Notes: a model not told the origin generated them from the sequence alone. DNA of 64,000 bases from Acidobacteriota bacterium (GCA_009691245.1 SHUM01000004.1:9032-73031), one strand, 5' to 3'; counted from the stretch's first letter, positions 1 through 64,000 are shown. A program made the numbers and translations.

Positions 1-341
1 GCGTCGATGGCAAGCGCAATTGGCAGTCCCAGGGCTGCGCTGCGGGCGGGGATGGGCAGCGCGTCATCAAAGGTGCTACCACCTCCGGCGGCGATGGTGC
101 TCACCGCGGTGGACGCCGCGATCTTGCGAATCACAAAGTTGCCGTAGTCGGCGACGTAAACGTTGCCGGATGAATCAACCGCCACGCCCTCCGGGCGAAT
201 CAAGGGAGTTTGCAGAGCAGGCCGGTTATCGAGCAGCGGGTTCCCTGCGACAGTGTTGATGATCTGGGCGTAAGCTCGATGAGCCGCCAGAAGGGATACA
301 GCTAGAATCGCAAGGCGGATCGTTTGTAGAGGATAATTCAT
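1..341 (-). CDS. Secreted NHL-repeat (beta-propeller) protein, partial; the 3' end lies beyond the window start
   Basis: Reverse-strand translation from ATG (rc of 339-341) gives MNYPLQTIRLAILAVSLLAAHRAYAQ (signal peptide) followed by GVAVDSSGNVYVADYGNFVIRKI, an NHL-type repeat. The ORF runs off the window; the ORF track missed it because it is partial. Confidence 0.5.
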   Translation of the reverse strand, partial: MNYPLQTIRLAILAVSLLAAHRAYAQIINTVAGNPLLDNRPALQTPLIRPEGVAVDSSGNVYVADYGNFVIRKIAASTAVSTIAAGGGSTFDDALPIPARSAALGLPIALAID

Positions 342-395
342 AAGTGGTTATACGTCCTACGATTTTGATCGATTCTCCGCAAGTTTAGAAGTCTG

Positions 396-953
396 CTACA
401 AGCCTGTCAACCGCAGCCCCGGACTTTTCGTCTCCTGCGCCGAAATTCCCTTGCCGCTTTTGCGCCGCACTTTGAAGAACTGGCGCAGCAGCTCGGCGCA
501 CTCTTCGGCCAGCACGCCACGGGAGATCGCGATGCGGTGGTTCAGACGCGCTTCGTCGGCGATGCGATAAAGCGAGCGAACCCCGCCCGCTTTGGGGTCA
601 TCGCAGCCATAGACCAGCCGCGTGATCCGCGCCTGCACCAGCGCCCCGGCGCACATCGCGCAAGGCTCGACGCTTACGTAGAGCGTGGCGCCCGGCAGAC
701 GATAGTTGCCTGCGCGGCGCGCCGCCGCGCGCAGCGCGACGATTTCAGCGTGAGCCGTGGGGTCGCCCGCGCCGATAGGCCGGTTGCGCCCGCGCCCAAT
801 GATTTCGTCGCCAAGCTTTGTCGTCATGATGACGATCGCGCCCACCGGCACTTCGCCCCCGACGGCGGCACGGCGGGCCTGCTCCAGCGCCAGGCGCATG
901 TAGAACTCATCGCGATCGCGCGCAGTGGGAATTTTTGCCGGTGAGTTTCTCAT
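396..953 (-). CDS. tadA: tRNA-specific adenosine deaminase
   Basis: CDA-fold motifs HAEIVAL and PCAMCAGAL; about 150-aa deaminase core. Confidence 0.9.
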   Translation of the reverse strand: MRNSPAKIPTARDRDEFYMRLALEQARRAAVGGEVPVGAIVIMTTKLGDEIIGRGRNRPIGAGDPTAHAEIVALRAAARRAGNYRLPGATLYVSVEPCAMCAGALVQARITRLVYGCDDPKAGGVRSLYRIADEARLNHRIAISRGVLAEECAELLRQFFKVRRKSGKGISAQETKSPGLRLTGL

Positions 954-1138
954 ATTGAATGAATCGGTCCCCAGTTCCCAAGGACGCTTACCTGTTGACC
1001 CCTATCGCCAGCTCGCTCTGGTAGCCACGGTCAGCGTATTTCTGGCCGTGGGGTTTCCTGTGGCATCACCAGTCCACGGCGAGAATTGCGCGCACCGTGG
1101 CTACCAATAAAAGACTACCGCATTAGCCGCCCCGCGCT

Positions 1139-1152
1139 CCACTTGCAAGTGG
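1139..1152. promoter_or_regulatory. Perfect 14-bp palindrome CCACTTGCAAGTGG in the divergent tadA/nuoI intergenic region (candidate operator)
   Basis: Seen directly; a flanking inverted repeat GGTAGCCACGG / CCGTGGCTACC lies at about 1021 and 1095. Confidence 0.3.
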
Positions 1153-1272
1153 CCACGAGATGCGTTAGGGTAATAGTTTGGTTCTCGGTCCTACCGGCTT
1201 GCCATGTGTATTCCATGTGTCTGCGCCGGCTGGGGATTCGCGGGACGCATTACCATTCAGCGCGAGGATTCA

Positions 1273-1767
1273 ATGGCCACGAGCGGCGGAGTTGCAGGTT
1301 TCCTGAAGAAGCTATTCCTGGTGGAGATTTTCCAGGGCATGGCCGTGACCATGAAGTACAATCTCGCGCTCGCTCGCCCTGGCAAGCCCAAGGATCTCTA
1401 CACCGAGGAGTACCCCAGGGAACGTCCCGCGGTGGCGGAACGGTATCGCGGCGCGCCGCGGCTGAACATCAATCCGGATACCGCCGAGACGCTCTGCATC
1501 GGCTGCAACCTCTGTGCGCTGGCCTGCCCCGAGCGCTTGATCGTGGTTACCACGGCACGCGACGAGACCACTAACAAGAAAGTCCTCACGACATTTACCT
1601 ACGACACTTCGCGCTGTATGTTCTGCGGACTGTGCGAAGACGCCTGCCCGGTGGAGGCGCTGGAACTTTCACAGGACTTCGAGCTGGCCAGCTACACGCG
1701 CGACGGCGCCATCTGGGACCGCCAGATGCTCGAAGAAGGCCCCCGGCCAACGCGCTACACTCAGTAA
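1273..1767 (+). CDS. nuoI: NuoI-like 2x[4Fe-4S] ferredoxin (NADH-quinone oxidoreductase subunit I family), standalone
   Basis: Two CxxCxxCxxxCP motifs (CIGCNLCALACP, CMFCGLCEDACP) and the LVEIFQGMAVTMKY N-terminal region typical of NuoI. Start chosen at MATSGG, internal to the longer ORF 1204-1767. Confidence 0.75.
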   Translation: MATSGGVAGFLKKLFLVEIFQGMAVTMKYNLALARPGKPKDLYTEEYPRERPAVAERYRGAPRLNINPDTAETLCIGCNLCALACPERLIVVTTARDETTNKKVLTTFTYDTSRCMFCGLCEDACPVEALELSQDFELASYTRDGAIWDRQMLEEGPRPTRYTQ

Positions 1768-1937
1768 GTTTTCACACACATTTTCGCAACAGCGCCACGA
1801 CCCCGAAGGAGTGGTCACGTTCCAGGGTCACGAGCTATGTCACGAATTATGGTCCAACGGGTCCACTCCCTCACGGTCTCGGCTCTGTTGCATGGTTCTA
1901 TTGCGTGTTCTGTTTGGAATGATAATTTCTGGCGGGG

Positions 1938-2279
1938 CTACTTGCGGTTGATGCCGATGCCGTGCTGTTTCACGTAATGCTTGAGGGACTGCTGCACTTC
2001 CAACGGCACATTCTTAAAGCGCACGCCTACGCCGGTATCGGTGGAATAGGCGACGATGCCAGTGACTTCCAGTGGCTTGCTGTCCGGCTCAAACCCGATC
2101 TCGAGTTTCAAGTCTTGGCCCACCATATCCTTATTTGAGCCGTTCAGCAGGATTCCGTACTCGCTGAATTCGCGCGCCAGCCAGCGAAACTGCTTGCGGC
2201 CCCAGTTCACCACCACTGGAAAGGTGACGTGCAAGCGCGGAACGCGGCGCTTTTCCTGAAATTTTTTCTCTTCAGCCAT
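1938..2279 (-). CDS. PilZ domain protein
   Basis: RRVPRLH motif and a DxSxxG-like STDTGVGV motif; about 113 aa from MAEEKK. The ORF track extends to 2360, but the upstream extension is likely non-coding. Confidence 0.65.
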   Translation of the reverse strand: MAEEKKFQEKRRVPRLHVTFPVVVNWGRKQFRWLAREFSEYGILLNGSNKDMVGQDLKLEIGFEPDSKPLEVTGIVAYSTDTGVGVRFKNVPLEVQQSLKHYVKQHGIGINRK

Positions 2280-2617
2280 GTTATTAACTTTGGGGCGCGC
2301 TTGAACCCGGCACCTTGAAACGACCCGAGACCCTCTGCCCGTGTGCGTTGTCGATTCCAACCATTAATCCCACTAAAAGTACCATAGAATCCCCACCAGC
2401 GGTCTGGCGAATGGGACTGATACCGATTGTGAACTCCCCGCCCGCCTTGTGTATCTGCGCCCGACTGGTTGTGAGTCGAAGCAAAGGAGGGACTGGCAGC
2501 ATTCGCTATTCGTATGAGAAAAGAGTCCTGGTCCTCAAGTACTCTTGTCGCCAGTAGCGCGGCGCACTATCATCATTGCGGCGCATATTGAAATCGCGGA
2601 TTATAGGCACACCGTAA

Positions 2618-4594
2618 ATGGGCGAGTCAATGGAACGGAAAAACATACAGCCCGGGGAACGGAAAAACATACCGCCAGATTTAGATGGTCCCGCGCCTGT
2701 TCATATGCCCGCCCCCGCTCGTGCATCCCTGGGAACTCCTACGGCACTGCCCCGGCGCTCCAAGAACTGGCAACGAGGGGCGTTGAGCGCCGCCGTCATT
2801 GCGCTGGCCACCGCCGCCGCATGGGGACTCAGCGCCACCAGCGCGCTGCGTCAACTGGAGCTGAAGATTCACGATCAGACGGTGATCTGGGCTGGTGAGA
2901 GCGCCCCACCGGACAACATCGTCATTGTCACCATGGACCCCGCGACCGAAAAAGCCATTCCTGCCCCGCGCATCCTGTGGCACCCGCAATATGCAGCGCT
3001 GATGCGCGCCATCGGGCGAGGTGGAGCCCAGGCTGCTGCGTTCGATATTTTCCTGGCCATCTCCGTCGAACCCTGGGCACCGGACTACGACCGTCAAATC
3101 GCCGAAGCCTTTTCTGAAGTGGCCATGACCACTCCCTTCGTGATGGCTTTTGATACAGCGGATGGCGTGCCCGACCATTTGCCTCTCTACCTGCTGGCCA
3201 ACACCATGCAACTCACCGGATTCGCCAACTTTACGCTCGATGCCGATGGCTTCGTCCGCCGCCAGCAGTTAATCAGCAATGATGGCACAATCGAATCGCT
3301 GGCCGCGCGCCTGGCCGCTGCGGCGACGGGCGAGTCCTGGAACGCCGCGGATTACGCGAGCGGGGCGGCACCGGCGTTGCAGCTCGGCGAGCGCGTGGTG
3401 CCGGTGGATGGCGACCGCGCCGTGGCGATTTCATACTATGGCCCCGCAAAGCACTTCAAACGAGTGTCGATGATCGAGGTATTGCGCGCCGCGGAAAAGC
3501 AGGACGAGAAAGCGCTACGCGGAATGTTTGAAGGCAAAGTGGTTCTGGTAGGCACGATCGAATCATCCGACACGCACCCCACGCCGTTTTATCGCGCCGG
3601 CGACTCGCCGCAACTGACACCCGGAGTGGAGATACACGCGAATGTATTGGCCGCGCTTCTGGAGAGCCGCTTCCTGCGCGGCACGCCGAGTTGGGCGACT
3701 CTTCTGCTGATGCTGCTGGCGGCCACCGCGGCAGCAGGCATTGCTCGCTGGTGCGGCTCGCATCGCAACCTGGTCACCAGCGCCGCGGCCCTGGTGCTAC
3801 TGGCGGCTGGATATCTTCTGCTCTCCGCCCAAGTGCTGAAAACCGGATTGGTGCTGCCGAAAGTTCCGGTGCTACTGGCGCTGGCGCTTTCATCGGGAGC
3901 TGCATACGCAGCTTCCTCGCTGACTGAAGGCCGCCAGCGGAAGCTGCTGCAGGAAGTCTTTGGCCGTTATGTCAACGAAGACGTCGCGCGCGAGTTGCTG
4001 GAGTTCGGCGACATCCCTCTCGGCGGCAACCGCCAGCAGATCACGGTGATGTTCACCGACCTGCGCAACTACACCAGCTACAGCGAAGGCCGCGACCCGC
4101 ATCAACTGGTGGAAGAGTTAAATGAGTATTTCGGGGGCATGTCGGCGGAGGTCAAGGCCCACGGCGGCATGATTAACAAGTTTATCGGCGACGGCATCAT
4201 GGCCATATGGGGCGCGCCGGTGGAGCACGTTGACGATGCGCGGCGCGCCGTGGCCTGCGGACTGGGCATGGTCGAGCGCAACCGGATCATGAATGAGCGC
4301 CGCGCCACGCAGCAGCAGGAGCCGCTTCGCGTGGGCATCGGAGTCCACACCGGCATCGTGATGGTGGGCCACATCGGCGCGCCCGAGAAGATGGAGTACA
4401 CCGCCATGGGCGACACCGTGAATCGCGCGGCGCGCATTGAAAGCGAGAACAAGGGTTTCGGGACGCAACTGCTGATCAGCGAGACCACCTATCATCTGGT
4501 CGCCGATATGATTACGGCGAAGTGTGTCGGCAAGGCCGACATGAAGGGCGTCGCGGAATCGGTCACTCTTTATGAAGTAACGGGATTAAGATAG
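2618..4594 (+). CDS. CHASE2 sensor domain-containing class III adenylate/guanylate cyclase
   Basis: N-terminal TM plus periplasmic CHASE2-like region, TM cluster, and a C-terminal cyclase core (FTDLRNYT, KFIGDGIMAIWGAP, GVHTGIVMVGHIG). Confidence 0.9.
   Translation: MGESMERKNIQPGERKNIPPDLDGPAPVHMPAPARASLGTPTALPRRSKNWQRGALSAAVIALATAAAWGLSATSALRQLELKIHDQTVIWAGESAPPDNIVIVTMDPATEKAIPAPRILWHPQYAALMRAIGRGGAQAAAFDIFLAISVEPWAPDYDRQIAEAFSEVAMTTPFVMAFDTADGVPDHLPLYLLANTMQLTGFANFTLDADGFVRRQQLISNDGTIESLAARLAAAATGESWNAADYASGAAPALQLGERVVPVDGDRAVAISYYGPAKHFKRVSMIEVLRAAEKQDEKALRGMFEGKVVLVGTIESSDTHPTPFYRAGDSPQLTPGVEIHANVLAALLESRFLRGTPSWATLLLMLLAATAAAGIARWCGSHRNLVTSAAALVLLAAGYLLLSAQVLKTGLVLPKVPVLLALALSSGAAYAASSLTEGRQRKLLQEVFGRYVNEDVARELLEFGDIPLGGNRQQITVMFTDLRNYTSYSEGRDPHQLVEELNEYFGGMSAEVKAHGGMINKFIGDGIMAIWGAPVEHVDDARRAVACGLGMVERNRIMNERRATQQQEPLRVGIGVHTGIVMVGHIGAPEKMEYTAMGDTVNRAARIESENKGFGTQLLISETTYHLVADMITAKCVGKADMKGVAESVTLYEVTGLR
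2632..2679 (+). repeat. In-frame 24-nt tandem duplication (ggaacggaaaaacatacagcccgg / ggaacggaaaaacataccgccaga) at the cyclase N-terminus (ERKNIQPG/ERKNIPPD)
   Basis: Seen directly in the sequence. Confidence 0.8.
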
Positions 4595-4618
4595 TTACAA
4601 GGGACCAAGGAGATAGAG

Positions 4619-5548
4619 ATGTCCATGCCAATCCGTTCATTTAGATTCATCCTGATCAGCCTGGCAGCGTTCACAACCTCCGCTGACGCGCAGACCGTGG
4701 GACTGCTGCCCATGATCAAAGGCGATGTCCGTATGATTCGCGCCGGCCAGACCACCGGCGTGCCCGCCCGCATCGCCGACCTGATCGGCGTCGGTGACCG
4801 CGTGATTACCGCGGCGGGCGCGGAAGCTACGATCTTGTTCTGCCCGGAATCGCGCGGCGCTAAACTGCTGGCCGATGGCGAAGCCGAGTTTACGGCAACC
4901 GCCATGCAGGTTCGCAAGGGCAAGCTCGGCGAAGAACGCAAAGTACCCAACTGCAAGCTGCCCGCCAGTCTATTGGCCAGCGCCAGCAAACAACAGGCCG
5001 GGATGCTGCGTCTGCGGGGCGCGCCGGTGATCCTGCGCACGCCTTCGCGCACCAACGTGGCCGGCCAGCAGCCGGAGTTTCGCTGGGACCCAGTCGCAAA
5101 CGCCACCAGCTATGAAGTCAAGCTGCTGGATCGCGAAGAACGCATCCTGTGGAAGAAGGTCATTCCCGCGTCCGAACTGAAATATCCGGCGGAGTCCTCC
5201 GCTCTGGAATACGGGCAGAAATATTGGTGGCGGGTTACCGCCTTCGAAAACGCTGAGAACGTGGCCGAAGTCGGCTCCTACTTTCAACTGTTACCCAGCG
5301 ATAAAGCCGCGCTGGTCAAGGAATCCGAGGCCAGTCTGCTGGAGATGCGCACCGCCGCGCCGGACGATAGCGGCCCGCTGTTCCTGCTCGCGTTTCTTTA
5401 TGAAGACAACGGCATGCTGGACGCCGCCGCGCGCACCTACGGCCAGTTGAATACAAGCATGAGCCAGCAGGAATGGGTGCAGAGCCGCCTCAACGACTTG
5501 ATGGGCAAACTCGGCTGGGACCGCCTGGAATCCGGCGCAGCCAAGTAG
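4619..5548 (+). CDS. Secreted FecR-domain-like protein with a fibronectin-III-like region
   Basis: Signal peptide MSMPIRSFRFILISLAAFTTSADAQ. FecR-like block GDVRMIRAGQ...IGVGDRVITAAGAEATILFCPESRGAKLLADGE. RBS aaggag 8 nt upstream. Confidence 0.6.
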   Translation: MSMPIRSFRFILISLAAFTTSADAQTVGLLPMIKGDVRMIRAGQTTGVPARIADLIGVGDRVITAAGAEATILFCPESRGAKLLADGEAEFTATAMQVRKGKLGEERKVPNCKLPASLLASASKQQAGMLRLRGAPVILRTPSRTNVAGQQPEFRWDPVANATSYEVKLLDREERILWKKVIPASELKYPAESSALEYGQKYWWRVTAFENAENVAEVGSYFQLLPSDKAALVKESEASLLEMRTAAPDDSGPLFLLAFLYEDNGMLDAAARTYGQLNTSMSQQEWVQSRLNDLMGKLGWDRLESGAAK

Positions 5549-5567
5549 CGGCAAAGTAACAGCGCCC

Positions 5568-5612
5568 GTGACAGTGCCGCGACCGTCAGCGAGCGGACCC
5601 GGTGGCCGGGCC
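5568..5612 (-). repeat. REP-like dispersed repeat copy (reverse orientation)
   Basis: rc = GGCCCGGCCACCGGGTCCGCTCGCTGACGGTCGCGGCACTGTCAC; matches the family consensus GCTGACGCGCGCGGCWCTGTCACGC. Confidence 0.7.
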
Positions 5613-5700
5613 GCAACGCTTTCTCATTGCTCGCCGCATTGCTTTTCCAACGCTTCCCCAACCTTCCCAGTGATTCTGGCGCGTGACGCTGCACATCGTG

Positions 5701-5745
5701 CCCGCTCAGGCCGGGTCCGCTCGCTGACGCGCGCGGCTCTGTCAC
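5701..5745 (+). repeat. REP-like dispersed repeat copy; forms an inverted pair with 5568-5612
   Basis: CCCGCTCAGGCCGGGTCCGCTCGCTGACGCGCGCGGCTCTGTCAC. Confidence 0.7.
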
Positions 5746-5780
5746 TTGTTCGCGCCCCGCTGCTGTGCCAGAATAAGCTC

Positions 5781-7007
5781 ATGCGCATCCCGGTGAAGTT
5801 CGACGGGGCTTCCTTGCTTTTCCTGGTCTCATTTATCTTGATGAGCTTTGGCGCAGGACTGCATCCGGGCCAATCTCAGGCACCAGCGCCCATCGCCATA
5901 CAGAATCTTCCACCCGCCGCGCCGCAAAGCGCGGAGTCCGCTCAGGCGCCTCCGGCCGAAGAAGAAGCCGCGCCGCCGATGTTTGAAGTGGAGGTGCAGG
6001 TGGTTACCGTCCCGGTTACGGTTACCGACCGCGACGGCAATTTCGTCACCGACCTGAATCCCACCGACTTCCGCATCCTGGACAACGGCAAGCAACAGCG
6101 CATCGAAAATTTCGAGTTGAGCTTCGACCCGCTATCGATGGTGGTGGTGGTGCAGACCAGCGGGCGCGTCGCAAAGGCGCTCGAGGAGATCAAGAGATCC
6201 GGCATTCTCTTTACGCAATTGATCCTCGGCGAAACGGGCGAGGCCGCCATCATTACGTTTGATCGCGAGGTGCGCCTCGCGCAGGACTTCACCTCCGACC
6301 CCGAGAAGATTGAGTCCACGCTAAAAAACATAAAGGCCGGTACGGACGAAGTCCACCTCAGCGACGCCGTGAGCCGCGCGCTGACCATACTGCAACGGCG
6401 CGGCAAAGGCCGCCGCAAAGTGGCCGTGGTCATCTCCGAGGCCCGCGACACAGGCTCCAGCGCCACGGCCGGGTTCGTGCTGCGTGGCGCGCAGCAGATG
6501 GGCATCAGCGTCTACACCGTTTCGCTCGACTCGGTTCGCGGCATGATCGATCGCACCAAGAGCGAAGGCCCGGCCGCCGCTTATCCTGCCGGAGTGATCT
6601 GGCGGCCCGGCCCAGCCAATGCGCCGCCCACGCCGGATACCCAGATCCCCATCGGCACGGCGAACCTCAATATACTCCCGCTGATCGAGGAGCTGGTCAC
6701 CTACACCAAGAATTTGCTGGGTGGTAATCACATGAAGTTCTATGCGACAGGAAGCGGCGCGGCGGACTTCTCCTCCAACAACATGGAGTCGCTGGAAAAT
6801 GCCATCACCCGCATCGGCCAGGAACTGCGCGACCAGTATATGCTCACCTACCGCCCCAATAATCTCGACAAGCCCAGCTTCCACCACATCCTGGTCCAGG
6901 CCGCCCGGCCCGGCGAGAAGCTCAACGTGCGCACCCGCCCCGGCTACATGTACACCCGCGGCGGCAAGGGCGCGGCGGCACCGCCCCCCCCCAGCAACGT
7001 CCGTTAG
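5781..7007 (+). CDS. Secreted von Willebrand factor A domain protein (VWFA-related Acidobacterial domain family)
   Basis: Signal peptide from MRIPVKFDGASLLFLV; VWA-like block VVVVQTSGRV...AIITFDREV...; C-terminal YMLTYRP. The upstream ORF extension 5568-5780 covers the REP repeats and was rejected. Confidence 0.7.
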   Translation: MRIPVKFDGASLLFLVSFILMSFGAGLHPGQSQAPAPIAIQNLPPAAPQSAESAQAPPAEEEAAPPMFEVEVQVVTVPVTVTDRDGNFVTDLNPTDFRILDNGKQQRIENFELSFDPLSMVVVVQTSGRVAKALEEIKRSGILFTQLILGETGEAAIITFDREVRLAQDFTSDPEKIESTLKNIKAGTDEVHLSDAVSRALTILQRRGKGRRKVAVVISEARDTGSSATAGFVLRGAQQMGISVYTVSLDSVRGMIDRTKSEGPAAAYPAGVIWRPGPANAPPTPDTQIPIGTANLNILPLIEELVTYTKNLLGGNHMKFYATGSGAADFSSNNMESLENAITRIGQELRDQYMLTYRPNNLDKPSFHHILVQAARPGEKLNVRTRPGYMYTRGGKGAAAPPPPSNVR

Positions 7008-8179
7008 AGGCCGAGGGCTTCGACGACGGCGTCGTGGAAGGCGGGGCGGAACACGCGGATGGCTTCATTCGTGCGCGTGGGGTGGACGCGGTTGGTGAGC
7101 AGCACGACGAAGAGTTGCTTCTCCGGGTCAATCCACAGCGACGTGCCGGTGAATCCCAAATGGCCGTAGGCGGCGGGCGAGAAGTATTTCCCAGATGACG
7201 ACGGCGCGCTGGGCTTGTCCCAACCGAGTCCGCGCGGCGCGCCGTCACCGGAAGGGCCAGCGGGGCTGCCGGGCTGGCTGCGCGTGAACTCGCGGATCGT
7301 CTCCGCTTTGATGATCTGCGTTCCCTTCCACATTCCTTCCTGCAACATCATCTGACAGAACACCGCCAAGTCCGGCGCGGTCGAGAACAATCCCGCGTGG
7401 CCCGCGACTCCGCCCATCACCCAGGCGTTCTCGTCATGGACTTCGCCGTGAATCAGGCGGTGCCGGAAATCGTTATCAATCTCCGTGGGTGCGATGCGCG
7501 GCAACAGTTCGCGGAGCGGATTGAAGAACGTACTGGTCATGCCCAATGGCGAGAAAATTTCCCGAGGGCAGCGAGACAACACCCCATCCACATGCGAGTC
7601 GCAGGACGCCGCCCACTCCAGCAACGCCCCCAGCAGAATGAATCCCACATCGCTATAGACCGTGCGCGTTCCCGGCGCGGCCTCCAGCGGAAGGGCGAGT
7701 GCCTCGGCCAGCACGTGTTCGCGCTGCCGCCCGCGCAGAAAAAACTTCTCGTAGGCGGGCAAGCCGGAGCTGTGCGCCAGCAGATGACGCACCGTCACGC
7801 GCTTCCGCATGTCAACTTCTGTTTCCGTGATGTCCTGCTCCAGAAACTCAGGCAGATAGCGCGCGATGGGATTATCCAAATGAAGTACGCCATCGTCCAC
7901 CAGCAGCATGGCCAGCGCGGTGGTGGCGACTACCTTGGTGAGCGAAGCGCAGTCATAAATTGTGTCCGCGCCCACGGGCGGCGAATTTTCATCGTAAGTC
8001 TGCCGCCCCGCCTGAATGAGCGTTATCTCCCCACGATACCCAATGGCCGCCGACGCGCCCGGAAACACGCCCTCGATCACGGCCTGCCGCAAAATGCGAA
8101 CCGGCTTGGCGAGCGCTGGCGCAGCATCAGCGCCTGGGCGCATGGACTGGAAAGGAGGGCCGGCGGGAAATTCGCTCAT
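7004..8179 (-). CDS. Serine hydrolase, beta-lactamase family
   Basis: SxxK motif (CASLTKVVATTA) and overall class-C beta-lactamase/esterase layout. Start taken at MSEFPAG rather than the longer ORF end 8263. Confidence 0.8.
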   Translation of the reverse strand: MSEFPAGPPFQSMRPGADAAPALAKPVRILRQAVIEGVFPGASAAIGYRGEITLIQAGRQTYDENSPPVGADTIYDCASLTKVVATTALAMLLVDDGVLHLDNPIARYLPEFLEQDITETEVDMRKRVTVRHLLAHSSGLPAYEKFFLRGRQREHVLAEALALPLEAAPGTRTVYSDVGFILLGALLEWAASCDSHVDGVLSRCPREIFSPLGMTSTFFNPLRELLPRIAPTEIDNDFRHRLIHGEVHDENAWVMGGVAGHAGLFSTAPDLAVFCQMMLQEGMWKGTQIIKAETIREFTRSQPGSPAGPSGDGAPRGLGWDKPSAPSSSGKYFSPAAYGHLGFTGTSLWIDPEKQLFVVLLTNRVHPTRTNEAIRVFRPAFHDAVVEALGL

Positions 8180-8253
8180 GGGCTGAATGTACCTCCCTTG
8201 CGAAACGCGCGCAACCCGTTGGCCTCGGCGCGGCGAGCATTCTGACCTCAACC

Positions 8254-8283
8254 CTCTGCGCAATCTGTGTAATCTGCGGATCG
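8254..8283 (+). repeat. Copy of the recurrent motif CTGCGCAATCTGTGTAATCTGCGGAT (family S)
   Basis: Seen at 8254-8283, 18272-18294, 57874-57900 (rc) and 57911-57940. This copy lies about 55 nt upstream of the 8337 start codon. Confidence 0.6.
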
Positions 8284-8336
8284 AACTATTCTGCTATACT
8301 CTCGGCGATGGATAACAAGTTGGCCGGGAGGGAACC

Positions 8337-9419
8337 ATGAGCAAGAAGAATCTTAGATTGGCGGCAGTGGGCATCGTAATGCTGGCGGGACTTATTGCGG
8401 GATATGTCGAGTCCGCGATGGCGCAGGGCAAGATGGCCGAGGAAGTTTACAAGAACATTCAAGCGCTGAAGGGTGTGCCGGCCGAGCAGGTGCCCATCAC
8501 CATGCAGTACTTCACCATGGCGCTGGGCGTTACCTGCGGCAACTGCCACGTGTCGGGGGCCAACGAAAAGGACGACAAGGAAGATAAGGTGATGGCACGG
8601 AAAATGATCAGCATGGTCCTCGACATCAATAAGGGCCACTTCGCTGGACGCGGCGCCATCTCCTGCTACACCTGCCATCGCGGCAACCGCGCGCCCGTGG
8701 GCACTCCCGTGCCGTCGGAGGCCGCACGGCCCACCACCGTGACTGCCGTGCCGGAAGGCGTTACCGCCGACCAATTGCTGGCGAAGTTCGTCGCATCCAT
8801 GGGCGGCGATGCCGCCATCGCCAAGATAACCAGCAAGTCCGCCAAGGGCATGCGCGAGGACGCCGCCAATTCCCCGGCGCCTATCGAGATGTACTCGAGC
8901 TACCCGGACAAGGGCGCGCTGGTGGTGCACATGGTCGGCGCGGATGACATCACCGGCTACGACGGCGACGCGGGCTGGACGGCGAATCCTTCGCGCGGCG
9001 TGCGCGACATGATCGCGCAGGATACCCAAGGCACCAAGCTCGAAGACCCCATCTATCTTGCCGCCAACGCCAAGAAACTCTACACGGCGTGGCGCGTGGG
9101 CCGTCCGGAAAAAATCGGCGACCGCGAGGCGTATGTGCTGAACGGGACTGCTCCAGGCCGCGCGCCGGTGCGCCTCTACGTTGATCCGCAGGCAGGCACG
9201 CTGCTGCGCCTGATCCGCTACGTGGAGACGCCGGTGGGTCGCCTGCCCACGCAACTCGATTACAGCGACTACCGCGACGTGACGGGAGTAAAGGTCGCAC
9301 ACAAGATCGCCTCCATCCGCCCACAGGCGCGCAACACCATCACGCTGACTGATGTGCAGTTGAACACTCCAGTGGACGCGGCAAAATTCGCCAAGCCCGC
9401 CAACCCGCCGGCGCGCTAG
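8337..9419 (+). CDS. c-type cytochrome (photosynthetic-reaction-centre cytochrome c subunit-like Cytochrom_C_2 family) fused to a C-terminal LolA-like/lipoprotein-carrier-like domain
   Basis: EEVYKNIQALKGVPAEQV...MQYFTMALGVTCGNCH and a second CYTCH heme motif. N-terminal TM/signal. The C-terminal 220 aa are a beta-rich LolA-like region. Confidence 0.65.
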   Translation: MSKKNLRLAAVGIVMLAGLIAGYVESAMAQGKMAEEVYKNIQALKGVPAEQVPITMQYFTMALGVTCGNCHVSGANEKDDKEDKVMARKMISMVLDINKGHFAGRGAISCYTCHRGNRAPVGTPVPSEAARPTTVTAVPEGVTADQLLAKFVASMGGDAAIAKITSKSAKGMREDAANSPAPIEMYSSYPDKGALVVHMVGADDITGYDGDAGWTANPSRGVRDMIAQDTQGTKLEDPIYLAANAKKLYTAWRVGRPEKIGDREAYVLNGTAPGRAPVRLYVDPQAGTLLRLIRYVETPVGRLPTQLDYSDYRDVTGVKVAHKIASIRPQARNTITLTDVQLNTPVDAAKFAKPANPPAR

Positions 9420-9440
9420 TTTGGCGGTACGATGTAGCGA

Positions 9441-9490
9441 GAAGCTCCTCCCCTCAGCGTGCCCTGAGAGCGAGGAGCTTTTCCTTTTAC
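9441..9490 (+). terminator. Rho-independent terminator (GAAGCTCCTC...GAGGAGCTTT stem followed by TTCCTTTT)
   Basis: Hairpin plus T-run immediately after the 9419 stop. Confidence 0.65.
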
Positions 9491-9560
9491 AGTTTCCAGA
9501 GAGGAATAGGATGGGCAGAGGCGGGATGAAATTTCCGCCGCGCCAGTTACAATAGAAAGC

Positions 9561-9650
9561 GGAGGAATGGGTGAGTGGTTGAAACCGGCGGTCTTGAAAA
9601 CCGTTTGCCTCGAAAGGGGCACGGGGGTTCGAATCCCTCTTCCTCCGCCA
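9561..9650 (+). tRNA. tRNA-Ser (anticodon UGA), including 3' CCA
   Basis: Hand-folded: 7-bp acceptor GGAGGAA/TTCCTCC, anticodon loop CTTGAAA, long variable arm, T-loop GGTTCGAATCC, discriminator G, CCA. Confidence 0.9.
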
Positions 9651-9704
9651 TTATTCGGCAAACTTAAAGCAGAGCCGCGATGGAACATCTCGGCGCGCCG
9701 TGGA

Positions 9705-9768
9705 CCGGGAGGGAGCGCACACGTTCGACGATTGTCAGTGATCGTCAAACGTGTGCGCTCCCTCCCGG
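9705..9768. repeat. 64-nt near-perfect hairpin (21-bp perfect stem CCGGGAGGGAGCGCACACGTT / AACGTGTGCGCTCCCTCCCGG) 55 nt after tRNA-Ser, followed by a partial REP-like motif (GTCGCGGCTCTGTTCACGC)
   Basis: Seen directly; the 22-nt loop is itself quasi-palindromic (GACGAT...ATCGTC). Confidence 0.75.
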
Positions 9769-9805
9769 TCGCGGCTCTGTTCACGCTGCACAATCGAAAG
9801 TAGGT

Positions 9806-9970
9806 TTAGAGCAAGGCGTCCTCGAGCGGCTTTGTTTTGTGCTTTGGTGGCTTGCGGCGGATGTCTTTTTCGACGCGAGTGGGCGGCGGAGAGCCGAGGG
9901 CTTCGCGGGCTTGGCGGCGGGTTTCCTTCAGGGCGCTGAACTTCTTAGGGCGTTTGAGTTTTGAGGGCAT
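9806..9970 (-). CDS. Small basic hypothetical protein (54 aa, MPSKLKRPKKFSALKETRRQAREALGSPPPTRVEKDIRRKPPKHKTKPLEDALL)
   Basis: ATG-initiated ORF below the ORF-track size cutoff; lysine/arginine rich; no homology recognised. Confidence 0.25.
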   Translation of the reverse strand: MPSKLKRPKKFSALKETRRQAREALGSPPPTRVEKDIRRKPPKHKTKPLEDALL

Positions 9971-10080
9971 CGGCGATTACCTCAATCCGCGAGCGGCGAA
10001 CTAAAAGCAGATTCCTCGCTCCCGCTCGGAATGACAATCTGGGGCACTCTAAGACAACTTGCCGCCTCCGGGCGCAAAGA

Positions 10081-10120
10081 GAAACAGCCAGCGGCGGGGG
10101 CCTCTGGCTGTTTTCTTAAT
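10081..10120. terminator. Hairpin GAAACAGCCAG-12nt-CTGGCTGTTTC with flanking T/A runs; candidate bidirectional terminator below the 10202 gene
   Basis: Seen directly. Confidence 0.55.
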
Positions 10121-10201
10121 TCCCTTTCAGGATCGCTCAAAAAATTTCCGGACTCTCCACTCGATTCGTGAGAGAACGCACTCGGGCTCGCTTAGCCCAA
10201 C

Positions 10202-11122
10202 CTACATCGACGCGCGCGCGTCCTTCACCTTGGGTGTTGAAATGTAGCCGGTGATGCGATCCTTTAGCACTTTCTGGACCACAATCTCCGTCGCTTGGCG
10301 CTGCCCTTGCAGGTAGAACTGAACGGGCTCGAATGGGTTCTTGTCCTTCTTCTCGACAGTCTTGTCATCGGCGGTCAGCGCGAGCGTAAACTTCTGACGC
10401 TTGTCGTCGGTCTTCTTGAGTTCGAGTTGCACGCTGCCCACCTTCTGGCGCTTGGCCTTCTTGGTGATGTCGAACTCGATGTAGTCGCGCTCGCCGCGCA
10501 GCCGCAGATCGGAGAGATCCGAACCCGTGCGCGCGATCAGATCGCTTTGTACGCCGAGGTCGCCGACCACGCGCTTCAACTCCGCCTTGGTGGCGTTCAA
10601 CTCCGCCTGCGTGGACCTGACTTCTGTCTTTACGCCGGTAACATCCGTTGCGAGATTGCCCAGGTTGCCCTTGGTGGCTTGCTGATCCTGCGACAACTGG
10701 CCGAGCTGATTGGAGAGCTGCGTCGCGTTCTCCTGCGTGGCCTGCTGCTGACGGGCCAGCTCCGCCGCCGCCTGCCGCGTGCGAGCCAGATCGCTGGCCG
10801 TGGCGCCCAACTTGTTCCTGGCATCCGCGATTTCGCCCTGCAGATCAATCTGCTTGGTGTCGGCTGCCTTCAACCGAGTGTGCAGTTGCTCCAGTCCCTT
10901 GTCCTGCAATTGATTATCTTCTTCCAAGCGGGCCACTAAACTCACCAACTGGTCATTCACGGACTTGGTGTAGCTATACTGCAAATACATGCCAGCCGCC
11001 ATCAGCACGGCTAGAACTGCCAGCGCGAGATTCGCTTTGTCGCCGCCGGAGCGCGCCGGAGGCGGCGTGGGGCTCTCCGAGCCGGACGCGCTGCCAATAT
11101 TTAGATTTGGGGAGATGCTCAT
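10202..11122 (-). CDS. Membrane-anchored coiled-coil protein (hypothetical)
   Basis: N-terminal TM (LALAVLAVLMAAGMYL) followed by about 200 aa of Q/A/L-rich heptad-like sequence. Confidence 0.55.
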   Translation of the reverse strand: MSISPNLNIGSASGSESPTPPPARSGGDKANLALAVLAVLMAAGMYLQYSYTKSVNDQLVSLVARLEEDNQLQDKGLEQLHTRLKAADTKQIDLQGEIADARNKLGATASDLARTRQAAAELARQQQATQENATQLSNQLGQLSQDQQATKGNLGNLATDVTGVKTEVRSTQAELNATKAELKRVVGDLGVQSDLIARTGSDLSDLRLRGERDYIEFDITKKAKRQKVGSVQLELKKTDDKRQKFTLALTADDKTVEKKDKNPFEPVQFYLQGQRQATEIVVQKVLKDRITGYISTPKVKDARASM

Positions 11123-11455
11123 TTTCTCTTGCTCCTGTATCTTTTTCGGAAAATTAGTTTTGCCTCTATTAGCAAACTTTCATCTGCCCTCTCCACGAAA
11201 AGATCATTAGGGCAATGGGGATGGAAATGTTTGTGGATGACGGCCCAAGCTCTCGTCAGGGAGCGGGCCAGCCACCAAGCCTGTTTATGCCAGACACCTC
11301 CATAATAGCATCGTGATAACTGGCTCTGTCAATTGTTTGACGAAGAAATTTGCGGAAGTGGGGTGCCGTACAAGATATGGAAACGCAGCGCAGGGAACCG
11401 CCTGTTTGGCGAACGGTCTCCCGCGCAATCTCTCGACGTAAGGACTACTGCACGC

Positions 11456-13015
11456 CTACTGTCCAATGGTAACGCGTGCGATGCCGTTAACTCCGCTGGT
11501 GGCCATCCACAGGTCTTTGCCGTCGGCGGTGTGGCTCATGTTGCGCACCACGCCGCCGCCGGATGGAATGATCCAGGTCTGGAACTTTTCCGACTTGGGA
11601 TCAAAGCGCACCACCGTGTTCGGCTCCACACCGCTTTCGTTGTACCAGATGACGTCCTTAATCGCCTCGATGCCGTAAGGCTGCGACTCCGGCCCACTCG
11701 GCGACGCCCACTCTTTGGTGGTGTGCGTCTTCGTGTCAAACCGGCCCAAGTAGCCGCGCGCGTAATCGGCGAACCAGATGGCGTCATCGCTGGTGATGGC
11801 GATGCGCCGCGGCCGCGCGCCCTCGGCGGGCAGGGAATATTCCTTCAGCTCCATCGTCACCGGATCAATGCTGGCCAGCCGGTTCCCGCCAAACTCGCAG
11901 ACCCACGGCGTGCCCTTCGAATCCACTACCATCCCATAAGGATTGGAGCGCGGCGTGGGAAAGGAAACCAGTTTCACTTCACCGGTTTTCGGATTGAGGC
12001 GACCCACCATGTTGGCGCCCTGCAACGAGAAAAACAGATTGCCGTCCGGCGTGAAGATCGGCGTGTGCGGATCGCGCGCCTTGGGGTCGGGCATCTTGTA
12101 TTCGGTTACCTTACCCGTCTTGGGATCGAGTTTGCCGATGGCCGCCGCCGAGTTCGCCGTGTACCAGATGTTGCCTTCCTTGTCGTTGATCAGCCCGTGC
12201 GGGCCGTGTTTCTCGGGCAGAGGAAATTCCGTGAACTTCTCGGTCTTGGGATCGAAGCGCCCCAGCACGTTGGCGCGCTGGCCGGTGTACCAGGCCATGC
12301 CATCCGGCGTCACCAGCGGGTCGTGCGGACGCGAACCCGGCGTGGGCACCTGCCACTCCTTGATGCTGATCTCGACGCTGCCGGGAAGCAACTTCGGCTT
12401 GGGCGACTTGTTGGGAAACGCCGCGGCCAGATAGTCCACCACCATGGGAGCTTTGTTGGCGGCCAGCGGCGAGCCGAGCCGGATCATGCCCTCGACGATG
12501 CGCTCCCACTCGACGCGCGTGTTGCCGGCGCGCGCGATGCGCGACAGCGCGTGGCACTGCACGCAGGATTCTTCGATGAATGCCCGCGCCACGCCCTCCG
12601 GCAGCTTCACGTCTAGGGCCGCGGCATTGGCGCCCGCGGGGGCAGCCGGGGCGCTCGCCGGAGCACGCTGGGCCTGTGGCGCCGCATCGGCAGCCGGAGC
12701 CGCCGCCGGCTCGGGAGCCTTTTCGGGAGCCTTGTCTGGGAAATTGCTGGCGAGATAAGTTGCGATCACTGTTTTGTCATCGTCAGTGAACATGGCGCCC
12801 ATGCCGACCATCTGGTCCACCAGAGCTTGCCAGCCTTCCAGCGAATCCTTGTGATTCACCACGCGATTCAGATTGTGGCAAGTGGAGCATTGCGTCTCCA
12901 CCTCGGCCTTGCCCGGCCCGTCGGGCAAGTCCTGCGCCATCGCGCCCGGAGCCAGCACCGCCAACGCCAGGGCCAAACTTAAAGCTACGCCCCACTGCAA
13001 AGAGATTTTCACCAT
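11456..13015 (-). CDS. Secreted di-heme c-type cytochrome fused to a Vgb-lyase/SMP-30-like beta-propeller
   Basis: Signal peptide MVKISLQWGVALSLALALAVLAPGAMAQ; two CxxCH motifs (CSTCH, CVQCH); C-terminal repeated GxxWxT/NxxxxIGRLDPKTG blades. The ORF-track N-terminal extension to 13132 overlaps a REP element and was rejected. Confidence 0.7.
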   Translation of the reverse strand: MVKISLQWGVALSLALALAVLAPGAMAQDLPDGPGKAEVETQCSTCHNLNRVVNHKDSLEGWQALVDQMVGMGAMFTDDDKTVIATYLASNFPDKAPEKAPEPAAAPAADAAPQAQRAPASAPAAPAGANAAALDVKLPEGVARAFIEESCVQCHALSRIARAGNTRVEWERIVEGMIRLGSPLAANKAPMVVDYLAAAFPNKSPKPKLLPGSVEISIKEWQVPTPGSRPHDPLVTPDGMAWYTGQRANVLGRFDPKTEKFTEFPLPEKHGPHGLINDKEGNIWYTANSAAAIGKLDPKTGKVTEYKMPDPKARDPHTPIFTPDGNLFFSLQGANMVGRLNPKTGEVKLVSFPTPRSNPYGMVVDSKGTPWVCEFGGNRLASIDPVTMELKEYSLPAEGARPRRIAITSDDAIWFADYARGYLGRFDTKTHTTKEWASPSGPESQPYGIEAIKDVIWYNESGVEPNTVVRFDPKSEKFQTWIIPSGGGVVRNMSHTADGKDLWMATSGVNGIARVTIGQ

Positions 13016-13100
13016 ACATCCTCCCGAATTCCCGCACCAAAATGTGGCCCCGTATGCCCCCGATTGTAAGCCCCCGCAGCGCCCCCGCGCAAGCCGTTTC

Positions 13101-13134
13101 CTGACCACGTGCCACGCGCGCGGCTCTGTCACGC
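13101..13134 (+). repeat. REP-like dispersed repeat copy
   Basis: CTGACCACGTGCCACGCGCGCGGCTCTGTCACGC, between the STAND gene stop and the cytochrome gene start. Confidence 0.7.
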
Positions 13135-13181
13135 AACACCATCACGCCCTGCACTGGCACATTGTGAACGTGCGCGGCGCC

Positions 13182-15191
13182 CTACTCCCCGCGCTGCTCC
13201 TGGATCGCCTGCGCCCGCTTTCTCAGCGCGGTAGCCTCCTTCGTCCGCCCCAACTCCTGCAACACCGCCGCAAGGTTTTTGCATACCAGCGCAATATGAG
13301 GATGGTCAGGTGGCAGCGACTTTTCGCGGATGGCCAGCGCGCGGCGGTAGAGCGGCTCGGCTTGGCTGTACGCGCCGCGCCCGTTCAAGTAGAAGCCGGT
13401 CTGATTGAGCAGCAGCGCCGCCTCCACAAACTCAAACCCCAGGTTTTCGATCCAACGGGCGCAAGCCAAAGCCTGCGGCAGCATCCGCTCGCATCGAGAC
13501 CAATTCTGAAACTCAGGCATCGGGAAGGCTGCGTCCACGGCCCGCACGGCCCGTTCCGCATAATTCCGCCGGTCCTCCTGCGTCATCCTATCGCGAATAA
13601 CGGCTTGCGCAATCCTGTGAATGCTGTAGGCGCTGGCACCGGTGCTCCTGCTGATCAGGGAATATTTTCGGAGCGGCGCGAGCGCTTCATCCAGCAAGAG
13701 CGGGTTCTGCTGGTAGTCCGCCAGAGCCGCCCCCAGTGCGGAGCCAACCTGCGCAGCACCGCCGGTAACCAGCTCGAACGGGATGTCATCCGGCGCGAGG
13801 AAAGCGCTCACCCGCAGCAGCTCCGCGGCTGGCGGAGTCTTTTCCACTTCTCCAAAGTTTAGCTTCCAGGTGGTGGCCACTAATTCAGAATAGCCTCCGG
13901 CAACCGGACCACGATCATTCAGTAGAGCAACTCCACGATTGCGATAGGTCTTCAGGTAATCCTGGAACGTAGACTCCTTGGCCACAATGTAGGCCGCGGC
14001 CTGCTCCAATGCCAGCGGCAGATAGCCTAGCTCTTTGGCCAAATCCCGCGCGGCCTCCTGCTCCTTCTCCTGGCTTGACTGCCGCGAGGTGCGAGCCAGC
14101 AGGAAGTCCAAAGCCTCGTCTGGCTCGAAGTCTCCAAGGGAATGCGTTGTAACATTTCCCAGTGCGTCAAGAATGCCGGGGCGGGAAGTGAGCAGAATCG
14201 CGCCTTTGATTTCAATCGGAAGCAATGGCTTGATGAGTTCGGGCCAGTCCGCATTGTCAAAAATCAGGAGCCATCCGTCGTTTTCGCTTAACCAGCTCGT
14301 TACCGCATGGCGGACCACAGTCTGGTCCGAAGAATCGCTGCCGGGCAGTTCGAGCATTCGCGCGATTGTCCCGAATCCCGAATTGATGCTTTCCTCCGAG
14401 GAGGCTCGCACCCAGAGAATCGCGCGATAATCATCACGGTGCCGATAGGCGTATTCCGCCGCCGTTTGTGTCTTGCCCTTGCCGCCGAGACCTGTGATCG
14501 CCTGCTTCCTGATCCCCTTGGTGATGAAGTTTTCATGTAGGGTGGCGAGTAGTTTCTCGCGTCCTGTAAACCAATCGGTTCTTTGTTGCGGCACGATAAA
14601 GAACTTTTGGGGGACGACGAAATCTTGTTTGCGTTCTCTTGGTTGTAGATGCGGCTCCGGTCCCAGCGGGGGCTTTGGGGTGGCGTGCTTACCTTTTAGG
14701 CGGCGCAACAGGAGATCGAACCCCTCTTCTGTCGTTGGGTTGTAATGGTTAACCCCTTGAAGAACAATTGGAATGTGTTTAGCGTCATCAGCAGTGAATA
14801 CCACCGGAATGAACTTCGTGTTGCGACCTTGAGAATTGTACAATTCCTGCGTAATGATCGCGCCTTCCCAGGTTGCTCCCAGGCCTTTCCCTACTTCTTC
14901 TTTTTTCCGAAATCGCCGGAGATAAGTCTCGGTACAAATCACCAGGACAAATTCGGATGCCTCGATCTCATCCTCCATCCATGTCGGCCAGCCTTCCGGC
15001 GGGGAGTCGATATATTGATCGATCATGGCGTCAACATTGTTGTCGCGCAGCTTTTTGGCAAGGGCAAGCACTTGATCTTGGAAGGCAGTATCCCCATGTG
15101 CGTAACTGATGAATACGCGCTGTGCGGGACTGGGTTTCTCTTGGCTCAATCGCAACCTCGCATCAAACAAGCAGACAGTATCATAGCCCAC
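13182..15191 (-). CDS. SEFIR/TIR-like domain-NB-ARC (P-loop NTPase)-TPR STAND protein; candidate NLR-like antiphage immunity protein
   Basis: N-terminal VFISYAHGDTAFQDQVLALAKKLRDNNVDAMIDQY...FVLVICTETYL (SEFIR/TIR-superfamily signature). Walker A GLGGKGKTQTAAEY, Walker B LLIFDNAD, NB-ARC-like GxP region, and a C-terminal kinesin-light-chain-type TPR block. 669 aa. Confidence 0.85.
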   Translation of the reverse strand: MGYDTVCLFDARLRLSQEKPSPAQRVFISYAHGDTAFQDQVLALAKKLRDNNVDAMIDQYIDSPPEGWPTWMEDEIEASEFVLVICTETYLRRFRKKEEVGKGLGATWEGAIITQELYNSQGRNTKFIPVVFTADDAKHIPIVLQGVNHYNPTTEEGFDLLLRRLKGKHATPKPPLGPEPHLQPRERKQDFVVPQKFFIVPQQRTDWFTGREKLLATLHENFITKGIRKQAITGLGGKGKTQTAAEYAYRHRDDYRAILWVRASSEESINSGFGTIARMLELPGSDSSDQTVVRHAVTSWLSENDGWLLIFDNADWPELIKPLLPIEIKGAILLTSRPGILDALGNVTTHSLGDFEPDEALDFLLARTSRQSSQEKEQEAARDLAKELGYLPLALEQAAAYIVAKESTFQDYLKTYRNRGVALLNDRGPVAGGYSELVATTWKLNFGEVEKTPPAAELLRVSAFLAPDDIPFELVTGGAAQVGSALGAALADYQQNPLLLDEALAPLRKYSLISRSTGASAYSIHRIAQAVIRDRMTQEDRRNYAERAVRAVDAAFPMPEFQNWSRCERMLPQALACARWIENLGFEFVEAALLLNQTGFYLNGRGAYSQAEPLYRRALAIREKSLPPDHPHIALVCKNLAAVLQELGRTKEATALRKRAQAIQEQRGE

Positions 15192-15375
15192 TGCGCGGCG
15201 CAGCGCACCCGCTCGCCAATCGCTCGTAGTGGGTCAGTTCGCCGTCAGGGCACGACTTCAGTCGTGCCGAAAATGTGCCGCAAGAAAACGCTTCCTCACT
15301 GCCGTAGGCGTAAGCGCAGGCGCGCAGCGCCACAGCGCGGATCATTGCCTTTGGGATTCGCGCGGATTGTACAGT

Positions 15376-15478
15376 GGTGGCGCAGGCATTCTTGCCTGCG
15401 GGGTTTGAAGTGCTTTTATTTTGGCGGGCTGGAATGCCTGCCCTACCAAAAGACGCAGGCAGGAATGCCTGCGCCACC
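15376..15478. repeat. 103-bp element with 25-nt terminal inverted repeats (GGTGGCGCAGGCATTCTTGCCTGCG / CGCAGGCAGGAATGCCTGCGCCACC, 24/25 match) and internal AATGCCTGC repeats
   Basis: Seen directly; MITE-like or structured-RNA-like; about 185 bp upstream of the STAND start codon. Confidence 0.6.
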
Positions 15479-15969
15479 CATATGCCTGCATCACTGCTAC
15501 AAACGAAGGATGATTTCGGCGGTCGGGGGGTGAGCCATAAATTACCCTCACGGCAATTTGTCAACCACTTTGCAAATGGGAAATAGGGAGCGCGAGTGAA
15601 CAAAGCGCGACTTGCAAACCGCGAATTTTGTCAAATTGGAAAATTTGGATTCTTTGGGCAGAAAGGCGCAGGGATAATTGAAAGGAAAGTTGCTGCGGGC
15701 GCTCTGCCTGTCCCCATTCTCCGACCCCAATCCCCTGGTTTGTCAATCTGGTCAGAGTGGTCAGAACCGTGAAAATTTGCACTTTGGGCTGGGCCGACGA
15801 TTTGGTCGCGCCAGCCGCTCACTTTTAGGGTGACAAGAAGCATTGAAACGGTGGGAATCGGTGTGCTACTCTGAGGGCCATTTGCAAGCCCGGGTCTGTC
15901 TTCTGAAATGCGCTGATCATCTGGAATCCCCTGAAGGGGGCGACCTGTGGGCAGGAGGGAGCAGTCATC

Positions 15970-18120
<2,151 letters not shown>

Positions 18121-18271
18121 CGCTCGCGCAACTGACTTGTGTGGCCCGCACGGCAGTGCCGCTGCCTTGTTGTGCCAGGTGGTCGCTTCAAACGAGCGTT
18201 CCCGCATCAGGGTGTTTCACTTGCTGGTTGTCGCAATCAATGTTAACTTACACAGCGGATTGGTAGTTGTT

Positions 18272-18294
18272 CCCATCTGCGTAATCTGCGGATG
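18272..18294 (+). repeat. Copy of motif family S (CCCATCTGCGTAATCTGCGGATG)
   Basis: Seen directly; overlaps the start of the kinase remnant. Confidence 0.55.
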
Positions 18295-18660
18295 TTCCAA
18301 ACTATGGTTGGCAAGACGATCTCCCATTACCGGATCGTGGAGCTGCTGGGCGGCGGCGGGATGGGCGTCGTCTATCGGGCGGAGGACTTGACGCTCGGCC
18401 GCATGGTGGCGCTGAAGTTTCTCTCGGCGGAGTTGGCCGCGGATCGCCAGGCGCTCGAGCGTTTCCACCGCGAGGCGCGCGCGGCCTCGGCATTGAACCA
18501 TCCCAACATCTGCACCATTGAGGAGTACGAAGGCCAGCCCTTCATCGTGATGGAACTGCTCGATGGCGCGACGCTGAAGCACGCCATCGGCGGGCGAACA
18601 ACTGTACGAGTTGGGCGCGCAGGTGGCTCAACAAGTCGGTGGTGTACACAGCAGATGTTC
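18292..18660 (+). pseudogene. Ser/Thr protein kinase, N-terminal remnant (about 100 aa of kinase subdomains I-V, then frameshift and truncation)
   Basis: [26 protein letters not shown]...HPNICTI...[18 protein letters not shown]. The catalytic loop HRDLKP and the DFG/APE motifs are absent, and downstream sequence is unrelated. Confidence 0.7.
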
Positions 18661-18684
18661 TCACGAACATCTGTTATTTATTGG
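18652..18684 (+). terminator. Hairpin CAGATGTTC-TCAC-GAACATCTG followed by TTATTTATT at the kinase truncation point / island boundary
   Basis: Seen directly. Confidence 0.5.
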
Positions 18685-18763
18685 CAGCAAAAACGGTCGA
18701 ATTCTATTGATGTGAGCCGGGGGAAGGAGCGCGAGAACCGAATAGTGTAATGGGGAATTTCAG

Positions 18764-20020
18764 CTAACGAACCATGAGCTTGAAAGTGTAAGTTTGACCA
18801 TCGCCCAAAACAAGCCTGGCGTCTGACGCTGTTGGAGTTCCGGTACAGCAACTTGTATTTTGGAAGTTAACCTGATACAAGCTTACGGCTCCGGGAGAAA
18901 GTCCGGCGTAAACAATTTCCATTTCCGAACTTCCTACCAGCAAACGGGGTTTGGTCAGTAGCAGGTAAATGTCGCCAGGCGGAGCAAACTCGTTTATGGG
19001 TACAAACGGGGTGGTAGAGCCAAGGCCGGTTCCCCACAAAAGGTAATACTCGCCGCACACAAGTGGTTCACCCGGCGCAAGCAAGCGGTACTGGCTGTCC
19101 TGCACCAGGGTTCTTGCGTTTGGGTCAAAGACCTGGAATATCCCGGGGAACGAACTTGTGATTCCCAAGGAACTTGAGGTGTTAGATATCCCTTCTCGGT
19201 TTACAGTTATTCGGGTTGCGGTTCCTTCAATGTCCGGAACCAGAAAATTAACCTGGTTGGGAGAAACGAAATGGAGTGGCGCCTCTTTGTCACCAGAACT
19301 GCTAGTAACAAACACTCTCACGCCACCAAGAGTGGTGGGGAAAGGGGCGGTACTGGCGTGTTCGGTGCTGTTGGCTAGGTCACCCCACAAAGTCATCCAA
19401 GTTCCCGGTGCCAAGTTGGTTGCGGTAGCGAAACTAGCTGCATTGGTAATAGCGGTAATGTGCGGAGCGCCTACAGGAACAGGGAACACTTTGTATGTGA
19501 ATAGTCTGCCGTCGCTGACTTTCTGGACCAAGTACAGGAGCGGACCAGAAGCAACCATTCGTTGCATCTCTCCTTGCGGGGCGTCCAGGTCTGTAAGCAG
19601 GGTTTCCACAATTTGGCCAGAAAGACGGATCAAGCCTCGCACCCCGGGACGCAAAGTTGTTATGAAGTAAAGCGGTCCATTGGGGACCCCAGCAAGGCTA
19701 ATAACATCGCTAACCGTTACGTTTCCAACCCGGCCGTTGGTTACCAGCTTTTGCTCTAATGTATCCGGGTTTAGAAATTGGCTAACTTGCAGCCCACCAG
19801 AATTGGTGTAAGCCACTGTTGCTGTTTCATTATATACTGCAATGGCCGTAATATTCTGAAAGCCGGACAAAACGACTTTAGTTTCTCCCCACGTACCGTT
19901 GAACACGACACTAATGCGGAGCAGAGTACGGTCAGTTTCATTTACAACGTAGGCATATCTGGTATTGACCCCAACCAAGACTAAGCGTTTGTTTTCGCTC
20001 AATCTAATCCGGTAAATCAC
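18764..20020 (-). CDS. C-terminal part of a frameshifted secreted protein with a Solibacter-type C-terminal domain (GTG-initiated ORF in the track)
   Basis: The C-terminal 220 aa match the Solibacter-type C-terminal domain also present in the 27249 and 29126 products (PGIFQV...GEPLVCGEYYLLWGTGLG...AGLSPGAVSLYQVNFQ). No signal peptide at its own start. Local GC about 50 percent. Confidence 0.55.
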   Translation of the reverse strand: MIYRIRLSENKRLVLVGVNTRYAYVVNETDRTLLRISVVFNGTWGETKVVLSGFQNITAIAVYNETATVAYTNSGGLQVSQFLNPDTLEQKLVTNGRVGNVTVSDVISLAGVPNGPLYFITTLRPGVRGLIRLSGQIVETLLTDLDAPQGEMQRMVASGPLLYLVQKVSDGRLFTYKVFPVPVGAPHITAITNAASFATATNLAPGTWMTLWGDLANSTEHASTAPFPTTLGGVRVFVTSSSGDKEAPLHFVSPNQVNFLVPDIEGTATRITVNREGISNTSSSLGITSSFPGIFQVFDPNARTLVQDSQYRLLAPGEPLVCGEYYLLWGTGLGSTTPFVPINEFAPPGDIYLLLTKPRLLVGSSEMEIVYAGLSPGAVSLYQVNFQNTSCCTGTPTASDARLVLGDGQTYTFKLMVR

Positions 20021-20112
20021 TTCCAGAATGGGACTACTTCCGGCTGGCAGTTCAAAAATTCCTTGGTAAACATTTGTTGGGTCGTCTGTGGGTTGGTAGT
20101 AGGCTCCTAAAA

Positions 20113-20670
20113 CTATTCGACCAGAACCTTTTTTAAACCCCAGACATCCAAGAAAGTACCAACTGTCTCTGGCTTATTGCGGTAAGTTATTGTGTCGCTT
20201 GTTCCAAAGAGCCTAATAGGTGGACCAGGAAGACCGCGCCCTTTGACGTACAGGGTAGAGTTGTAAGTCGAAGAACTAGTTGGAGTGTACTTAACATAAT
20301 GTACTCCACCACTGCTCCCACAGGCTACAGCAGCCCTTGCTGATTGTGGGAAACGCCCTTGGAATGGGGCAATTAGGTAAGTGACTCCGCCTAAAGCGCT
20401 TTCATTACTCTGGTCTAAAAGTTCTGGCGTGGCAGCAATTCTGGGATCCCAGTGTTTAAGGAATAAGCCAGAATTGCTGCAAAGGCCGCCTTCGGTAAAA
20501 GGTGGTCCCGGATCATCGGCTGTGAAGGTTTCTGCCGGCAATGCAAGTAGCTGTGGTGAAAAACGGGAATCCGGAACTCCCTGCAGGGTTGTTAATTCTG
20601 CCCTGACTTTCGGAGACAGGGCTGCAACCAGTACTAACAAAAGAACCAATCCGCTAGGTTCGGATCTCAT
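20113..20670 (-). CDS. N-terminal part (signal peptide plus 160 aa) of the same frameshifted gene
   Basis: Signal peptide MRSEPSGLVLLLVLVAALSPKVRAE. The ORF terminates just after a T6/A6 tract at 20129-20134; the +1 frame continues uninterrupted into the 18764-20020 ORF. Confidence 0.55.
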   Translation of the reverse strand: MRSEPSGLVLLLVLVAALSPKVRAELTTLQGVPDSRFSPQLLALPAETFTADDPGPPFTEGGLCSNSGLFLKHWDPRIAATPELLDQSNESALGGVTYLIAPFQGRFPQSARAAVACGSSGGVHYVKYTPTSSSTYNSTLYVKGRGLPGPPIRLFGTSDTITYRNKPETVGTFLDVWGLKKVLVE

Positions 20671-20908
20671 GTAAATGATATTATCTCATGGTTAGTCAGC
20701 CGCGTTATCCTGTTGAATAGAATTATTCAAATCCATCAGGGTATGCAGGCTACTATCTGGCAGCGCCCAAATGATCAATGCATGCACGCGTCGTCATTCC
20801 CAATTCACAACGAGAGTGGAGAGCCATGGCCTTGGTCCTCGCCGGAGCGACCGCCGGAGCAAACGGTCCCGCGCAAACGCTGATTGCAGAGAAGGGCGGC
20901 CGGGAGGT

Positions 20909-20954
20909 GGGTTTTCCATAGGCCCGCTTGCTGACGCCCGCGGCACTGTCACGC
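20909..20954 (+). repeat. REP-like dispersed repeat copy (full-length form GGGTTTTCCATAGGCCCGCTTGCTGACGCCCGCGGCACTGTCACGC)
   Basis: Seen directly; overlaps the higA stop. Confidence 0.75.
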
Positions 20955-21251
20955 AGCATGGATGGCGGCGGGCTTGTAGCGGTGCACGTGAATTTGATTC
21001 TCAGTGGCGCGGTGGACGGCCAGGTCGTATGCCAACTGCATGCGCATCAGGTGGTCCATTTTGGGGCCGCAGGCCTTTTCGATGCGCAGGGCCATCTGCG
21101 GGCTCAGGTCGGTGCGCTCATTCAACAGCAGCGACAAGGCTTGGCGGCTGACTTTCAGAATGCCGGCGGCCTCCGAAACGGATAGTTCTAATGGCTGGAT
21201 AATCTGGCGTCGAATGATGCCGCCGGGATGCGGCGGATTTTTCATAGCCAT
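20949..21251 (-). CDS. higA: HigA-family antitoxin (XRE-type HTH), orphan
   Basis: MKNPPHPGGIIRRQIIQPLELSVSEAAGILKVSRQALSLLLNERTDLSPQMALRIEKA is the classic HigA/VapI antidote signature. No RelE/HigB-like ORF in either flank. Confidence 0.75.
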   Translation of the reverse strand: MAMKNPPHPGGIIRRQIIQPLELSVSEAAGILKVSRQALSLLLNERTDLSPQMALRIEKACGPKMDHLMRMQLAYDLAVHRATENQIHVHRYKPAAIHAA

Positions 21252-21278
21252 GGATTGAATGCTCCCAATCGCTGGGCG

Positions 21279-21314
21279 TGTCCGCTTGCTTACGCGCGCG
21301 GCTCTGTGGCACGG
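21279..21314 (+). repeat. REP-like dispersed repeat copy
   Basis: GTCCGCTTGCTTACGCGCGCGGCTCTGTGGCACGG; same orientation as 20909-20954, so higA is bracketed by direct copies. Confidence 0.7.
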
Positions 21315-21320
21315 CGCCGG

Positions 21321-22007
21321 TTATTCGCGACCGTCGTCGATGACGTGGCCGTCGCGCATTGTGATGATGCGGTCGCTGAAGGCGGCTACTTCCGGGTTGT
21401 GGGTGATCATCAGGATGGTCTGACCGAACTTGCCGTTCAATTCCTGGAGCATGTTCAGGACTAGTTGAGAAGTCTCGGTGTCGAGCGCGCCGGTGGGCTC
21501 GTCGGCGAGGAGAATCTTCGGCTTGTTGACCACGGCGCGGGCGATGGCCACGCGCTGCTGCTCGCCGCCGGACATCTCCAGCGGGCGATGGTTGATGCGT
21601 TGATCGATGCCCAGCAATTTGAGGATCGAGTTCAGATGATCGTTGTCTACGCCATTACCGTTTCCGGCAATATGGCCAGCCAGCGCGATGTTGTCGTAAG
21701 CGGAGAGAGTCGGCAGCAGGTTGAAGCGTTGGAAGACGAAGCCGATCTTCTTCTTGCGCATCTCGGTGCGTTGGGCTTCGCTCATTTGCGCGAGGTCGTC
21801 GCCGTCCACTGTTAGCTGCCCGCCGCTCGGCTGAGTCAGTCCGCCGATGATGTGCAGCAGGCTGGATTTTCCGCAGCCGGAGGGGCCAACGATGCTGACG
21901 AACTCGCCCTGCTCCACGCTCAAGTCCACGCCGCGTAGCGCGGGCACGTCCACCTTGCCCACGCGGTAGGTCTTGCGCAATTGTTCGGCGTGAATGATCT
22001 CAGGCAA
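21321..22007 (-). CDS. ABC transporter ATP-binding protein (MacB/LolD-like)
   Basis: Walker [13 protein letters not shown] signature [14 protein letters not shown], Walker [10 protein letters not shown]-loop. Confidence 0.9.
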
Positions 22008-22019
22008 GAGTTGTTCCTT

Positions 22020-23120
22020 TTATTCGTAGGCCAGCGCTTCGATGGCGTCCTGCTTGGCGGCGCGCATCGCCGGGTAACATGACCCAAACAGGCTGGCGAA
22101 CAGCGCGATGCCCGCGGCGCGCAGCATCCACTCACTGGTAATCACAATAGGTAGCGTGGGAAAGAATAGCCCGACCAATTGCCGCACCGCATAACTGAGT
22201 CCGATGCCGCCGATAATGCCAAACACAGTCAGCGTTGCTGTTTCACGCAGCACCAGATTGAAAACATATCCGCGCGACGCGCCCATGGCCTTCAAGATGC
22301 CGATCTCCCGTGTGCGTTCGATGATGGTGGAGTACATGGTGATGAAGATCACCAGCAGGCCGATGCAAACCGCCAGCCCGATAATCACTGAGATGAAGTT
22401 ACTCAGGCCGGGAACGTTTCCCGCCACCATGAGTGAAACGTATTCCTGCATGTCGCGCAATTGATAGTTGGGAAGCAACACCTGCATCTTGGCCAGCGCT
22501 TCCTTCACCTGCTTGGGTTGGGTGAGGCGCACGAAAAAGATGGACGCCTTGCCCGCTGATCCCATCAGGTCCTGCAATTTTTCGATCGGCAGGAAAATCC
22601 GCGCGCCCTTGCCGTGCTCCACAATTCCCGCGACGCGAAACTGCTGGTTGAGCAGTTCCAGCGTGCTGCCGACTTTTAACGATCGCGAATCGGCGAAGAT
22701 GTCGTCCACCAGCACATCGTCGGGCTGCTCGAATCCGCGGCCATCGAGGAAGCGAAAGCCGCCGGAGACGGCGTCGAAGCTGGGCACATCGATTCCGTAG
22801 ATCAGAGTGATGCCGCCCGAAGTGCTGGCCTGCACCAGCACGGGGGCAACGGCGCGGACTTCGGGAATTTCAGCGAGCTTTGCGGCGATGGTCACCGGCA
22901 TCGGCGAACCGCTGAATCCGAGGAACATGGAAGTGGTCTGCGGTTGGACCATGATTTCCGCGCCCACGCCGGCGGTGCGGCGCGCGGACTCCTGCATCAC
23001 GCCTTGCGACAGGCCCACCACCATGATAATGAGCACCACTTCAAGGGCCACGGCCGCGACAGAGAGCAGCGTGCGAATGGGGCGGTTGACGAGATTGGCG
23101 AGTATGAGGCGGTTAATCAA
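22020..23120 (-). CDS. ABC transporter permease, FtsX/MacB family
   Basis: N-terminal TM, large periplasmic domain, C-terminal 3-TM FtsX-like region; 13-bp gap to the ATPase gene. Confidence 0.8.
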   Translation of the reverse strand: MINRLILANLVNRPIRTLLSVAAVALEVVLIIMVVGLSQGVMQESARRTAGVGAEIMVQPQTTSMFLGFSGSPMPVTIAAKLAEIPEVRAVAPVLVQASTSGGITLIYGIDVPSFDAVSGGFRFLDGRGFEQPDDVLVDDIFADSRSLKVGSTLELLNQQFRVAGIVEHGKGARIFLPIEKLQDLMGSAGKASIFFVRLTQPKQVKEALAKMQVLLPNYQLRDMQEYVSLMVAGNVPGLSNFISVIIGLAVCIGLLVIFITMYSTIIERTREIGILKAMGASRGYVFNLVLRETATLTVFGIIGGIGLSYAVRQLVGLFFPTLPIVITSEWMLRAAGIALFASLFGSCYPAMRAAKQDAIEALAYE

Positions 23121-24106
23121 TTAGGAGTGCCTTCATTGAGCGGGGCATTGACGAGCGGGGCGTTGGCGGGCTGACCGTCCAGGCTGACTAACTCCACGCC
23201 AGCAGGCCGCTCCATCTTGAATTTTTCGTCGCCGAGATCTTCATTGAATACCAGGCGCATGACAGCCAGGGCCAGGCCGTACTCATCCTGCGGGCGGTCA
23301 ATCACGATGTTCTGCGGGTAGCGCAATCCGGCAAAATCGCCATAGTTAGAGTAGTGAGCGTCGGTGGCCAGCACCCCGCCGGGATCAAAAATTTGCAGGC
23401 GCGCCAGAGTCAGTCCAACACGCTCAAACCACAAGCGGCGAGACAGTTCGAGACGCCCGTTGCCGTCGTTGGCCAGAATGTGAATGACATAGTAGCTCTG
23501 ATCGGGCTCATTCACCACTTCCAGCGCCACTTTCTCTTTTTCGCTATCGGGACTGTGCCACAACAGCGCATCCAGAATATGCTGCGGGCGAAGATTCTCC
23601 AGCGCAGAGGCAGACTTCTTCGTGCGATTATTGCTCCCCACCATCAGGCGGTTCTTCGACGGAACATATAGCTCGAACTTCTCGCCATCCGAAGCCAGAT
23701 CGAACGCCGTATTGCGCACTACCGGATACAATCCGATCATGCGCAACCAACCCGGCTTGCGGATCAGCAGAAAAGAGCGCACATCGCGGTAATGCACCAC
23801 TTCACCCTTCAGCACAGAGCTGACGGAGGGCTCCACTTCGACCGTGGCGTTCAGCGTCCGAATGAATTCTTCCTGTTGCCGCAACCCGGCTAGCAGCTCA
23901 TCCAGCGTGGCTTGGCGATAGGCCGAGGCGGGCCGAACAGTATTGATACGCTCGCGTGAGCGGATTAAACATCCGGTAGATAGCAGGGAGCCAGCAATAA
24001 TTAGAGATACAAAGAGGCGCGCCCGCCAGGATGGTGCCCGACGGAGACATGGTTGTATATTGGGTCCCCCCGCAGGGGTCCCTGTAATAATTCGTCTTGT
24101 ACTCAT
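23117..24106 (-). CDS. Periplasmic/lipoprotein LolA-like (lipoprotein-carrier fold) protein, probably functioning with the ABC pair
   Basis: Signal-like RARLFVSLIIAGSLLSTGC and a beta-rich body resembling outer-membrane lipoprotein-sorting proteins. Start codon uncertain (ORF track gives 24178). Confidence 0.4.
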   Translation of the reverse strand: MSTRRIITGTPAGGPNIQPCLRRAPSWRARLFVSLIIAGSLLSTGCLIRSRERINTVRPASAYRQATLDELLAGLRQQEEFIRTLNATVEVEPSVSSVLKGEVVHYRDVRSFLLIRKPGWLRMIGLYPVVRNTAFDLASDGEKFELYVPSKNRLMVGSNNRTKKSASALENLRPQHILDALLWHSPDSEKEKVALEVVNEPDQSYYVIHILANDGNGRLELSRRLWFERVGLTLARLQIFDPGGVLATDAHYSNYGDFAGLRYPQNIVIDRPQDEYGLALAVMRLVFNEDLGDEKFKMERPAGVELVSLDGQPANAPLVNAPLNEGTPN

Positions 24107-24346
24107 TCGCTCCGTCTGCCATGCCCAACTCCAGGGCCTATCCAAGCCAATGTACCAGACGCCAGACAACCCACGCAACCCTTCGGGGCCTTTAGCATTA
24201 GCGAGATAAGGTTCGTGGAGTCCATTGGTTAAGCTGAAAATATCAGGTCATCTGAGGATAATCCGAACCTCTGCTGGGGGCTTATTGGTATACAATGCGG
24301 GAAGTGAAGCTACGTGGCTGGGTCCGAGGCTGAGGAGGGAATTTCC

Positions 24347-24607
24347 ATGCCGATCTATGAATACAAGTGCTTGAATTGCAAAGATCAGTTCGAGTATCTG
24401 CTCCTTCCCAGCACTCCAGCGCCGCCGCAGTGTCCCTCCTGTGGCGGGAACAAGCTGGAGCAGACACTCTCCGCATTTGCCGTGAACTCGGCCGAGAAGA
24501 GTGCAGCGGCGTGGCAGGGCGCGCGCAAGAAGTATGAAAAAACCGAGCTGCGCGACAAGAAAGTTGCCGAAGCCGAGGCCGTCCACCACCATCTTCACGA
24601 TCATTAG
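24347..24607 (+). CDS. FmdB-family zinc-ribbon regulatory protein
   Basis: MPIYEYKCLNCKDQFE...CPSCGG (CxxC...CxxC) is the hallmark of the FmdB family. Start taken at MPIYEY. Confidence 0.75.
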   Translation: MPIYEYKCLNCKDQFEYLLLPSTPAPPQCPSCGGNKLEQTLSAFAVNSAEKSAAAWQGARKKYEKTELRDKKVAEAEAVHHHLHDH

Positions 24608-24713
24608 CCCTGGCTAGCATTCGATGCGAGCATTCAATTCTCAACGATACGTCCTACATTGATTGGACCGCGCCGCTGGCGGCGGGACCTTCTCCTGCCC
24701 TATTCTATAAGAG

Positions 24714-25832
24714 ATGACACACATCGGAAAAATCGGGCGCATCACGTTGCGCGAAATTCGTATGCCGCTGGTATCGCCCTTCGAGACCAGCTTCGGATTG
24801 ACCACGGAACGCCGCATCATTCTCGTCGAAGTGCAGGGCGAAGGCGTCAGCGGTTGGGGCGAAGTTACCGCGGGCGAAGGGCCTTTTTACAATGAAGAGT
24901 GGACCGACTCGGCCTGGCTGATCCTCAAGGACTTCGCTATCCCGAGCCTGCTTGCAAAGCCCCTGCGCGAGGTTGGCGAAGCCGCCGGGCTGTGGGAATC
25001 AATCCGCGAAAATCGCATGGCCACCGGAGGCTTGGAAGCTTCGCTTTGGGAATGGCAGGCGCGCCTTCAGAACGTCCCTCTGCATCAATTGCTGGGCGGG
25101 ACGCAGCGTGAAATTTCCTGCGGCGTCTCGATCGGCATTCAGCCCACCATCGACGACTTGCTGCGCAAGATTGCAACAGAAGTTGCGGCCGGTTACCAGC
25201 GTGTGAAGGTGAAGATCAAGCCGGGCTGGGATATTGAAGTCCTCGAGAAAATCCGCGAGCGCTTCCCGCGCCTGCGCTTGATGGCCGATGCCAACTCCGC
25301 CTATCGCCTGGAAGACAAGGGCCACCTGAAGATGCTCGACCGCTTCTACCTGATGATGATCGAGCAGCCGCTCGCGCACGACGACATCATGGACCATGCC
25401 CGCCTACAGCAGTATATCGAGACGCCCATCTGCCTGGATGAGAGCATCCGCAGTTTGCGCCATGCCGAGCAGGCGGTAGAAATGAAGGCCTGCCAGATCA
25501 TCAATATCAAGCTGGGCCGCGTCGGTGGCTTCCGCAATGCCAAGCTGATTCATGACTGCTGCCAGGCCGCGCGTGTTCCAGTGTGGTGTGGCGGTATGCT
25601 CGAATCCGGCGTGGGCCGCGCCGCCAACATCGCGCTTTCCACCTTACCCAACTTCGTGCTGCCCGGAGATGTTTCCGCCAGCCAGCGCTACTGGAAACGC
25701 GACGTGGTCATCCCCGAGGTGACCGTCACTCCACGCGGAACGATAGAAGTCCCGCAAGGCGCTGGCAACGGATTCGGTGTCGACCGCGAACTCATCGCTT
25801 CTCTGACGGTACGCGAGGTGTCCCTGCCATGA
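24714..25832 (+). CDS. Enolase-superfamily enzyme, o-succinylbenzoate synthase / N-acylamino-acid racemase (MenC) family
   Basis: N-terminal capping domain IRMPLVSPFETSFG, KVKIKPG (KxK), DANSAY and catalytic Asp/Glu spacing typical of the MenC/MR family. Confidence 0.7.
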   Translation: MTHIGKIGRITLREIRMPLVSPFETSFGLTTERRIILVEVQGEGVSGWGEVTAGEGPFYNEEWTDSAWLILKDFAIPSLLAKPLREVGEAAGLWESIRENRMATGGLEASLWEWQARLQNVPLHQLLGGTQREISCGVSIGIQPTIDDLLRKIATEVAAGYQRVKVKIKPGWDIEVLEKIRERFPRLRLMADANSAYRLEDKGHLKMLDRFYLMMIEQPLAHDDIMDHARLQQYIETPICLDESIRSLRHAEQAVEMKACQIINIKLGRVGGFRNAKLIHDCCQAARVPVWCGGMLESGVGRAANIALSTLPNFVLPGDVSASQRYWKRDVVIPEVTVTPRGTIEVPQGAGNGFGVDRELIASLTVREVSLP

Positions 25833-26782
25833 GCGGCGCGACACCGACGAATAACGTAGAGCCAATGAACGGAAGCATTTCGGCGCGTGCGGCATGGTTT
25901 AACGCCAGCCTGGCCACTTTTCTTTGGGCCGCCAACGTCCTTCCTGTCAAACTGGCCCTGCGTGAAATTCCCGGACTGACGACGGCATTGGCCAGAGTTA
26001 CGCTGGCGGGCTTAGTCCTTATTGCCGTCCACCTCTGGCGGGGGAAATCGTTTTCCTTGCGTCGGGATGAGCTGAAGGATTTCCTTCTGCTCGGATTTTT
26101 CGGCATTGCGATCAGCTTTGCCATGTTCACCACCGCCATGCAATATACCAGCGTGGCTCACGCCGTATTTATCGGCGCGCTCCTGCCCTTATTCGTTCTC
26201 ATTCTGGCTTGCGCCACCGGACAAGAGCGATTTACTGGCACGAAAAATGTTGGGTTTATCGTCGCGATGGCGGGCGTTGTCCTGCTGGCCATGGACAAGA
26301 CGGCCATCGCCGGAGCGGACGGCGCAGTCGCCTCGAACTGGCGCGGCGACCTGATGGCGCTCTGTGGGGTCAGTTGTTTTACATTCTTCACTGTGCGCGG
26401 GAAAAAACTGGCGACCCGCTACGACAGCGGCACGGTCAACATGTACGCCTTCGGATTGGGCGCGGCATTTTGCTTCCCGCTGCTGCTCTGGATCAGCGCG
26501 ACCCGCACTCCGCAAGCGCTCGATCCGCATTGGAACCAAGTGAGCTTGGTTGCCTGGATCAGTTTATTCCTTTCGGGCACGCTGGGCTCCGCGCTTCCAT
26601 ACTTTGTTTACTACAAGGCGTTACGCTCCTTGAAGGCCACGCAAGTTGCGACACTGCACTATATTCAGCCGGTGGTGGCCACACTGCTGGGCGTAGTATT
26701 CCTGCACGAACGGCTCGGCCCGCAATTCACCATCGCCGCCGCTCTAATCCTGCTGGGGGTTTTTCTCGCCGAGCGCCGCTGA
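25829..26782 (+). CDS. EamA/DMT-family transporter
   Basis: Ten predicted TM helices in two EamA repeats. Start ATG overlaps the menC-like stop (ATGA). The long ORF-track extension 25583-25828 was rejected. Confidence 0.8.
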   Translation: MSGATPTNNVEPMNGSISARAAWFNASLATFLWAANVLPVKLALREIPGLTTALARVTLAGLVLIAVHLWRGKSFSLRRDELKDFLLLGFFGIAISFAMFTTAMQYTSVAHAVFIGALLPLFVLILACATGQERFTGTKNVGFIVAMAGVVLLAMDKTAIAGADGAVASNWRGDLMALCGVSCFTFFTVRGKKLATRYDSGTVNMYAFGLGAAFCFPLLLWISATRTPQALDPHWNQVSLVAWISLFLSGTLGSALPYFVYYKALRSLKATQVATLHYIQPVVATLLGVVFLHERLGPQFTIAAALILLGVFLAERR

Positions 26783-27248
26783 TTCAATTTAATAGCGCAC
26801 CGTCCGGACTTCCTGGAATTCGAACTCTCCCACTTTCTTGCTACCTTTTTGCTTGACCTCGCCGCCGCGAATTGGTAGCCCCGGCTCGTCAGTAGTGGTT
26901 CGCACTTCCGGTGTACGATTGGGCAAATCGAAACGGGACGCATCGGAAGCCGAATCAGGTGGATAACTAGAGAAAACCAAAATCGGTCAGCCTGACCTTA
27001 CCTGTCGGCAGGTTGAAGTGTTTGCGACCGACTGGAATTGCTCGCTACCGCTTGTCCGCTGGACGAGCGCGTTGCGGTTGAGCTTTCTAGCGCGGTGGTT
27101 GTCCGTGGCATTCAATTGTCGTCGGTGTTGCGACGGAAGTAATCTCTCACCGGAAAACACAGCCGCAAGTTTTGTATGAGTCGTGTTCGGCCCTCGCGCG
27201 AATTCTGAGAAATATGATTAATGAGTATTTGATTCGGAGAAGGAGAAT

Positions 27249-28895
27249 ATGAAATCAATCACACGCTGGTTTATGCTTTTCGTTTTGTGCGCGATTCCGG
27301 CATCACTGCTGCCCGTGCCGCTGGCGGCCGATACACTCGAGACCGTCTATTTCCGCGGCAACATGAGCCCGGCCAATGAAGTGCCGCCGGTTGCCAATGA
27401 ATCGGCCGCAGCAACCGGCCGGGCTACCATCGCTTTTCATCTCCGTCGCAACGACGCCGGAGCAATTATTTCCGGCGTGGTGGATTTCGACGTGGATTAC
27501 AGCTTTCCCGTGCCCGTTACGGTGCGCGGCTGGCACATCCACGAGGGCGCGGCGGGCGTCAACGGCCCGGCGCGCCTCAACACCCCATTGTCCGCCGCCA
27601 ACAGCGTGGTGGATGCCGACGGAGTCGGAACATTGAGCTACAAAGTGGAAGCCAATAACCAAAATAATCTGGATGCCCTGCGTGTTGTTCTGGCTGATCC
27701 CGCCGGGGCCTACATGAATGTGCACACCTCTGATAACACCGGCGGAGCCACTCGCGGTCAGTTGCAATCGACGACGGTCTCCGACTTTCAATTCACCATG
27801 AGCCCAGCCAATGAAGTCCCGCCCATCGCCGACTTGAACGCCTCGGCCCTCGCCAAGGCCAGCTTGTTCACCACGCGCAATGCGGCTGGTGAGGTAACTT
27901 CCGGCACAGTGATCTTCGATGCCAATTACACCTTCCCCAGCAGCGTAACGTTTCGTGGCTTTCACATTCACGATGGAGCGGCGGGCATCAACGGCCCTGT
28001 GCGCATTGACAGCGGCTTGAGCGCCACCAACACCGTAACCGATGCCGATGGAGTAGGCAATCTGCTGTTCCGTATCAACGTGGGTGGTGATAATGCTCTT
28101 GGCCTGGCCACTTTGCGCAGCGCCGTCGACGCACCGGCCAATCACTACCTCAATTTACATACCACCGTGAACACCGGCGGCGCGATCCGCTCTCAGCTAG
28201 GTGGCAAGGTTCCGGCTCCGACACTCTCGTCCAGTGGAGTTGTTAGCGCCACCTTCGCTAGCGGCGTCAATGTAGGCTCGGCGGGATCACTGATCTCCAT
28301 CTTCGGGTCAAACCTCTCTCGCAACGTGGCCACGGCCGGTACTGTCAATGGACGGCTTCCCGCCACACTGGCGGGAACCAGTGTGAGTATTGGCGGCGTA
28401 TCCGTTGGAATGATCTACGCCAGCCCCTCTCAGTTGAATGTTCAGGTGCCGTTTGAGGTGCCCGCAGGAAACTTCTTCGTAACTGTCAATGCTCCCGGAG
28501 GGTCCTCCACCACGCAGATGGTGACCTTCTCCGCTTATGCTCCGGGTATCTTCGCCGTGGTGAAGAACTCCGACTTTTCCCTGGTATCCGCGGCCAACCC
28601 AGTACGGGCAGGCGATGCGGTAGCGGTATTCGCAACTGGACTGGGTGCGGGAACTCCTGCGGTAGCCAGCGGACAGTTGGCGCCAGCCAGCCCTCTCTCT
28701 TCCACGGTGGCCACGCCAACCGCGACTATCGGCGGTGTCGCCGCGCAGGTGGCGGCCTCATTGCTGGCTCCTGGATTCGCGGGCGTTTATCAAGTAAATG
28801 TCGTTGTCCCGGGAGGGGCGCCGACCGGCAGTCAGGCGCTACGCCTAACCATCGGCGGCGTGCAATCCAACACAGTGAACATCAACGTCCAGTAG
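27249..28895 (+). CDS. Secreted protein with two CHRD domains plus a Solibacter-type C-terminal domain
   Basis: Signal peptide. Two repeats of SPANEVPP...GxHIHxGAAGxNGP (CHRD signature). C-terminal PGIFAVV...ATGLGAGTP...GFAGVYQVNVVVP. Confidence 0.7.
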   Translation: MKSITRWFMLFVLCAIPASLLPVPLAADTLETVYFRGNMSPANEVPPVANESAAATGRATIAFHLRRNDAGAIISGVVDFDVDYSFPVPVTVRGWHIHEGAAGVNGPARLNTPLSAANSVVDADGVGTLSYKVEANNQNNLDALRVVLADPAGAYMNVHTSDNTGGATRGQLQSTTVSDFQFTMSPANEVPPIADLNASALAKASLFTTRNAAGEVTSGTVIFDANYTFPSSVTFRGFHIHDGAAGINGPVRIDSGLSATNTVTDADGVGNLLFRINVGGDNALGLATLRSAVDAPANHYLNLHTTVNTGGAIRSQLGGKVPAPTLSSSGVVSATFASGVNVGSAGSLISIFGSNLSRNVATAGTVNGRLPATLAGTSVSIGGVSVGMIYASPSQLNVQVPFEVPAGNFFVTVNAPGGSSTTQMVTFSAYAPGIFAVVKNSDFSLVSAANPVRAGDAVAVFATGLGAGTPAVASGQLAPASPLSSTVATPTATIGGVAAQVAASLLAPGFAGVYQVNVVVPGGAPTGSQALRLTIGGVQSNTVNINVQ

Positions 28896-28919
28896 TTTCC
28901 ATTTACCTCAATCCCGTTT

Positions 28920-28950
28920 GCCCGGCTGATGAACTCCTATTCAGCCGGGC
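28920..28950 (+). terminator. Hairpin GCCCGGCTGA-11nt-TCAGCCGGGC after the 28895 stop (terminator-like, no strong T-run)
   Basis: Seen directly. Confidence 0.4.
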
Positions 28951-29021
28951 CGACGAGGCAAAAATGGCACTGCCCCTCGTCTTGATCAAGGTTTACAGTT
29001 CCCCCACTTGCACTGGGGTCA

Positions 29022-29098
29022 TGTTAACAATTATTTACCGCCCTGACATAGAAATTAAGGTCTGGAACGGGTTAACATTCAAAGAGCGATAGTTAACA
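29022..29098. promoter_or_regulatory. Three GTTAAC palindromic hexamers (29023, 29071, 29092; the first is TGTTAACA) within 105 bp upstream of the 29126 gene (candidate operator array)
   Basis: Seen directly; AT-rich local context. Confidence 0.35.
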
Positions 29099-29125
29099 CT
29101 AGACACGTGAGGATGGGATATTGCC

Positions 29126-30478
29126 ATGGGCTACAATCAAACGAATCATAACTCTGCCATCAATCGCAACAGCACCTCGTCAATTTGGAAAGTCGCGCTG
29201 CTGGCCTTGTCACTTCCGATCTTGGTGTACGCGTTTTCCCCCGCTCCCCCATCCGAACGTACGGGAGGATTTGGTGAATCCACATGCATCGGGTGCCATT
29301 TGGGGACTGCATTGAACGGAGGTGCCGGACGAGTAACCATTACGGGCGCTCCGACCGCCTACGTTAGCGGCACGGTCTATCCCATCACGGTGCGCGTGGA
29401 GGATCCCGGCGCCGACCGGAGGCGATGGGGATTTGAAATGAGTGCCCGCACTCAGGCTGGCGCGCAAGCCGGGACGCTCTCTCCGACCAACAACCAAACT
29501 GCTTTGGTGCCTAGCTTCAATGGAGTCCAGTACATTGCCCACACCGGCCCCGGCACTCGCGCGGGCACGGCAGCCGGAGTAAACTTTACTTTCAATTGGA
29601 CTGCTCCCAACACCTCGGCAGGCTCTGTAGTCTTCCATGCCACAGGTAACGCCGCAAACAACAGCGGGAGTGAAAATGGCGACCGCATCTACTCGACCTC
29701 AGCGACTGTGCCTGCGCAGGTCGCCGGTCCCGTGCCTACGGTTGCCGACGGAGCGACGGTCAACAACGGCAGCTTTGCGCAGCACCCTGCGCCGCTGGGG
29801 CCGGGGTCGATCGCGGCCATCTTCGGTGCTAACTTGAATGATGGGACCGCGCTTTGCTCGTCTAGTTTTGGCGGCGATGGCAAGCTGATCACCTCGTTGT
29901 GTGGAGCCAGCGTTACGGTGAACAACATCGCCGCGCCCATCTTCTACGCCACGCCTGGGCAATTGGGCATCCAGATACCTTTCGAGCTGGCGGGTTCGGC
30001 CACAGCAAACGTCACGGTAACGGTCGCGGGCCAGTCCAGCACGCCGCGCACAGTCTTCATTGATACCGCGGCACCAGGTATTTTTTCGCTGAGTCAAACC
30101 GGCAGCGGACCGGGAGCGATTCTGATCGCCAACAGCAATATTCTCGCCGTGGCCACGGGAAGCGTCCCGGGTCGGACCACGAGACCCGCGCGACGCGGTG
30201 AAATCGTAACCATCTTCTTGACCGGACTGGGAGTGACTTCTCCGGCTCTGGCCACCGGTTCGCCTTCCACTGGAAATCCTACCGCGACGCCCGCCACGGT
30301 TACCATTGATGCACTGCCGGCGACGGTGCTTTTTTCCGGAACCGCGCCCGGCTTCGTTGGACTGAACCAGATCAATGTAACCGTGCCCACCGCCGCGCGC
30401 ATCGCCAATGATGTACCGGTAGTGGTTACGCTTGGAACGAAAATCAGCAACACGGTAACCATGGCGGTGAGCCAGTAA
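29126..30478 (+). CDS. Secreted protein: N-terminal CxxCH (putative heme c) beta-sandwich module plus a Solibacter-type C-terminal domain
   Basis: Signal/TM, then GFGESTCIGCHLG; C-terminal PGIFSL...LTGLGVTSP...GFVGLNQINVTVP paralogous to the 27249 and 18764 C-termini. Confidence 0.6.
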   Translation: MGYNQTNHNSAINRNSTSSIWKVALLALSLPILVYAFSPAPPSERTGGFGESTCIGCHLGTALNGGAGRVTITGAPTAYVSGTVYPITVRVEDPGADRRRWGFEMSARTQAGAQAGTLSPTNNQTALVPSFNGVQYIAHTGPGTRAGTAAGVNFTFNWTAPNTSAGSVVFHATGNAANNSGSENGDRIYSTSATVPAQVAGPVPTVADGATVNNGSFAQHPAPLGPGSIAAIFGANLNDGTALCSSSFGGDGKLITSLCGASVTVNNIAAPIFYATPGQLGIQIPFELAGSATANVTVTVAGQSSTPRTVFIDTAAPGIFSLSQTGSGPGAILIANSNILAVATGSVPGRTTRPARRGEIVTIFLTGLGVTSPALATGSPSTGNPTATPATVTIDALPATVLFSGTAPGFVGLNQINVTVPTAARIANDVPVVVTLGTKISNTVTMAVSQ

Positions 30479-30537
30479 GCTACAGAGACCGGAAGGAAGC
30501 GGAGGTTGATCTCCATAACGAGACCAACCCCCGCTCC

Positions 30538-30560
30538 CTGACGGTCGCGGCTCTGTAAGC
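30538..30560 (+). repeat. REP-like repeat, short copy (CTGACGGTCGCGGCTCTGTAAGC)
   Basis: Seen directly. Confidence 0.5.
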
Positions 30561-30615
30561 AACTGCGCGGGCGGGATTTTCCCACGCCTTCCTGTTTTTA
30601 TTTCAACAGTTCTTT

Positions 30616-31923
30616 ATGGAGGATGCTGCGATGTTGCAACGAAGCGGTACACAGCTAATTGCATGGATGTCGATCACGTTAATCTTGTTGAGTGCCGCAG
30701 AGTCGCATGCGCTGCCCGCGTTCATGCGCCGCTTCAGTGAAGACCCCTTTTCGAAGACCGAGTGGCGCGGCCAGTGCGCGACCTGCCATGTGAACCCGCA
30801 GGGCGCGGGACCCCGCAATAACTTTGGGCAGGCCTTTGACAAGAACAATCGCACCATCACGCCGGAGTTTCGCGCCGCGTGGCTAGACCGCTTTGTCCTA
30901 ACGATAGATGTCGCACCCGCTGGTGCAGTAAAAGCCAGCTTCGTGAATGGCGGTCGCGAAGCGGTCATCGAAGTGGGCGGCGAATCCTTCCGCGTCAACG
31001 CGGCAGAAGGCAAGCTGGAGAAGCTCACCCTGGAGCAGGTCGCACAACTGAAGGGAAGCGCCACCGGGTTGGCTCCGGCCACGGCATCCGCCGCCGCGCC
31101 GACCGAGCAGCCGCTACGAAATGTCCCGACATTCGATCATGTGCTGGTCAACGTGCCCACCACTCTTGGCTACGAGAAAGGCGGCTTCAGCCTGCGCTTC
31201 ACCCACCGCTTTACGCAGCCCGTGCTGCGCGTGGGCGACGAATGCCCGGACTGTGGAGCAGTCAACGAACTATTCGGATTGGACAGTTTTTCTTACTCGT
31301 CTTTTGGCGGTGAGTTCGGATTAACTTCACGGCTCGCCGCGAGCGTCTACCGCAGCCCGCTCGATCGTACGTATGAGATCGGCGGCGTGCTGCAACTGCT
31401 GAACGGGAAGGGCCGCGAACCGGTTGCCGCGCAATTGCGTGTTTCCATGGAGTCGCGCCGGTTGTTCGATGCCGATAAGATTTCAGCCTCTACTCCGAAT
31501 GAGGAGCCTTTCTCGCGCTTCCAAACGTGGAATCTCGTCTTCCCGGTATCGCGTACGATCGCTAATGTAGCCGAAGTGTTTGTAGTGCCCACGATGAGTT
31601 TCCGTGTGAATCCCTACGAAAATGTTGGCGCCATCACCTTCCCAGAGGGAGAGCGGTGCGCGCATCAGGCTGCGCTTGGGCTGGGTGCCAGCATCCGCAT
31701 TCGCCCGCGCACGGCTTTCGTCGCCGAATGGACTCCGCGCGTAGCGGGCTACCACGCCACGGACTCGCGCAACGGCTTTGCCTTTGGCCTCCAGCGCAGC
31801 ACGAACGCGCACGTATTCAGCCTGGTGCTATCGAACACGGTAGCCACCACTACGGGACAGATGGCGGCTACAGGCACGCCTGATCTGCGCCTGGGCTTCA
31901 ACCTGTATCGCCGACTGCGCTAG
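30616..31923 (+). CDS. Secreted hypothetical protein with an N-terminal CxxCH motif (WRGQCATCH) and a beta-rich C-terminal region (possible outer-membrane barrel)
   Basis: Signal peptide; single heme-c motif; alternating hydrophobic pattern across about 300 aa. Confidence 0.5.
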   Translation: MEDAAMLQRSGTQLIAWMSITLILLSAAESHALPAFMRRFSEDPFSKTEWRGQCATCHVNPQGAGPRNNFGQAFDKNNRTITPEFRAAWLDRFVLTIDVAPAGAVKASFVNGGREAVIEVGGESFRVNAAEGKLEKLTLEQVAQLKGSATGLAPATASAAAPTEQPLRNVPTFDHVLVNVPTTLGYEKGGFSLRFTHRFTQPVLRVGDECPDCGAVNELFGLDSFSYSSFGGEFGLTSRLAASVYRSPLDRTYEIGGVLQLLNGKGREPVAAQLRVSMESRRLFDADKISASTPNEEPFSRFQTWNLVFPVSRTIANVAEVFVVPTMSFRVNPYENVGAITFPEGERCAHQAALGLGASIRIRPRTAFVAEWTPRVAGYHATDSRNGFAFGLQRSTNAHVFSLVLSNTVATTTGQMAATGTPDLRLGFNLYRRLR

Positions 31924-31993
31924 GTTCCAACCGAGCCGCGACCGGAATAAATCTTGCTTCGTTCCGCAAGTAAAAGTATGCTGCCATCTCAGA

Positions 31994-32638
31994 GTGACAC
32001 GGGCGGCGAGGCAGGCAGCGATGGAATGTCCGCAATGTGGAACGGAAAATCCCGAGAAAAGCTGGCAGTGTGCCTGCGGACATTATTTCGCACCGAGGGA
32101 AATGATTCCTGCGGTGCCCATCACCCCGGAATCGGCGCCGGACGGCACTCTCAACGCAGGAGCAGAACACTTTGCCAGCGTTGCGCCATCTGCTTCCATC
32201 GAGCCGATTAACGCCAGGCTATCTTTCCGCGGAGATGGCTCAACTCTGTTCGCGATTCATCTGGCCAACATAATTTTCACCATCTGCACTCTTGGGATCT
32301 ATTATTTTTGGGGCAAGGCCAAAGTCCGCCGCTATGTGTACGGGCAGACCGAGCTGGCCGGCGACCGCTTTGATTATCACGGCACCGGCAAGGAGTTAAT
32401 GCTTGGATCGTTCAAAGCCATGTTGCTGTTCGGCGGCACCGGGCTGCTCTACCAGTTGATGCTGGGAGCCTCTTCGAATCCTGGCATTCGTATCCTCTCG
32501 ATGCTCTTGTTTTACGCGATGCTGGCGCTGATAATTCCCATCGCCATCGTCGGGACGAAGCGCTTCCGGCTGAGTCGGACCTCGTGGCGCTCCATCAGTT
32601 TTTCCTTTCGCGGACACGCCCGTGAACTGATCGCATAG
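31994..32638 (+). CDS. DUF898 (YjgN-family) membrane protein, N-terminal half with zinc ribbon; ends at an in-frame TAG
   Basis: CPQCGTEN...CACGHYF zinc ribbon; TLGIYYFWGKAKVRRY repeat motif characteristic of DUF898. Confidence 0.65.
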   Translation: MTRAARQAAMECPQCGTENPEKSWQCACGHYFAPREMIPAVPITPESAPDGTLNAGAEHFASVAPSASIEPINARLSFRGDGSTLFAIHLANIIFTICTLGIYYFWGKAKVRRYVYGQTELAGDRFDYHGTGKELMLGSFKAMLLFGGTGLLYQLMLGASSNPGIRILSMLLFYAMLALIIPIAIVGTKRFRLSRTSWRSISFSFRGHARELIA

Positions 32639-32650
32639 TATGTCCGCGAC

Positions 32651-33154
32651 ATGCTTTTCATGATGGTCACGCTCTCGCTGTACTATCCTTTCTTTCAAAA
32701 CAATTTGCGTAAATTCGTGGTCTTCAACTCCTATTTCGGCAGCCAGCCGTTTGATTATGACGGGGAGGGCTGGGATCTCTTCCGCTATTTCGCGCTCATG
32801 GTGCTGCTGATCATTCCCACCCTCGGCCTCTACTGGTTCTGGTACACGGCGCAGAAGCATCGCTACTACTGGGAGCACACCAGCTTTGGACAGGCGAAGT
32901 TCCGGTCCACGATGAGTGGTGGCGAACTGGCCGGCATTAAAATCAGCAATTTCTTCCTGATCATATTCACGATGGGCCTGGCCTATCCCTGGGCCGTCGC
33001 GCGCTCGGTGCGTTATCAACTGGAGTGTCTGACTATGTATGGCCCAGTGGCTTTGGACAGCATTTTCCAGCACGCCAGCGCGGCAACGGCCACTGGCGAA
33101 GGGCTGGTGGACATGCTGGACGCCGGCATATTGGATATTGATTTCGGCTTCTGA
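32651..33154 (+). CDS. DUF898 (YjgN-family) membrane protein, C-terminal half; same frame as 31994-32638
   Basis: TLSLYYPFF, TLGLYWFWYTAQKHRYY and GLAYPWAVARSVRY repeats. 32651 and 31994 are in the same frame, separated only by TAG plus 4 codons. Confidence 0.65.
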   Translation: MLFMMVTLSLYYPFFQNNLRKFVVFNSYFGSQPFDYDGEGWDLFRYFALMVLLIIPTLGLYWFWYTAQKHRYYWEHTSFGQAKFRSTMSGGELAGIKISNFFLIIFTMGLAYPWAVARSVRYQLECLTMYGPVALDSIFQHASAATATGEGLVDMLDAGILDIDFGF

Positions 33155-33215
33155 TTGAGTTCCCTGTTCATTTTTAATCCATGTTCCTTTATCGTCGCGG
33201 CATAATTGACTCGAC

Positions 33216-34373
33216 ATGGTTGTCTCAGCCAACACTTCCTGGAAGGGTTATTACTATGACGGACGCACCGCGCGCCGACATTCAGTAACCGTGTCGCTCA
33301 CCTCGGCCGGTGTGTACATCAAGCGCGAGGAAGGTCAGACGCTGTGGTGGCTGCACGATCAAGTGCGTCTCGCCCAAGGGCACCATCCCGGCGAGCCGGT
33401 GCGCCTTGAAACCATGGCGGAGATATCCGAAGCGCTGGTGGTGGAGGATCGCGGATTCCTTGATGCGTTTCTGTTTGTTTCCCCTCCGGCGCGAAACTTG
33501 GCCTCTGGAACCGCCGAGAGATTGAATCGCAGTTTGCCGCTGTTGCTTGCAGGGCTGCTGGGCGCGGCCTTCTTAATCTACGCGACCTGGGTGTGGGGAC
33601 TTCCCGCCTTTGCCGACGCCGCCGCCCGTCGTGTTCCAGCAAGCTGGGAAGACAAGCTGGGACAATCGGTAATGGAACAGTTCGCGCCGCCCGATGAGAG
33701 ATGCAATGATCCTGACGCGCTGGCGAAGATACAGGAGATCATCCGCGTCATGCGCGGGCCCAATGCCCGCGGATATGAGGTGACTCTCGCCGTTGCCGAT
33801 ACTCCCATCCCCAACGCCTTCGCCGCTCCCGGCGGATATGTGGTAGTGTTTCGCGGTTTGCTGGAGCAGACCGAGAATGCCGAGGACCTGGCCGGCATGC
33901 TGGCGCATGAGATTCAGCACGTCGAACAGCGCCATGCCATGAAGGGCCTGGTCCGCCAGCTTTCCGTCGCCACTCTAGTGGCCGTGCTGGCGGGAGATGC
34001 TTCGGCCATACAATCCCTGCTGGACGCCGCAGCCACCCTGGGAAGTCTGCGCTATCAGCGTGATGATGAAGCGAACGCCGATACCGAAGCGGTGCGCATG
34101 CTCCAGGCAGCCCGCATCGACGCCACTGGCCTGCCACGCATGTTGGAACGCATGAGCAGCGACGAAGGCAAAGAGCCTGGCGGACTCCAATATCTTTCGT
34201 CGCATCCGCTGACTGCCGACCGCGTGCGCCGGTTAACCGCACTGGCAGTCCAGCACGCGACGGATGCCGTCCCACTATTGAAAGAAACAGACTGGAAGAG
34301 TGTGGCCTTCATGTGTGGGCCGCCGGACGATGAAGCGACGGATAAAAACTCCGCGGCCGCGAACGAACGATGA
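33216..34373 (+). CDS. M48-family zinc metallopeptidase with an N-terminal extension
   Basis: HEIQHVEQRH (HExxH) plus a downstream E; TM segment AAFLIYATWVWGL. Confidence 0.8.
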   Translation: MVVSANTSWKGYYYDGRTARRHSVTVSLTSAGVYIKREEGQTLWWLHDQVRLAQGHHPGEPVRLETMAEISEALVVEDRGFLDAFLFVSPPARNLASGTAERLNRSLPLLLAGLLGAAFLIYATWVWGLPAFADAAARRVPASWEDKLGQSVMEQFAPPDERCNDPDALAKIQEIIRVMRGPNARGYEVTLAVADTPIPNAFAAPGGYVVVFRGLLEQTENAEDLAGMLAHEIQHVEQRHAMKGLVRQLSVATLVAVLAGDASAIQSLLDAAATLGSLRYQRDDEANADTEAVRMLQAARIDATGLPRMLERMSSDEGKEPGGLQYLSSHPLTADRVRRLTALAVQHATDAVPLLKETDWKSVAFMCGPPDDEATDKNSAAANER

Positions 34374-34537
34374 AAGTGGATTGGCCGACTTCATATTGTT
34401 GCGAGTATCATTAATTCTTATTGGGAATTCTTATTAGGAGTTTTTTTCGGAAGTCCTATTGAACGCTTTCTGGTTCTTGCCACAGGCGCGTTTGGAATTT
34501 ATTATTGATAGATTGAACCACGGGGAGAATCAGTAAA

Positions 34538-35305
34538 ATGAGGAACAGGAAGAAGCGAACTCATGCATTGTACATGGTGCTGAGTGGCCTGCTGGTATTG
34601 TCAACGACGGCGGCACGGTTGCGCGCGCAGACCGCACGCGAGATTGACACGATACAGACTTCGGCCGGCGCGCTAAAGATTACCCCCGTAACGCACGGTA
34701 GCGTGATGCTGGAATTTGGCGGTAAGGTGATTCACGTGGACCCTTGGAACCAAGGTGACTATACGGGCCTTCCGCAGGCCGATGTGATTCTCATCACTGA
34801 TGTTCACGCAGACCATCAGGATCGCGCGCAAATTGACAAGCTGAAGAAGGCCGGGACCGTGGTCATCGCGCCCAAGGCGGTGGCGGCCACTATCACCGAA
34901 GCGCAGGTTATAGCGAACGGCGAGAAGAAGACGATTGCCGGGTTGGCGATGGAAGCGGTGCCGATGTACAACCTCCAGCGCGGCCCCGCGGCGGGTCAGT
35001 TCTTCCATGACAAAGGGCGCGGGAATGGTTATATTCTCACGCTTGGCGGCAAGCGAATTTATTTCGCCGGCGACACAGAATGCACGGCGGAGATGAAAGC
35101 GCTAAAGAACATTGATATCGCATTCATTCCCATGAATCTGCCCTACACGATGCCGCCGGTGGAAGCCGCCGATTGCGCGAAGGCTTTCAAACCCAAAATA
35201 GCGTATCCGTATCACTTCCGCGGCAGCGACCCACAAGAGTTTGCCAACGCTCTGAAGGGCACGAATGGCGTCGAAGTGCGGTTGCGCAAGTGGTATAAAG
35301 AATAA
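34538..35305 (+). CDS. Secreted MBL-fold metallo-hydrolase
   Basis: LITDVHADHQD (HxHxDH), YFAGDTE; signal peptide. Confidence 0.8.
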   Translation: MRNRKKRTHALYMVLSGLLVLSTTAARLRAQTAREIDTIQTSAGALKITPVTHGSVMLEFGGKVIHVDPWNQGDYTGLPQADVILITDVHADHQDRAQIDKLKKAGTVVIAPKAVAATITEAQVIANGEKKTIAGLAMEAVPMYNLQRGPAAGQFFHDKGRGNGYILTLGGKRIYFAGDTECTAEMKALKNIDIAFIPMNLPYTMPPVEAADCAKAFKPKIAYPYHFRGSDPQEFANALKGTNGVEVRLRKWYKE

Positions 35306-35327
35306 CGAGACGAAGAGGGTCAGAGTG

Positions 35328-35867
35328 GCAAATCAATTCATTTCACGAATGCTCCGCGCGGCAAAGTTAGATGTTTCTCTTTTTGAAGAAGTGGAAGCAG
35401 ACCGCGGCGCTACGGCGCAGGCATTGCTAGTGGTTGTGCTGTCGAGTCTAGCTGCCGGCATCGGAGCAATGGGAAGAATTGAAAATTTTGGCCCATTCGG
35501 AGTCATCATCGCGACCATCGCCGCGCTGGTTGGCTGGGTGGTCTGGGCAATGCTGACGTACTTCATAGGAACTAAAATCATTCCGAGTCCCAGCACCAAG
35601 GCCGATCTGGGCGAATTGTTGCGCACCACTGGATTCTCAAGCGCTCCCGGCGTTATTCGCATCCTTGGATTTATTCCATTTCTCGGATGGCTGGCACTTT
35701 TGATTTCCGCCGTGTGGATGCTGATCGCCATGGTCATCGCGGTGCGTCAGGCACTGGACTACACGAGTACCGGTCGAGCCGTAGGGGTCTGCCTGCTTGG
35801 TTGGATTTTTTCTTTGCTTCTAAGTTGGATTGTAAGTGGCGCGCCGCTGAGCGGTCCAATACACTAG
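35328..35867 (+). CDS. Yip1-family membrane protein
   Basis: Five TM helices; GTG start with GAGGG RBS preferred over the overlapping ATG ORF at 35265. Confidence 0.5.
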   Translation, partial: ANQFISRMLRAAKLDVSLFEEVEADRGATAQALLVVVLSSLAAGIGAMGRIENFGPFGVIIATIAALVGWVVWAMLTYFIGTKIIPSPSTKADLGELLRTTGFSSAPGVIRILGFIPFLGWLALLISAVWMLIAMVIAVRQALDYTSTGRAVGVCLLGWIFSLLLSWIVSGAPLSGPIH

Positions 35868-36076
35868 GTGTTCTATTTCCGGTTCCCCCCATAAATACCG
35901 CTCCGCAGCCGCAGTGCTTGCGAGGTCGCCCTTGCTATGCTACTGTTGATTCATTCAGATAACTGGATTGGATGGCAGGAGAACTATTGAGTTCACTAGG
36001 ACTTACAGCCGCTCACCCGGCTCCTCACCAAACCATTGACTTAAGCGAATTGGGTGAGCCGGACTTGGTTGCCCAG

Positions 36077-36799
36077 ATGGAGCTTTCGCGCCTGCCCCGT
36101 CACATTGCGGTCATCATGGATGGCAATGGACGCTGGGCCCGGCGGCGGCGTCTGCCTCGCATAGCAGGCCACCGCGCCGGCGCGTCGGCAGTACACGAGA
36201 TCGTGGAAACCGGTTCTCGTCTCCATCTGAAAGCACTGACGCTGTTTGCTTTCTCGACGGAAAACTGGAAGCGACCGCAAACCGAGATCAGCACGTTGAT
36301 GTCACTGTTGCGCGAATATCTACGCAAGGAGTTGGCTGAAATCCATCGAAATAATATTCGCCTACAGATTCTAGGCCGCTATGAGCAGTTGCCCGTTGAA
36401 GTCCGCGGGGATCTCGACGACGCCATGCGCATCACCGGCGGAAACACCGGAATGGTGCTCAACGTAGCGCTCAACTACAGCGCGCGGTCCGAGATGGTCG
36501 ATACCATTCAGTCGATCATTGCTCGCGTTCAGCGCGGTGAGCTGCGAACGGAGGATGTTACCGAGCGCACCGTCTCCGAGAATCTTTCGACCGGCGGACT
36601 ACCCGATCCCGACCTTCTCATCCGTACCAGCGGCGAAATGCGAGTCAGCAATTTCCTGCTCTGGCAGATCGCTTACGCCGAAATCTATGTAACGGAAACC
36701 TGCTGGCCCGACTTCACCCGCCGTCATCTCCTTGAGGCCATTATCGACTTCCAGAAACGCGAGCGCCGGTACGGTGGCTTGGGCGAGCACGGAGCATAA
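36077..36799 (+). CDS. uppS: Isoprenyl transferase (undecaprenyl-diphosphate synthase)
   Basis: HIAVIMDGNGRWA, FSTENWKRP, and a C-terminal RxG motif. Start taken at MELSRLPRH (the ORF track extends to 35972). Confidence 0.9.
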   Translation: MELSRLPRHIAVIMDGNGRWARRRRLPRIAGHRAGASAVHEIVETGSRLHLKALTLFAFSTENWKRPQTEISTLMSLLREYLRKELAEIHRNNIRLQILGRYEQLPVEVRGDLDDAMRITGGNTGMVLNVALNYSARSEMVDTIQSIIARVQRGELRTEDVTERTVSENLSTGGLPDPDLLIRTSGEMRVSNFLLWQIAYAEIYVTETCWPDFTRRHLLEAIIDFQKRERRYGGLGEHGA

Positions 36800-36808
36800 A
36801 GCACCGTC

Positions 36809-37597
36809 ATGCGGCGCCTCCTCACTGCCCTCGTCTTAATTCCAGTCATCATCTACCTCGTCCTGTGGGCACCCTCCTGGGCGCTGGCCGCAGCGGGAAC
36901 TGTCTTCGCGCAAGCGGCGTTGTGGGAGTATTTTCGCATGGCCGAAGCCGTCTCCGGCTCGCGCATGCTGCATGTGCCCGGTCATGCGATCAGCATCGCG
37001 CTAATGGCCGTCGCGCTGACGGATTTTTTAGCCGAGGGCACGGCGTCATTGATCCTGTTGCTGCTTTTGATCGTGCTCTCCGCCGCAATGTCGCCGCAAC
37101 GCAATCTCGCCCATTACTTCCCGACCGCATGCGGCACGCTGCTCGGCGTGGCCTATACGACCGTTCCCTTGAGTGTTTACGTTTGGATTAGTCGCCAGGA
37201 GGGCGGCGCGCCACTGGTGTTGTTTACAATGGTGGTGGTTTGGGCCAGCGATTCGACCGCTTACTTTACCGGGCTGGCCTTCGGTAAGCATCTGGCGTTT
37301 CCGCGCATTAGTCCCAAGAAAACCTGGGAGGGTGTGGCAGGATCAATGGTTGGCGCGATGATCGTGGGCGTTGCCGGATATTTCATTTTCCATGATTGGA
37401 CCGTCTTCCTGTTGTCGGTCGCCGTGAATATCGCCGCCCAGATCGGCGACCTGGTTGAGTCCGCCATGAAACGCAGCGCGGGAGTGAAAGATTCCTCGCA
37501 GCTCGTCCCCGGACACGGCGGCGTACTAGACCGCATTGATGCGCTTTTATTCGCCGCGCCGATGCTATGGTATTATTGGCTTTTGATGAAGCATTAA
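36809..37597 (+). CDS. cdsA: Phosphatidate cytidylyltransferase
   Basis: CTP_transf_1 signature at the C-terminus (KRSAGVKDSSQLVPGHGGVLDRIDALLF). Confidence 0.9.
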   Translation: MRRLLTALVLIPVIIYLVLWAPSWALAAAGTVFAQAALWEYFRMAEAVSGSRMLHVPGHAISIALMAVALTDFLAEGTASLILLLLLIVLSAAMSPQRNLAHYFPTACGTLLGVAYTTVPLSVYVWISRQEGGAPLVLFTMVVVWASDSTAYFTGLAFGKHLAFPRISPKKTWEGVAGSMVGAMIVGVAGYFIFHDWTVFLLSVAVNIAAQIGDLVESAMKRSAGVKDSSQLVPGHGGVLDRIDALLFAAPMLWYYWLLMKH

Positions 37598-37655
37598 GTA
37601 TCATCTCCGAGGCACCCCTGAAACCCGAGGCACCCCTGAAATAGCCTGCAACTCT

Positions 37656-38840
37656 ATGAAAAAAATAGGCATACTTGGCTCAACGGGCTCCATTGGCAGA
37701 AGCTGCCTAGCGGTGATCGAGGCCCACCCGGACCGTTTCCAGGTGGCCAGCCTCACGGCCGGGGAGAACGTCGCACTGCTCGCCGAACAGGTTCGCGCCT
37801 TCCATCCGTCGCTGGTCTCGATGGGCAGCGAGGCGGCAGCCAATGCCCTTTGCCGCGAACTGAAGGCTGGCGGCACCGGGCCCATCCCTGAAATCACTGT
37901 TGGTCGCGAAGGGATGAGACAAGCGGCCACACTGCCTGAAATCGACGTAGTGCTCTCCTCCACCGTGGGCGTCGCCGGCCTGCCAGCCACGTTTGCGGCG
38001 CTGGAAGCTGGCAAGCAAGTGGCTCTGGCCAACAAGGAAGTGCTGGTGGCGGCGGGAGAGCTGGCCACAGAGCTTGCTCATCGCAAAGGAACCGAACTGC
38101 TGCCCGTCGATAGCGAGCACAACGGGGTACACCAGTGTCTGCGTGCTGGTCACCGCGCTGAGGCTTGCCTACTTGTCCTAACCGCGTCCGGCGGCCCGTT
38201 TCTCCACTCCACCGCCGAGCAAATCGAGTCGGCCAGCATCGCAGCCGCGCTGAACCATCCCACCTGGAAGATGGGCAATCGCATCACCATCGACTCGGCC
38301 ACGCTCATGAACAAGGGCTTCGAAGTGATTGAAGCACATTGGCTTTTTGGTTTCACCCCGGATCAGATTCGTGTCAAAGTACACCCCCAGTCCACCGTCC
38401 ATTCGCTGGTCGAGTTTATTGACGGGTCGGTAATCGCACAGCTCTCGGTAACTGATATGCAAGTTCCCATAAAATATGCGCTAACCTATCCGGAGAGGAT
38501 GGCATCCAATAGCCATGGCTTTGACTGGGCTGGATTGGCCAGACTGGATTTCATGGAGCCGGATACGGCGCGCTTTCCCTGTCTGCGGCTGGCCTACGAA
38601 GCCATGCGGGCGGGTCAATCCGCTACATGCGCGCTGAACGCGGCCGATGAAATAGCTGTAGCCGCTTTTCTCGAAGGCAGAATTCCCTTCGGCGCCATCA
38701 GTCGAGTGATTGGAGCAGTGTTGGATGAATTGCCGGTTCGTAGGCTCACCAGCGTCGATGAAGTTCTCGACCATGACGCCGAGTGCCGGCGCCTGGCCAC
38801 CCGGCGCCTGGCGAAAGAAATGCTCACGACGCGCGGCTAG
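37656..38840 (+). CDS. dxr: 1-deoxy-D-xylulose 5-phosphate reductoisomerase
   Basis: MKKIGILGSTGSIGRS N-terminus, LANKE, DSEH motifs. Confidence 0.95.
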   Translation: MKKIGILGSTGSIGRSCLAVIEAHPDRFQVASLTAGENVALLAEQVRAFHPSLVSMGSEAAANALCRELKAGGTGPIPEITVGREGMRQAATLPEIDVVLSSTVGVAGLPATFAALEAGKQVALANKEVLVAAGELATELAHRKGTELLPVDSEHNGVHQCLRAGHRAEACLLVLTASGGPFLHSTAEQIESASIAAALNHPTWKMGNRITIDSATLMNKGFEVIEAHWLFGFTPDQIRVKVHPQSTVHSLVEFIDGSVIAQLSVTDMQVPIKYALTYPERMASNSHGFDWAGLARLDFMEPDTARFPCLRLAYEAMRAGQSATCALNAADEIAVAAFLEGRIPFGAISRVIGAVLDELPVRRLTSVDEVLDHDAECRRLATRRLAKEMLTTRG

Positions 38841-38876
38841 CAACGGTGTTGAACGTAGCGGTACTGAGAGGTAGAG

Positions 38877-40223
38877 ATGTACAACTTTGCAACTAGCATC
38901 ATCGGCGTAATGATCGTATTGGGCATCATGGTGTTCATCCATGAGCTCGGCCATTTCCTCGCCGCCAAATATTTTGGCATCCGCGTCGAGACATTCTCTA
39001 TCGGCTTCGGCAAGCGCCTGTGGGGCTTTGAGCGCGGCGGCACCGATTACCGCCTTAGCGTGCTGCCCTTCGGCGGCTACGTGAAAATGTCCGGCGAGAA
39101 TCCCGACGACCCCACCAGCGGTGCCCCCGACGAGTTTCAGATGAAGCCGCGCTGGCAGCGCTTCATCGTCGCCATTATGGGACCAGCGATGAACATTGTC
39201 CTTTCCATCGTGCTGCTCACCGGCCTCTATATGTTTCGCTATCAGAAACCCGCGTACGCGGAAGGCCCTGCGGTAATTGGTTACATCGCGCCAGACTCGT
39301 CCGCCTCCAAAGCGGGCCTGCTTCCTGGCGACCGCATCACCCGCCTCGACGAGATGGAGAACCCCGGTTGGACGGATATTGAGATCGAGGTCGCCTCCAG
39401 CGCCAACCAAACTTTAACGGTGGCCGTTGATCGCGACGGCGCCGCGGTGAATGCCACGGTGGTTCCTCAGCCCACCGGGCGCTCACAAATTGGCGATGTC
39501 GGTTGGGCTCCGCGCATGTCTGCGAAGATTCAGGCGGTGGAAGCGGACCTGCCCGCCGGGCTGGCCGGCATGCAGGCGGGCGACGTGCTCACGGAGATCA
39601 ATGGGCAGACCGTTACCTATTGGCCCGCGGTATCCGAGTTGGTGCAAAAGAATCAAGGCCAGCCCCTGCAGATAACTTATGCGCGCGGCACTGAGATGAT
39701 CACCGCACAGATGACGCCGGTCCCAAGCAAGGTCAATGGCGAGTCCGAATCGCGCTGGCGCATCGGCGTGCAGTTCACCAACGAAGTCATCAACCGGCAA
39801 TTATCATTCAGCGCGGCGCTTGGTGAGTCGTTGACCACCAATAAAAAATTCGCGCTGCTCATCTTTGAGTTCCTCGGCAAGATATTTTCCAACGAACTCT
39901 CCCCGCGCACGCTGGAAGGCCCCATCGGCATCGCCCGGCTCTCCGGCGCCGCGCTGCGTCAGAGCTTCGCCGACCTGATCAGCCTGATGGCCGCCATCAG
40001 CCTGAACCTCGGCATCTTCAACCTGCTGCCCATCCCGGTGCTCGACGGCGGCATGATCCTGATGCTGCTGATCGAAGGCACCATCCGCCGCGACCTCAAC
40101 CTGAAACTGAAGGAGCGCGTAACCCAGGTGGGCTTCGCTTTCCTGATGCTCATCGCCGTCTTTACCATCTACAACGACATCGTGAAGTCATTACCCGAGC
40201 GCTTCGAAAAATTCTTACCGTAA
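38877..40223 (+). CDS. rseP: RIP site-2 metalloprotease RseP
   Basis: HELGHFLAAK (HExxH), PDZ region, and a C-terminal LDGG motif. Confidence 0.9.
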   Translation: MYNFATSIIGVMIVLGIMVFIHELGHFLAAKYFGIRVETFSIGFGKRLWGFERGGTDYRLSVLPFGGYVKMSGENPDDPTSGAPDEFQMKPRWQRFIVAIMGPAMNIVLSIVLLTGLYMFRYQKPAYAEGPAVIGYIAPDSSASKAGLLPGDRITRLDEMENPGWTDIEIEVASSANQTLTVAVDRDGAAVNATVVPQPTGRSQIGDVGWAPRMSAKIQAVEADLPAGLAGMQAGDVLTEINGQTVTYWPAVSELVQKNQGQPLQITYARGTEMITAQMTPVPSKVNGESESRWRIGVQFTNEVINRQLSFSAALGESLTTNKKFALLIFEFLGKIFSNELSPRTLEGPIGIARLSGAALRQSFADLISLMAAISLNLGIFNLLPIPVLDGGMILMLLIEGTIRRDLNLKLKERVTQVGFAFLMLIAVFTIYNDIVKSLPERFEKFLP

Positions 40224-40333
40224 CCAACGCTAGAACATAATTCTCAACGCGGCATCCCTCAGGTGCCGCGTTTCTTACTCCGACTCAAACGCGCGGTTGC
40301 AGTCAGTCCATATCCAAATTCCCTTCCATCGCG

Positions 40334-41599
40334 GTGCGGTTTGCACGTGCTAAAATGGTCGCTATGGCGGCGATACAGCGTAGAAAATCCGTGGTGAGCG
40401 ACATTGGCGGCGTGAAGCTGGGCGGCGCGCACCCGGTCGTTGTGCAGTCCATGACCAACACGGACACGGCGGATATAGCCGGAACCGTCAAGCAAGTCGC
40501 CGCGCTGGCGCGCGCTGGGTCTGAACTGGTGCGCGTCACGGTCAACACCGATGAGGCCGCGGCGGCCATTGCACCTATCGTCGAGCGGCTGGAAGCACAG
40601 GGCCTTCGCGTGCCCATCATCGGCGACTTCCATTACAATGGGCACCTGCTGCTCAAGAAATTTCCGGCCTGTGCGCGGAAGCTGGCCAAGTACCGCATCA
40701 ATCCCGGCAACGTCAACATCGGCAAAAAACACGACGACAACTTCCGCACCATGGTGGAGGTCGCGCGGGACAACGGCAAGCCCGTGCGCATCGGCGTCAA
40801 CTGGGGCTCGCTCGATCAGGCCCTGCTCACGCGCATGATGGATGAGAACGCCCACGCCGCTGAGCCGCTCGCCGCTGATCAGGTCATGCGCCAGGCGATT
40901 GTCGAGAGCGCGCTGCGCTCCGCTGAAATGGCCGAGCAGTACGGCCTGCCGCACAACTCCATCATCCTCAGCGCGAAAGTATCGAGCGCGCAGAACCTGA
41001 TTGATGTCTACCGCATGTTGGCGCCGCGCTGCGACTATCCGCTGCACCTTGGCCTCACAGAAGCGGGGATGGGCAGCAAGGGCATTGTGGCCTCGACCGC
41101 GGCGATGGGGATACTATTGCAAGACGGCATCGGCGACACCATCCGCGTCTCGCTCACGCCCGCGCCGAACGGCGACCGCACCGAAGAAGTGATCGTCGCG
41201 CAGCAGATTCTGCAATCACTAGAAATCCGTAGCTTCACGCCGCAAGTCAGCGCGTGTCCCGGCTGCGGCCGAACTACCTCCACATTTTTCCAGGAGATGG
41301 CCCAGCAGATTGAGTCTTACCTGCGCGAGCAGATGCCCGTCTGGAAATCGCAGTACCCTGGCGTGGAAGACTTGCATGTCGCCGTGATGGGCTGCATCGT
41401 CAACGGCCCCGGCGAATCCAAGCACGCCCACATCGGCATCTCGCTCCCCGGCACCTTCGAAGACCCCGTCGCCCCGGTCTACGCCGACGGCCGCCTGTTA
41501 GTAACGCTGCGCGGCGACACCATCGTCCCCGAGTTCATCAAAATCCTGAACACCTATGTCGAGTCACACTACTCCGCCAAGCAGCAGGTTTCCATCTGA
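40334..41599 (+). CDS. ispG: 4-hydroxy-3-methylbut-2-en-1-yl diphosphate synthase (flavodoxin)
   Basis: VQSMTNTDT, and a C-terminal CPGCGRT (three-Cys cluster ligands). Confidence 0.9.
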
Positions 41600-41645
41600 C
41601 AGTTTGTCGAAGAAATGTTTAAGGTGTGTCATTCCGAGCGGAGTG

Positions 41646-41694
41646 AGGAATCTGCTTTATGGTTCGCTCTATGGACAACAAAGCAGAATCCTCG
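41646..41694. terminator. Imperfect hairpin GAGGAATCTGCTTT-21nt-AAAGCAGAATCCTC between convergent ispG and the DUF1501 gene; part of the GTCATTCCGAGCG-type element
   Basis: Seen directly; 13/14 stem. Confidence 0.5.
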
Positions 41695-41744
41695 GACCAA
41701 CCCAAGGCGGTGGGATCGTTCGATATTTTGGATTTGTCTCTCGC

Positions 41745-43133
41745 TTACGCCGTCAACCCCGGCAGTCTACCGGTGGAGTCGCCTAGCGTGTCCAACTTGA
41801 TTCCCAACTGATCGAACAATGTGAGATACAAGTTTGCCAGCGGGGTGGCTTGCTGATAGCGGATATGATGGCCGGCCTTCAGCTTGGCGAGCTTGCCGCC
41901 CAACACGATCATGGGCAGGTTGTCGTGCAGGTGCAGGTTGCCGTCGCTGATAGCGCTGCCGAAGACGACCATGGTACGGTCGAGCAGCGACGAGTCGCCA
42001 TCGGGCGTGGCGGCCATCTTGTCGAGAAAATAGTTGAAGGTGGCCATGTGGTGCAGGTTGATCTTCAGGACTTTCGCCACCTTCACTGGATCGCCGTTGT
42101 GATGCGTGAGCGGGTGATGCGGGTCGCCAACGCCGATCTCCGGATACGCCTTGGCGCTCTGCTCGCGCGCCAACATGGTGGATGAGACGCGTGTCATATC
42201 AGTCTGGAAAGCGAGTATCTGCATGTCGAACATCAGGCGCGCATACTCGGCGTAGGTCTCCGGCACGCCCAGCGGACGCTCGATGCGCGGCAACTCGCGC
42301 GCGGATTGTTCTTCGGCCATGCCGATGCGGCGCTCCACGTCGCGCACCGCTTCCAGATATTGATCCATCTTCTGCCGATCAGTAGAGCCGAGGCCGGTCA
42401 GCATGGTCTTGGCGTCATTGATGACCGAGTCGAGAATGCTGCGGTTCTGGCGCAGACGCGCGAGGCGCGCCGCCGGGTCCAGCGAATCAGTGTCGCCGAA
42501 CAGCCGCTCGAACACTGCGCGCGGCTCGGTCTCCATCGGCATGGGCGTGGTCGGATTGCGCCACGACACCGTGTTCAGATACGCGCAACTATAACCAGCC
42601 TCGCACGTCCCCACTAGTTCGCCTTCAAAGGCCAGCTCGAGCGAAGGCAGTTGCGTTTTCTTGCCAAACTCCTTCGCGGCAATCTGGTCCACCGTGGTGC
42701 CCGCTTCCAGATCCGCGCCCTCGGTCTTCCTGGGATGCGCGCAGGAGAGGAACACGGCGCTCGCGCGCGAGTGATTCCCGACCGCGCCTTCGCCGGGCAG
42801 CAGCGCGTCGGCGTTGCGCAGCGCCAGACCGCTCAACAGCACCATGCGATCCTTGTAAGCGGCGATGGGCTCCAGGATGGGAGTCAGCGCGTAACCCGCG
42901 CCCTCGGCGGCGGGCGTCCACTTATCCATGCACATGCCGGTGGGCGAGTAGATGACGGCCAGCCTCTTCACGGCATCGGCATCAGTCATAGCCGGCACCG
43001 CCGCGAACGCCGGCGTCATGCCATCGAGCAGCGGCAGCGCCAGCGTGGCGCCCACGCCGCGCAGAAACGTCCGGCGCGGAATCGACTTTTTGAATATCAT
43101 TGCGGTCGCATTATTGTTCATGACTTTGGTCAT
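41745..43133 (-). CDS. DUF1501 (sulfatase-like) protein with Tat signal
   Basis: RRTFLRGVGATLALPLL twin-arginine motif; DUF1501 core. 4-nt ATGA overlap with the upstream DUF1553 gene. Confidence 0.85.
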   Translation of the reverse strand: MTKVMNNNATAMIFKKSIPRRTFLRGVGATLALPLLDGMTPAFAAVPAMTDADAVKRLAVIYSPTGMCMDKWTPAAEGAGYALTPILEPIAAYKDRMVLLSGLALRNADALLPGEGAVGNHSRASAVFLSCAHPRKTEGADLEAGTTVDQIAAKEFGKKTQLPSLELAFEGELVGTCEAGYSCAYLNTVSWRNPTTPMPMETEPRAVFERLFGDTDSLDPAARLARLRQNRSILDSVINDAKTMLTGLGSTDRQKMDQYLEAVRDVERRIGMAEEQSARELPRIERPLGVPETYAEYARLMFDMQILAFQTDMTRVSSTMLAREQSAKAYPEIGVGDPHHPLTHHNGDPVKVAKVLKINLHHMATFNYFLDKMAATPDGDSSLLDRTMVVFGSAISDGNLHLHDNLPMIVLGGKLAKLKAGHHIRYQQATPLANLYLTLFDQLGIKLDTLGDSTGRLPGLTA

Positions 43134-45601
43134 GGTTGGGCGGACCTCCTCATCTGAAACGGAACACTCTTGACGATGCCCATGATGATTGACGACCAGC
43201 GGTAATCGCCGGGCGCGGCGGCGCGCACAATCGAGCGCACGGCGGGCATGTCGTAATACTCAAGACCGCGGCCCAGCGCGTAGGTCATCAGCTTGCGCGT
43301 GGTGGCGGAGACCACTTCATCGCCGCGGCTGACCAGCAGGGCGCGCAACTCGGCAGGGCCGGAAAATTTTGCGCCGTCGGGCAGCACGCCCGAAGCGTCA
43401 ATCTTGGCGGCTCCCGGCCCAGTTCCCGAGGTCGTGCGGAAACGGCCAATGGCGTCGAAGTTCTCCAGCGCAAAGCCCAGCGGGTCCATGCGCGAGTGAC
43501 AACCATAGCACGCCGGGTTCTTGCGATGCTGCTCCATCGAATCGCGCACTGAAAGTGCCTGGCCGCCTTCGTCCTCCACCTTCAGAGAAGGCACGGCGTC
43601 AGGCGGAGACGGGGGCGGCGCGCCGAGAATATTCTCCAGCACCCACTTGCCGCGGAAGGTGGGCGAGGTGCGATTGGGATACGAGGTAACGGTGAGAATC
43701 GCTCCCTGCCCCACCAGCCCCATGCGATTGGGGTCGCTGAGTTTGACGCGGCGGAAGTGGCTGCCGTAGACGCCACCGATGCCGTAGTGCCGCGCCAGCC
43801 GCTCGTTGAGGAAGGTGTAGTCGGCGCGCATCAGGTCCAGCACGCTGCGATCCTCGCGCAACATGCTTTCGAAGAACATGCGTGTCTCGGTGCGAAACGC
43901 GGCGCGCATGTTTTCGTCGAACTCGGGAAAGACCTCCGGGTCCGGCACGATCTTCTCCATGTTGCGCAGGTAGAGCCACTGTCCGGCAAAGTTACTGATC
44001 AGCGCTTCGGAGCGCGAGTCGGCGAGCATGCGGCGAACCTGCTGCTCCAGCACCTTGGGGTCTTTCAGCTTGCCCTGCTCCGCGAGTTTCAGCAGAGCCT
44101 CATCCGGCCCGGTGGACCACAGGAAGAATGACAGGCGCGAGGCCAGCTCCAGATCGCTGAGGCGATAGGGCGCGCCGGGCGCGATACCCGCCGGATCGCT
44201 CTCCTGACGGAACAGAAACTGCGGCGCGACGAGCAGGCGGCGCAGCGACATGGCAATGCCGGACTCAAACGCGTTGCCGTTGGCACCCAGTGTTTGCGCC
44301 TCCTTGCGGCCTGCTTCGTAAAAATCCATGAGCGTCTGTACTTCGTGGTCGGTAACCGGGCGGCGATAGGCGCGCCGCGTCAGGCGCGAGAGAATCTGCT
44401 TCGCGCAGCCAGCCTCTTCTTCCAGTCTGGCAGGCTTGCAGGAAAGTATTGCATTGCGGCTAGTGGTGTCCCCTGACCCGGTGGCGGTGATCGGGCCGGT
44501 GATGAACACGTAGCCAATCCCCGGCAGGTCGTCAACCTGCGCATATTGCGCGCCCGCCAGCTTGCGACGGAAGGTTCCCTCCGGCAGACCGGACTTGGTC
44601 AGGAAGGAAACGCTGATCACGCGCTTGCCCGCCTTGGCCGGGAAACGGAACACCAGCCCCGCATCGGCGGTGCGCTCGTAGCTTTCTTCATCCCCGCCCG
44701 CCGGCTTGTCGTAATCCTGTCCGCCATAAGCGACAGGCTCACCTGACCGGCCGCCGTTGGTGGGGCCGCCGCCCACGGTAAAGGTATTAAGTTTTGCGCC
44801 ATCAAGGCGGACATCCATCTGGTGCGGCTGCATCAGGCCGATGATGTCGTGAACGCGGTCGCGCGCCAGACGCACTTTCAACTCATACTCACCATCAACT
44901 GGGAAGTAATGCTCCACGCCAAGGCCGCCGCGCGAGCCGAAGGGTACCAGCTCGCTGGCGCGCTCATCCTGAATCATGCGCGTGGACACGGAGTAGGCTT
45001 CCATCTCGGGGCGCATCGAGGTATCGCCCAGCGCGGTGCGCACGATCTTGCCCGCCGCGGTCAGGTAGCGCTCAAACAATGTGGGGGAGACGGTCAGCAC
45101 ATCGCCGATGTTGTCGAAGCCGTAGCTGGCGTCATCGTTGGGCAGCAGCCGCTCCGCGTTGACATCAAGACCCATCAGGTCGCGGATGGCGTTGGCATAC
45201 TCGGCGCGATTCAGCCGATGCAGCGCGGGGCGACCCGGGTCGGGGCGAGCGGCCCCGGCGCGGTCGAGTTCGCCTTCCAGATAATTTGCAAATGCGGTGT
45301 AGGTGGCCTGATCGGGACGCGGCGCGCCGGGCGGCGGCATGGTGGCCGTCTTAATCTTGATGAGAACCTTTTCAAAGTCCTCGGCGTGCTGACCGACCTG
45401 ATCGAAATTCTTGTCGGTCAGCACAAACCCAGCCGTGCGCAGCTTCTCATTGTGGCAGGTCGCGCAATACTTATTGGCCAGCGCCGTGTAGGCCGCGCCC
45501 GGCGAGGCAGGAGGGGGTGTCTGCGCCACGGAAATACACGGCGCGACAACGACAAATCCGGCAAGTACGGCACGCCGCAGCATGTTCAGTAGAGCGTCCA
45601 A
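43130..45601 (-). CDS. Cytochrome-c-like N-terminus / DUF1549 / DUF1553 protein
   Basis: KYCATCHNEKLRTAG (CxxCH); 823 aa; same architecture as 52327-54798. Confidence 0.85.
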   Translation of the reverse strand: MDALLNMLRRAVLAGFVVVAPCISVAQTPPPASPGAAYTALANKYCATCHNEKLRTAGFVLTDKNFDQVGQHAEDFEKVLIKIKTATMPPPGAPRPDQATYTAFANYLEGELDRAGAARPDPGRPALHRLNRAEYANAIRDLMGLDVNAERLLPNDDASYGFDNIGDVLTVSPTLFERYLTAAGKIVRTALGDTSMRPEMEAYSVSTRMIQDERASELVPFGSRGGLGVEHYFPVDGEYELKVRLARDRVHDIIGLMQPHQMDVRLDGAKLNTFTVGGGPTNGGRSGEPVAYGGQDYDKPAGGDEESYERTADAGLVFRFPAKAGKRVISVSFLTKSGLPEGTFRRKLAGAQYAQVDDLPGIGYVFITGPITATGSGDTTSRNAILSCKPARLEEEAGCAKQILSRLTRRAYRRPVTDHEVQTLMDFYEAGRKEAQTLGANGNAFESGIAMSLRRLLVAPQFLFRQESDPAGIAPGAPYRLSDLELASRLSFFLWSTGPDEALLKLAEQGKLKDPKVLEQQVRRMLADSRSEALISNFAGQWLYLRNMEKIVPDPEVFPEFDENMRAAFRTETRMFFESMLREDRSVLDLMRADYTFLNERLARHYGIGGVYGSHFRRVKLSDPNRMGLVGQGAILTVTSYPNRTSPTFRGKWVLENILGAPPPSPPDAVPSLKVEDEGGQALSVRDSMEQHRKNPACYGCHSRMDPLGFALENFDAIGRFRTTSGTGPGAAKIDASGVLPDGAKFSGPAELRALLVSRGDEVVSATTRKLMTYALGRGLEYYDMPAVRSIVRAAAPGDYRWSSIIMGIVKSVPFQMRRSAQP

Positions 45602-45769
45602 ATCCGGCCTCCAGACACAGGCATACTCGCTCTGATTCTAGCAGAGCTTGAGCGCGCGTGAGAGCATGATTTCTTGGCTCACCATGAAAGCCACACCCGC
45701 TGGAGTGCGGCCCGCAGCAAGCAAAAGGGCCTTCCGGAGAAGGCACTTTTGCTGGTTGATGAGTTTTAG

Positions 45770-48700
45770 TTAGAAGTTCAGCTTCAGACCAAATTGAATC
45801 TTCCGCGCATCGCTGCGGGTGCGGTCGATGGAGCCGGCCGCGGGAGGCCGAGCCGCCGCCACGCCGGGAAGAGGAGCGTTTTCCGTAGCGGTGAACACCG
45901 TGCGGCCCGCGACGGGAATATTGAAGTTGGGGTGGTTAAATATATTGAACATCTCGAAGCGGAAATCGAGCCGACCGGACTCACCGAGGATGGGCGCGTT
46001 AAACTCCTTGGCCAGCGACAGGTCCAAGTTCACCTGCCCGGGGCCTTGCAGGAAGTTGCGCGGAGATGTTCCCAGCAAGCCCACGTTCTGTACCGTGAAT
46101 GCCGAGGTATCAAAGTATTTATCCGGCCCGCCCAGGATGATGTCCTCCGGCGTGCGACCGGGGACGATGTCCGGACGATCCGCCACGCCCGCCGATACCA
46201 GCGAGCGGGAGCGGTTGCCGCTGAGCAGCGGAGTAAATGGCAGGCCCGACTTGGCGCTAAAGATGCCACCTAAACGCCAGCCGTTGGTAACTACGCCAGC
46301 GATCCCGCTCATCTCCGGCAGCGGCAGCCGGTATAGACCGTTCACCGTCCAGTTATGCCGCGTGTCGGAATCGGACGCGCCTTTATCATAAGCCGGGTTG
46401 TCCGGGTCGAGGCCCGTGTTGCCGGCGCCGCCCGCTTCTCCGCCCTTTTGACCCTGCGTGGTGTCCAGCGCCTTGCTGAAGGTGTAGGAACTTTGCATCT
46501 GCAGGCCGTTGCCCATGCGCTTGTTCACCGTCATCTGGAAGCCGTTGTACCAGGAATCCGCTGCCGCACTCTTGAGCTCGATCTCGGCCCAATTCGGGTT
46601 AAGACGCGGATCACCGATCAGCCAGCACTTCGGCCCATCGGTTACATAAGTCTGTCCTGCTGGACGCGCCACGCAAGTTCCGTTCAGCGGAATGCCGCCG
46701 GGGACCACCGGGTTGCCTTCCTTGGTCTGATAGAGATTAATGCCGCGCGTGCCCACGAACGCCGCCGACACTGAGAAGCTCGCCGGTAGCTGACGCTCGA
46801 CAGTGAGGTTGTAGTGCAGCATGTGCGGCTGCTGTAGATTGTAATCCGTGATGCGCGCGCCGCGGGCTTGCAGCGCCGACGCCAAATTGGGTCGGGGGAA
46901 GGCCACCACAACGGCTGGGGTGGTTGCGCTGGCATTCGCTGCGGTAATGGTCGAGCGGCTGGCGAAGGGAGGCGTGCCGGTGGCCGCTACCTGCGCCGCA
47001 GCCGCCATGTTGGCGATGTCGTAGAGCAGGCCGAAGCCGCCGCGCACGGCCATCCTGGCATCGCCCTTGGGATCCCAGGCAAAGCCAAAGCGCGGCCCGA
47101 AGTTCTTTTTGGAATTATTGTGGAACAGTTCGGGTGAAATAATGGTCAGCCGATCACGAGTCACATCAGCAAAGTGCGAGCCGCGATCATTCTGTTCGTT
47201 CACCGAAGTGTGCGATTCATAGCGCAATCCCAGATTCAACGTCAGCCGCGGCGTTACCCGCCAGTCATCCTGCAGGTAGAACCCCAGCGTGTACCAAGCG
47301 TAATGCTTGTAAGTGTTCGAGCCAGGAGTTTCCGAACCGAACGACTGCGGAATCCCGTTCAGAAAATTCGTGATGTTGGAAAACGCGTAGCTTCCCCGGC
47401 GCGAAGTGGTCGGCTCGGTGAAGACGTGGTAGCGGTTGATCAGCGTCCCGAACTTCCAGGAATGCGACCCGGCAGTGTAATAGATGTCATTGCTCAGAGT
47501 GTAGAGGTTCTGATTGAAGACAATCCAGGGAGTCGATGGGCCAATGCCCGTGACGCCGCTGCCGGGTGCAATGCCACCCAGGCCAAAGCCGGGGAGAAAT
47601 TCCAGATTGGGGTCTTCATAAGTCGCGGAATCGAACCGGCCAAACGTGCGGCTGAAGGAAGCGCGAACCTGATTGAGCAGGACAGGCGAAAACGTGTGGC
47701 TCTCGGCAACGGTCAGAAACTGCCCGCGGCTGTTGCCGAAGCGCGGGAACTCCGGCCAGTTCTCCGCCGAATCGACCAGGGCGTTGTCCGAGATGGTGTA
47801 GCGTGTGAACATCGAGTCGGTCTCGGAGAAGGAGTGGTCCACGCGGGCCTGGCCGAAGTCCTCGCGGGTCGGCTGCTTGAAAACGTAGATGTACCGACCA
47901 ACGCCGCTCAGTTGATTAGGATCGCTCGGCAGCGACCCGGTGGGCAGCGGATAGAGGTTCAGGTATGGCCGAACAGCGGCATTGATCGTGGGAACCAGGC
48001 CTCCGTTTTGACGGGCGGCTGCGGTGGGTGTCGCCAATACTTTGGTATCGCCGAGCCGTTCGCGGTTGCCTTCATAAGTTAGAAAGAAGAACGATTTGTC
48101 CTTGATCACCGGCCCGCCAACTGCGCCGCCGAAGTTGTTGCGGCGGAAGGCCGGGATGCGTGGGTCAGTTAAGGGATTCACAGGTTTATAGAAGAAATTG
48201 CTGGCGTCCAAATTGCTGTTGCGCAGGAACTCGAACATGGAGCCGCGGAAGCGATTCGTTCCGCTCTTGGTGGCGACCGTGATCTGGCTGCCCATGGTCA
48301 TGCCGTATTCAGCGGGGAACGAGTTGGTGATGACGCGGTATTCCTGAATGCCTTCGATGCCCAGCATCGAGCCGGTTACGCTGACGCCGGTGAGGCCCTC
48401 GGCGGAAGCCATGTTCGCGCCATCGAGCGTCATGAAGTTCGAGCGGATCGGCGCGCCATTGCTCGAGAACACCAGCCCCGTGCCTGTGCTGGAAGTGCTG
48501 GAGGTCTGCTTATGAACATTGATGCCGGCTTGCAGCAGAACTAGTTCGTTGAAGTTGCGGCCGTTCAGCGGCAACTCCTGCACGCGCTGCTCATTCACCA
48601 GACCGCCGACCGCGCCGGAGGTGGTCTCGATCAGCGGCGCTTCCCCCGTGATAGTAACCGCTTCGGCCACCGAGCCGACCGCCAGCGAAAAGTTGATCAC

Positions 48701-49039
48701 CGACTCCTGGCCGATGGCGACAACGATATTCTGCCGAATCTGTCCGGCGAACGCGGGGGCTTCCGCCTTGACGTCGTACTCGCCCACCGGCAGCGCGGGC
48801 ACCACATAGCGGCCTGTGCTGCCCGAGACGGTGGAGCGCACCAGGCCTGTATCCCTGTTGGTGGCGGTGATGGCTACGCCGGGAATGACGGCGCCGCTCG
48901 CATCATGCACGCCGCCGGCGATGTTGCCCACAGGCAATTGCGCGCGTAACTCGCGCGGGCTGGCCAGCAGCAAAATTCCCGCCAGCATCAGAATCGCGCC
49001 GGTAGTTCCCCACTTGGCAAATCGTTGCCCCATATTCAT
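45770..49039 (-). CDS. TonB-dependent receptor with N-terminal carboxypeptidase-regulatory-like domain
   Basis: Signal peptide, CarbopepD_reg-like N-terminus, plug, 22-strand barrel, C-terminal KIQFGLKLNF. Confidence 0.85.
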   Translation of the reverse strand: MNMGQRFAKWGTTGAILMLAGILLLASPRELRAQLPVGNIAGGVHDASGAVIPGVAITATNRDTGLVRSTVSGSTGRYVVPALPVGEYDVKAEAPAFAGQIRQNIVVAIGQESVINFSLAVGSVAEAVTITGEAPLIETTSGAVGGLVNEQRVQELPLNGRNFNELVLLQAGINVHKQTSSTSSTGTGLVFSSNGAPIRSNFMTLDGANMASAEGLTGVSVTGSMLGIEGIQEYRVITNSFPAEYGMTMGSQITVATKSGTNRFRGSMFEFLRNSNLDASNFFYKPVNPLTDPRIPAFRRNNFGGAVGGPVIKDKSFFFLTYEGNRERLGDTKVLATPTAAARQNGGLVPTINAAVRPYLNLYPLPTGSLPSDPNQLSGVGRYIYVFKQPTREDFGQARVDHSFSETDSMFTRYTISDNALVDSAENWPEFPRFGNSRGQFLTVAESHTFSPVLLNQVRASFSRTFGRFDSATYEDPNLEFLPGFGLGGIAPGSGVTGIGPSTPWIVFNQNLYTLSNDIYYTAGSHSWKFGTLINRYHVFTEPTTSRRGSYAFSNITNFLNGIPQSFGSETPGSNTYKHYAWYTLGFYLQDDWRVTPRLTLNLGLRYESHTSVNEQNDRGSHFADVTRDRLTIISPELFHNNSKKNFGPRFGFAWDPKGDARMAVRGGFGLLYDIANMAAAAQVAATGTPPFASRSTITAANASATTPAVVVAFPRPNLASALQARGARITDYNLQQPHMLHYNLTVERQLPASFSVSAAFVGTRGINLYQTKEGNPVVPGGIPLNGTCVARPAGQTYVTDGPKCWLIGDPRLNPNWAEIELKSAAADSWYNGFQMTVNKRMGNGLQMQSSYTFSKALDTTQGQKGGEAGGAGNTGLDPDNPAYDKGASDSDTRHNWTVNGLYRLPLPEMSGIAGVVTNGWRLGGIFSAKSGLPFTPLLSGNRSRSLVSAGVADRPDIVPGRTPEDIILGGPDKYFDTSAFTVQNVGLLGTSPRNFLQGPGQVNLDLSLAKEFNAPILGESGRLDFRFEMFNIFNHPNFNIPVAGRTVFTATENAPLPGVAAARPPAAGSIDRTRSDARKIQFGLKLNF

Positions 49040-49288
49040 GATTCGTTCCCTCGTTTCTTAAAATCGTTGACGTCGGCGCGCCAATTCCGCACGCCCAATG
49101 TCGAGCGCCAGTTTTGGCGCACCGCCATTTCGTCCGGCCTATTTCCATGTCCCTATTTAACTCAATGTTAAACCCAACCAAACTGCTCACTGGACAGGAT
49201 TTAATCACACCGGGGAGGGCATGTCAATAAATTTAGGTGAATTAAATTAAAGGAGAAGGGCTGACGTGATTGGAAATGGTCACGAAAA

Positions 49289-50890
49289 TTATTCGCCGGA
49301 ACGGTCGCGATACTTGCCGGTGAACGGCGTTGCGCCCAGCTTCAACAGCATCTCAATTGTCTTCTTCTGCTCGCGCCCGGCGCGAAAGCGGTCATCGTAG
49401 CGGCCACCGGCCAATTGCCGGTAGATCAGACCTTCCGGATCGCCCATGGCGATGGAAATTGGCGTCTGTCCGTACATGTCCTTGGCGTCCAAGTTCGCGC
49501 CCTTGGATGCGAGGAATTCAATCACGGAAGTCCAGCCGAGATAAGTCGCCGCGTGCAGCGCGGTGCGCCCGTCTTCCTTGGCCGCGTTCACGTCCCCGCC
49601 CAGATCAACCGCCACCTTCAGCGCTTCCAGCGCCGCAGCTTCGCTGCGCATGTTGCGATCGGTGCCAAATCCGGCGGCAATCATCACCGGAGAAACATTT
49701 TCGGGTGTGGTAGTTTTGGGATCGGCGCGACCCTCGACCAGCACACGCATTGCGGACACATCGGCAGAAGCCGCGGCCAGCATGTACGGGGTGATGCCGA
49801 TCAAACTCAACTGCGGGTGATCGTTGCCGATGGAGCGGGCGATGGGCGCGTAATCGTAGGGGGGGAAATTCTTAAGTATCTTCGCGTTGGGATCGGCACC
49901 CTTCACCATCAGCGACTTTACCAACTCGGGCATGTTTTGTTTGGTCCAACCGAAGCGGTCGGTATCGGAACGCGTGGCGCCATCAATGGCCTGAATGCCG
50001 GCAACCAGCGCGTAGTGTAGCGCGGTTATTCCATAAGCGTCGGTCGCCTTGGGATCAGCGCCTTTCTCCAGCAGAAATAGCGCAACCTTCTCATGCCCAC
50101 TATGCGTGGCCACCACCAGCGGCGTGCCGTCTTCGGTCGAGGCATCGTCCACTTTGGCGCCAGCCGCGATCAGCATCTGCGCGGATTCCAGATCGCCCTG
50201 CCGCGCGGCGAACAGCAGCGACGTAAATCCGCCGGTGGTCTTCGGAAAGTACACACCCGCCTCGTAACTGCCGCCGAAAATGTTGGAGCTTTCAATGACG
50301 TAAGGGTCGCGATTGGGAATGATTTTCGAGCGGGCATGGACGCTTGCGCCACCGTCTACCAATGCGCGCACCACCGCAGGATGCCTTTCCGCCACGGCCC
50401 ACATCAGCGCGGTCTGGCCTCTCCTCTTCTCGGCGGCGCTGCTATCCGCGCCCTTGGCCAACAAAGCCTTCACGCCTTCAACCGTGCCGGTGCTGGAGCA
50501 GGTCATCAGCGGCGTCTCGCCCGTGATCTGCGCGAGGTTCGGATTGGCACCGGCCTTCAGCAGCGTCGCAACCATAGCCGCATTGCGGTTGGTGCAGGCC
50601 AACGTGAGTGGAGTAACGCCGTAGTCGTTCGCGGCGCTGACGTTCGCTCCAGCGCGGATCAGCAACTCCACCGACTCGGCGTCGTCGTGATGCACCGCCC
50701 ATGCCAGCGGTGTCGCGCCATCGGGCCGCGCTGCGTTCACATCCGCTTTGGCATTGAGCAAAGCTTTGATCGCCACTCGGTCGCCGCGCTCGGTGGCTTC
50801 CACCAGACGGAAGTCATCCGCAGCCCCGAACAAGCGCTGTGCGGTGGCGGCCAGGCAGAACAAACTAGTCAGGAAGATTCGATTGCGCAT
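49289..50890 (-). CDS. Secreted ankyrin-repeat protein
   Basis: At least 10 ANK repeats (GxTPLxxAxxxGHxxxVxxLLxxGA); signal peptide. Confidence 0.85.
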   Translation of the reverse strand: MRNRIFLTSLFCLAATAQRLFGAADDFRLVEATERGDRVAIKALLNAKADVNAARPDGATPLAWAVHHDDAESVELLIRAGANVSAANDYGVTPLTLACTNRNAAMVATLLKAGANPNLAQITGETPLMTCSSTGTVEGVKALLAKGADSSAAEKRRGQTALMWAVAERHPAVVRALVDGGASVHARSKIIPNRDPYVIESSNIFGGSYEAGVYFPKTTGGFTSLLFAARQGDLESAQMLIAAGAKVDDASTEDGTPLVVATHSGHEKVALFLLEKGADPKATDAYGITALHYALVAGIQAIDGATRSDTDRFGWTKQNMPELVKSLMVKGADPNAKILKNFPPYDYAPIARSIGNDHPQLSLIGITPYMLAAASADVSAMRVLVEGRADPKTTTPENVSPVMIAAGFGTDRNMRSEAAALEALKVAVDLGGDVNAAKEDGRTALHAATYLGWTSVIEFLASKGANLDAKDMYGQTPISIAMGDPEGLIYRQLAGGRYDDRFRAGREQKKTIEMLLKLGATPFTGKYRDRSGE

Positions 50891-50959
50891 CGTAATAAGA
50901 AGGCGGGGGTTGCCCCCCGCGCTTCGGTTTGAAAGGGTCTCACAGAGTAAACGTGTTCG

Positions 50960-52330
50960 CTAGACAGTCGTCAAATCCAGTTTGCCGGTGGCGTCGCTGT
51001 ACTTGGCATCGAGCCATCCATCTACGGAGACGCCGGCGATATCCATCACCGACAGCAGCACGTTCGAGAACGGCTGCCCGGGGAAGCGCAGGTGGCGATC
51101 ACCCTTCAGCTTGCCGTGCGCGCCGCCGACCAACATGACCGGAATGTTGTTGTGGATGTGGAAATTGCCATCGCTCAAGCCGCTGCCGAACAGCACCAGC
51201 GAGTGATCGAGCAACGTCCCATCGCCATCCGGCGTGTTGCGCAACCGCTCAATGAAGTGCGCGAACAACTGGGCCTGGAACAGGTCAACTTTCGCCACCA
51301 GTTCAATCGTCTCGGGAACTTCCTTGTGGTGCGAGAGCGGGTGATGGCCGTCGCCTACCCCAATCTCGCGGAAGGTTCGGTCGGTTTGCTCGCGGCCCAT
51401 CATCATGGTGGTGACGCGCGTCAGGTCCGACTGGAACGCCAGCACTTGCAGATCAAACATCAGCTTGGCATGCTCGGAGTACTTCGCGGGAATGCCCGCG
51501 GGCCGCTCCAAGTTTGATTTGCCAGCCACGGTGGGTTGACCCTCGGCGGGCTCATCGGATTTTTCGGCCACCTGAATGCGGCGCTCAATATCGCGTATGG
51601 CATCGAGGTACTCGCTCAACTTCGCGCGGTCACCCGATCCGATGCCGCCCATCATGCGCGAGACACCGTCGCTAACGGAGTCCAGAATGCTGCGCTCTTT
51701 CTGCATACGGCGAGCGCGAGCGGCTGCGTCGGCTGAATCGGTATCACCATACATGCGCTCGAACACGGCGCGCGGATTGATCTCCATGGGCAGCGCCGTC
51801 GCAGCGCCACGCCAGGAAATGGTGTTCATGTAATAGGCGCCGTAGCTGCCGTCGCTAACAGCCGTTTCAGGCGCGTCGAGAGCCATTTCGAGCGACCCGA
51901 GCTGCGTTTCCTTGCCCGCCTCCCGGGCGATCATCTGGTCCATCGACACTCCGAGCGCCCCGCCGGGCTTCGGATGCAAACCCGTAAGGAAAGCGGCGGC
52001 CGGGCGCGCGTGTACCCCGCCAGGCTCGTTGCCCACCGCGTCGGCAGCCTTGATGTTCAGGCCCGTCAGCACCGTGAGCTGGTCCTTAAAGGGAGCCAGC
52101 GGCGCGAGGGTAGGGGAGATTTCAAAACCCACACCATCGGTGCGCGGCGTCCATCTGGACATGATGCGGCCATTGGGCACGAAGACGGTCGCCACGCGCA
52201 GGGGCTTCTTGCCCGTGTCGTTCACCGCTGCCATCGCTGGCGACATGCTATCCAGCATAGGCAACGCCAAGGCGGCACCCGCTCCACGCAGGAATGTACG
52301 ACGGGGAATGGCTTTCTTGAATATCATCAT
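50960..52330 (-). CDS. DUF1501 protein with Tat signal (paralog of 41745-43133)
   Basis: MMIFKKAIPRRTFLRGAGAALALPMLD; ATGA overlap with the upstream gene. Confidence 0.85.
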   Translation of the reverse strand: MMIFKKAIPRRTFLRGAGAALALPMLDSMSPAMAAVNDTGKKPLRVATVFVPNGRIMSRWTPRTDGVGFEISPTLAPLAPFKDQLTVLTGLNIKAADAVGNEPGGVHARPAAAFLTGLHPKPGGALGVSMDQMIAREAGKETQLGSLEMALDAPETAVSDGSYGAYYMNTISWRGAATALPMEINPRAVFERMYGDTDSADAAARARRMQKERSILDSVSDGVSRMMGGIGSGDRAKLSEYLDAIRDIERRIQVAEKSDEPAEGQPTVAGKSNLERPAGIPAKYSEHAKLMFDLQVLAFQSDLTRVTTMMMGREQTDRTFREIGVGDGHHPLSHHKEVPETIELVAKVDLFQAQLFAHFIERLRNTPDGDGTLLDHSLVLFGSGLSDGNFHIHNNIPVMLVGGAHGKLKGDRHLRFPGQPFSNVLLSVMDIAGVSVDGWLDAKYSDATGKLDLTTV

Positions 52331-54798
52331 AGCTCTTTCGACCTCCTCATTAAAAACGGCTGACTCTTTACGATTCCGGTAATCAGGGCCGACCAGCGGT
52401 ATCCGCCGGGCGCGGCATCTCGCAGAATTTTGCGCACCGACGCCATATCATAATACTCCACTCTGCGTCCCAATGCATAGATAAGCATCTTCTCAGTCAC
52501 GGTGTTCATGAACTGGTGGGGATTCTTGAGCAGCGTCTCGCGAAACTCCACAGTGCCGTTGATCGGGGTTCCGTCGGGCAGCACGCCGGTGGCGTCAATG
52601 GGCGGGTTGCCATCGCCAAATGGGCTTTCGGTGCGCCACTTGCCGATGGGATCAAAGTTCTCCATGGCGAAGCCGATGGGATCCATCAGCTTGTGGCAGC
52701 TAATACAGGCAGGATTGGCGCGGTGCTGCTCCATCTGCTGCTTCAAGGTCAGCGCCTTGCCTTCCTTGCTCTTGGGTTGCAGATCGGGAACATTTGGTGG
52801 CGGCGGCGGCGGCGGCGTGCCCAGCAAATTCTCCAGTACCCACTTGCCGCGCACCACCGGTGAAGTCCGATTGGCGCGCGAAGTCAGCGTCAAAATGCTG
52901 CCTTGGCCGAGCAAGCCGCGGCGAGTGTTGAAGGCCGCGTCCGCCAGAGAAACCTTGCGGAAGTGGCTGCCATAGACGTTGGGGATGCCGTAGTGTTTGG
53001 CCAGCCGCTCGTTCACATATGTGAAATCGGCGCGCAGCATATCCAGGACGGAGCGGTCCTCGTGCAGCATATCGGCGAAGAACAGTTCGCTCTCGCGCTC
53101 GAATCCCTCGCGCAGGTTGTCATCATAATCCGGGAACATATCCGGGTCAGGCGAAAGCAGCTTCAGGTTGCGCAGGCTCAGCCACTGGCCGGCGAAGTTG
53201 CTCACCAGCGCCTCGGCACGACGATCCGCCATCATGCGCTTCACCTGCTGGTCGAGCACACCGGGGTCCTTCAGCTTGCCCTTTTCGGCGAGTGCGATTA
53301 ACTCTTCATCGGGAATGCTGGACCACAAAAAAAATGATAGCCGAGAAGCGAGTTCCAGATCGCTAACCGCGTAAGGCTTGCCCGTCGCCGCGCCCGTGGG
53401 ATCCTGCTCCACGCGGAACAGAAACTCAGGGCCAGCCAGGATGCGTTGCACGGCAAGCTGAACGCCTGCTTCAAAGCCGCCGTCCTTGGTGCCTTCGACA
53501 TAAAGCTTCATCAGCGGATCAATCTCGCCGGCCACCACGGGACGACGATAGGCGCGGCGCGCCAGCGTGGAGATGATCTTGCGCGCGCAAGGCTCCTGCT
53601 CAGCGGCGCTTTTCGGGGCGCAGGAGAATATCTTTTCGCGGCTGGCGGTCTCGCCCGAGCCTTTGGGCGCAAACGGTCCCGTGATGGTAACCGAGGCCAC
53701 GGCCGGATTGCCGCCACGATACTGGCCCAGGTCGGCATAGAGCAGCGGCGGCGTGTACACGCCCTCGGGCTTCGAGTTTTCCATTAGGAACGCAACGCCC
53801 ACCAGGCGCGCGCCTGCCTTCATGGGGAAGCGCGAAACCAGCGCATCATCGGCGGAATATTCGTAGTCCACTTGCTTGGTGTCGCCGCGATAGTCCGGAT
53901 CATTGCGCGAGAAGATCGGACCGGAGCGACCGCGGTATTCGCCGCCAATCGTGAACAGCTTCACGCGCGCGCCATCCACGCGAATGTCGAGCGGATGCGG
54001 ATCGCGCAGCCCGCGAATGTAGCCGTCGTTGTTGCGGACCAGCTTGATGCTGACCTCGTACTCGCCATCGAGCGCGAAGTTGTGGCGCACGGCAAGTCCG
54101 CCGCGCGAGCCGAACATCAAGTCTTCGCTGGCGCGATCCTCCTGCACCACCAACTGCGGAGTTTCGTAGGTAACGCCGCTGGGCTTCTGCGTGGGATCGC
54201 CCACGGCCATGCGACTGATCTTGCCCGCCGCAAGCATGTAGCGCTCCATCAGCACGGGAGAAACCGAGAGCACTTCCCCAATGTTATCGAATCCATGCTC
54301 GATATTATCAGGGGGCAGCAACGATGCAGAGTCAATCTCCATGGCTAGCAGATCACGGATGGCGTTGGTGTACTCGGCACGATTCAAACGATGCACGCTG
54401 GCAGTTCGCCCAGGATTCGCATTGGCTGCGGCGGCCTTGTCGAGCGAAGTCTCCAGATACGTGGTGAATGCGGTCAGCGTCGCTTTGTCAGGGCGCGGCG
54501 CGCCTCCCGGAGGCATTTGTCCGGCACGCAATTTTTTGACGGCCGTTTCCCAAATCTGCGCGTCGCGGGAAACATCATCAGCGTCAGCCTTATCGAGCGA
54601 CAGGCCCGCGGTGTTGAGTTTTTCATTATGGCAGGTAACACAATAGCGGCTGACCAGCACGCGATGCGGCGAAACTGGCGCAACAGCGGCAGGCTGTTGC
54701 TGCGCTTGGCTGGATGCGCTCGTGGCCAGCGCCACCACGATCATCGCCACCTGAAAATTCCGTCTGATATTCATCAACAACCTTCGGCCTTCGGCCAT
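52327..54798 (-). CDS. Cytochrome-c-like N-terminus / DUF1549 / DUF1553 protein (paralog of 43130-45601)
   Basis: RYCVTCHNEKLNTAG; 823 aa. Confidence 0.85.
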   Translation of the reverse strand: MAEGRRLLMNIRRNFQVAMIVVALATSASSQAQQQPAAVAPVSPHRVLVSRYCVTCHNEKLNTAGLSLDKADADDVSRDAQIWETAVKKLRAGQMPPGGAPRPDKATLTAFTTYLETSLDKAAAANANPGRTASVHRLNRAEYTNAIRDLLAMEIDSASLLPPDNIEHGFDNIGEVLSVSPVLMERYMLAAGKISRMAVGDPTQKPSGVTYETPQLVVQEDRASEDLMFGSRGGLAVRHNFALDGEYEVSIKLVRNNDGYIRGLRDPHPLDIRVDGARVKLFTIGGEYRGRSGPIFSRNDPDYRGDTKQVDYEYSADDALVSRFPMKAGARLVGVAFLMENSKPEGVYTPPLLYADLGQYRGGNPAVASVTITGPFAPKGSGETASREKIFSCAPKSAAEQEPCARKIISTLARRAYRRPVVAGEIDPLMKLYVEGTKDGGFEAGVQLAVQRILAGPEFLFRVEQDPTGAATGKPYAVSDLELASRLSFFLWSSIPDEELIALAEKGKLKDPGVLDQQVKRMMADRRAEALVSNFAGQWLSLRNLKLLSPDPDMFPDYDDNLREGFERESELFFADMLHEDRSVLDMLRADFTYVNERLAKHYGIPNVYGSHFRKVSLADAAFNTRRGLLGQGSILTLTSRANRTSPVVRGKWVLENLLGTPPPPPPPNVPDLQPKSKEGKALTLKQQMEQHRANPACISCHKLMDPIGFAMENFDPIGKWRTESPFGDGNPPIDATGVLPDGTPINGTVEFRETLLKNPHQFMNTVTEKMLIYALGRRVEYYDMASVRKILRDAAPGGYRWSALITGIVKSQPFLMRRSKEL

Positions 54799-55041
54799 TC
54801 AATCGCGGGCATAGTTCAACTCAGTGAGCGCGCCCGCAGCTCCAAGAGGAAACAAGTCCTCTTGACTGCCATTTATAGCAGGGAATCGCAACAAGTCAAG
54901 CAATGAAATTGCATGATTTAATACCATCCCAAACTCTTGCCGAAGAAAACTTAGCAACTCTATTTTTTTCAATATGTTACTGCCATCCACGCGAGCAATT
55001 TCCAAGAGTCCTTCTCCTGGGAAATTTCGCTGACATCGCGG

Positions 55042-57333
55042 CTAGCGGATCGTTATGTGAATCCCGCCTCGCACTTGAAAGGGCGTGCCCAGCAAATCGA
55101 CTGGCGAACGATTGGTGATGATCTTCGCATCGTTGAGGTTCTCAATCGCGACAAAAAGTCTGGCGAACTCGCCCAGCCCGCGCGAAACGTGAGCGTCAAG
55201 TTGAAAGAAATTCGGGAGCACCACGCTGTTGAGATCGTCATCAAATTGCTCGCCCACGAAGCGGCCAATGAGCGAAACACCGACGCGTTGCGGAAGCCGG
55301 AAATCACCAGCCAGCGTGAAGCGATGCCTGGCCACCTGCGGCAGGTTCTTATCGATCAACGAGACGTTCAGTTGCGGGTCAGCGTTGAACTTCGTCACTA
55401 CACTGCCATTCCACAGATACGTCGCGCTGGCTTTCACTGCGGAGACAGGCTGCCACGTCGCGCTCGCCTCCAAGCCCGCCACGCGCACCGCGCCGAGGTT
55501 TTGGCGCTGGCGTGTAATCAGCGCTGGTGTGTTTGACAGCGTTACGTTTGACACGGGCGCATCCAGAAAATTCCAGAAGCCAGTGAGGCCCAGCCGCGCT
55601 TCAGACGACACCGGGAAGCGCGCGCCGAGATCAAAGCCCGTGTTGCGCTCCGGCTGCAGCGCGCTGTTCGCGGTGGTCAGCACGGTGCCCACGCGGAAGT
55701 CGCGGTAGAGTTCGTTCAACGTCGGCGCGCGGAACGAGCGATACAGCGAACCGTGCAAGACCATTTGCGGCAACGCCTCGAAGCTAAATCCGCCGCGCGG
55801 ACTGAACACCGTCTCCGTGTTGGCTTTGAGCGCGCGTATCGCTGGCGATCCCACTACGAAGGAACCGGTGCGGCCATTGAAGTTTCGGAAGAAGTCCACG
55901 CGCCCGCCCACCACCAGCGCGAAACGCGGCGAGACTGTGAAGTTCTCTTCCGCGAACAAGCCGAAGGTGGATTGCTTGCCACCGCCGTAGCGCACTGAGG
56001 CGAAGCGGCCCGCAGTGAAGATGTTGTCGGTGCTCTGTCCGCTGACGATCCAGAGATCTGTACCACTAACCAGACTGTGCCGTCCCCGAGTGGCGAACCA
56101 CACCAGCGACGCGCCGCCCTCGGTGGACGGCACGTGCTGCTGACTGGCCAGCGTTTCCGTGTTGCGACCCGCGGCGACCGTGGCGGCGGTGCTGCCGAAG
56201 ATGGTGCGGCGGAAGAAGGCGCGCGTCTCGATGCGGTCGGAGGAGGAGGGCGAGAACTGGAAGCCGGTGGAGGCGTCGAATGACACCGTGTCGTTGTTCT
56301 GGAGCGGCGTGCCGTTGGCGCGATCTTCATTGAGCAGCCCGCCTTCGAGCGTCCACAGCGTGCCGCTGGCGGCGCGCTCCAGCTGGAACCGCGCGGCCTG
56401 ATGGCGCGAGTTTGAGGCGATGTCCACCGCGCCGCGCTGCGACTCGCGCACCTGTGTCCAACCATTGAAGTCGAATGCAGCGGCGCTGAACGCGAGGCCC
56501 CAGTCGCCGATGCGATGCGACGCGTAGAGGTCGCCCTTCAGCGCGCCGCGGCTGCCGCCCTGTGCTTGAAACTCAATGGTGGCAGGCGTGGGAACGCGCT
56601 TCAGCAATTGGACCACGCCGCCCAGCGCGTAGTTGCCGTAGAGCGCCGAGCCGCCGCCGTTGACCAGCTCCACCTGCTGCAGGCTCAACGAGGGGATGCG
56701 GTCCCAATAGACCCAGCCGCCGAAGGCGTCGTTGATGGGGATGCCGTCGGCCAGGACCAGCGACCGTGACACGCCGCTCGGCCCGATGCCGCGCAGCGAA
56801 ACGCCCTGCGTGGTGGGATGCGCGATGAGGCTGCTCGACCGCCGGAACAGCGAGAACTCGGGCAGGGTACGCAGGCGGTCGTCGAGGGACTGGTAGGGAC
56901 TCGCGCGCAGGTCTTCCTCATCGAGCACGCGGACCTCGGAGATGGAGTTTACCACTGGCAAAGGGAGCCGGCTGGCGGTTACCGATACGGCCTCGCTGAA
57001 GGCCTTCAGTGACACGGAAATTTCAGAATTATCGGAAGTATCCAAAGTGCAAACTTTCAGCTTTTGGGGTGGAAACGGAGCCGCCACCACCAGCAACTCA
57101 TGGCAGCCCGCGGAAACATCGGAAAACTCCACAACGCCCAAATCATCGGTTGTTGCGGAATTGACCACCAGCCCGTCGCGCAGCAAAGTGACTTCCGCGT
57201 CTCGCAGCACCCCGCGCGGTCCGGAAATTGTGGCGCGAATCGTCCTGGCCTGAGGGGCCGCCTCGCCCGTCGCCGCCCACCCGATCAACCCCGTGGCGGC
57301 CAAAGCAAGCACCAGCGGTTTGGGAATCCGCAT
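55042..57333 (-). CDS. TonB-dependent receptor with N-terminal carboxypeptidase-regulatory-like domain
   Basis: Signal peptide MRIPKPLVLALAATGLIGWAATGEA (start moved from the ORF-track 57447 to this Met); plug and barrel. Confidence 0.8.
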   Translation of the reverse strand: MRIPKPLVLALAATGLIGWAATGEAAPQARTIRATISGPRGVLRDAEVTLLRDGLVVNSATTDDLGVVEFSDVSAGCHELLVVAAPFPPQKLKVCTLDTSDNSEISVSLKAFSEAVSVTASRLPLPVVNSISEVRVLDEEDLRASPYQSLDDRLRTLPEFSLFRRSSSLIAHPTTQGVSLRGIGPSGVSRSLVLADGIPINDAFGGWVYWDRIPSLSLQQVELVNGGGSALYGNYALGGVVQLLKRVPTPATIEFQAQGGSRGALKGDLYASHRIGDWGLAFSAAAFDFNGWTQVRESQRGAVDIASNSRHQAARFQLERAASGTLWTLEGGLLNEDRANGTPLQNNDTVSFDASTGFQFSPSSSDRIETRAFFRRTIFGSTAATVAAGRNTETLASQQHVPSTEGGASLVWFATRGRHSLVSGTDLWIVSGQSTDNIFTAGRFASVRYGGGKQSTFGLFAEENFTVSPRFALVVGGRVDFFRNFNGRTGSFVVGSPAIRALKANTETVFSPRGGFSFEALPQMVLHGSLYRSFRAPTLNELYRDFRVGTVLTTANSALQPERNTGFDLGARFPVSSEARLGLTGFWNFLDAPVSNVTLSNTPALITRQRQNLGAVRVAGLEASATWQPVSAVKASATYLWNGSVVTKFNADPQLNVSLIDKNLPQVARHRFTLAGDFRLPQRVGVSLIGRFVGEQFDDDLNSVVLPNFFQLDAHVSRGLGEFARLFVAIENLNDAKIITNRSPVDLLGTPFQVRGGIHITIR

Positions 57334-57430
57334 AATCTTGAAAATTTGAAAAGTCTGGAAAATTTGGCGCATACATTCCCGATCCGGTCTGACTAATTTC
57401 GTCCCCGATTTTCCCCTCCTTTTCCTATGA

Positions 57431-57811
57431 TTAACGTGCCCTGGCAATGAGCGAAGCCCCTTTGGCCTCCGTCTCTTCCGGGTTGATGTTAGTTAGCCAA
57501 GCCCTGGCAATCAAAACAGCTAACGGATCACGATCATAACCGATGGCTTTGTGACCTCGCAGCTTTGCCGCTACCAACGTTGTGCCCGAACCTGCCATCG
57601 GATCAAGCACTCGAAGTTGTCGCGACGATAGGTCAGGCAACTCATCCCAGACTATTTCCGGGGCCATCCGAGCTGGGAATGGATGAATGGGTTTTATGAC
57701 CATAGTCATGCTTGCGGGATGTTTCCCTTCGTACAGTAGTCGACCTGATTCTAGCATTTTAAAATTGGGGATAGTACCGGAAACCGGGGGCAGCCAAAAC
57801 GTTCTCCACAT
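57431..57811 (-). CDS. DNA N4/N6-methyltransferase C-terminal fragment (orphan remnant; probable pseudogene)
   Basis: HPFPARMAPEI...VLDPMAGSGTTLVAAKLRGHKAIGYDRDP matches the C-terminal AdoMet-binding (motif I, FxGSGTT) region of N4/N6 amino-MTases. No DPPY catalytic-motif region anywhere upstream. Confidence 0.55.
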   Translation of the reverse strand: MWRTFWLPPVSGTIPNFKMLESGRLLYEGKHPASMTMVIKPIHPFPARMAPEIVWDELPDLSSRQLRVLDPMAGSGTTLVAAKLRGHKAIGYDRDPLAVLIARAWLTNINPEETEAKGASLIARAR

Positions 57812-57873
57812 TTTCAGGCGCGTGCGCCTGCCGGTTAAAAGCTGATGTTCAGGCCCGCCATCGACCGCGAATC

Positions 57874-57940
57874 CATCCGCAGATTACACAGATTGCGCCG
57901 ATGCTTTTCGCTCTGCGGAATCTGTGTAATTTGTGGATAG
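57874..57940. repeat. Inverted dyad of motif family S (CATCCGCAGATTACACAGATTGCGCCG -10nt- CTCTGCGGAATCTGTGTAATTTGTGGAT)
   Basis: Seen directly. Confidence 0.6.
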
Positions 57941-57975
57941 TCCGTGGATAGGAACCGCCCTCTTGCAACCGGAGC

Positions 57976-58023
57976 GGGTTTTTCCATTGGCCCGCTTGCT
58001 CACGCGCGCGGCACCGTCACGCG
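57976..58023 (+). repeat. REP-like dispersed repeat copy (full-length form)
   Basis: GGGTTTTTCCATTGGCCCGCTTGCTCACGCGCGCGGCACCGTCACGCG. Confidence 0.75.
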
Positions 58024-58244
58024 ATTAACCCTTGACTTAAGTGCCCCTGGCTGAGTATATTCGGCCCCAAATGGGAACAACGCTAGGAAAGCTGCGGGCG
58101 GGGTCCCTTTAGAGATTGGGTTAAGCGGCTGATCACCAATTGAATGTTTGGAGCGGAGTCCGCCGGACTCTGGCTGACCGCGTCCCGGCGTGTGCCCGGC
58201 GCGATAGAGTATGACGCGAATAACAATTTCGAAGGAGCGTTACC

Positions 58245-61200
58245 ATGAAGACCATGCAGGCAACACCGGGATCATTGCGCTGGACAGGCGTCCGGGCGGC
58301 GATGCTATCAATACTATTGGGAGTGATGCTGGCGGCCCTCGCGCCCGCCAAGCTCTCGGCCCAGAGCGCGGGGACCATTTCGGGCACGGTGCGCGATGAA
58401 TCGAGCGCGGTGCTGCCGGGCGTGGAAGTGGTGATGCGCAATGTCGAGACCGGTTTCACGCGCACCGTCGCCACCGACGCGGCGGGGCGCTACAGCGCGC
58501 CGCAATTGCCGCTCGGCCAGTATGAAGTGCGCGCCAGCTTCACCGGCTTCAAAACGGAAGTGCGCAGCGGGCTGACGCTGACCGTGGGCCGCGAAGCCGT
58601 GGTCGAACTAATCCTGAAAGTGGGCAGCGTGGCCGAGACGGTGGAAGTTACCGGCGAAGCGCCGCTGGTCGAGACCACCAACAGCGCCGTCGCCGGCTTG
58701 GTCAGCGACCAGCAGGTCCGCGACCTGCCGCTCAATGGCCGCAGCATCGAGCAGCTGGCCATCCTGCAGCTGGGCGTGACGCTCTCGCGCAACGGCAACA
58801 CCGGCATGTTCTCAGGCTCCGTAACGCGCATCAATATCGGCGGCGCGCGCACCACCTCGAACAGCTTCCTGCTCGACGGCACCGACATCAATGACATCTG
58901 GAACAACACGCCGGGCAGCGTGGCCGGCGTCTCCCTGGGCGTGGACACTATCCGCGAATTCAAGGTGCTGGTGAACAACTACTCCGCCGAATACGGGCGC
59001 GCCGGCGGCGGCGTGGTCTTGTCCGTAACGCGCTCGGGTACCAATGAGCTGCACGGCTCGGCCTTCGAGTTCCTGCGCAACTCCGCGCTCGACGCCCGCA
59101 ACTTCTTCGACCGCGATTCGCTCTTCCCCAGCAAAGTAACCGACCCGCCGCCGTTTCGGCGCAATCAGTTCGGCTTCACGCTGGGCGGACCCATCAAGAC
59201 GGACAAAACATTTTTCTTCGGCAGCTTTGAAGGGCTGCGCCAGAACCTGACCACCACGCAGTTCTCGCGCGTGCCGTCGGCCCGGATACGCGCGTTCGCG
59301 CATCCCACCGTTGCGCCCTATCTCGCACTGCTCCCGCTGCCTGCGCCGAACGCCCCGGAGGGCGCCGACGGAACCGTGGAGTATGTCGGGCAGGTACGCG
59401 AGCCGATTGATGAAAACTACATGATGGTGCGCGCCGATCATTCATTCTCATCATCCGATTCGCTCTTCGGGCGCTACACCTTTGACAACGCCAACAAGTT
59501 CACGCCCAACATCCCCAACACCCTGGCGCTGGCCGACCGTTCGCGCAATCAATATCTGACGATTGAAGAGAATCATATTTTCTCGCCGGCGTGGCTGGCC
59601 GTATTTCGCGCGGGTTACAATCGCTCGGTCAGCGAAGAGGCTTGCCCGCGTCAGGTGGAGATCCCGTCTTCGCTGGACCTGATCCCCGGTCGCCCCTTCG
59701 CATCGAGCGGCGGCATCACCCCCGGCTCCGGCATCGTCGGCTTGTCCAACTGCGGAACTTCGCCGCAGGGCAACTGGTACAACCTGCTGGAAGGCTCCAC
59801 CGACATGACCTTCATTCGGTCGGGACACTCGCTGAAGACCGGCGTGATCGGCAAGAACATCCGCGTGAACAAGCGCGGCGAGGCCAACCAGTCCGGCTCC
59901 TACACCTTCACCAGCCTGTTCAATTTTCTGGGCATCAGCAATCTGGCTGGAACGCCCCTGGCCAATGGTCCCACCTCCAGCCTGTTCACCGGGCAGCTTC
60001 CTCTGGACGCCAACACCTCGCGCTCCTGGCGCCAGGAACTGATTGGGACATATATTCAGGATGAGTGGAAGGCCACATCGAAACTCACGCTGAATCTGGG
60101 ACTGCGCTACGAAGTGGTAACGGCGCCGAGCGAAGCCTTCGGGCGCGGATCGTCGCTGTTGAATCCGCAGGCGGATCGCAACGTGAAGGTGTTTGGCAAG
60201 GAACCCTTCCTGCCCAACCTCAGCAAGAAGAATTTCGCGCCGCGCATCGGCTTCGCTTACGATCCCACCGGATCGGGAAGGACCGTGATCCGCGGCGGTG
60301 GTGGAATCTTCTATGATCAGATTCTTCCAGCCACTTATCAGATCGCGGTGCTGCGCAACCCACCGTTCTATGTGCGCGCCTCCATCACCAATCCGCCGTG
60401 GCCGAATGCCTATCAGTTGCTGCTGGCCGGCGTTGATCCCGGCTCGCAGGCGCTTAACAATTTCACGCCGAGTAGTTCGCCGCGCACCATGCAGTATAAC
60501 TTCGGCGTGCAGCATCAGTTCGCCGGAGGTTGGGTGGCAAACATGCTGTACCTCGGCTCACGCGGCATGCATCTCATTTCCGCGCGCGACGCCAACTCCG
60601 CGCTGCCGCAGATTCAACAGGACGGCCGCTACTTCTTCCCGTTGAACGCGGTGCGCCGCAATCCCAATTTCGGCGAAATCGTCAACTACACCACGGACGG
60701 CAACTCCAACTACAACTCGCTGGGGCTCGGCATCAACAAGCGTTTTTCGCAGGGCTTCCAGTTGCAGGGTTCCTACAATTGGTCGAAGCTGATCGACAAC
60801 ACTTCGGGCCAGTACGCGCCCGAGACAGCCAGCGGCAGTCGCTCGCTGATGAACCCCGATGATCCGCGCGTGGACCGGAGCCTCTCGGCGCAGAATGTGG
60901 GACAAAACCTGGTGGGCAACGTTACCTATGAACTGCCTCTCGGCGCGGGTGCCTCCGGCATCGCTGCGCAGCTGATCCACGGCTGGCAGTTGAACAGCAT
61001 CGTCACTCTTTCTTCCGGCGTCCCCGTGAATCTGGAGCTGGGCTTCAACCGCGCGCGCAACGCGCAGGTTACCGGGACCGGCTTCCAGCAACGCCCCGAC
61101 CTCGTCTCCGGCAGCAGCAACAATCCTACGGATGGCGCCTCCATCGGCTGCGCGGGAGGATTCGCGGCGGGCACGCCGCTGGGCACCCCGGACCTCTACG

Positions 61201-61508
61201 TTGATCCCTGCGCGTTCCGCCTGCCGGAGGCCGGATATTTCGGCAATCTCGGCCGCAACACCATCATCGGACCCCCGCTGACCAATGTGGACTTCAGCGT
61301 CCTGAAACGCTTTGAGCTGCCGCGCGAAGGTCTAAGCCTGCAATGGCGCACCGAGGTCTTCAACCTGTTCAATCACGCTAACTTCTTCAGCCCCAACCGG
61401 ACCATCTTCTCGACCGCCGATGGCGTGGCGCGCAGCGACTTCGGGCAGATTCGCTCGACGCGCACCAGCGCGCGGCAGATTCAGTTCGGGTTGAAGCTGC
61501 TGTTCTAG
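58245..61508 (+). CDS. TonB-dependent receptor with N-terminal carboxypeptidase-regulatory-like domain
   Basis: Signal peptide, CarbopepD_reg-like N-terminus, plug, barrel, C-terminal RQIQFGLKLLF. Confidence 0.85.
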   Translation: MKTMQATPGSLRWTGVRAAMLSILLGVMLAALAPAKLSAQSAGTISGTVRDESSAVLPGVEVVMRNVETGFTRTVATDAAGRYSAPQLPLGQYEVRASFTGFKTEVRSGLTLTVGREAVVELILKVGSVAETVEVTGEAPLVETTNSAVAGLVSDQQVRDLPLNGRSIEQLAILQLGVTLSRNGNTGMFSGSVTRINIGGARTTSNSFLLDGTDINDIWNNTPGSVAGVSLGVDTIREFKVLVNNYSAEYGRAGGGVVLSVTRSGTNELHGSAFEFLRNSALDARNFFDRDSLFPSKVTDPPPFRRNQFGFTLGGPIKTDKTFFFGSFEGLRQNLTTTQFSRVPSARIRAFAHPTVAPYLALLPLPAPNAPEGADGTVEYVGQVREPIDENYMMVRADHSFSSSDSLFGRYTFDNANKFTPNIPNTLALADRSRNQYLTIEENHIFSPAWLAVFRAGYNRSVSEEACPRQVEIPSSLDLIPGRPFASSGGITPGSGIVGLSNCGTSPQGNWYNLLEGSTDMTFIRSGHSLKTGVIGKNIRVNKRGEANQSGSYTFTSLFNFLGISNLAGTPLANGPTSSLFTGQLPLDANTSRSWRQELIGTYIQDEWKATSKLTLNLGLRYEVVTAPSEAFGRGSSLLNPQADRNVKVFGKEPFLPNLSKKNFAPRIGFAYDPTGSGRTVIRGGGGIFYDQILPATYQIAVLRNPPFYVRASITNPPWPNAYQLLLAGVDPGSQALNNFTPSSSPRTMQYNFGVQHQFAGGWVANMLYLGSRGMHLISARDANSALPQIQQDGRYFFPLNAVRRNPNFGEIVNYTTDGNSNYNSLGLGINKRFSQGFQLQGSYNWSKLIDNTSGQYAPETASGSRSLMNPDDPRVDRSLSAQNVGQNLVGNVTYELPLGAGASGIAAQLIHGWQLNSIVTLSSGVPVNLELGFNRARNAQVTGTGFQQRPDLVSGSSNNPTDGASIGCAGGFAAGTPLGTPDLYVDPCAFRLPEAGYFGNLGRNTIIGPPLTNVDFSVLKRFELPREGLSLQWRTEVFNLFNHANFFSPNRTIFSTADGVARSDFGQIRSTRTSARQIQFGLKLLF

Positions 61509-61535
61509 GAGTTCGGTCGCGACAATCAATTTGTA

Positions 61536-61640
61536 CGTCGTCATCCCGAGCGCAGCGAGGGACCTGCTTTTCGCACCTACTGATGAAGATGCGGATTGAA
61601 AAAGCAGGTCCCTCGCTGCGCTCGGGATGACGACTTTTTA
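61536..61640 (+). terminator. Long perfect hairpin (about 32-bp stem GTCATCCCGAGCGCAGCGAGGGACCTGCTTTT ... AAAAGCAGGTCCCTCGCTGCGCTCGGGATGAC) plus T-run; rho-independent terminator
   Basis: Seen directly, 28 nt after the receptor stop. Confidence 0.8.
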
Positions 61641-61704
61641 GGGTATCGTGTACGTGTATAAATTACTCGCGTTACTTCATCCACCCTGACCGGAAGGGAT
61701 CACC

Positions 61705-63060
61705 ATGCTGCAACGCATCGCCGCACGCGCGCTCGCTTTCTCGCAACATTACATGCCGGCGCCCTACCTGCTCTCGCTGCTGCTGACGTTTGTCTCGGCG
61801 GCGCTGGCCTTCGCCATCACGCACACGGCGGTCGAGAAGATTCTCTCGTCCTGGTACGGCGGCATCTGGGAGATTCTCGCCTTCACCACGCAGATGGCGC
61901 TGATCCTGCTGTGCGGCCACGCGCTGGTCGATGCGCCGCTGGTGCGCCGCGCGCTTGACCGCATCAGCGCGATCCCGCGCACGGCGGTCCACGCCGGGAT
62001 GCTGGTGTTTCTGGTGGGCTGGGCCACGGCGCTATTCAACTGGGGATTCTCGCTGGTGGTTTCCGGCGTGCTGGTGCGCGAGATTCCGCGCCGCATGACC
62101 GGCGTGTCGAAAGGCTATCTCGCCGCAGCGGGCTACACGGGATGGGCCGTGTGGGCCTCGGGAATTTCCAGTTCCATCGCGCTGGTTACGGCCACGCCCG
62201 GCTCGCCCATGAACATTATTGAGCGCATGTCGGGCGCGACCATTCCGCTGTCAGAGACGCTGCTGCCGCTCTATAACGTAGTCCCCGTGCTGGGCATGGC
62301 CATACTCATGCCGCTACTGTTCGCTAAAATTCATCCCGCATCCGAAACAGTGCCGCGCGCGTCAGCAAGCGGGCCGCTGGAACACCCTGCTCCAGACGCG
62401 CCAGTTGGCCACGATGCTTCCGGTCACCGAATCCCTAAGACCATCGCAGAGCGCATTGAGCAGAGCCGTCTGGTTACAATCATTCTCGTCGGCATGGCCG
62501 CGCTGTTCATTGTCCAGCGCATCGCGGCGGGCGCGTTCAATCTGGACCTGAACATGATGATCTTTCTGTTGCTCGCGCTGGGATGGGCGCTGCACGGCAC
62601 CCCTATCAGTTACATGCAGGCGTTCCACGGCGGCGCAAAGGCAGCCGGGCCGATCCTGCTCGCCTATCCGCTGTACGGCGGCATCCTCGGGCTGATCCGC
62701 GACACCGGTCTGGCCGATTGGTTCGCGCAGCAGTTTGTCGCATTTTCCACCAGTCATACCCTGCCCTTCTGGTCCTACGTCAGTTCCAACGTCATCACGC
62801 TGTTCGTGCCGTCGGGCGGCGGACACTGGGCCGTGCAGGGTCCGGTGATGGTGAAGGCCGCGCTGGAACTCGACGCTTCCCTCGCCAAGACCGCCATGGC
62901 CGTGGCCTTCGGCGAGCAGACCGGCAACCTCTTCCAACCCTTCTGGGCGCTGCCCATCGTCAGCATCGGCGGCGTCAGCGTGCGCGAAATGATGGGCTAC
63001 TGCATGGTGGCCTTCTTCATCGCCTTCCCCCTGTTCGGCATCGCCCTGCTGGTGTTCTAG
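61705..63060 (+). CDS. Short-chain fatty acid transporter family (AtoE-like) integral membrane protein
   Basis: 12-14 TM helices; sequence pattern typical of the AtoE family (my recollection). Confidence 0.65.
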   Translation: MLQRIAARALAFSQHYMPAPYLLSLLLTFVSAALAFAITHTAVEKILSSWYGGIWEILAFTTQMALILLCGHALVDAPLVRRALDRISAIPRTAVHAGMLVFLVGWATALFNWGFSLVVSGVLVREIPRRMTGVSKGYLAAAGYTGWAVWASGISSSIALVTATPGSPMNIIERMSGATIPLSETLLPLYNVVPVLGMAILMPLLFAKIHPASETVPRASASGPLEHPAPDAPVGHDASGHRIPKTIAERIEQSRLVTIILVGMAALFIVQRIAAGAFNLDLNMMIFLLLALGWALHGTPISYMQAFHGGAKAAGPILLAYPLYGGILGLIRDTGLADWFAQQFVAFSTSHTLPFWSYVSSNVITLFVPSGGGHWAVQGPVMVKAALELDASLAKTAMAVAFGEQTGNLFQPFWALPIVSIGGVSVREMMGYCMVAFFIAFPLFGIALLVF

Positions 63061-63117
63061 CGTGGCGCGGCGCGTGACAGTGCCGCGCGCGTGCGCAAGC
63101 AGGCCTATGGAATAACC
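63061..63117 (-). repeat. REP-like dispersed repeat copy (reverse orientation)
   Basis: rc = GGTTATTCCATAGGCCTGCTTGCGCACGCGCGCGGCACTGTCACGCGCCGCGCC. Confidence 0.75.
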
Positions 63118-63192
63118 ACGTCCCGGTTACGCCGTCTTTTCCCAATCCAGAGCACAACGCCATCGTGAAACCCAACCATCTCCAAACGCGGC

Positions 63193-63253
63193 GTTGTGTT
63201 CCATCGGCCCGCTCGCTGACGCGCGCGGCACTGTCACGCGGCTCTGTCACGCG
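63193..63253 (+). repeat. REP-like dispersed repeat copy with a tandem-duplicated 3' module (GGCACTGTCACGCGGCTCTGTCACGCG); inverted partner of 63061-63117
   Basis: Seen directly. Confidence 0.75.
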
Positions 63254-63284
63254 TGCTATATTCTGAAGGAGGAGCGCTGCGACA

Positions 63285-64000
63285 TTGTTCAAATCGTTGT
63301 TTGGATCGAAACCCGACCAGCCTGCAAACGCCACGGAAGAGACGCCTCCCGTGAAGCTGGGGCTGTTCGCACGCTTGAAGCAGGCCGTTCAGTCCACCAA
63401 GGATTCCTTCGTCGGCAAAATCGAGCAGACGCTGCGCTCGAAACCCGTCTTCGACGACTCGTTGTGGGACGAGTTGGAAACCATCCTCATCCAGAGCGAC
63501 ATCGGCGTTAGCACCACCACCGAAGTGCTGGATGCGGTTCGCGCCGAGGTCAAACGCGGCGAGTTGCCCGATACGGCGGCGGTGCGCGGGTCGTTGCAAC
63601 GGCAGCTTGCAAAACTTCTGGAGAGTTCATCCATTGGCACGCGAGCGGTGGCCACGCAGCCGCAGGTGATCCTGGTCGTCGGCGTGAACGGCACCGGCAA
63701 GACCACCACCATCGGGCGTCTGGCGTGGCAGTTGACGCGTGCAGGCAAGAAAGTTTTGCTGGTCGCGGGCGACACATTTCGCGCCGCGGCCATCGAGCAG
63801 TTGGAAGTGTGGGGCGAGCGCGCCGGCTGTGAAGTGATCAAGCAGAAGCCCGGCGCGGACCCCAGCGCGGTGATCTTCGACGGACTGGCCGCAGCCAAGT
63901 CGCGCGGCTACGATGTGGTCATCGCTGACACCGCCGGTCGTCTGCACACCAAAGCAAACCTGATGACCGAGCTTGAGAAAGTAACGCGCACGTGCAACAA
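63285..64000 (+). CDS. ftsY: Signal recognition particle receptor FtsY, 5' partial (runs off the window)
   Basis: TTG start 12 nt after [39 protein letters not shown] motifs. Missed by the ORF track because the start is non-ATG. Confidence 0.8.

Follow-up and report, generated by a model that had tools for sequence, protein, structure and literature searches.

The 64,000-nucleotide stretch of Acidobacteriota DNA analysed here (the window) probably contains a three-gene periplasmic redox module in two copies that diverged long ago. In this proposed module, an exported c-type cytochrome (C) and a DUF1552 protein with a Tat signal (U) have a dedicated ankyrin-repeat partner (ANK). The module, as defined by gene content, export signals, motifs, predicted folds, conservation and co-inheritance, belongs to a large clade of soil and freshwater bacteria that are mostly Acidobacteriota, with some Proteobacteria. 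In the window, copy 2 has all three genes (C2-U2-ANK), and copy 1 consists of C1-U1 without an ankyrin gene. The link between the cytochrome, DUF1552 and the ankyrin protein is new in the sense that no mention of it was found in the literature searched.

The block consists of seven open reading frames on the minus strand: U1 (positions 41745 to 43133), C1 (43130 to 45601), the receptor gene TBDR1 (45770 to 49039), ANK (49289 to 50890), U2 (50960 to 52330), C2 (52327 to 54798) and a second receptor gene, TBDR2 (55042 to 57447). A check of the reading frames confirmed the positions given in the initial annotation, and its description of the locus as entirely co-oriented holds for these seven genes but not for a third receptor gene, TBDR3 (58245 to 61508), a neighbour outside the block on the opposite (plus) strand. 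Downstream of U1 lies ispG, on the other strand. The reported coupling of both 823-residue proteins to their partners was borne out by the sequence, since the C1/U1 and C2/U2 junctions each have a 4-nucleotide ATGA overlap, with AGGAGG 11 nucleotides upstream. The view of the C-U pair as a duplicated, translationally coupled, exported and functionally uncharacterised combination of a cytochrome and a sulfatase-fold protein is supported.

The family names first given to the pairs, DUF1553/DUF1549 and DUF1501, are wrong. Neither 823-residue protein has a Pfam match to DUF1553 or DUF1549 (PF07587/PF07583; PSD1/PSCyt2) at an E value of ≤0.01; C1 and C2 instead have PSD3, PSD5, PSD4, PSCyt3 and PSD2 (DUF1587/1595/1592/1588/1585), all five above the Pfam gathering score and in the order that we used to define the PSCyt3/DUF1592 type. 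Likewise, the partners do not match DUF1501 (PF07394) in Pfam, their sole match being PF07586 (HXXSHH/DUF1552), with scores of 316.4 and 303.8 bits against a gathering score of 30 bits. Judged by sequence, the window system is PSCyt3/DUF1552, a parallel sister of PSCyt2-PSD1/DUF1501. The PSCyt1/PSCyt2-PSD1 and DUF1501 system resembles it in having an exported cytochrome-like multidomain protein beside a Tat-signal protein of the alkaline phosphatase clan, of which DUF1501 is a member in Pfam, but no window protein has a Pfam match to DUF1549, DUF1553 or DUF1501. The "planctomycete-specific" domains were reportedly first described by Studholme et al. in 2004. The adjacency of PSCyt3/PSD2-5 cytochromes and DUF1552 was noted by He et al. 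in 2017, with the function of the pair given as unknown (PMC5615132). The domain order, CxxCH, the neighbouring Tat-motif DUF1552 protein and the translational coupling are common to that known pair and the window, whereas in the window clade the pair is strictly co-inherited with a gene for an exported ankyrin protein, and the cytochrome has ~820 residues. Distant members (Planctomyces, Chondrinema, Sphingobium and a planctomycete-like contig) are without the ankyrin gene, and their cytochromes are 536, 640 or 1212 residues long or split across two genes.

C2 is predicted to be an exported two-haem cytochrome of the c type, and C1 is its paralog. The N-terminal CxxCH previously noted in both proteins is present (C46/C53), and both also have a second CxxCH at residue 698 that was absent from the initial annotation. 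C53xxCH, C698xxCH and M95-P-P are invariant among 60 sequences, and the conservation of both CxxCH motifs together with Met-Pro-Pro argues for working haems. Structure comparison of the predicted fold gave a match to CBM6/35/36 that is confined to the central β-sandwich, while the large helical body had no solved structural relative.

U1 and U2 both carry RRTFLRG, and RRxFL is invariant across 60 homologs. The predicted Tat signal (PRRTFLRGxGAxLALP, with R10, R11, F13 and L14 invariant) combines a twin-arginine motif with a hydrophobic stretch, in agreement with the signal first assigned to these proteins. The HxxSHH motif is HPLSHH in U2 and HPLTHH in U1, a Ser-to-Thr change, and H330, H334 and H335 are invariant in the homologs. 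The label "sulfatase-like" is justified by the predicted structure, which has the α/β core of the alkaline phosphatase/sulfatase fold (pLDDT 73.5, a model of moderate quality), but not by the active-site motif: a regular-expression scan found no C/S-x-P-x-R formylglycine motif in mature U1 or U2, the sole match being SIPRR within the U1 signal peptide. As modelled, the link to the phosphatase superfamily is structural only. Identity is about 10% with no detectable sequence relationship, the hhalign probability against arylsulfatase A is 0.3%, and sequence searches against the PDB gave no match. U further differs from the superfamily in a long helical insertion (residues ~202 to 258) and in conserved residues that are chiefly His, and from the strand-loop-helix order, His107 would occupy the nucleophile position.

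Since the fold is that of sulfatases, NPPs, phosphoethanolamine transferases and LTA synthases, U could instead be an alkaline phosphatase superfamily hydrolase or transferase acting on a periplasmic or envelope substrate, with ANK as its stoichiometric inhibitor or immunity-type partner and C having a role in substrate binding or regulation only. The ankyrin protein Bd3460 of Bdellovibrio protects the cell from its own secreted endopeptidases, and the export of ANK and its strict co-inheritance with the pair would fit such a role. We nevertheless regard this explanation as unlikely because U lacks Cys/Ser-x-Pro-x-Arg, with U2 having no Cys at all, because the invariant motifs of C point to functional haems, because extra cytochromes recur nearby, and because Tat export suggests that a cofactor is loaded in the cytoplasm.

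The ankyrin gene had been seen as cargo bracketed by the two pairs, but its conservation in relatives and its similarity by pair type identify it as cognate to C2-U2. ANK is a 533-residue protein with Pfam scores above the thresholds (Ank_2, 187 bits; Ank, 174 bits) and no family-level match in NCBIfam. It was described as secreted, with 10 repeats; the N-terminus is indeed signal-peptide-like, but 11 TPLH-type repeat starts indicate about 11 to 12 repeats. In a census of loci taken as the best 80 matches to one query, mostly Acidobacteriota, 70 of 77 related C-U pairs in other genomes had an exported ankyrin reading frame of ~450 to 560 residues within 700 bp. Of these frames, 41 are downstream and 10 upstream on the strand of the pair, and 19 are upstream and divergent; four gene orders occur among the ankyrin-linked loci. 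Three of the seven exceptions were at contig ends. Unbiased clustering of 83 loci recovered U in 81, C in 78 and ANK in 75, with the next real family in 22. The census ankyrins share about 40% identity over an alignable length of about 490 residues, and the N-terminus is signal-like in 64 of 69. In the reverse direction, C/U was present in 51 of 80 loci selected by ankyrin similarity alone, and among those whose flanks both reached 1.5 kb or more, C/U was never missing. More distant C-U pairs (about 30 to 34% identity) had no ankyrin gene. The triad was seen on Pfam-annotated contigs and, by open reading frame scan and translation, on an unannotated plasmid of the cultured Novosphingobium KACC 22771.

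The arrangement types track DUF1552 subclades, and the ankyrin-linked DUF1552 clade is monophyletic relative to ankyrin-less outgroups. Distance matrices were correlated, with r(U,A) of 0.76, r(C,A) of 0.82 and r(U,C) of 0.86 (Mantel, 0/999), although these values are confounded by shared phylogeny. Ankyrin identity follows the pair type, and the window ANK is 53 to 76% identical to ankyrins beside U2-type pairs and 42 to 45% identical to those beside U1-type pairs. On these comparisons, ANK belongs to the C2-U2 unit as its conserved third member and is no insertion. The 69-nucleotide U2/ANK gap has a GC-rich hairpin on the minus strand (50903 to 50920; 7 G-C pairs) that is weak (z = −1.84) and may act in attenuation or stabilise the mRNA. 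In orthologs of U1 (71 to 82% identity), a convergent ankyrin gene of 466 to 480 residues comes next, while the 64-kb window has no further ankyrin reading frame, and by this comparison the C1-U1 copy has lost an ankyrin gene still present in its orthologs elsewhere. Since C1-U1 stands without an adjacent ankyrin gene, adjacency is not obligatory, and the ankyrin protein may act in trans.

The two pairs are, from their sequences, old paralogs of distinct subfamilies and not recent duplicates. C1 and C2 are 53% identical and U1 and U2 are 46% identical at the protein level, and DNA identity between the paralogs is 71 to 76% over stretches of at most 134 nucleotides. U1 and U2 each have orthologs elsewhere at 70 to 95% identity, and orthologs of C1 were found in the related loci L087, L089 and L090 (61 to 75% identity). 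As each pair has its own orthologs in other genomes, the duplication is no assembly artefact, and the identical gene order was found in independent ENA and Logan assemblies. The initial concern that the pairs could be near-identical duplicates produced by the assembly is contradicted by these data. Apart from the tandem layout itself, nothing was found in favour of an artefact, or of the ankyrin gene being next to the pairs by chance or hitch-hiking, and the latter is countered by an adjacency that is kept across four gene orders and several phyla and in both test directions. This explanation is already contradicted by the data and is almost certainly wrong. The tandem layout is shared with the relative L090, whose proteins are 73 to 82% identical, and relatives at 68 to 71% identity have C-U-ANK without a second pair downstream; the layout is therefore lineage specific.

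A redox role for the triad is consistent with its surroundings, where cytochromes c, c' and b561 and quinoprotein dehydrogenases are recurrent neighbours and where, in some related loci, a small two-haem cytochrome is found between U and ANK. Of 83 loci, 22 (a raw count) encode a PQQ-family β-propeller dehydrogenase within 10 kb, often directly beside ANK, and U1-type loci have an additional small cytochrome c and a cytochrome-fused quinoprotein. These neighbours could mean that the triad is no enzyme itself but an electron transfer accessory, as an acceptor or in maturation, for PQQ-type dehydrogenases. We find this very unlikely, as three quarters of the loci have no nearby dehydrogenase, including the window, where no quinoprotein dehydrogenase was found near the module, and as the invariant His-rich subunit with the phosphatase fold would be left unexplained.

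The initial annotation proposed a substrate acquisition locus centred on TonB-dependent importers. TBDR1 does have the carboxypeptidase regulatory domain reported for the receptor between the pairs, and it is an Acidobacteria-type TonB-dependent receptor-like protein with CarboxypepD_reg and an OMP_b-brl_4 barrel (591.8 bits) in Pfam. The other two genes, described as more such receptors, both encode receptors, but only TBDR3 is of the same kind, being a divergently oriented paralog (36% identity to TBDR1) with an OMP_b-brl_4 barrel (612 bits). No Plug domain was detected by Pfam in TBDR1, and that of TBDR3 scored 21.7 bits against a cut-off of 23.9. TBDR2 is of the classical plug-plus-barrel type (Plug, 62.9 bits; TonB_dep_Rec_b-barrel, 131 bits), with a weak CarboxypepD_reg match and below-cut-off NCBIfam matches only, to hemin, B12 and siderophore receptor subfamilies; its true start is probably the ATG near 57333 (MRIPKPLV...).

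An acquisition locus, in which the pairs would process the imported substrate in the periplasm with the ankyrin protein as an accessory, is possible for this lineage given the three receptor genes in or beside the block and the CBM-like domain in C. A TBDR2-type receptor lies upstream of C-U-ANK in a relative with a 78% identical cytochrome, so that TBDR2-C2-U2-ANK is kept there, and ANK-TBDR1-C1-U1 is kept in L090, with a TBDR1 ortholog (73% identity) at the equivalent position. Of the 11 loci where a receptor is present, 9 have it no further than about 1 kb from a core gene. However, these 11 are the only ones among 80 related loci with any receptor-like reading frame within 10 kb, the relatives at 68 to 71% identity have different or divergent receptors, and Acidobacteria genomes in general hold very numerous TonB-dependent receptors of this kind. 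Two strong adjacent hairpins on the minus strand in the TBDR1/C1 gap (45685 to 45753; minimum free energy, −40.1 kcal/mol; z = −4.66; 0 of 200 shuffles folding equally well) are probably a terminator or processing site, which makes it likely that C1-U1 is transcribed separately. Neither a riboswitch nor another substrate clue was found, and the family names behind the proposal were wrong. Importer-centred acquisition therefore seems an improbable account of the locus, and the receptors are lineage-specific accessories and not its organising principle.

Returning to the redox module, we infer that C, a predicted Sec substrate, and U, a predicted Tat substrate, would assemble in the periplasm into a complex where the cytochrome exchanges electrons with a metal centre in the repurposed phosphatase fold of U, while the β-sandwich of C may help to hold a small organic, possibly carbohydrate-derived, substrate. 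ANK would be the dedicated binding partner, serving either as scaffold or in assembly or cofactor delivery, a role modelled on the periplasmic ankyrins required by the haem enzymes KatB and KatA. Such partners of haem enzymes are AnkB/KatB of P. aeruginosa, Cj1386/KatA of C. jejuni and the ank-katE operon of Leptospira, and the likeness is that of an exported ankyrin-repeat protein encoded beside a periplasmic haem protein with which it has a functional link (PMC7567364). The window-type ankyrins differ from AnkB and Cj1386 in their 450 to 560 residues, 11 to 12 repeats and partners, a c-type cytochrome and a phosphatase-fold protein. The catalase-associated ankyrins are much smaller, and the catalases that they serve bind haem non-covalently. 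The analogy, which is one of b-type haem delivery, is imperfect because c-type haems depend on the Ccm system for their attachment. With no catalase gene in the window and 533 residues in ANK, the protein is an analogue only of the AnkB/Cj1386-type ankyrins.

Cbp2D of Cellvibrio japonicus, a secreted and carbohydrate-associated protein proposed as an LPMO electron donor, resembles C in having both PSD3/DUF1587 and a c-type cytochrome domain, which in Cbp2D is X183 (PMC8981238). A DUF1592 protein of Cellvibrio that carries a CBM2 has been found in a lignocellulose proteome (PMC6004670). Cbp2D differs from the window system in its architecture and has no reported DUF1552 or ankyrin partner, and the window showed no LPMO gene.

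In its most far-reaching form, the redox interpretation makes the triad an unrecognised class of periplasmic oxidoreductase, where U is a His-ligated metal redox subunit fed by the two-haem, CBM-like C and where the large ankyrin protein is a required assembly or scaffold factor. We hold this only tentatively, as a rather doubtful extension, but if true, it would explain biochemically what some members do in a family that comprises about 17,000 clusters (16,978 DUF1552 clusters at 50% identity, E ≤ 1e-3) and abounds in soil Acidobacteria. The locus annotation is now corrected to PSCyt3/DUF1552, and DUF1552 with its cytochrome partner is a large "planctomycete-specific" mystery family that has been without a functional lead for about twenty years. 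The tie of a whole clade to an exported ankyrin offers a testable handle in the form of a predicted three-protein periplasmic complex. Proteobacteria are usually easier genetically than Acidobacteria, and Novosphingobium KACC 22771, as a cultured proteobacterial carrier of the triad, is a candidate for experiments.

Seven genes lie in a row on the minus strand of the window, in transcription order the TonB-dependent receptor gene TBDR2 (55042-57447), the cytochrome gene C2 (52327-54798) and its partner U2 (50960-52330), the ankyrin-repeat gene ANK (49289-50890), a second receptor gene, TBDR1 (45770-49039), and a second cytochrome and partner, C1 (43130-45601) and U1 (41745-43133). Open reading frames were found where the initial annotation had placed them, and its description of the genes as all co-oriented holds for these seven but not for the receptor gene TBDR3 (58245-61508), which is on the plus strand, opposite to the block. 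The ATGA overlaps that it described are present at both C/U junctions, with AGGAGG 11 nt upstream of each U start. Both C proteins have the expected CxxCH motif near the N terminus (C46/C53) and an additional one at residue 698, and a PRRTFLRG twin-arginine motif opens both U proteins, in agreement with the proposed Tat signal. The U1 ORF has 11 extra residues before the usual start of U2 and most homologs (MIFKK...); the Shine-Dalgarno spacing favors the upstream ATG that gives the ATGA overlap, and the true start is uncertain. The family names DUF1553, DUF1549, and DUF1501 proved wrong, with zero Pfam matches to any of the three. The 823-aa C proteins instead match PSD3-PSD5-PSD4-PSCyt3-PSD2 (DUF1587/1595/1592/1588/1585) and, weakly at the N terminus, cytochrome c; their 462- and 456-aa U partners match PF07586 (HXXSHH/DUF1552) at 316 and 304 bits; NCBIfam has no model for the C or U proteins. 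The upstream genes on the opposite strand, beyond U1, are housekeeping genes (uppS, cdsA, dxr, rseP, and ispG), and the locus therefore ends at U1.

The ankyrin-repeat protein, previously regarded as cargo bracketed by the two pairs, is instead a conserved third component. It is 533 aa long and has a signal-peptide-like N terminus and 11 TPLH-type repeat starts. We carried out a forward census of 80 loci encoding U relatives (46 to 51% identity; the best matches to one query), mostly from Vicinamibacterales, Bryobacterales, and other Acidobacteriota with a few from Proteobacteria, in which six-frame ORFs were labeled by matching them to the window's proteins. An ankyrin ORF was present at most 700 bp from the C-DUF1552 pair in 70 of 77 pairs, downstream on the same strand in 41, upstream and divergent in 19, and upstream on the same strand in 10. 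Three of the seven ankyrin-less pairs had no room left on the contig, and a single census locus (L078) was truly without a called cytochrome ORF. Unbiased all-against-all clustering of 83 loci placed U in 81, C in 78, and ANK in 75, and the next genuine family was found in 22. The census ankyrins are 440 to 560 aa long and align with the window ANK over about 490 residues at about 40% identity, and a signal-like N terminus, followed by a conserved DLRL(V/I)DA...VNA.Q.DG.TAL.WA start, was seen in 64 of 69. The C-U-Ank arrangement was confirmed in closer relatives by gene calls with precomputed Pfam, and an ORF scan of a megaplasmid from the cultured strain Novosphingobium sp. KACC 22771 (NZ_CP117882.1, about 943.3-948.5 kb), whose U is 41% identical, found this order as well. 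In the reverse test, 80 metagenome loci were picked solely by an ankyrin relative (34 to 63% identity); C/U was directly adjacent in 44 and 1.1 to 1.5 kb away in 7 more, while the other 29 were uninformative, with flanks too short or a single flank of at least 1.5 kb visible. C/U was absent from no locus with both flanks visible.

Pairs at 30 to 34% identity had no ankyrin neighbor (Planctomyces SH-PL62, Chondrinema, Sphingobium, and a planctomycete-like contig), and a pair at 40% identity had one; in these data the limit of the association falls between about 34% and 40% identity to U2. Ankyrin-linked DUF1552 proteins group together in the tree as a single clade apart from the ankyrin-less outgroups, with the four gene orders tracking the subclades. 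The pairwise-distance correlations (ANK-U, r = 0.76; ANK-C, 0.82; U-C, 0.86; Mantel, 0/999) fit coinheritance of ANK with C and U, though they are confounded by phylogeny. The exported ankyrin has been coinherited with C and U through changes in gene order and across phyla. Two ENA contigs (L084 and L085) carry two divergent triads and then more tandem ankyrin genes, two in L085 and three gene calls in L084, of which the middle one is apparently split. Three MAG records with acidobacterial-type triads (L004, L046, and L081) are titled "Klebsiella pneumoniae," "Heliomicrobium sp.," and "Bordetella sp." and are probably mis-binned or mislabeled contigs in public MAGs.

An assembly artifact or a recent duplication as the origin of the two pairs was ruled out by the low identity of the paralogs, 53% between C1 and C2 and 46% between U1 and U2 at the protein level, and by independent ENA and Logan assemblies, in which the gene order is identical. 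At the DNA level, the two copies share 71 to 76% identity only in stretches of at most 134 nt. U2 has orthologs that are 56 to 85% identical to it and only about 48% identical to U1, and U1 has orthologs of its own at 68 to 95%. The phylogeny called for in the initial annotation speaks for distinct subfamilies: in a neighbor-joining tree, U1 and U2 are in separate subclades, and both subclades include sequences from other genomes. On these comparisons, the two pairs are old paralogs or were acquired separately. Ankyrins beside U2-type pairs are 53 to 61% identical to the window ANK, and those beside U1-type pairs are 42 to 45% identical, shorter (466 to 480 aa), and convergent with U. In L090, a locus with proteins 73 to 82% identical to those of the window, the order is ANK (76%), TBDR1 (73%), C1 (75%), and U1 (82%), with a convergent second ankyrin of 469 aa after U1; the window has ispG after U1 in place of this ankyrin and no further ankyrin ORF in its 64 kb. 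The ankyrin identities and the L090 comparison therefore indicate that, of the two copies in the window, C2-U2-ANK is a complete triad and C1-U1 is a pair without an ankyrin of its own. C1-U1 may have lost its cognate ankyrin or may use the neighboring ANK in trans.

A receptor as the organizing element of the locus did not hold up, since only 11 of 80 related loci have a TBDR-like ORF, in 9 of the 11 at most about 1 kb from a core gene. On this count, we rejected the receptor as a core component in general; it is a recurrent, minority accessory. The TBDR2-C2-U2-ANK arrangement of the window is kept in one relative, where the cytochrome is 78% identical, but is changed at 68 to 71% identity, where there is a different, divergent receptor and no second pair follows. 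On folding, the gap between TBDR1 and C1 gave two strong hairpins (45685-45753; z = -4.66), the only significant ones, and the gap between U2 and ANK gave a weaker GC hairpin; it is therefore probable that the seven-gene block is transcribed as several units, with TBDR1 and C1-U1 predicted to be on separate transcripts. Counts in a promoter and terminator consensus scan did not exceed the shuffle expectation, and Rfam at gathering thresholds found only one tRNA in the window, with no riboswitch or RNA clue to the substrate. Upstream of TBDR2 is a truncated N6/N4 DNA-methylase fragment of 92 aa (57433-57711, minus strand; DPMAGSGTT motif; PF01555 at 29.8 bits), and next to it is an inverted repeat (57875-57938) with 27-nt arms, 85% complementary, and a 10-nt loop. 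The two together resemble a scar of recombination, or what is left of a mobile element, at the locus edge. Just past TBDR3 is a short-chain fatty-acid transporter gene (AtoE/SCFA_trans; 61705-63060, plus strand), and another is found upstream of the U1-type triad of L089 (4731-6083), a recurrence that may be a coincidence.

The other recurrent neighbors suggest redox chemistry in the periplasm. Dehydrogenases of the quinoprotein (PQQ) family are present, as a raw count, in 22 of the 83 loci and often stand beside ANK; with none in the window, they were rejected as a core component. A small cytochrome c is found upstream of U1-type pairs, and one sublineage (L135, 5513-6909; L169, about 4130-5333) has two extra genes between DUF1552 and the ankyrin, encoding a small two-heme cytochrome c (two CxxCH motifs) and an unknown protein of about 250 aa. 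The double triads of L084 and L085 are followed by alternative-complex-III-like genes (c7-type cytochrome, molybdopterin/Fe-S subunit, and NrfD). On Sphingobium herbicidovorans pMSHV (L094, 6370-10516), a short DUF1592 protein (536 aa) and DUF1552 are encoded without an ankyrin, and genes for cytochrome c' and cytochrome b561 come after them. The Planctomyces SH-PL62 plasmid (L092, 3834-10081), also without an ankyrin, has the cytochrome split into DUF1587 and DUF1592 genes, with a DUF1080/3-keto-disaccharide hydrolase after the pair. A secreted family of about 334 aa with no Pfam or NCBIfam match is encoded near the triad in 19 of the 83 loci (L034, 19444-20448, and 18 others); its genes are often tandemly repeated and often adjoin those of PQQ-type dehydrogenases. 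Elsewhere in the window, a beta-propeller of the Vgb-lyase type that has a weak heme-binding match at its N terminus (11456-13132, minus strand) and a multiheme cytochrome (CytoC_RC-like; 8337-9419, plus strand) are further periplasmic redox proteins, and Vgb-lyase/CarboxypepD_reg proteins recur near the triads of other genomes. The STAND-type protein encoded at 13182-15191 (minus strand) combines TIR/SEFIR, NB-ARC, and TPR, an architecture typical of anti-phage or innate-immunity-like NTPases.

The label "sulfatase-like" for the U proteins is apt for the fold but not for the sequence. Searches of U against the PDB by phmmer and profile hmmsearch gave nothing meaningful, hhalign of the DUF1552 family profile against arylsulfatase A (sequence checked against the PDB) gave a probability of 0.3%, and the U proteins have no C/SxPxR motif, with U2 devoid of any cysteine; the link to solved structures was obtained by fold search only. 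From the strand-loop-helix order, His107 of U would occupy the nucleophile position of the superfamily. U has a Tat motif, a phosphatase fold, and invariant histidines, among them H107, H330, H334, H335, H391, H393, and H413, as well as invariant Arg and Asp residues, and it is translationally coupled to C, an exported cytochrome with two heme motifs and a CBM-like domain. We suggest that C and U would associate in the periplasm as a redox complex, with a small and possibly carbohydrate-derived molecule as its substrate, and that the ankyrin would serve as a dedicated scaffold or as an assembly or cofactor-delivery partner. That the three genes constitute a functional unit is very likely, while the redox enzyme complex of C and U is a tentative proposal, and a scaffold or assembly role for the ankyrin, rather than an inhibitory one, is about as tentative or slightly more so.

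A role as electron donor to LPMOs has been put forward for Cbp2D, a cytochrome protein with DUF1587 (PMC8981238). We found no mention in the searched literature of an ankyrin linked to PSCyt or DUF1552 modules. The cytochrome/DUF1552 pair is already known, if uncharacterized, and the ankyrin-containing triad is the part that appears new. DUF1552 comprises 16,978 clusters at 50% identity (E ≤ 1e-3), and the triad, with its predicted function, is a concrete, testable lead into this long-standing family of unknown function.
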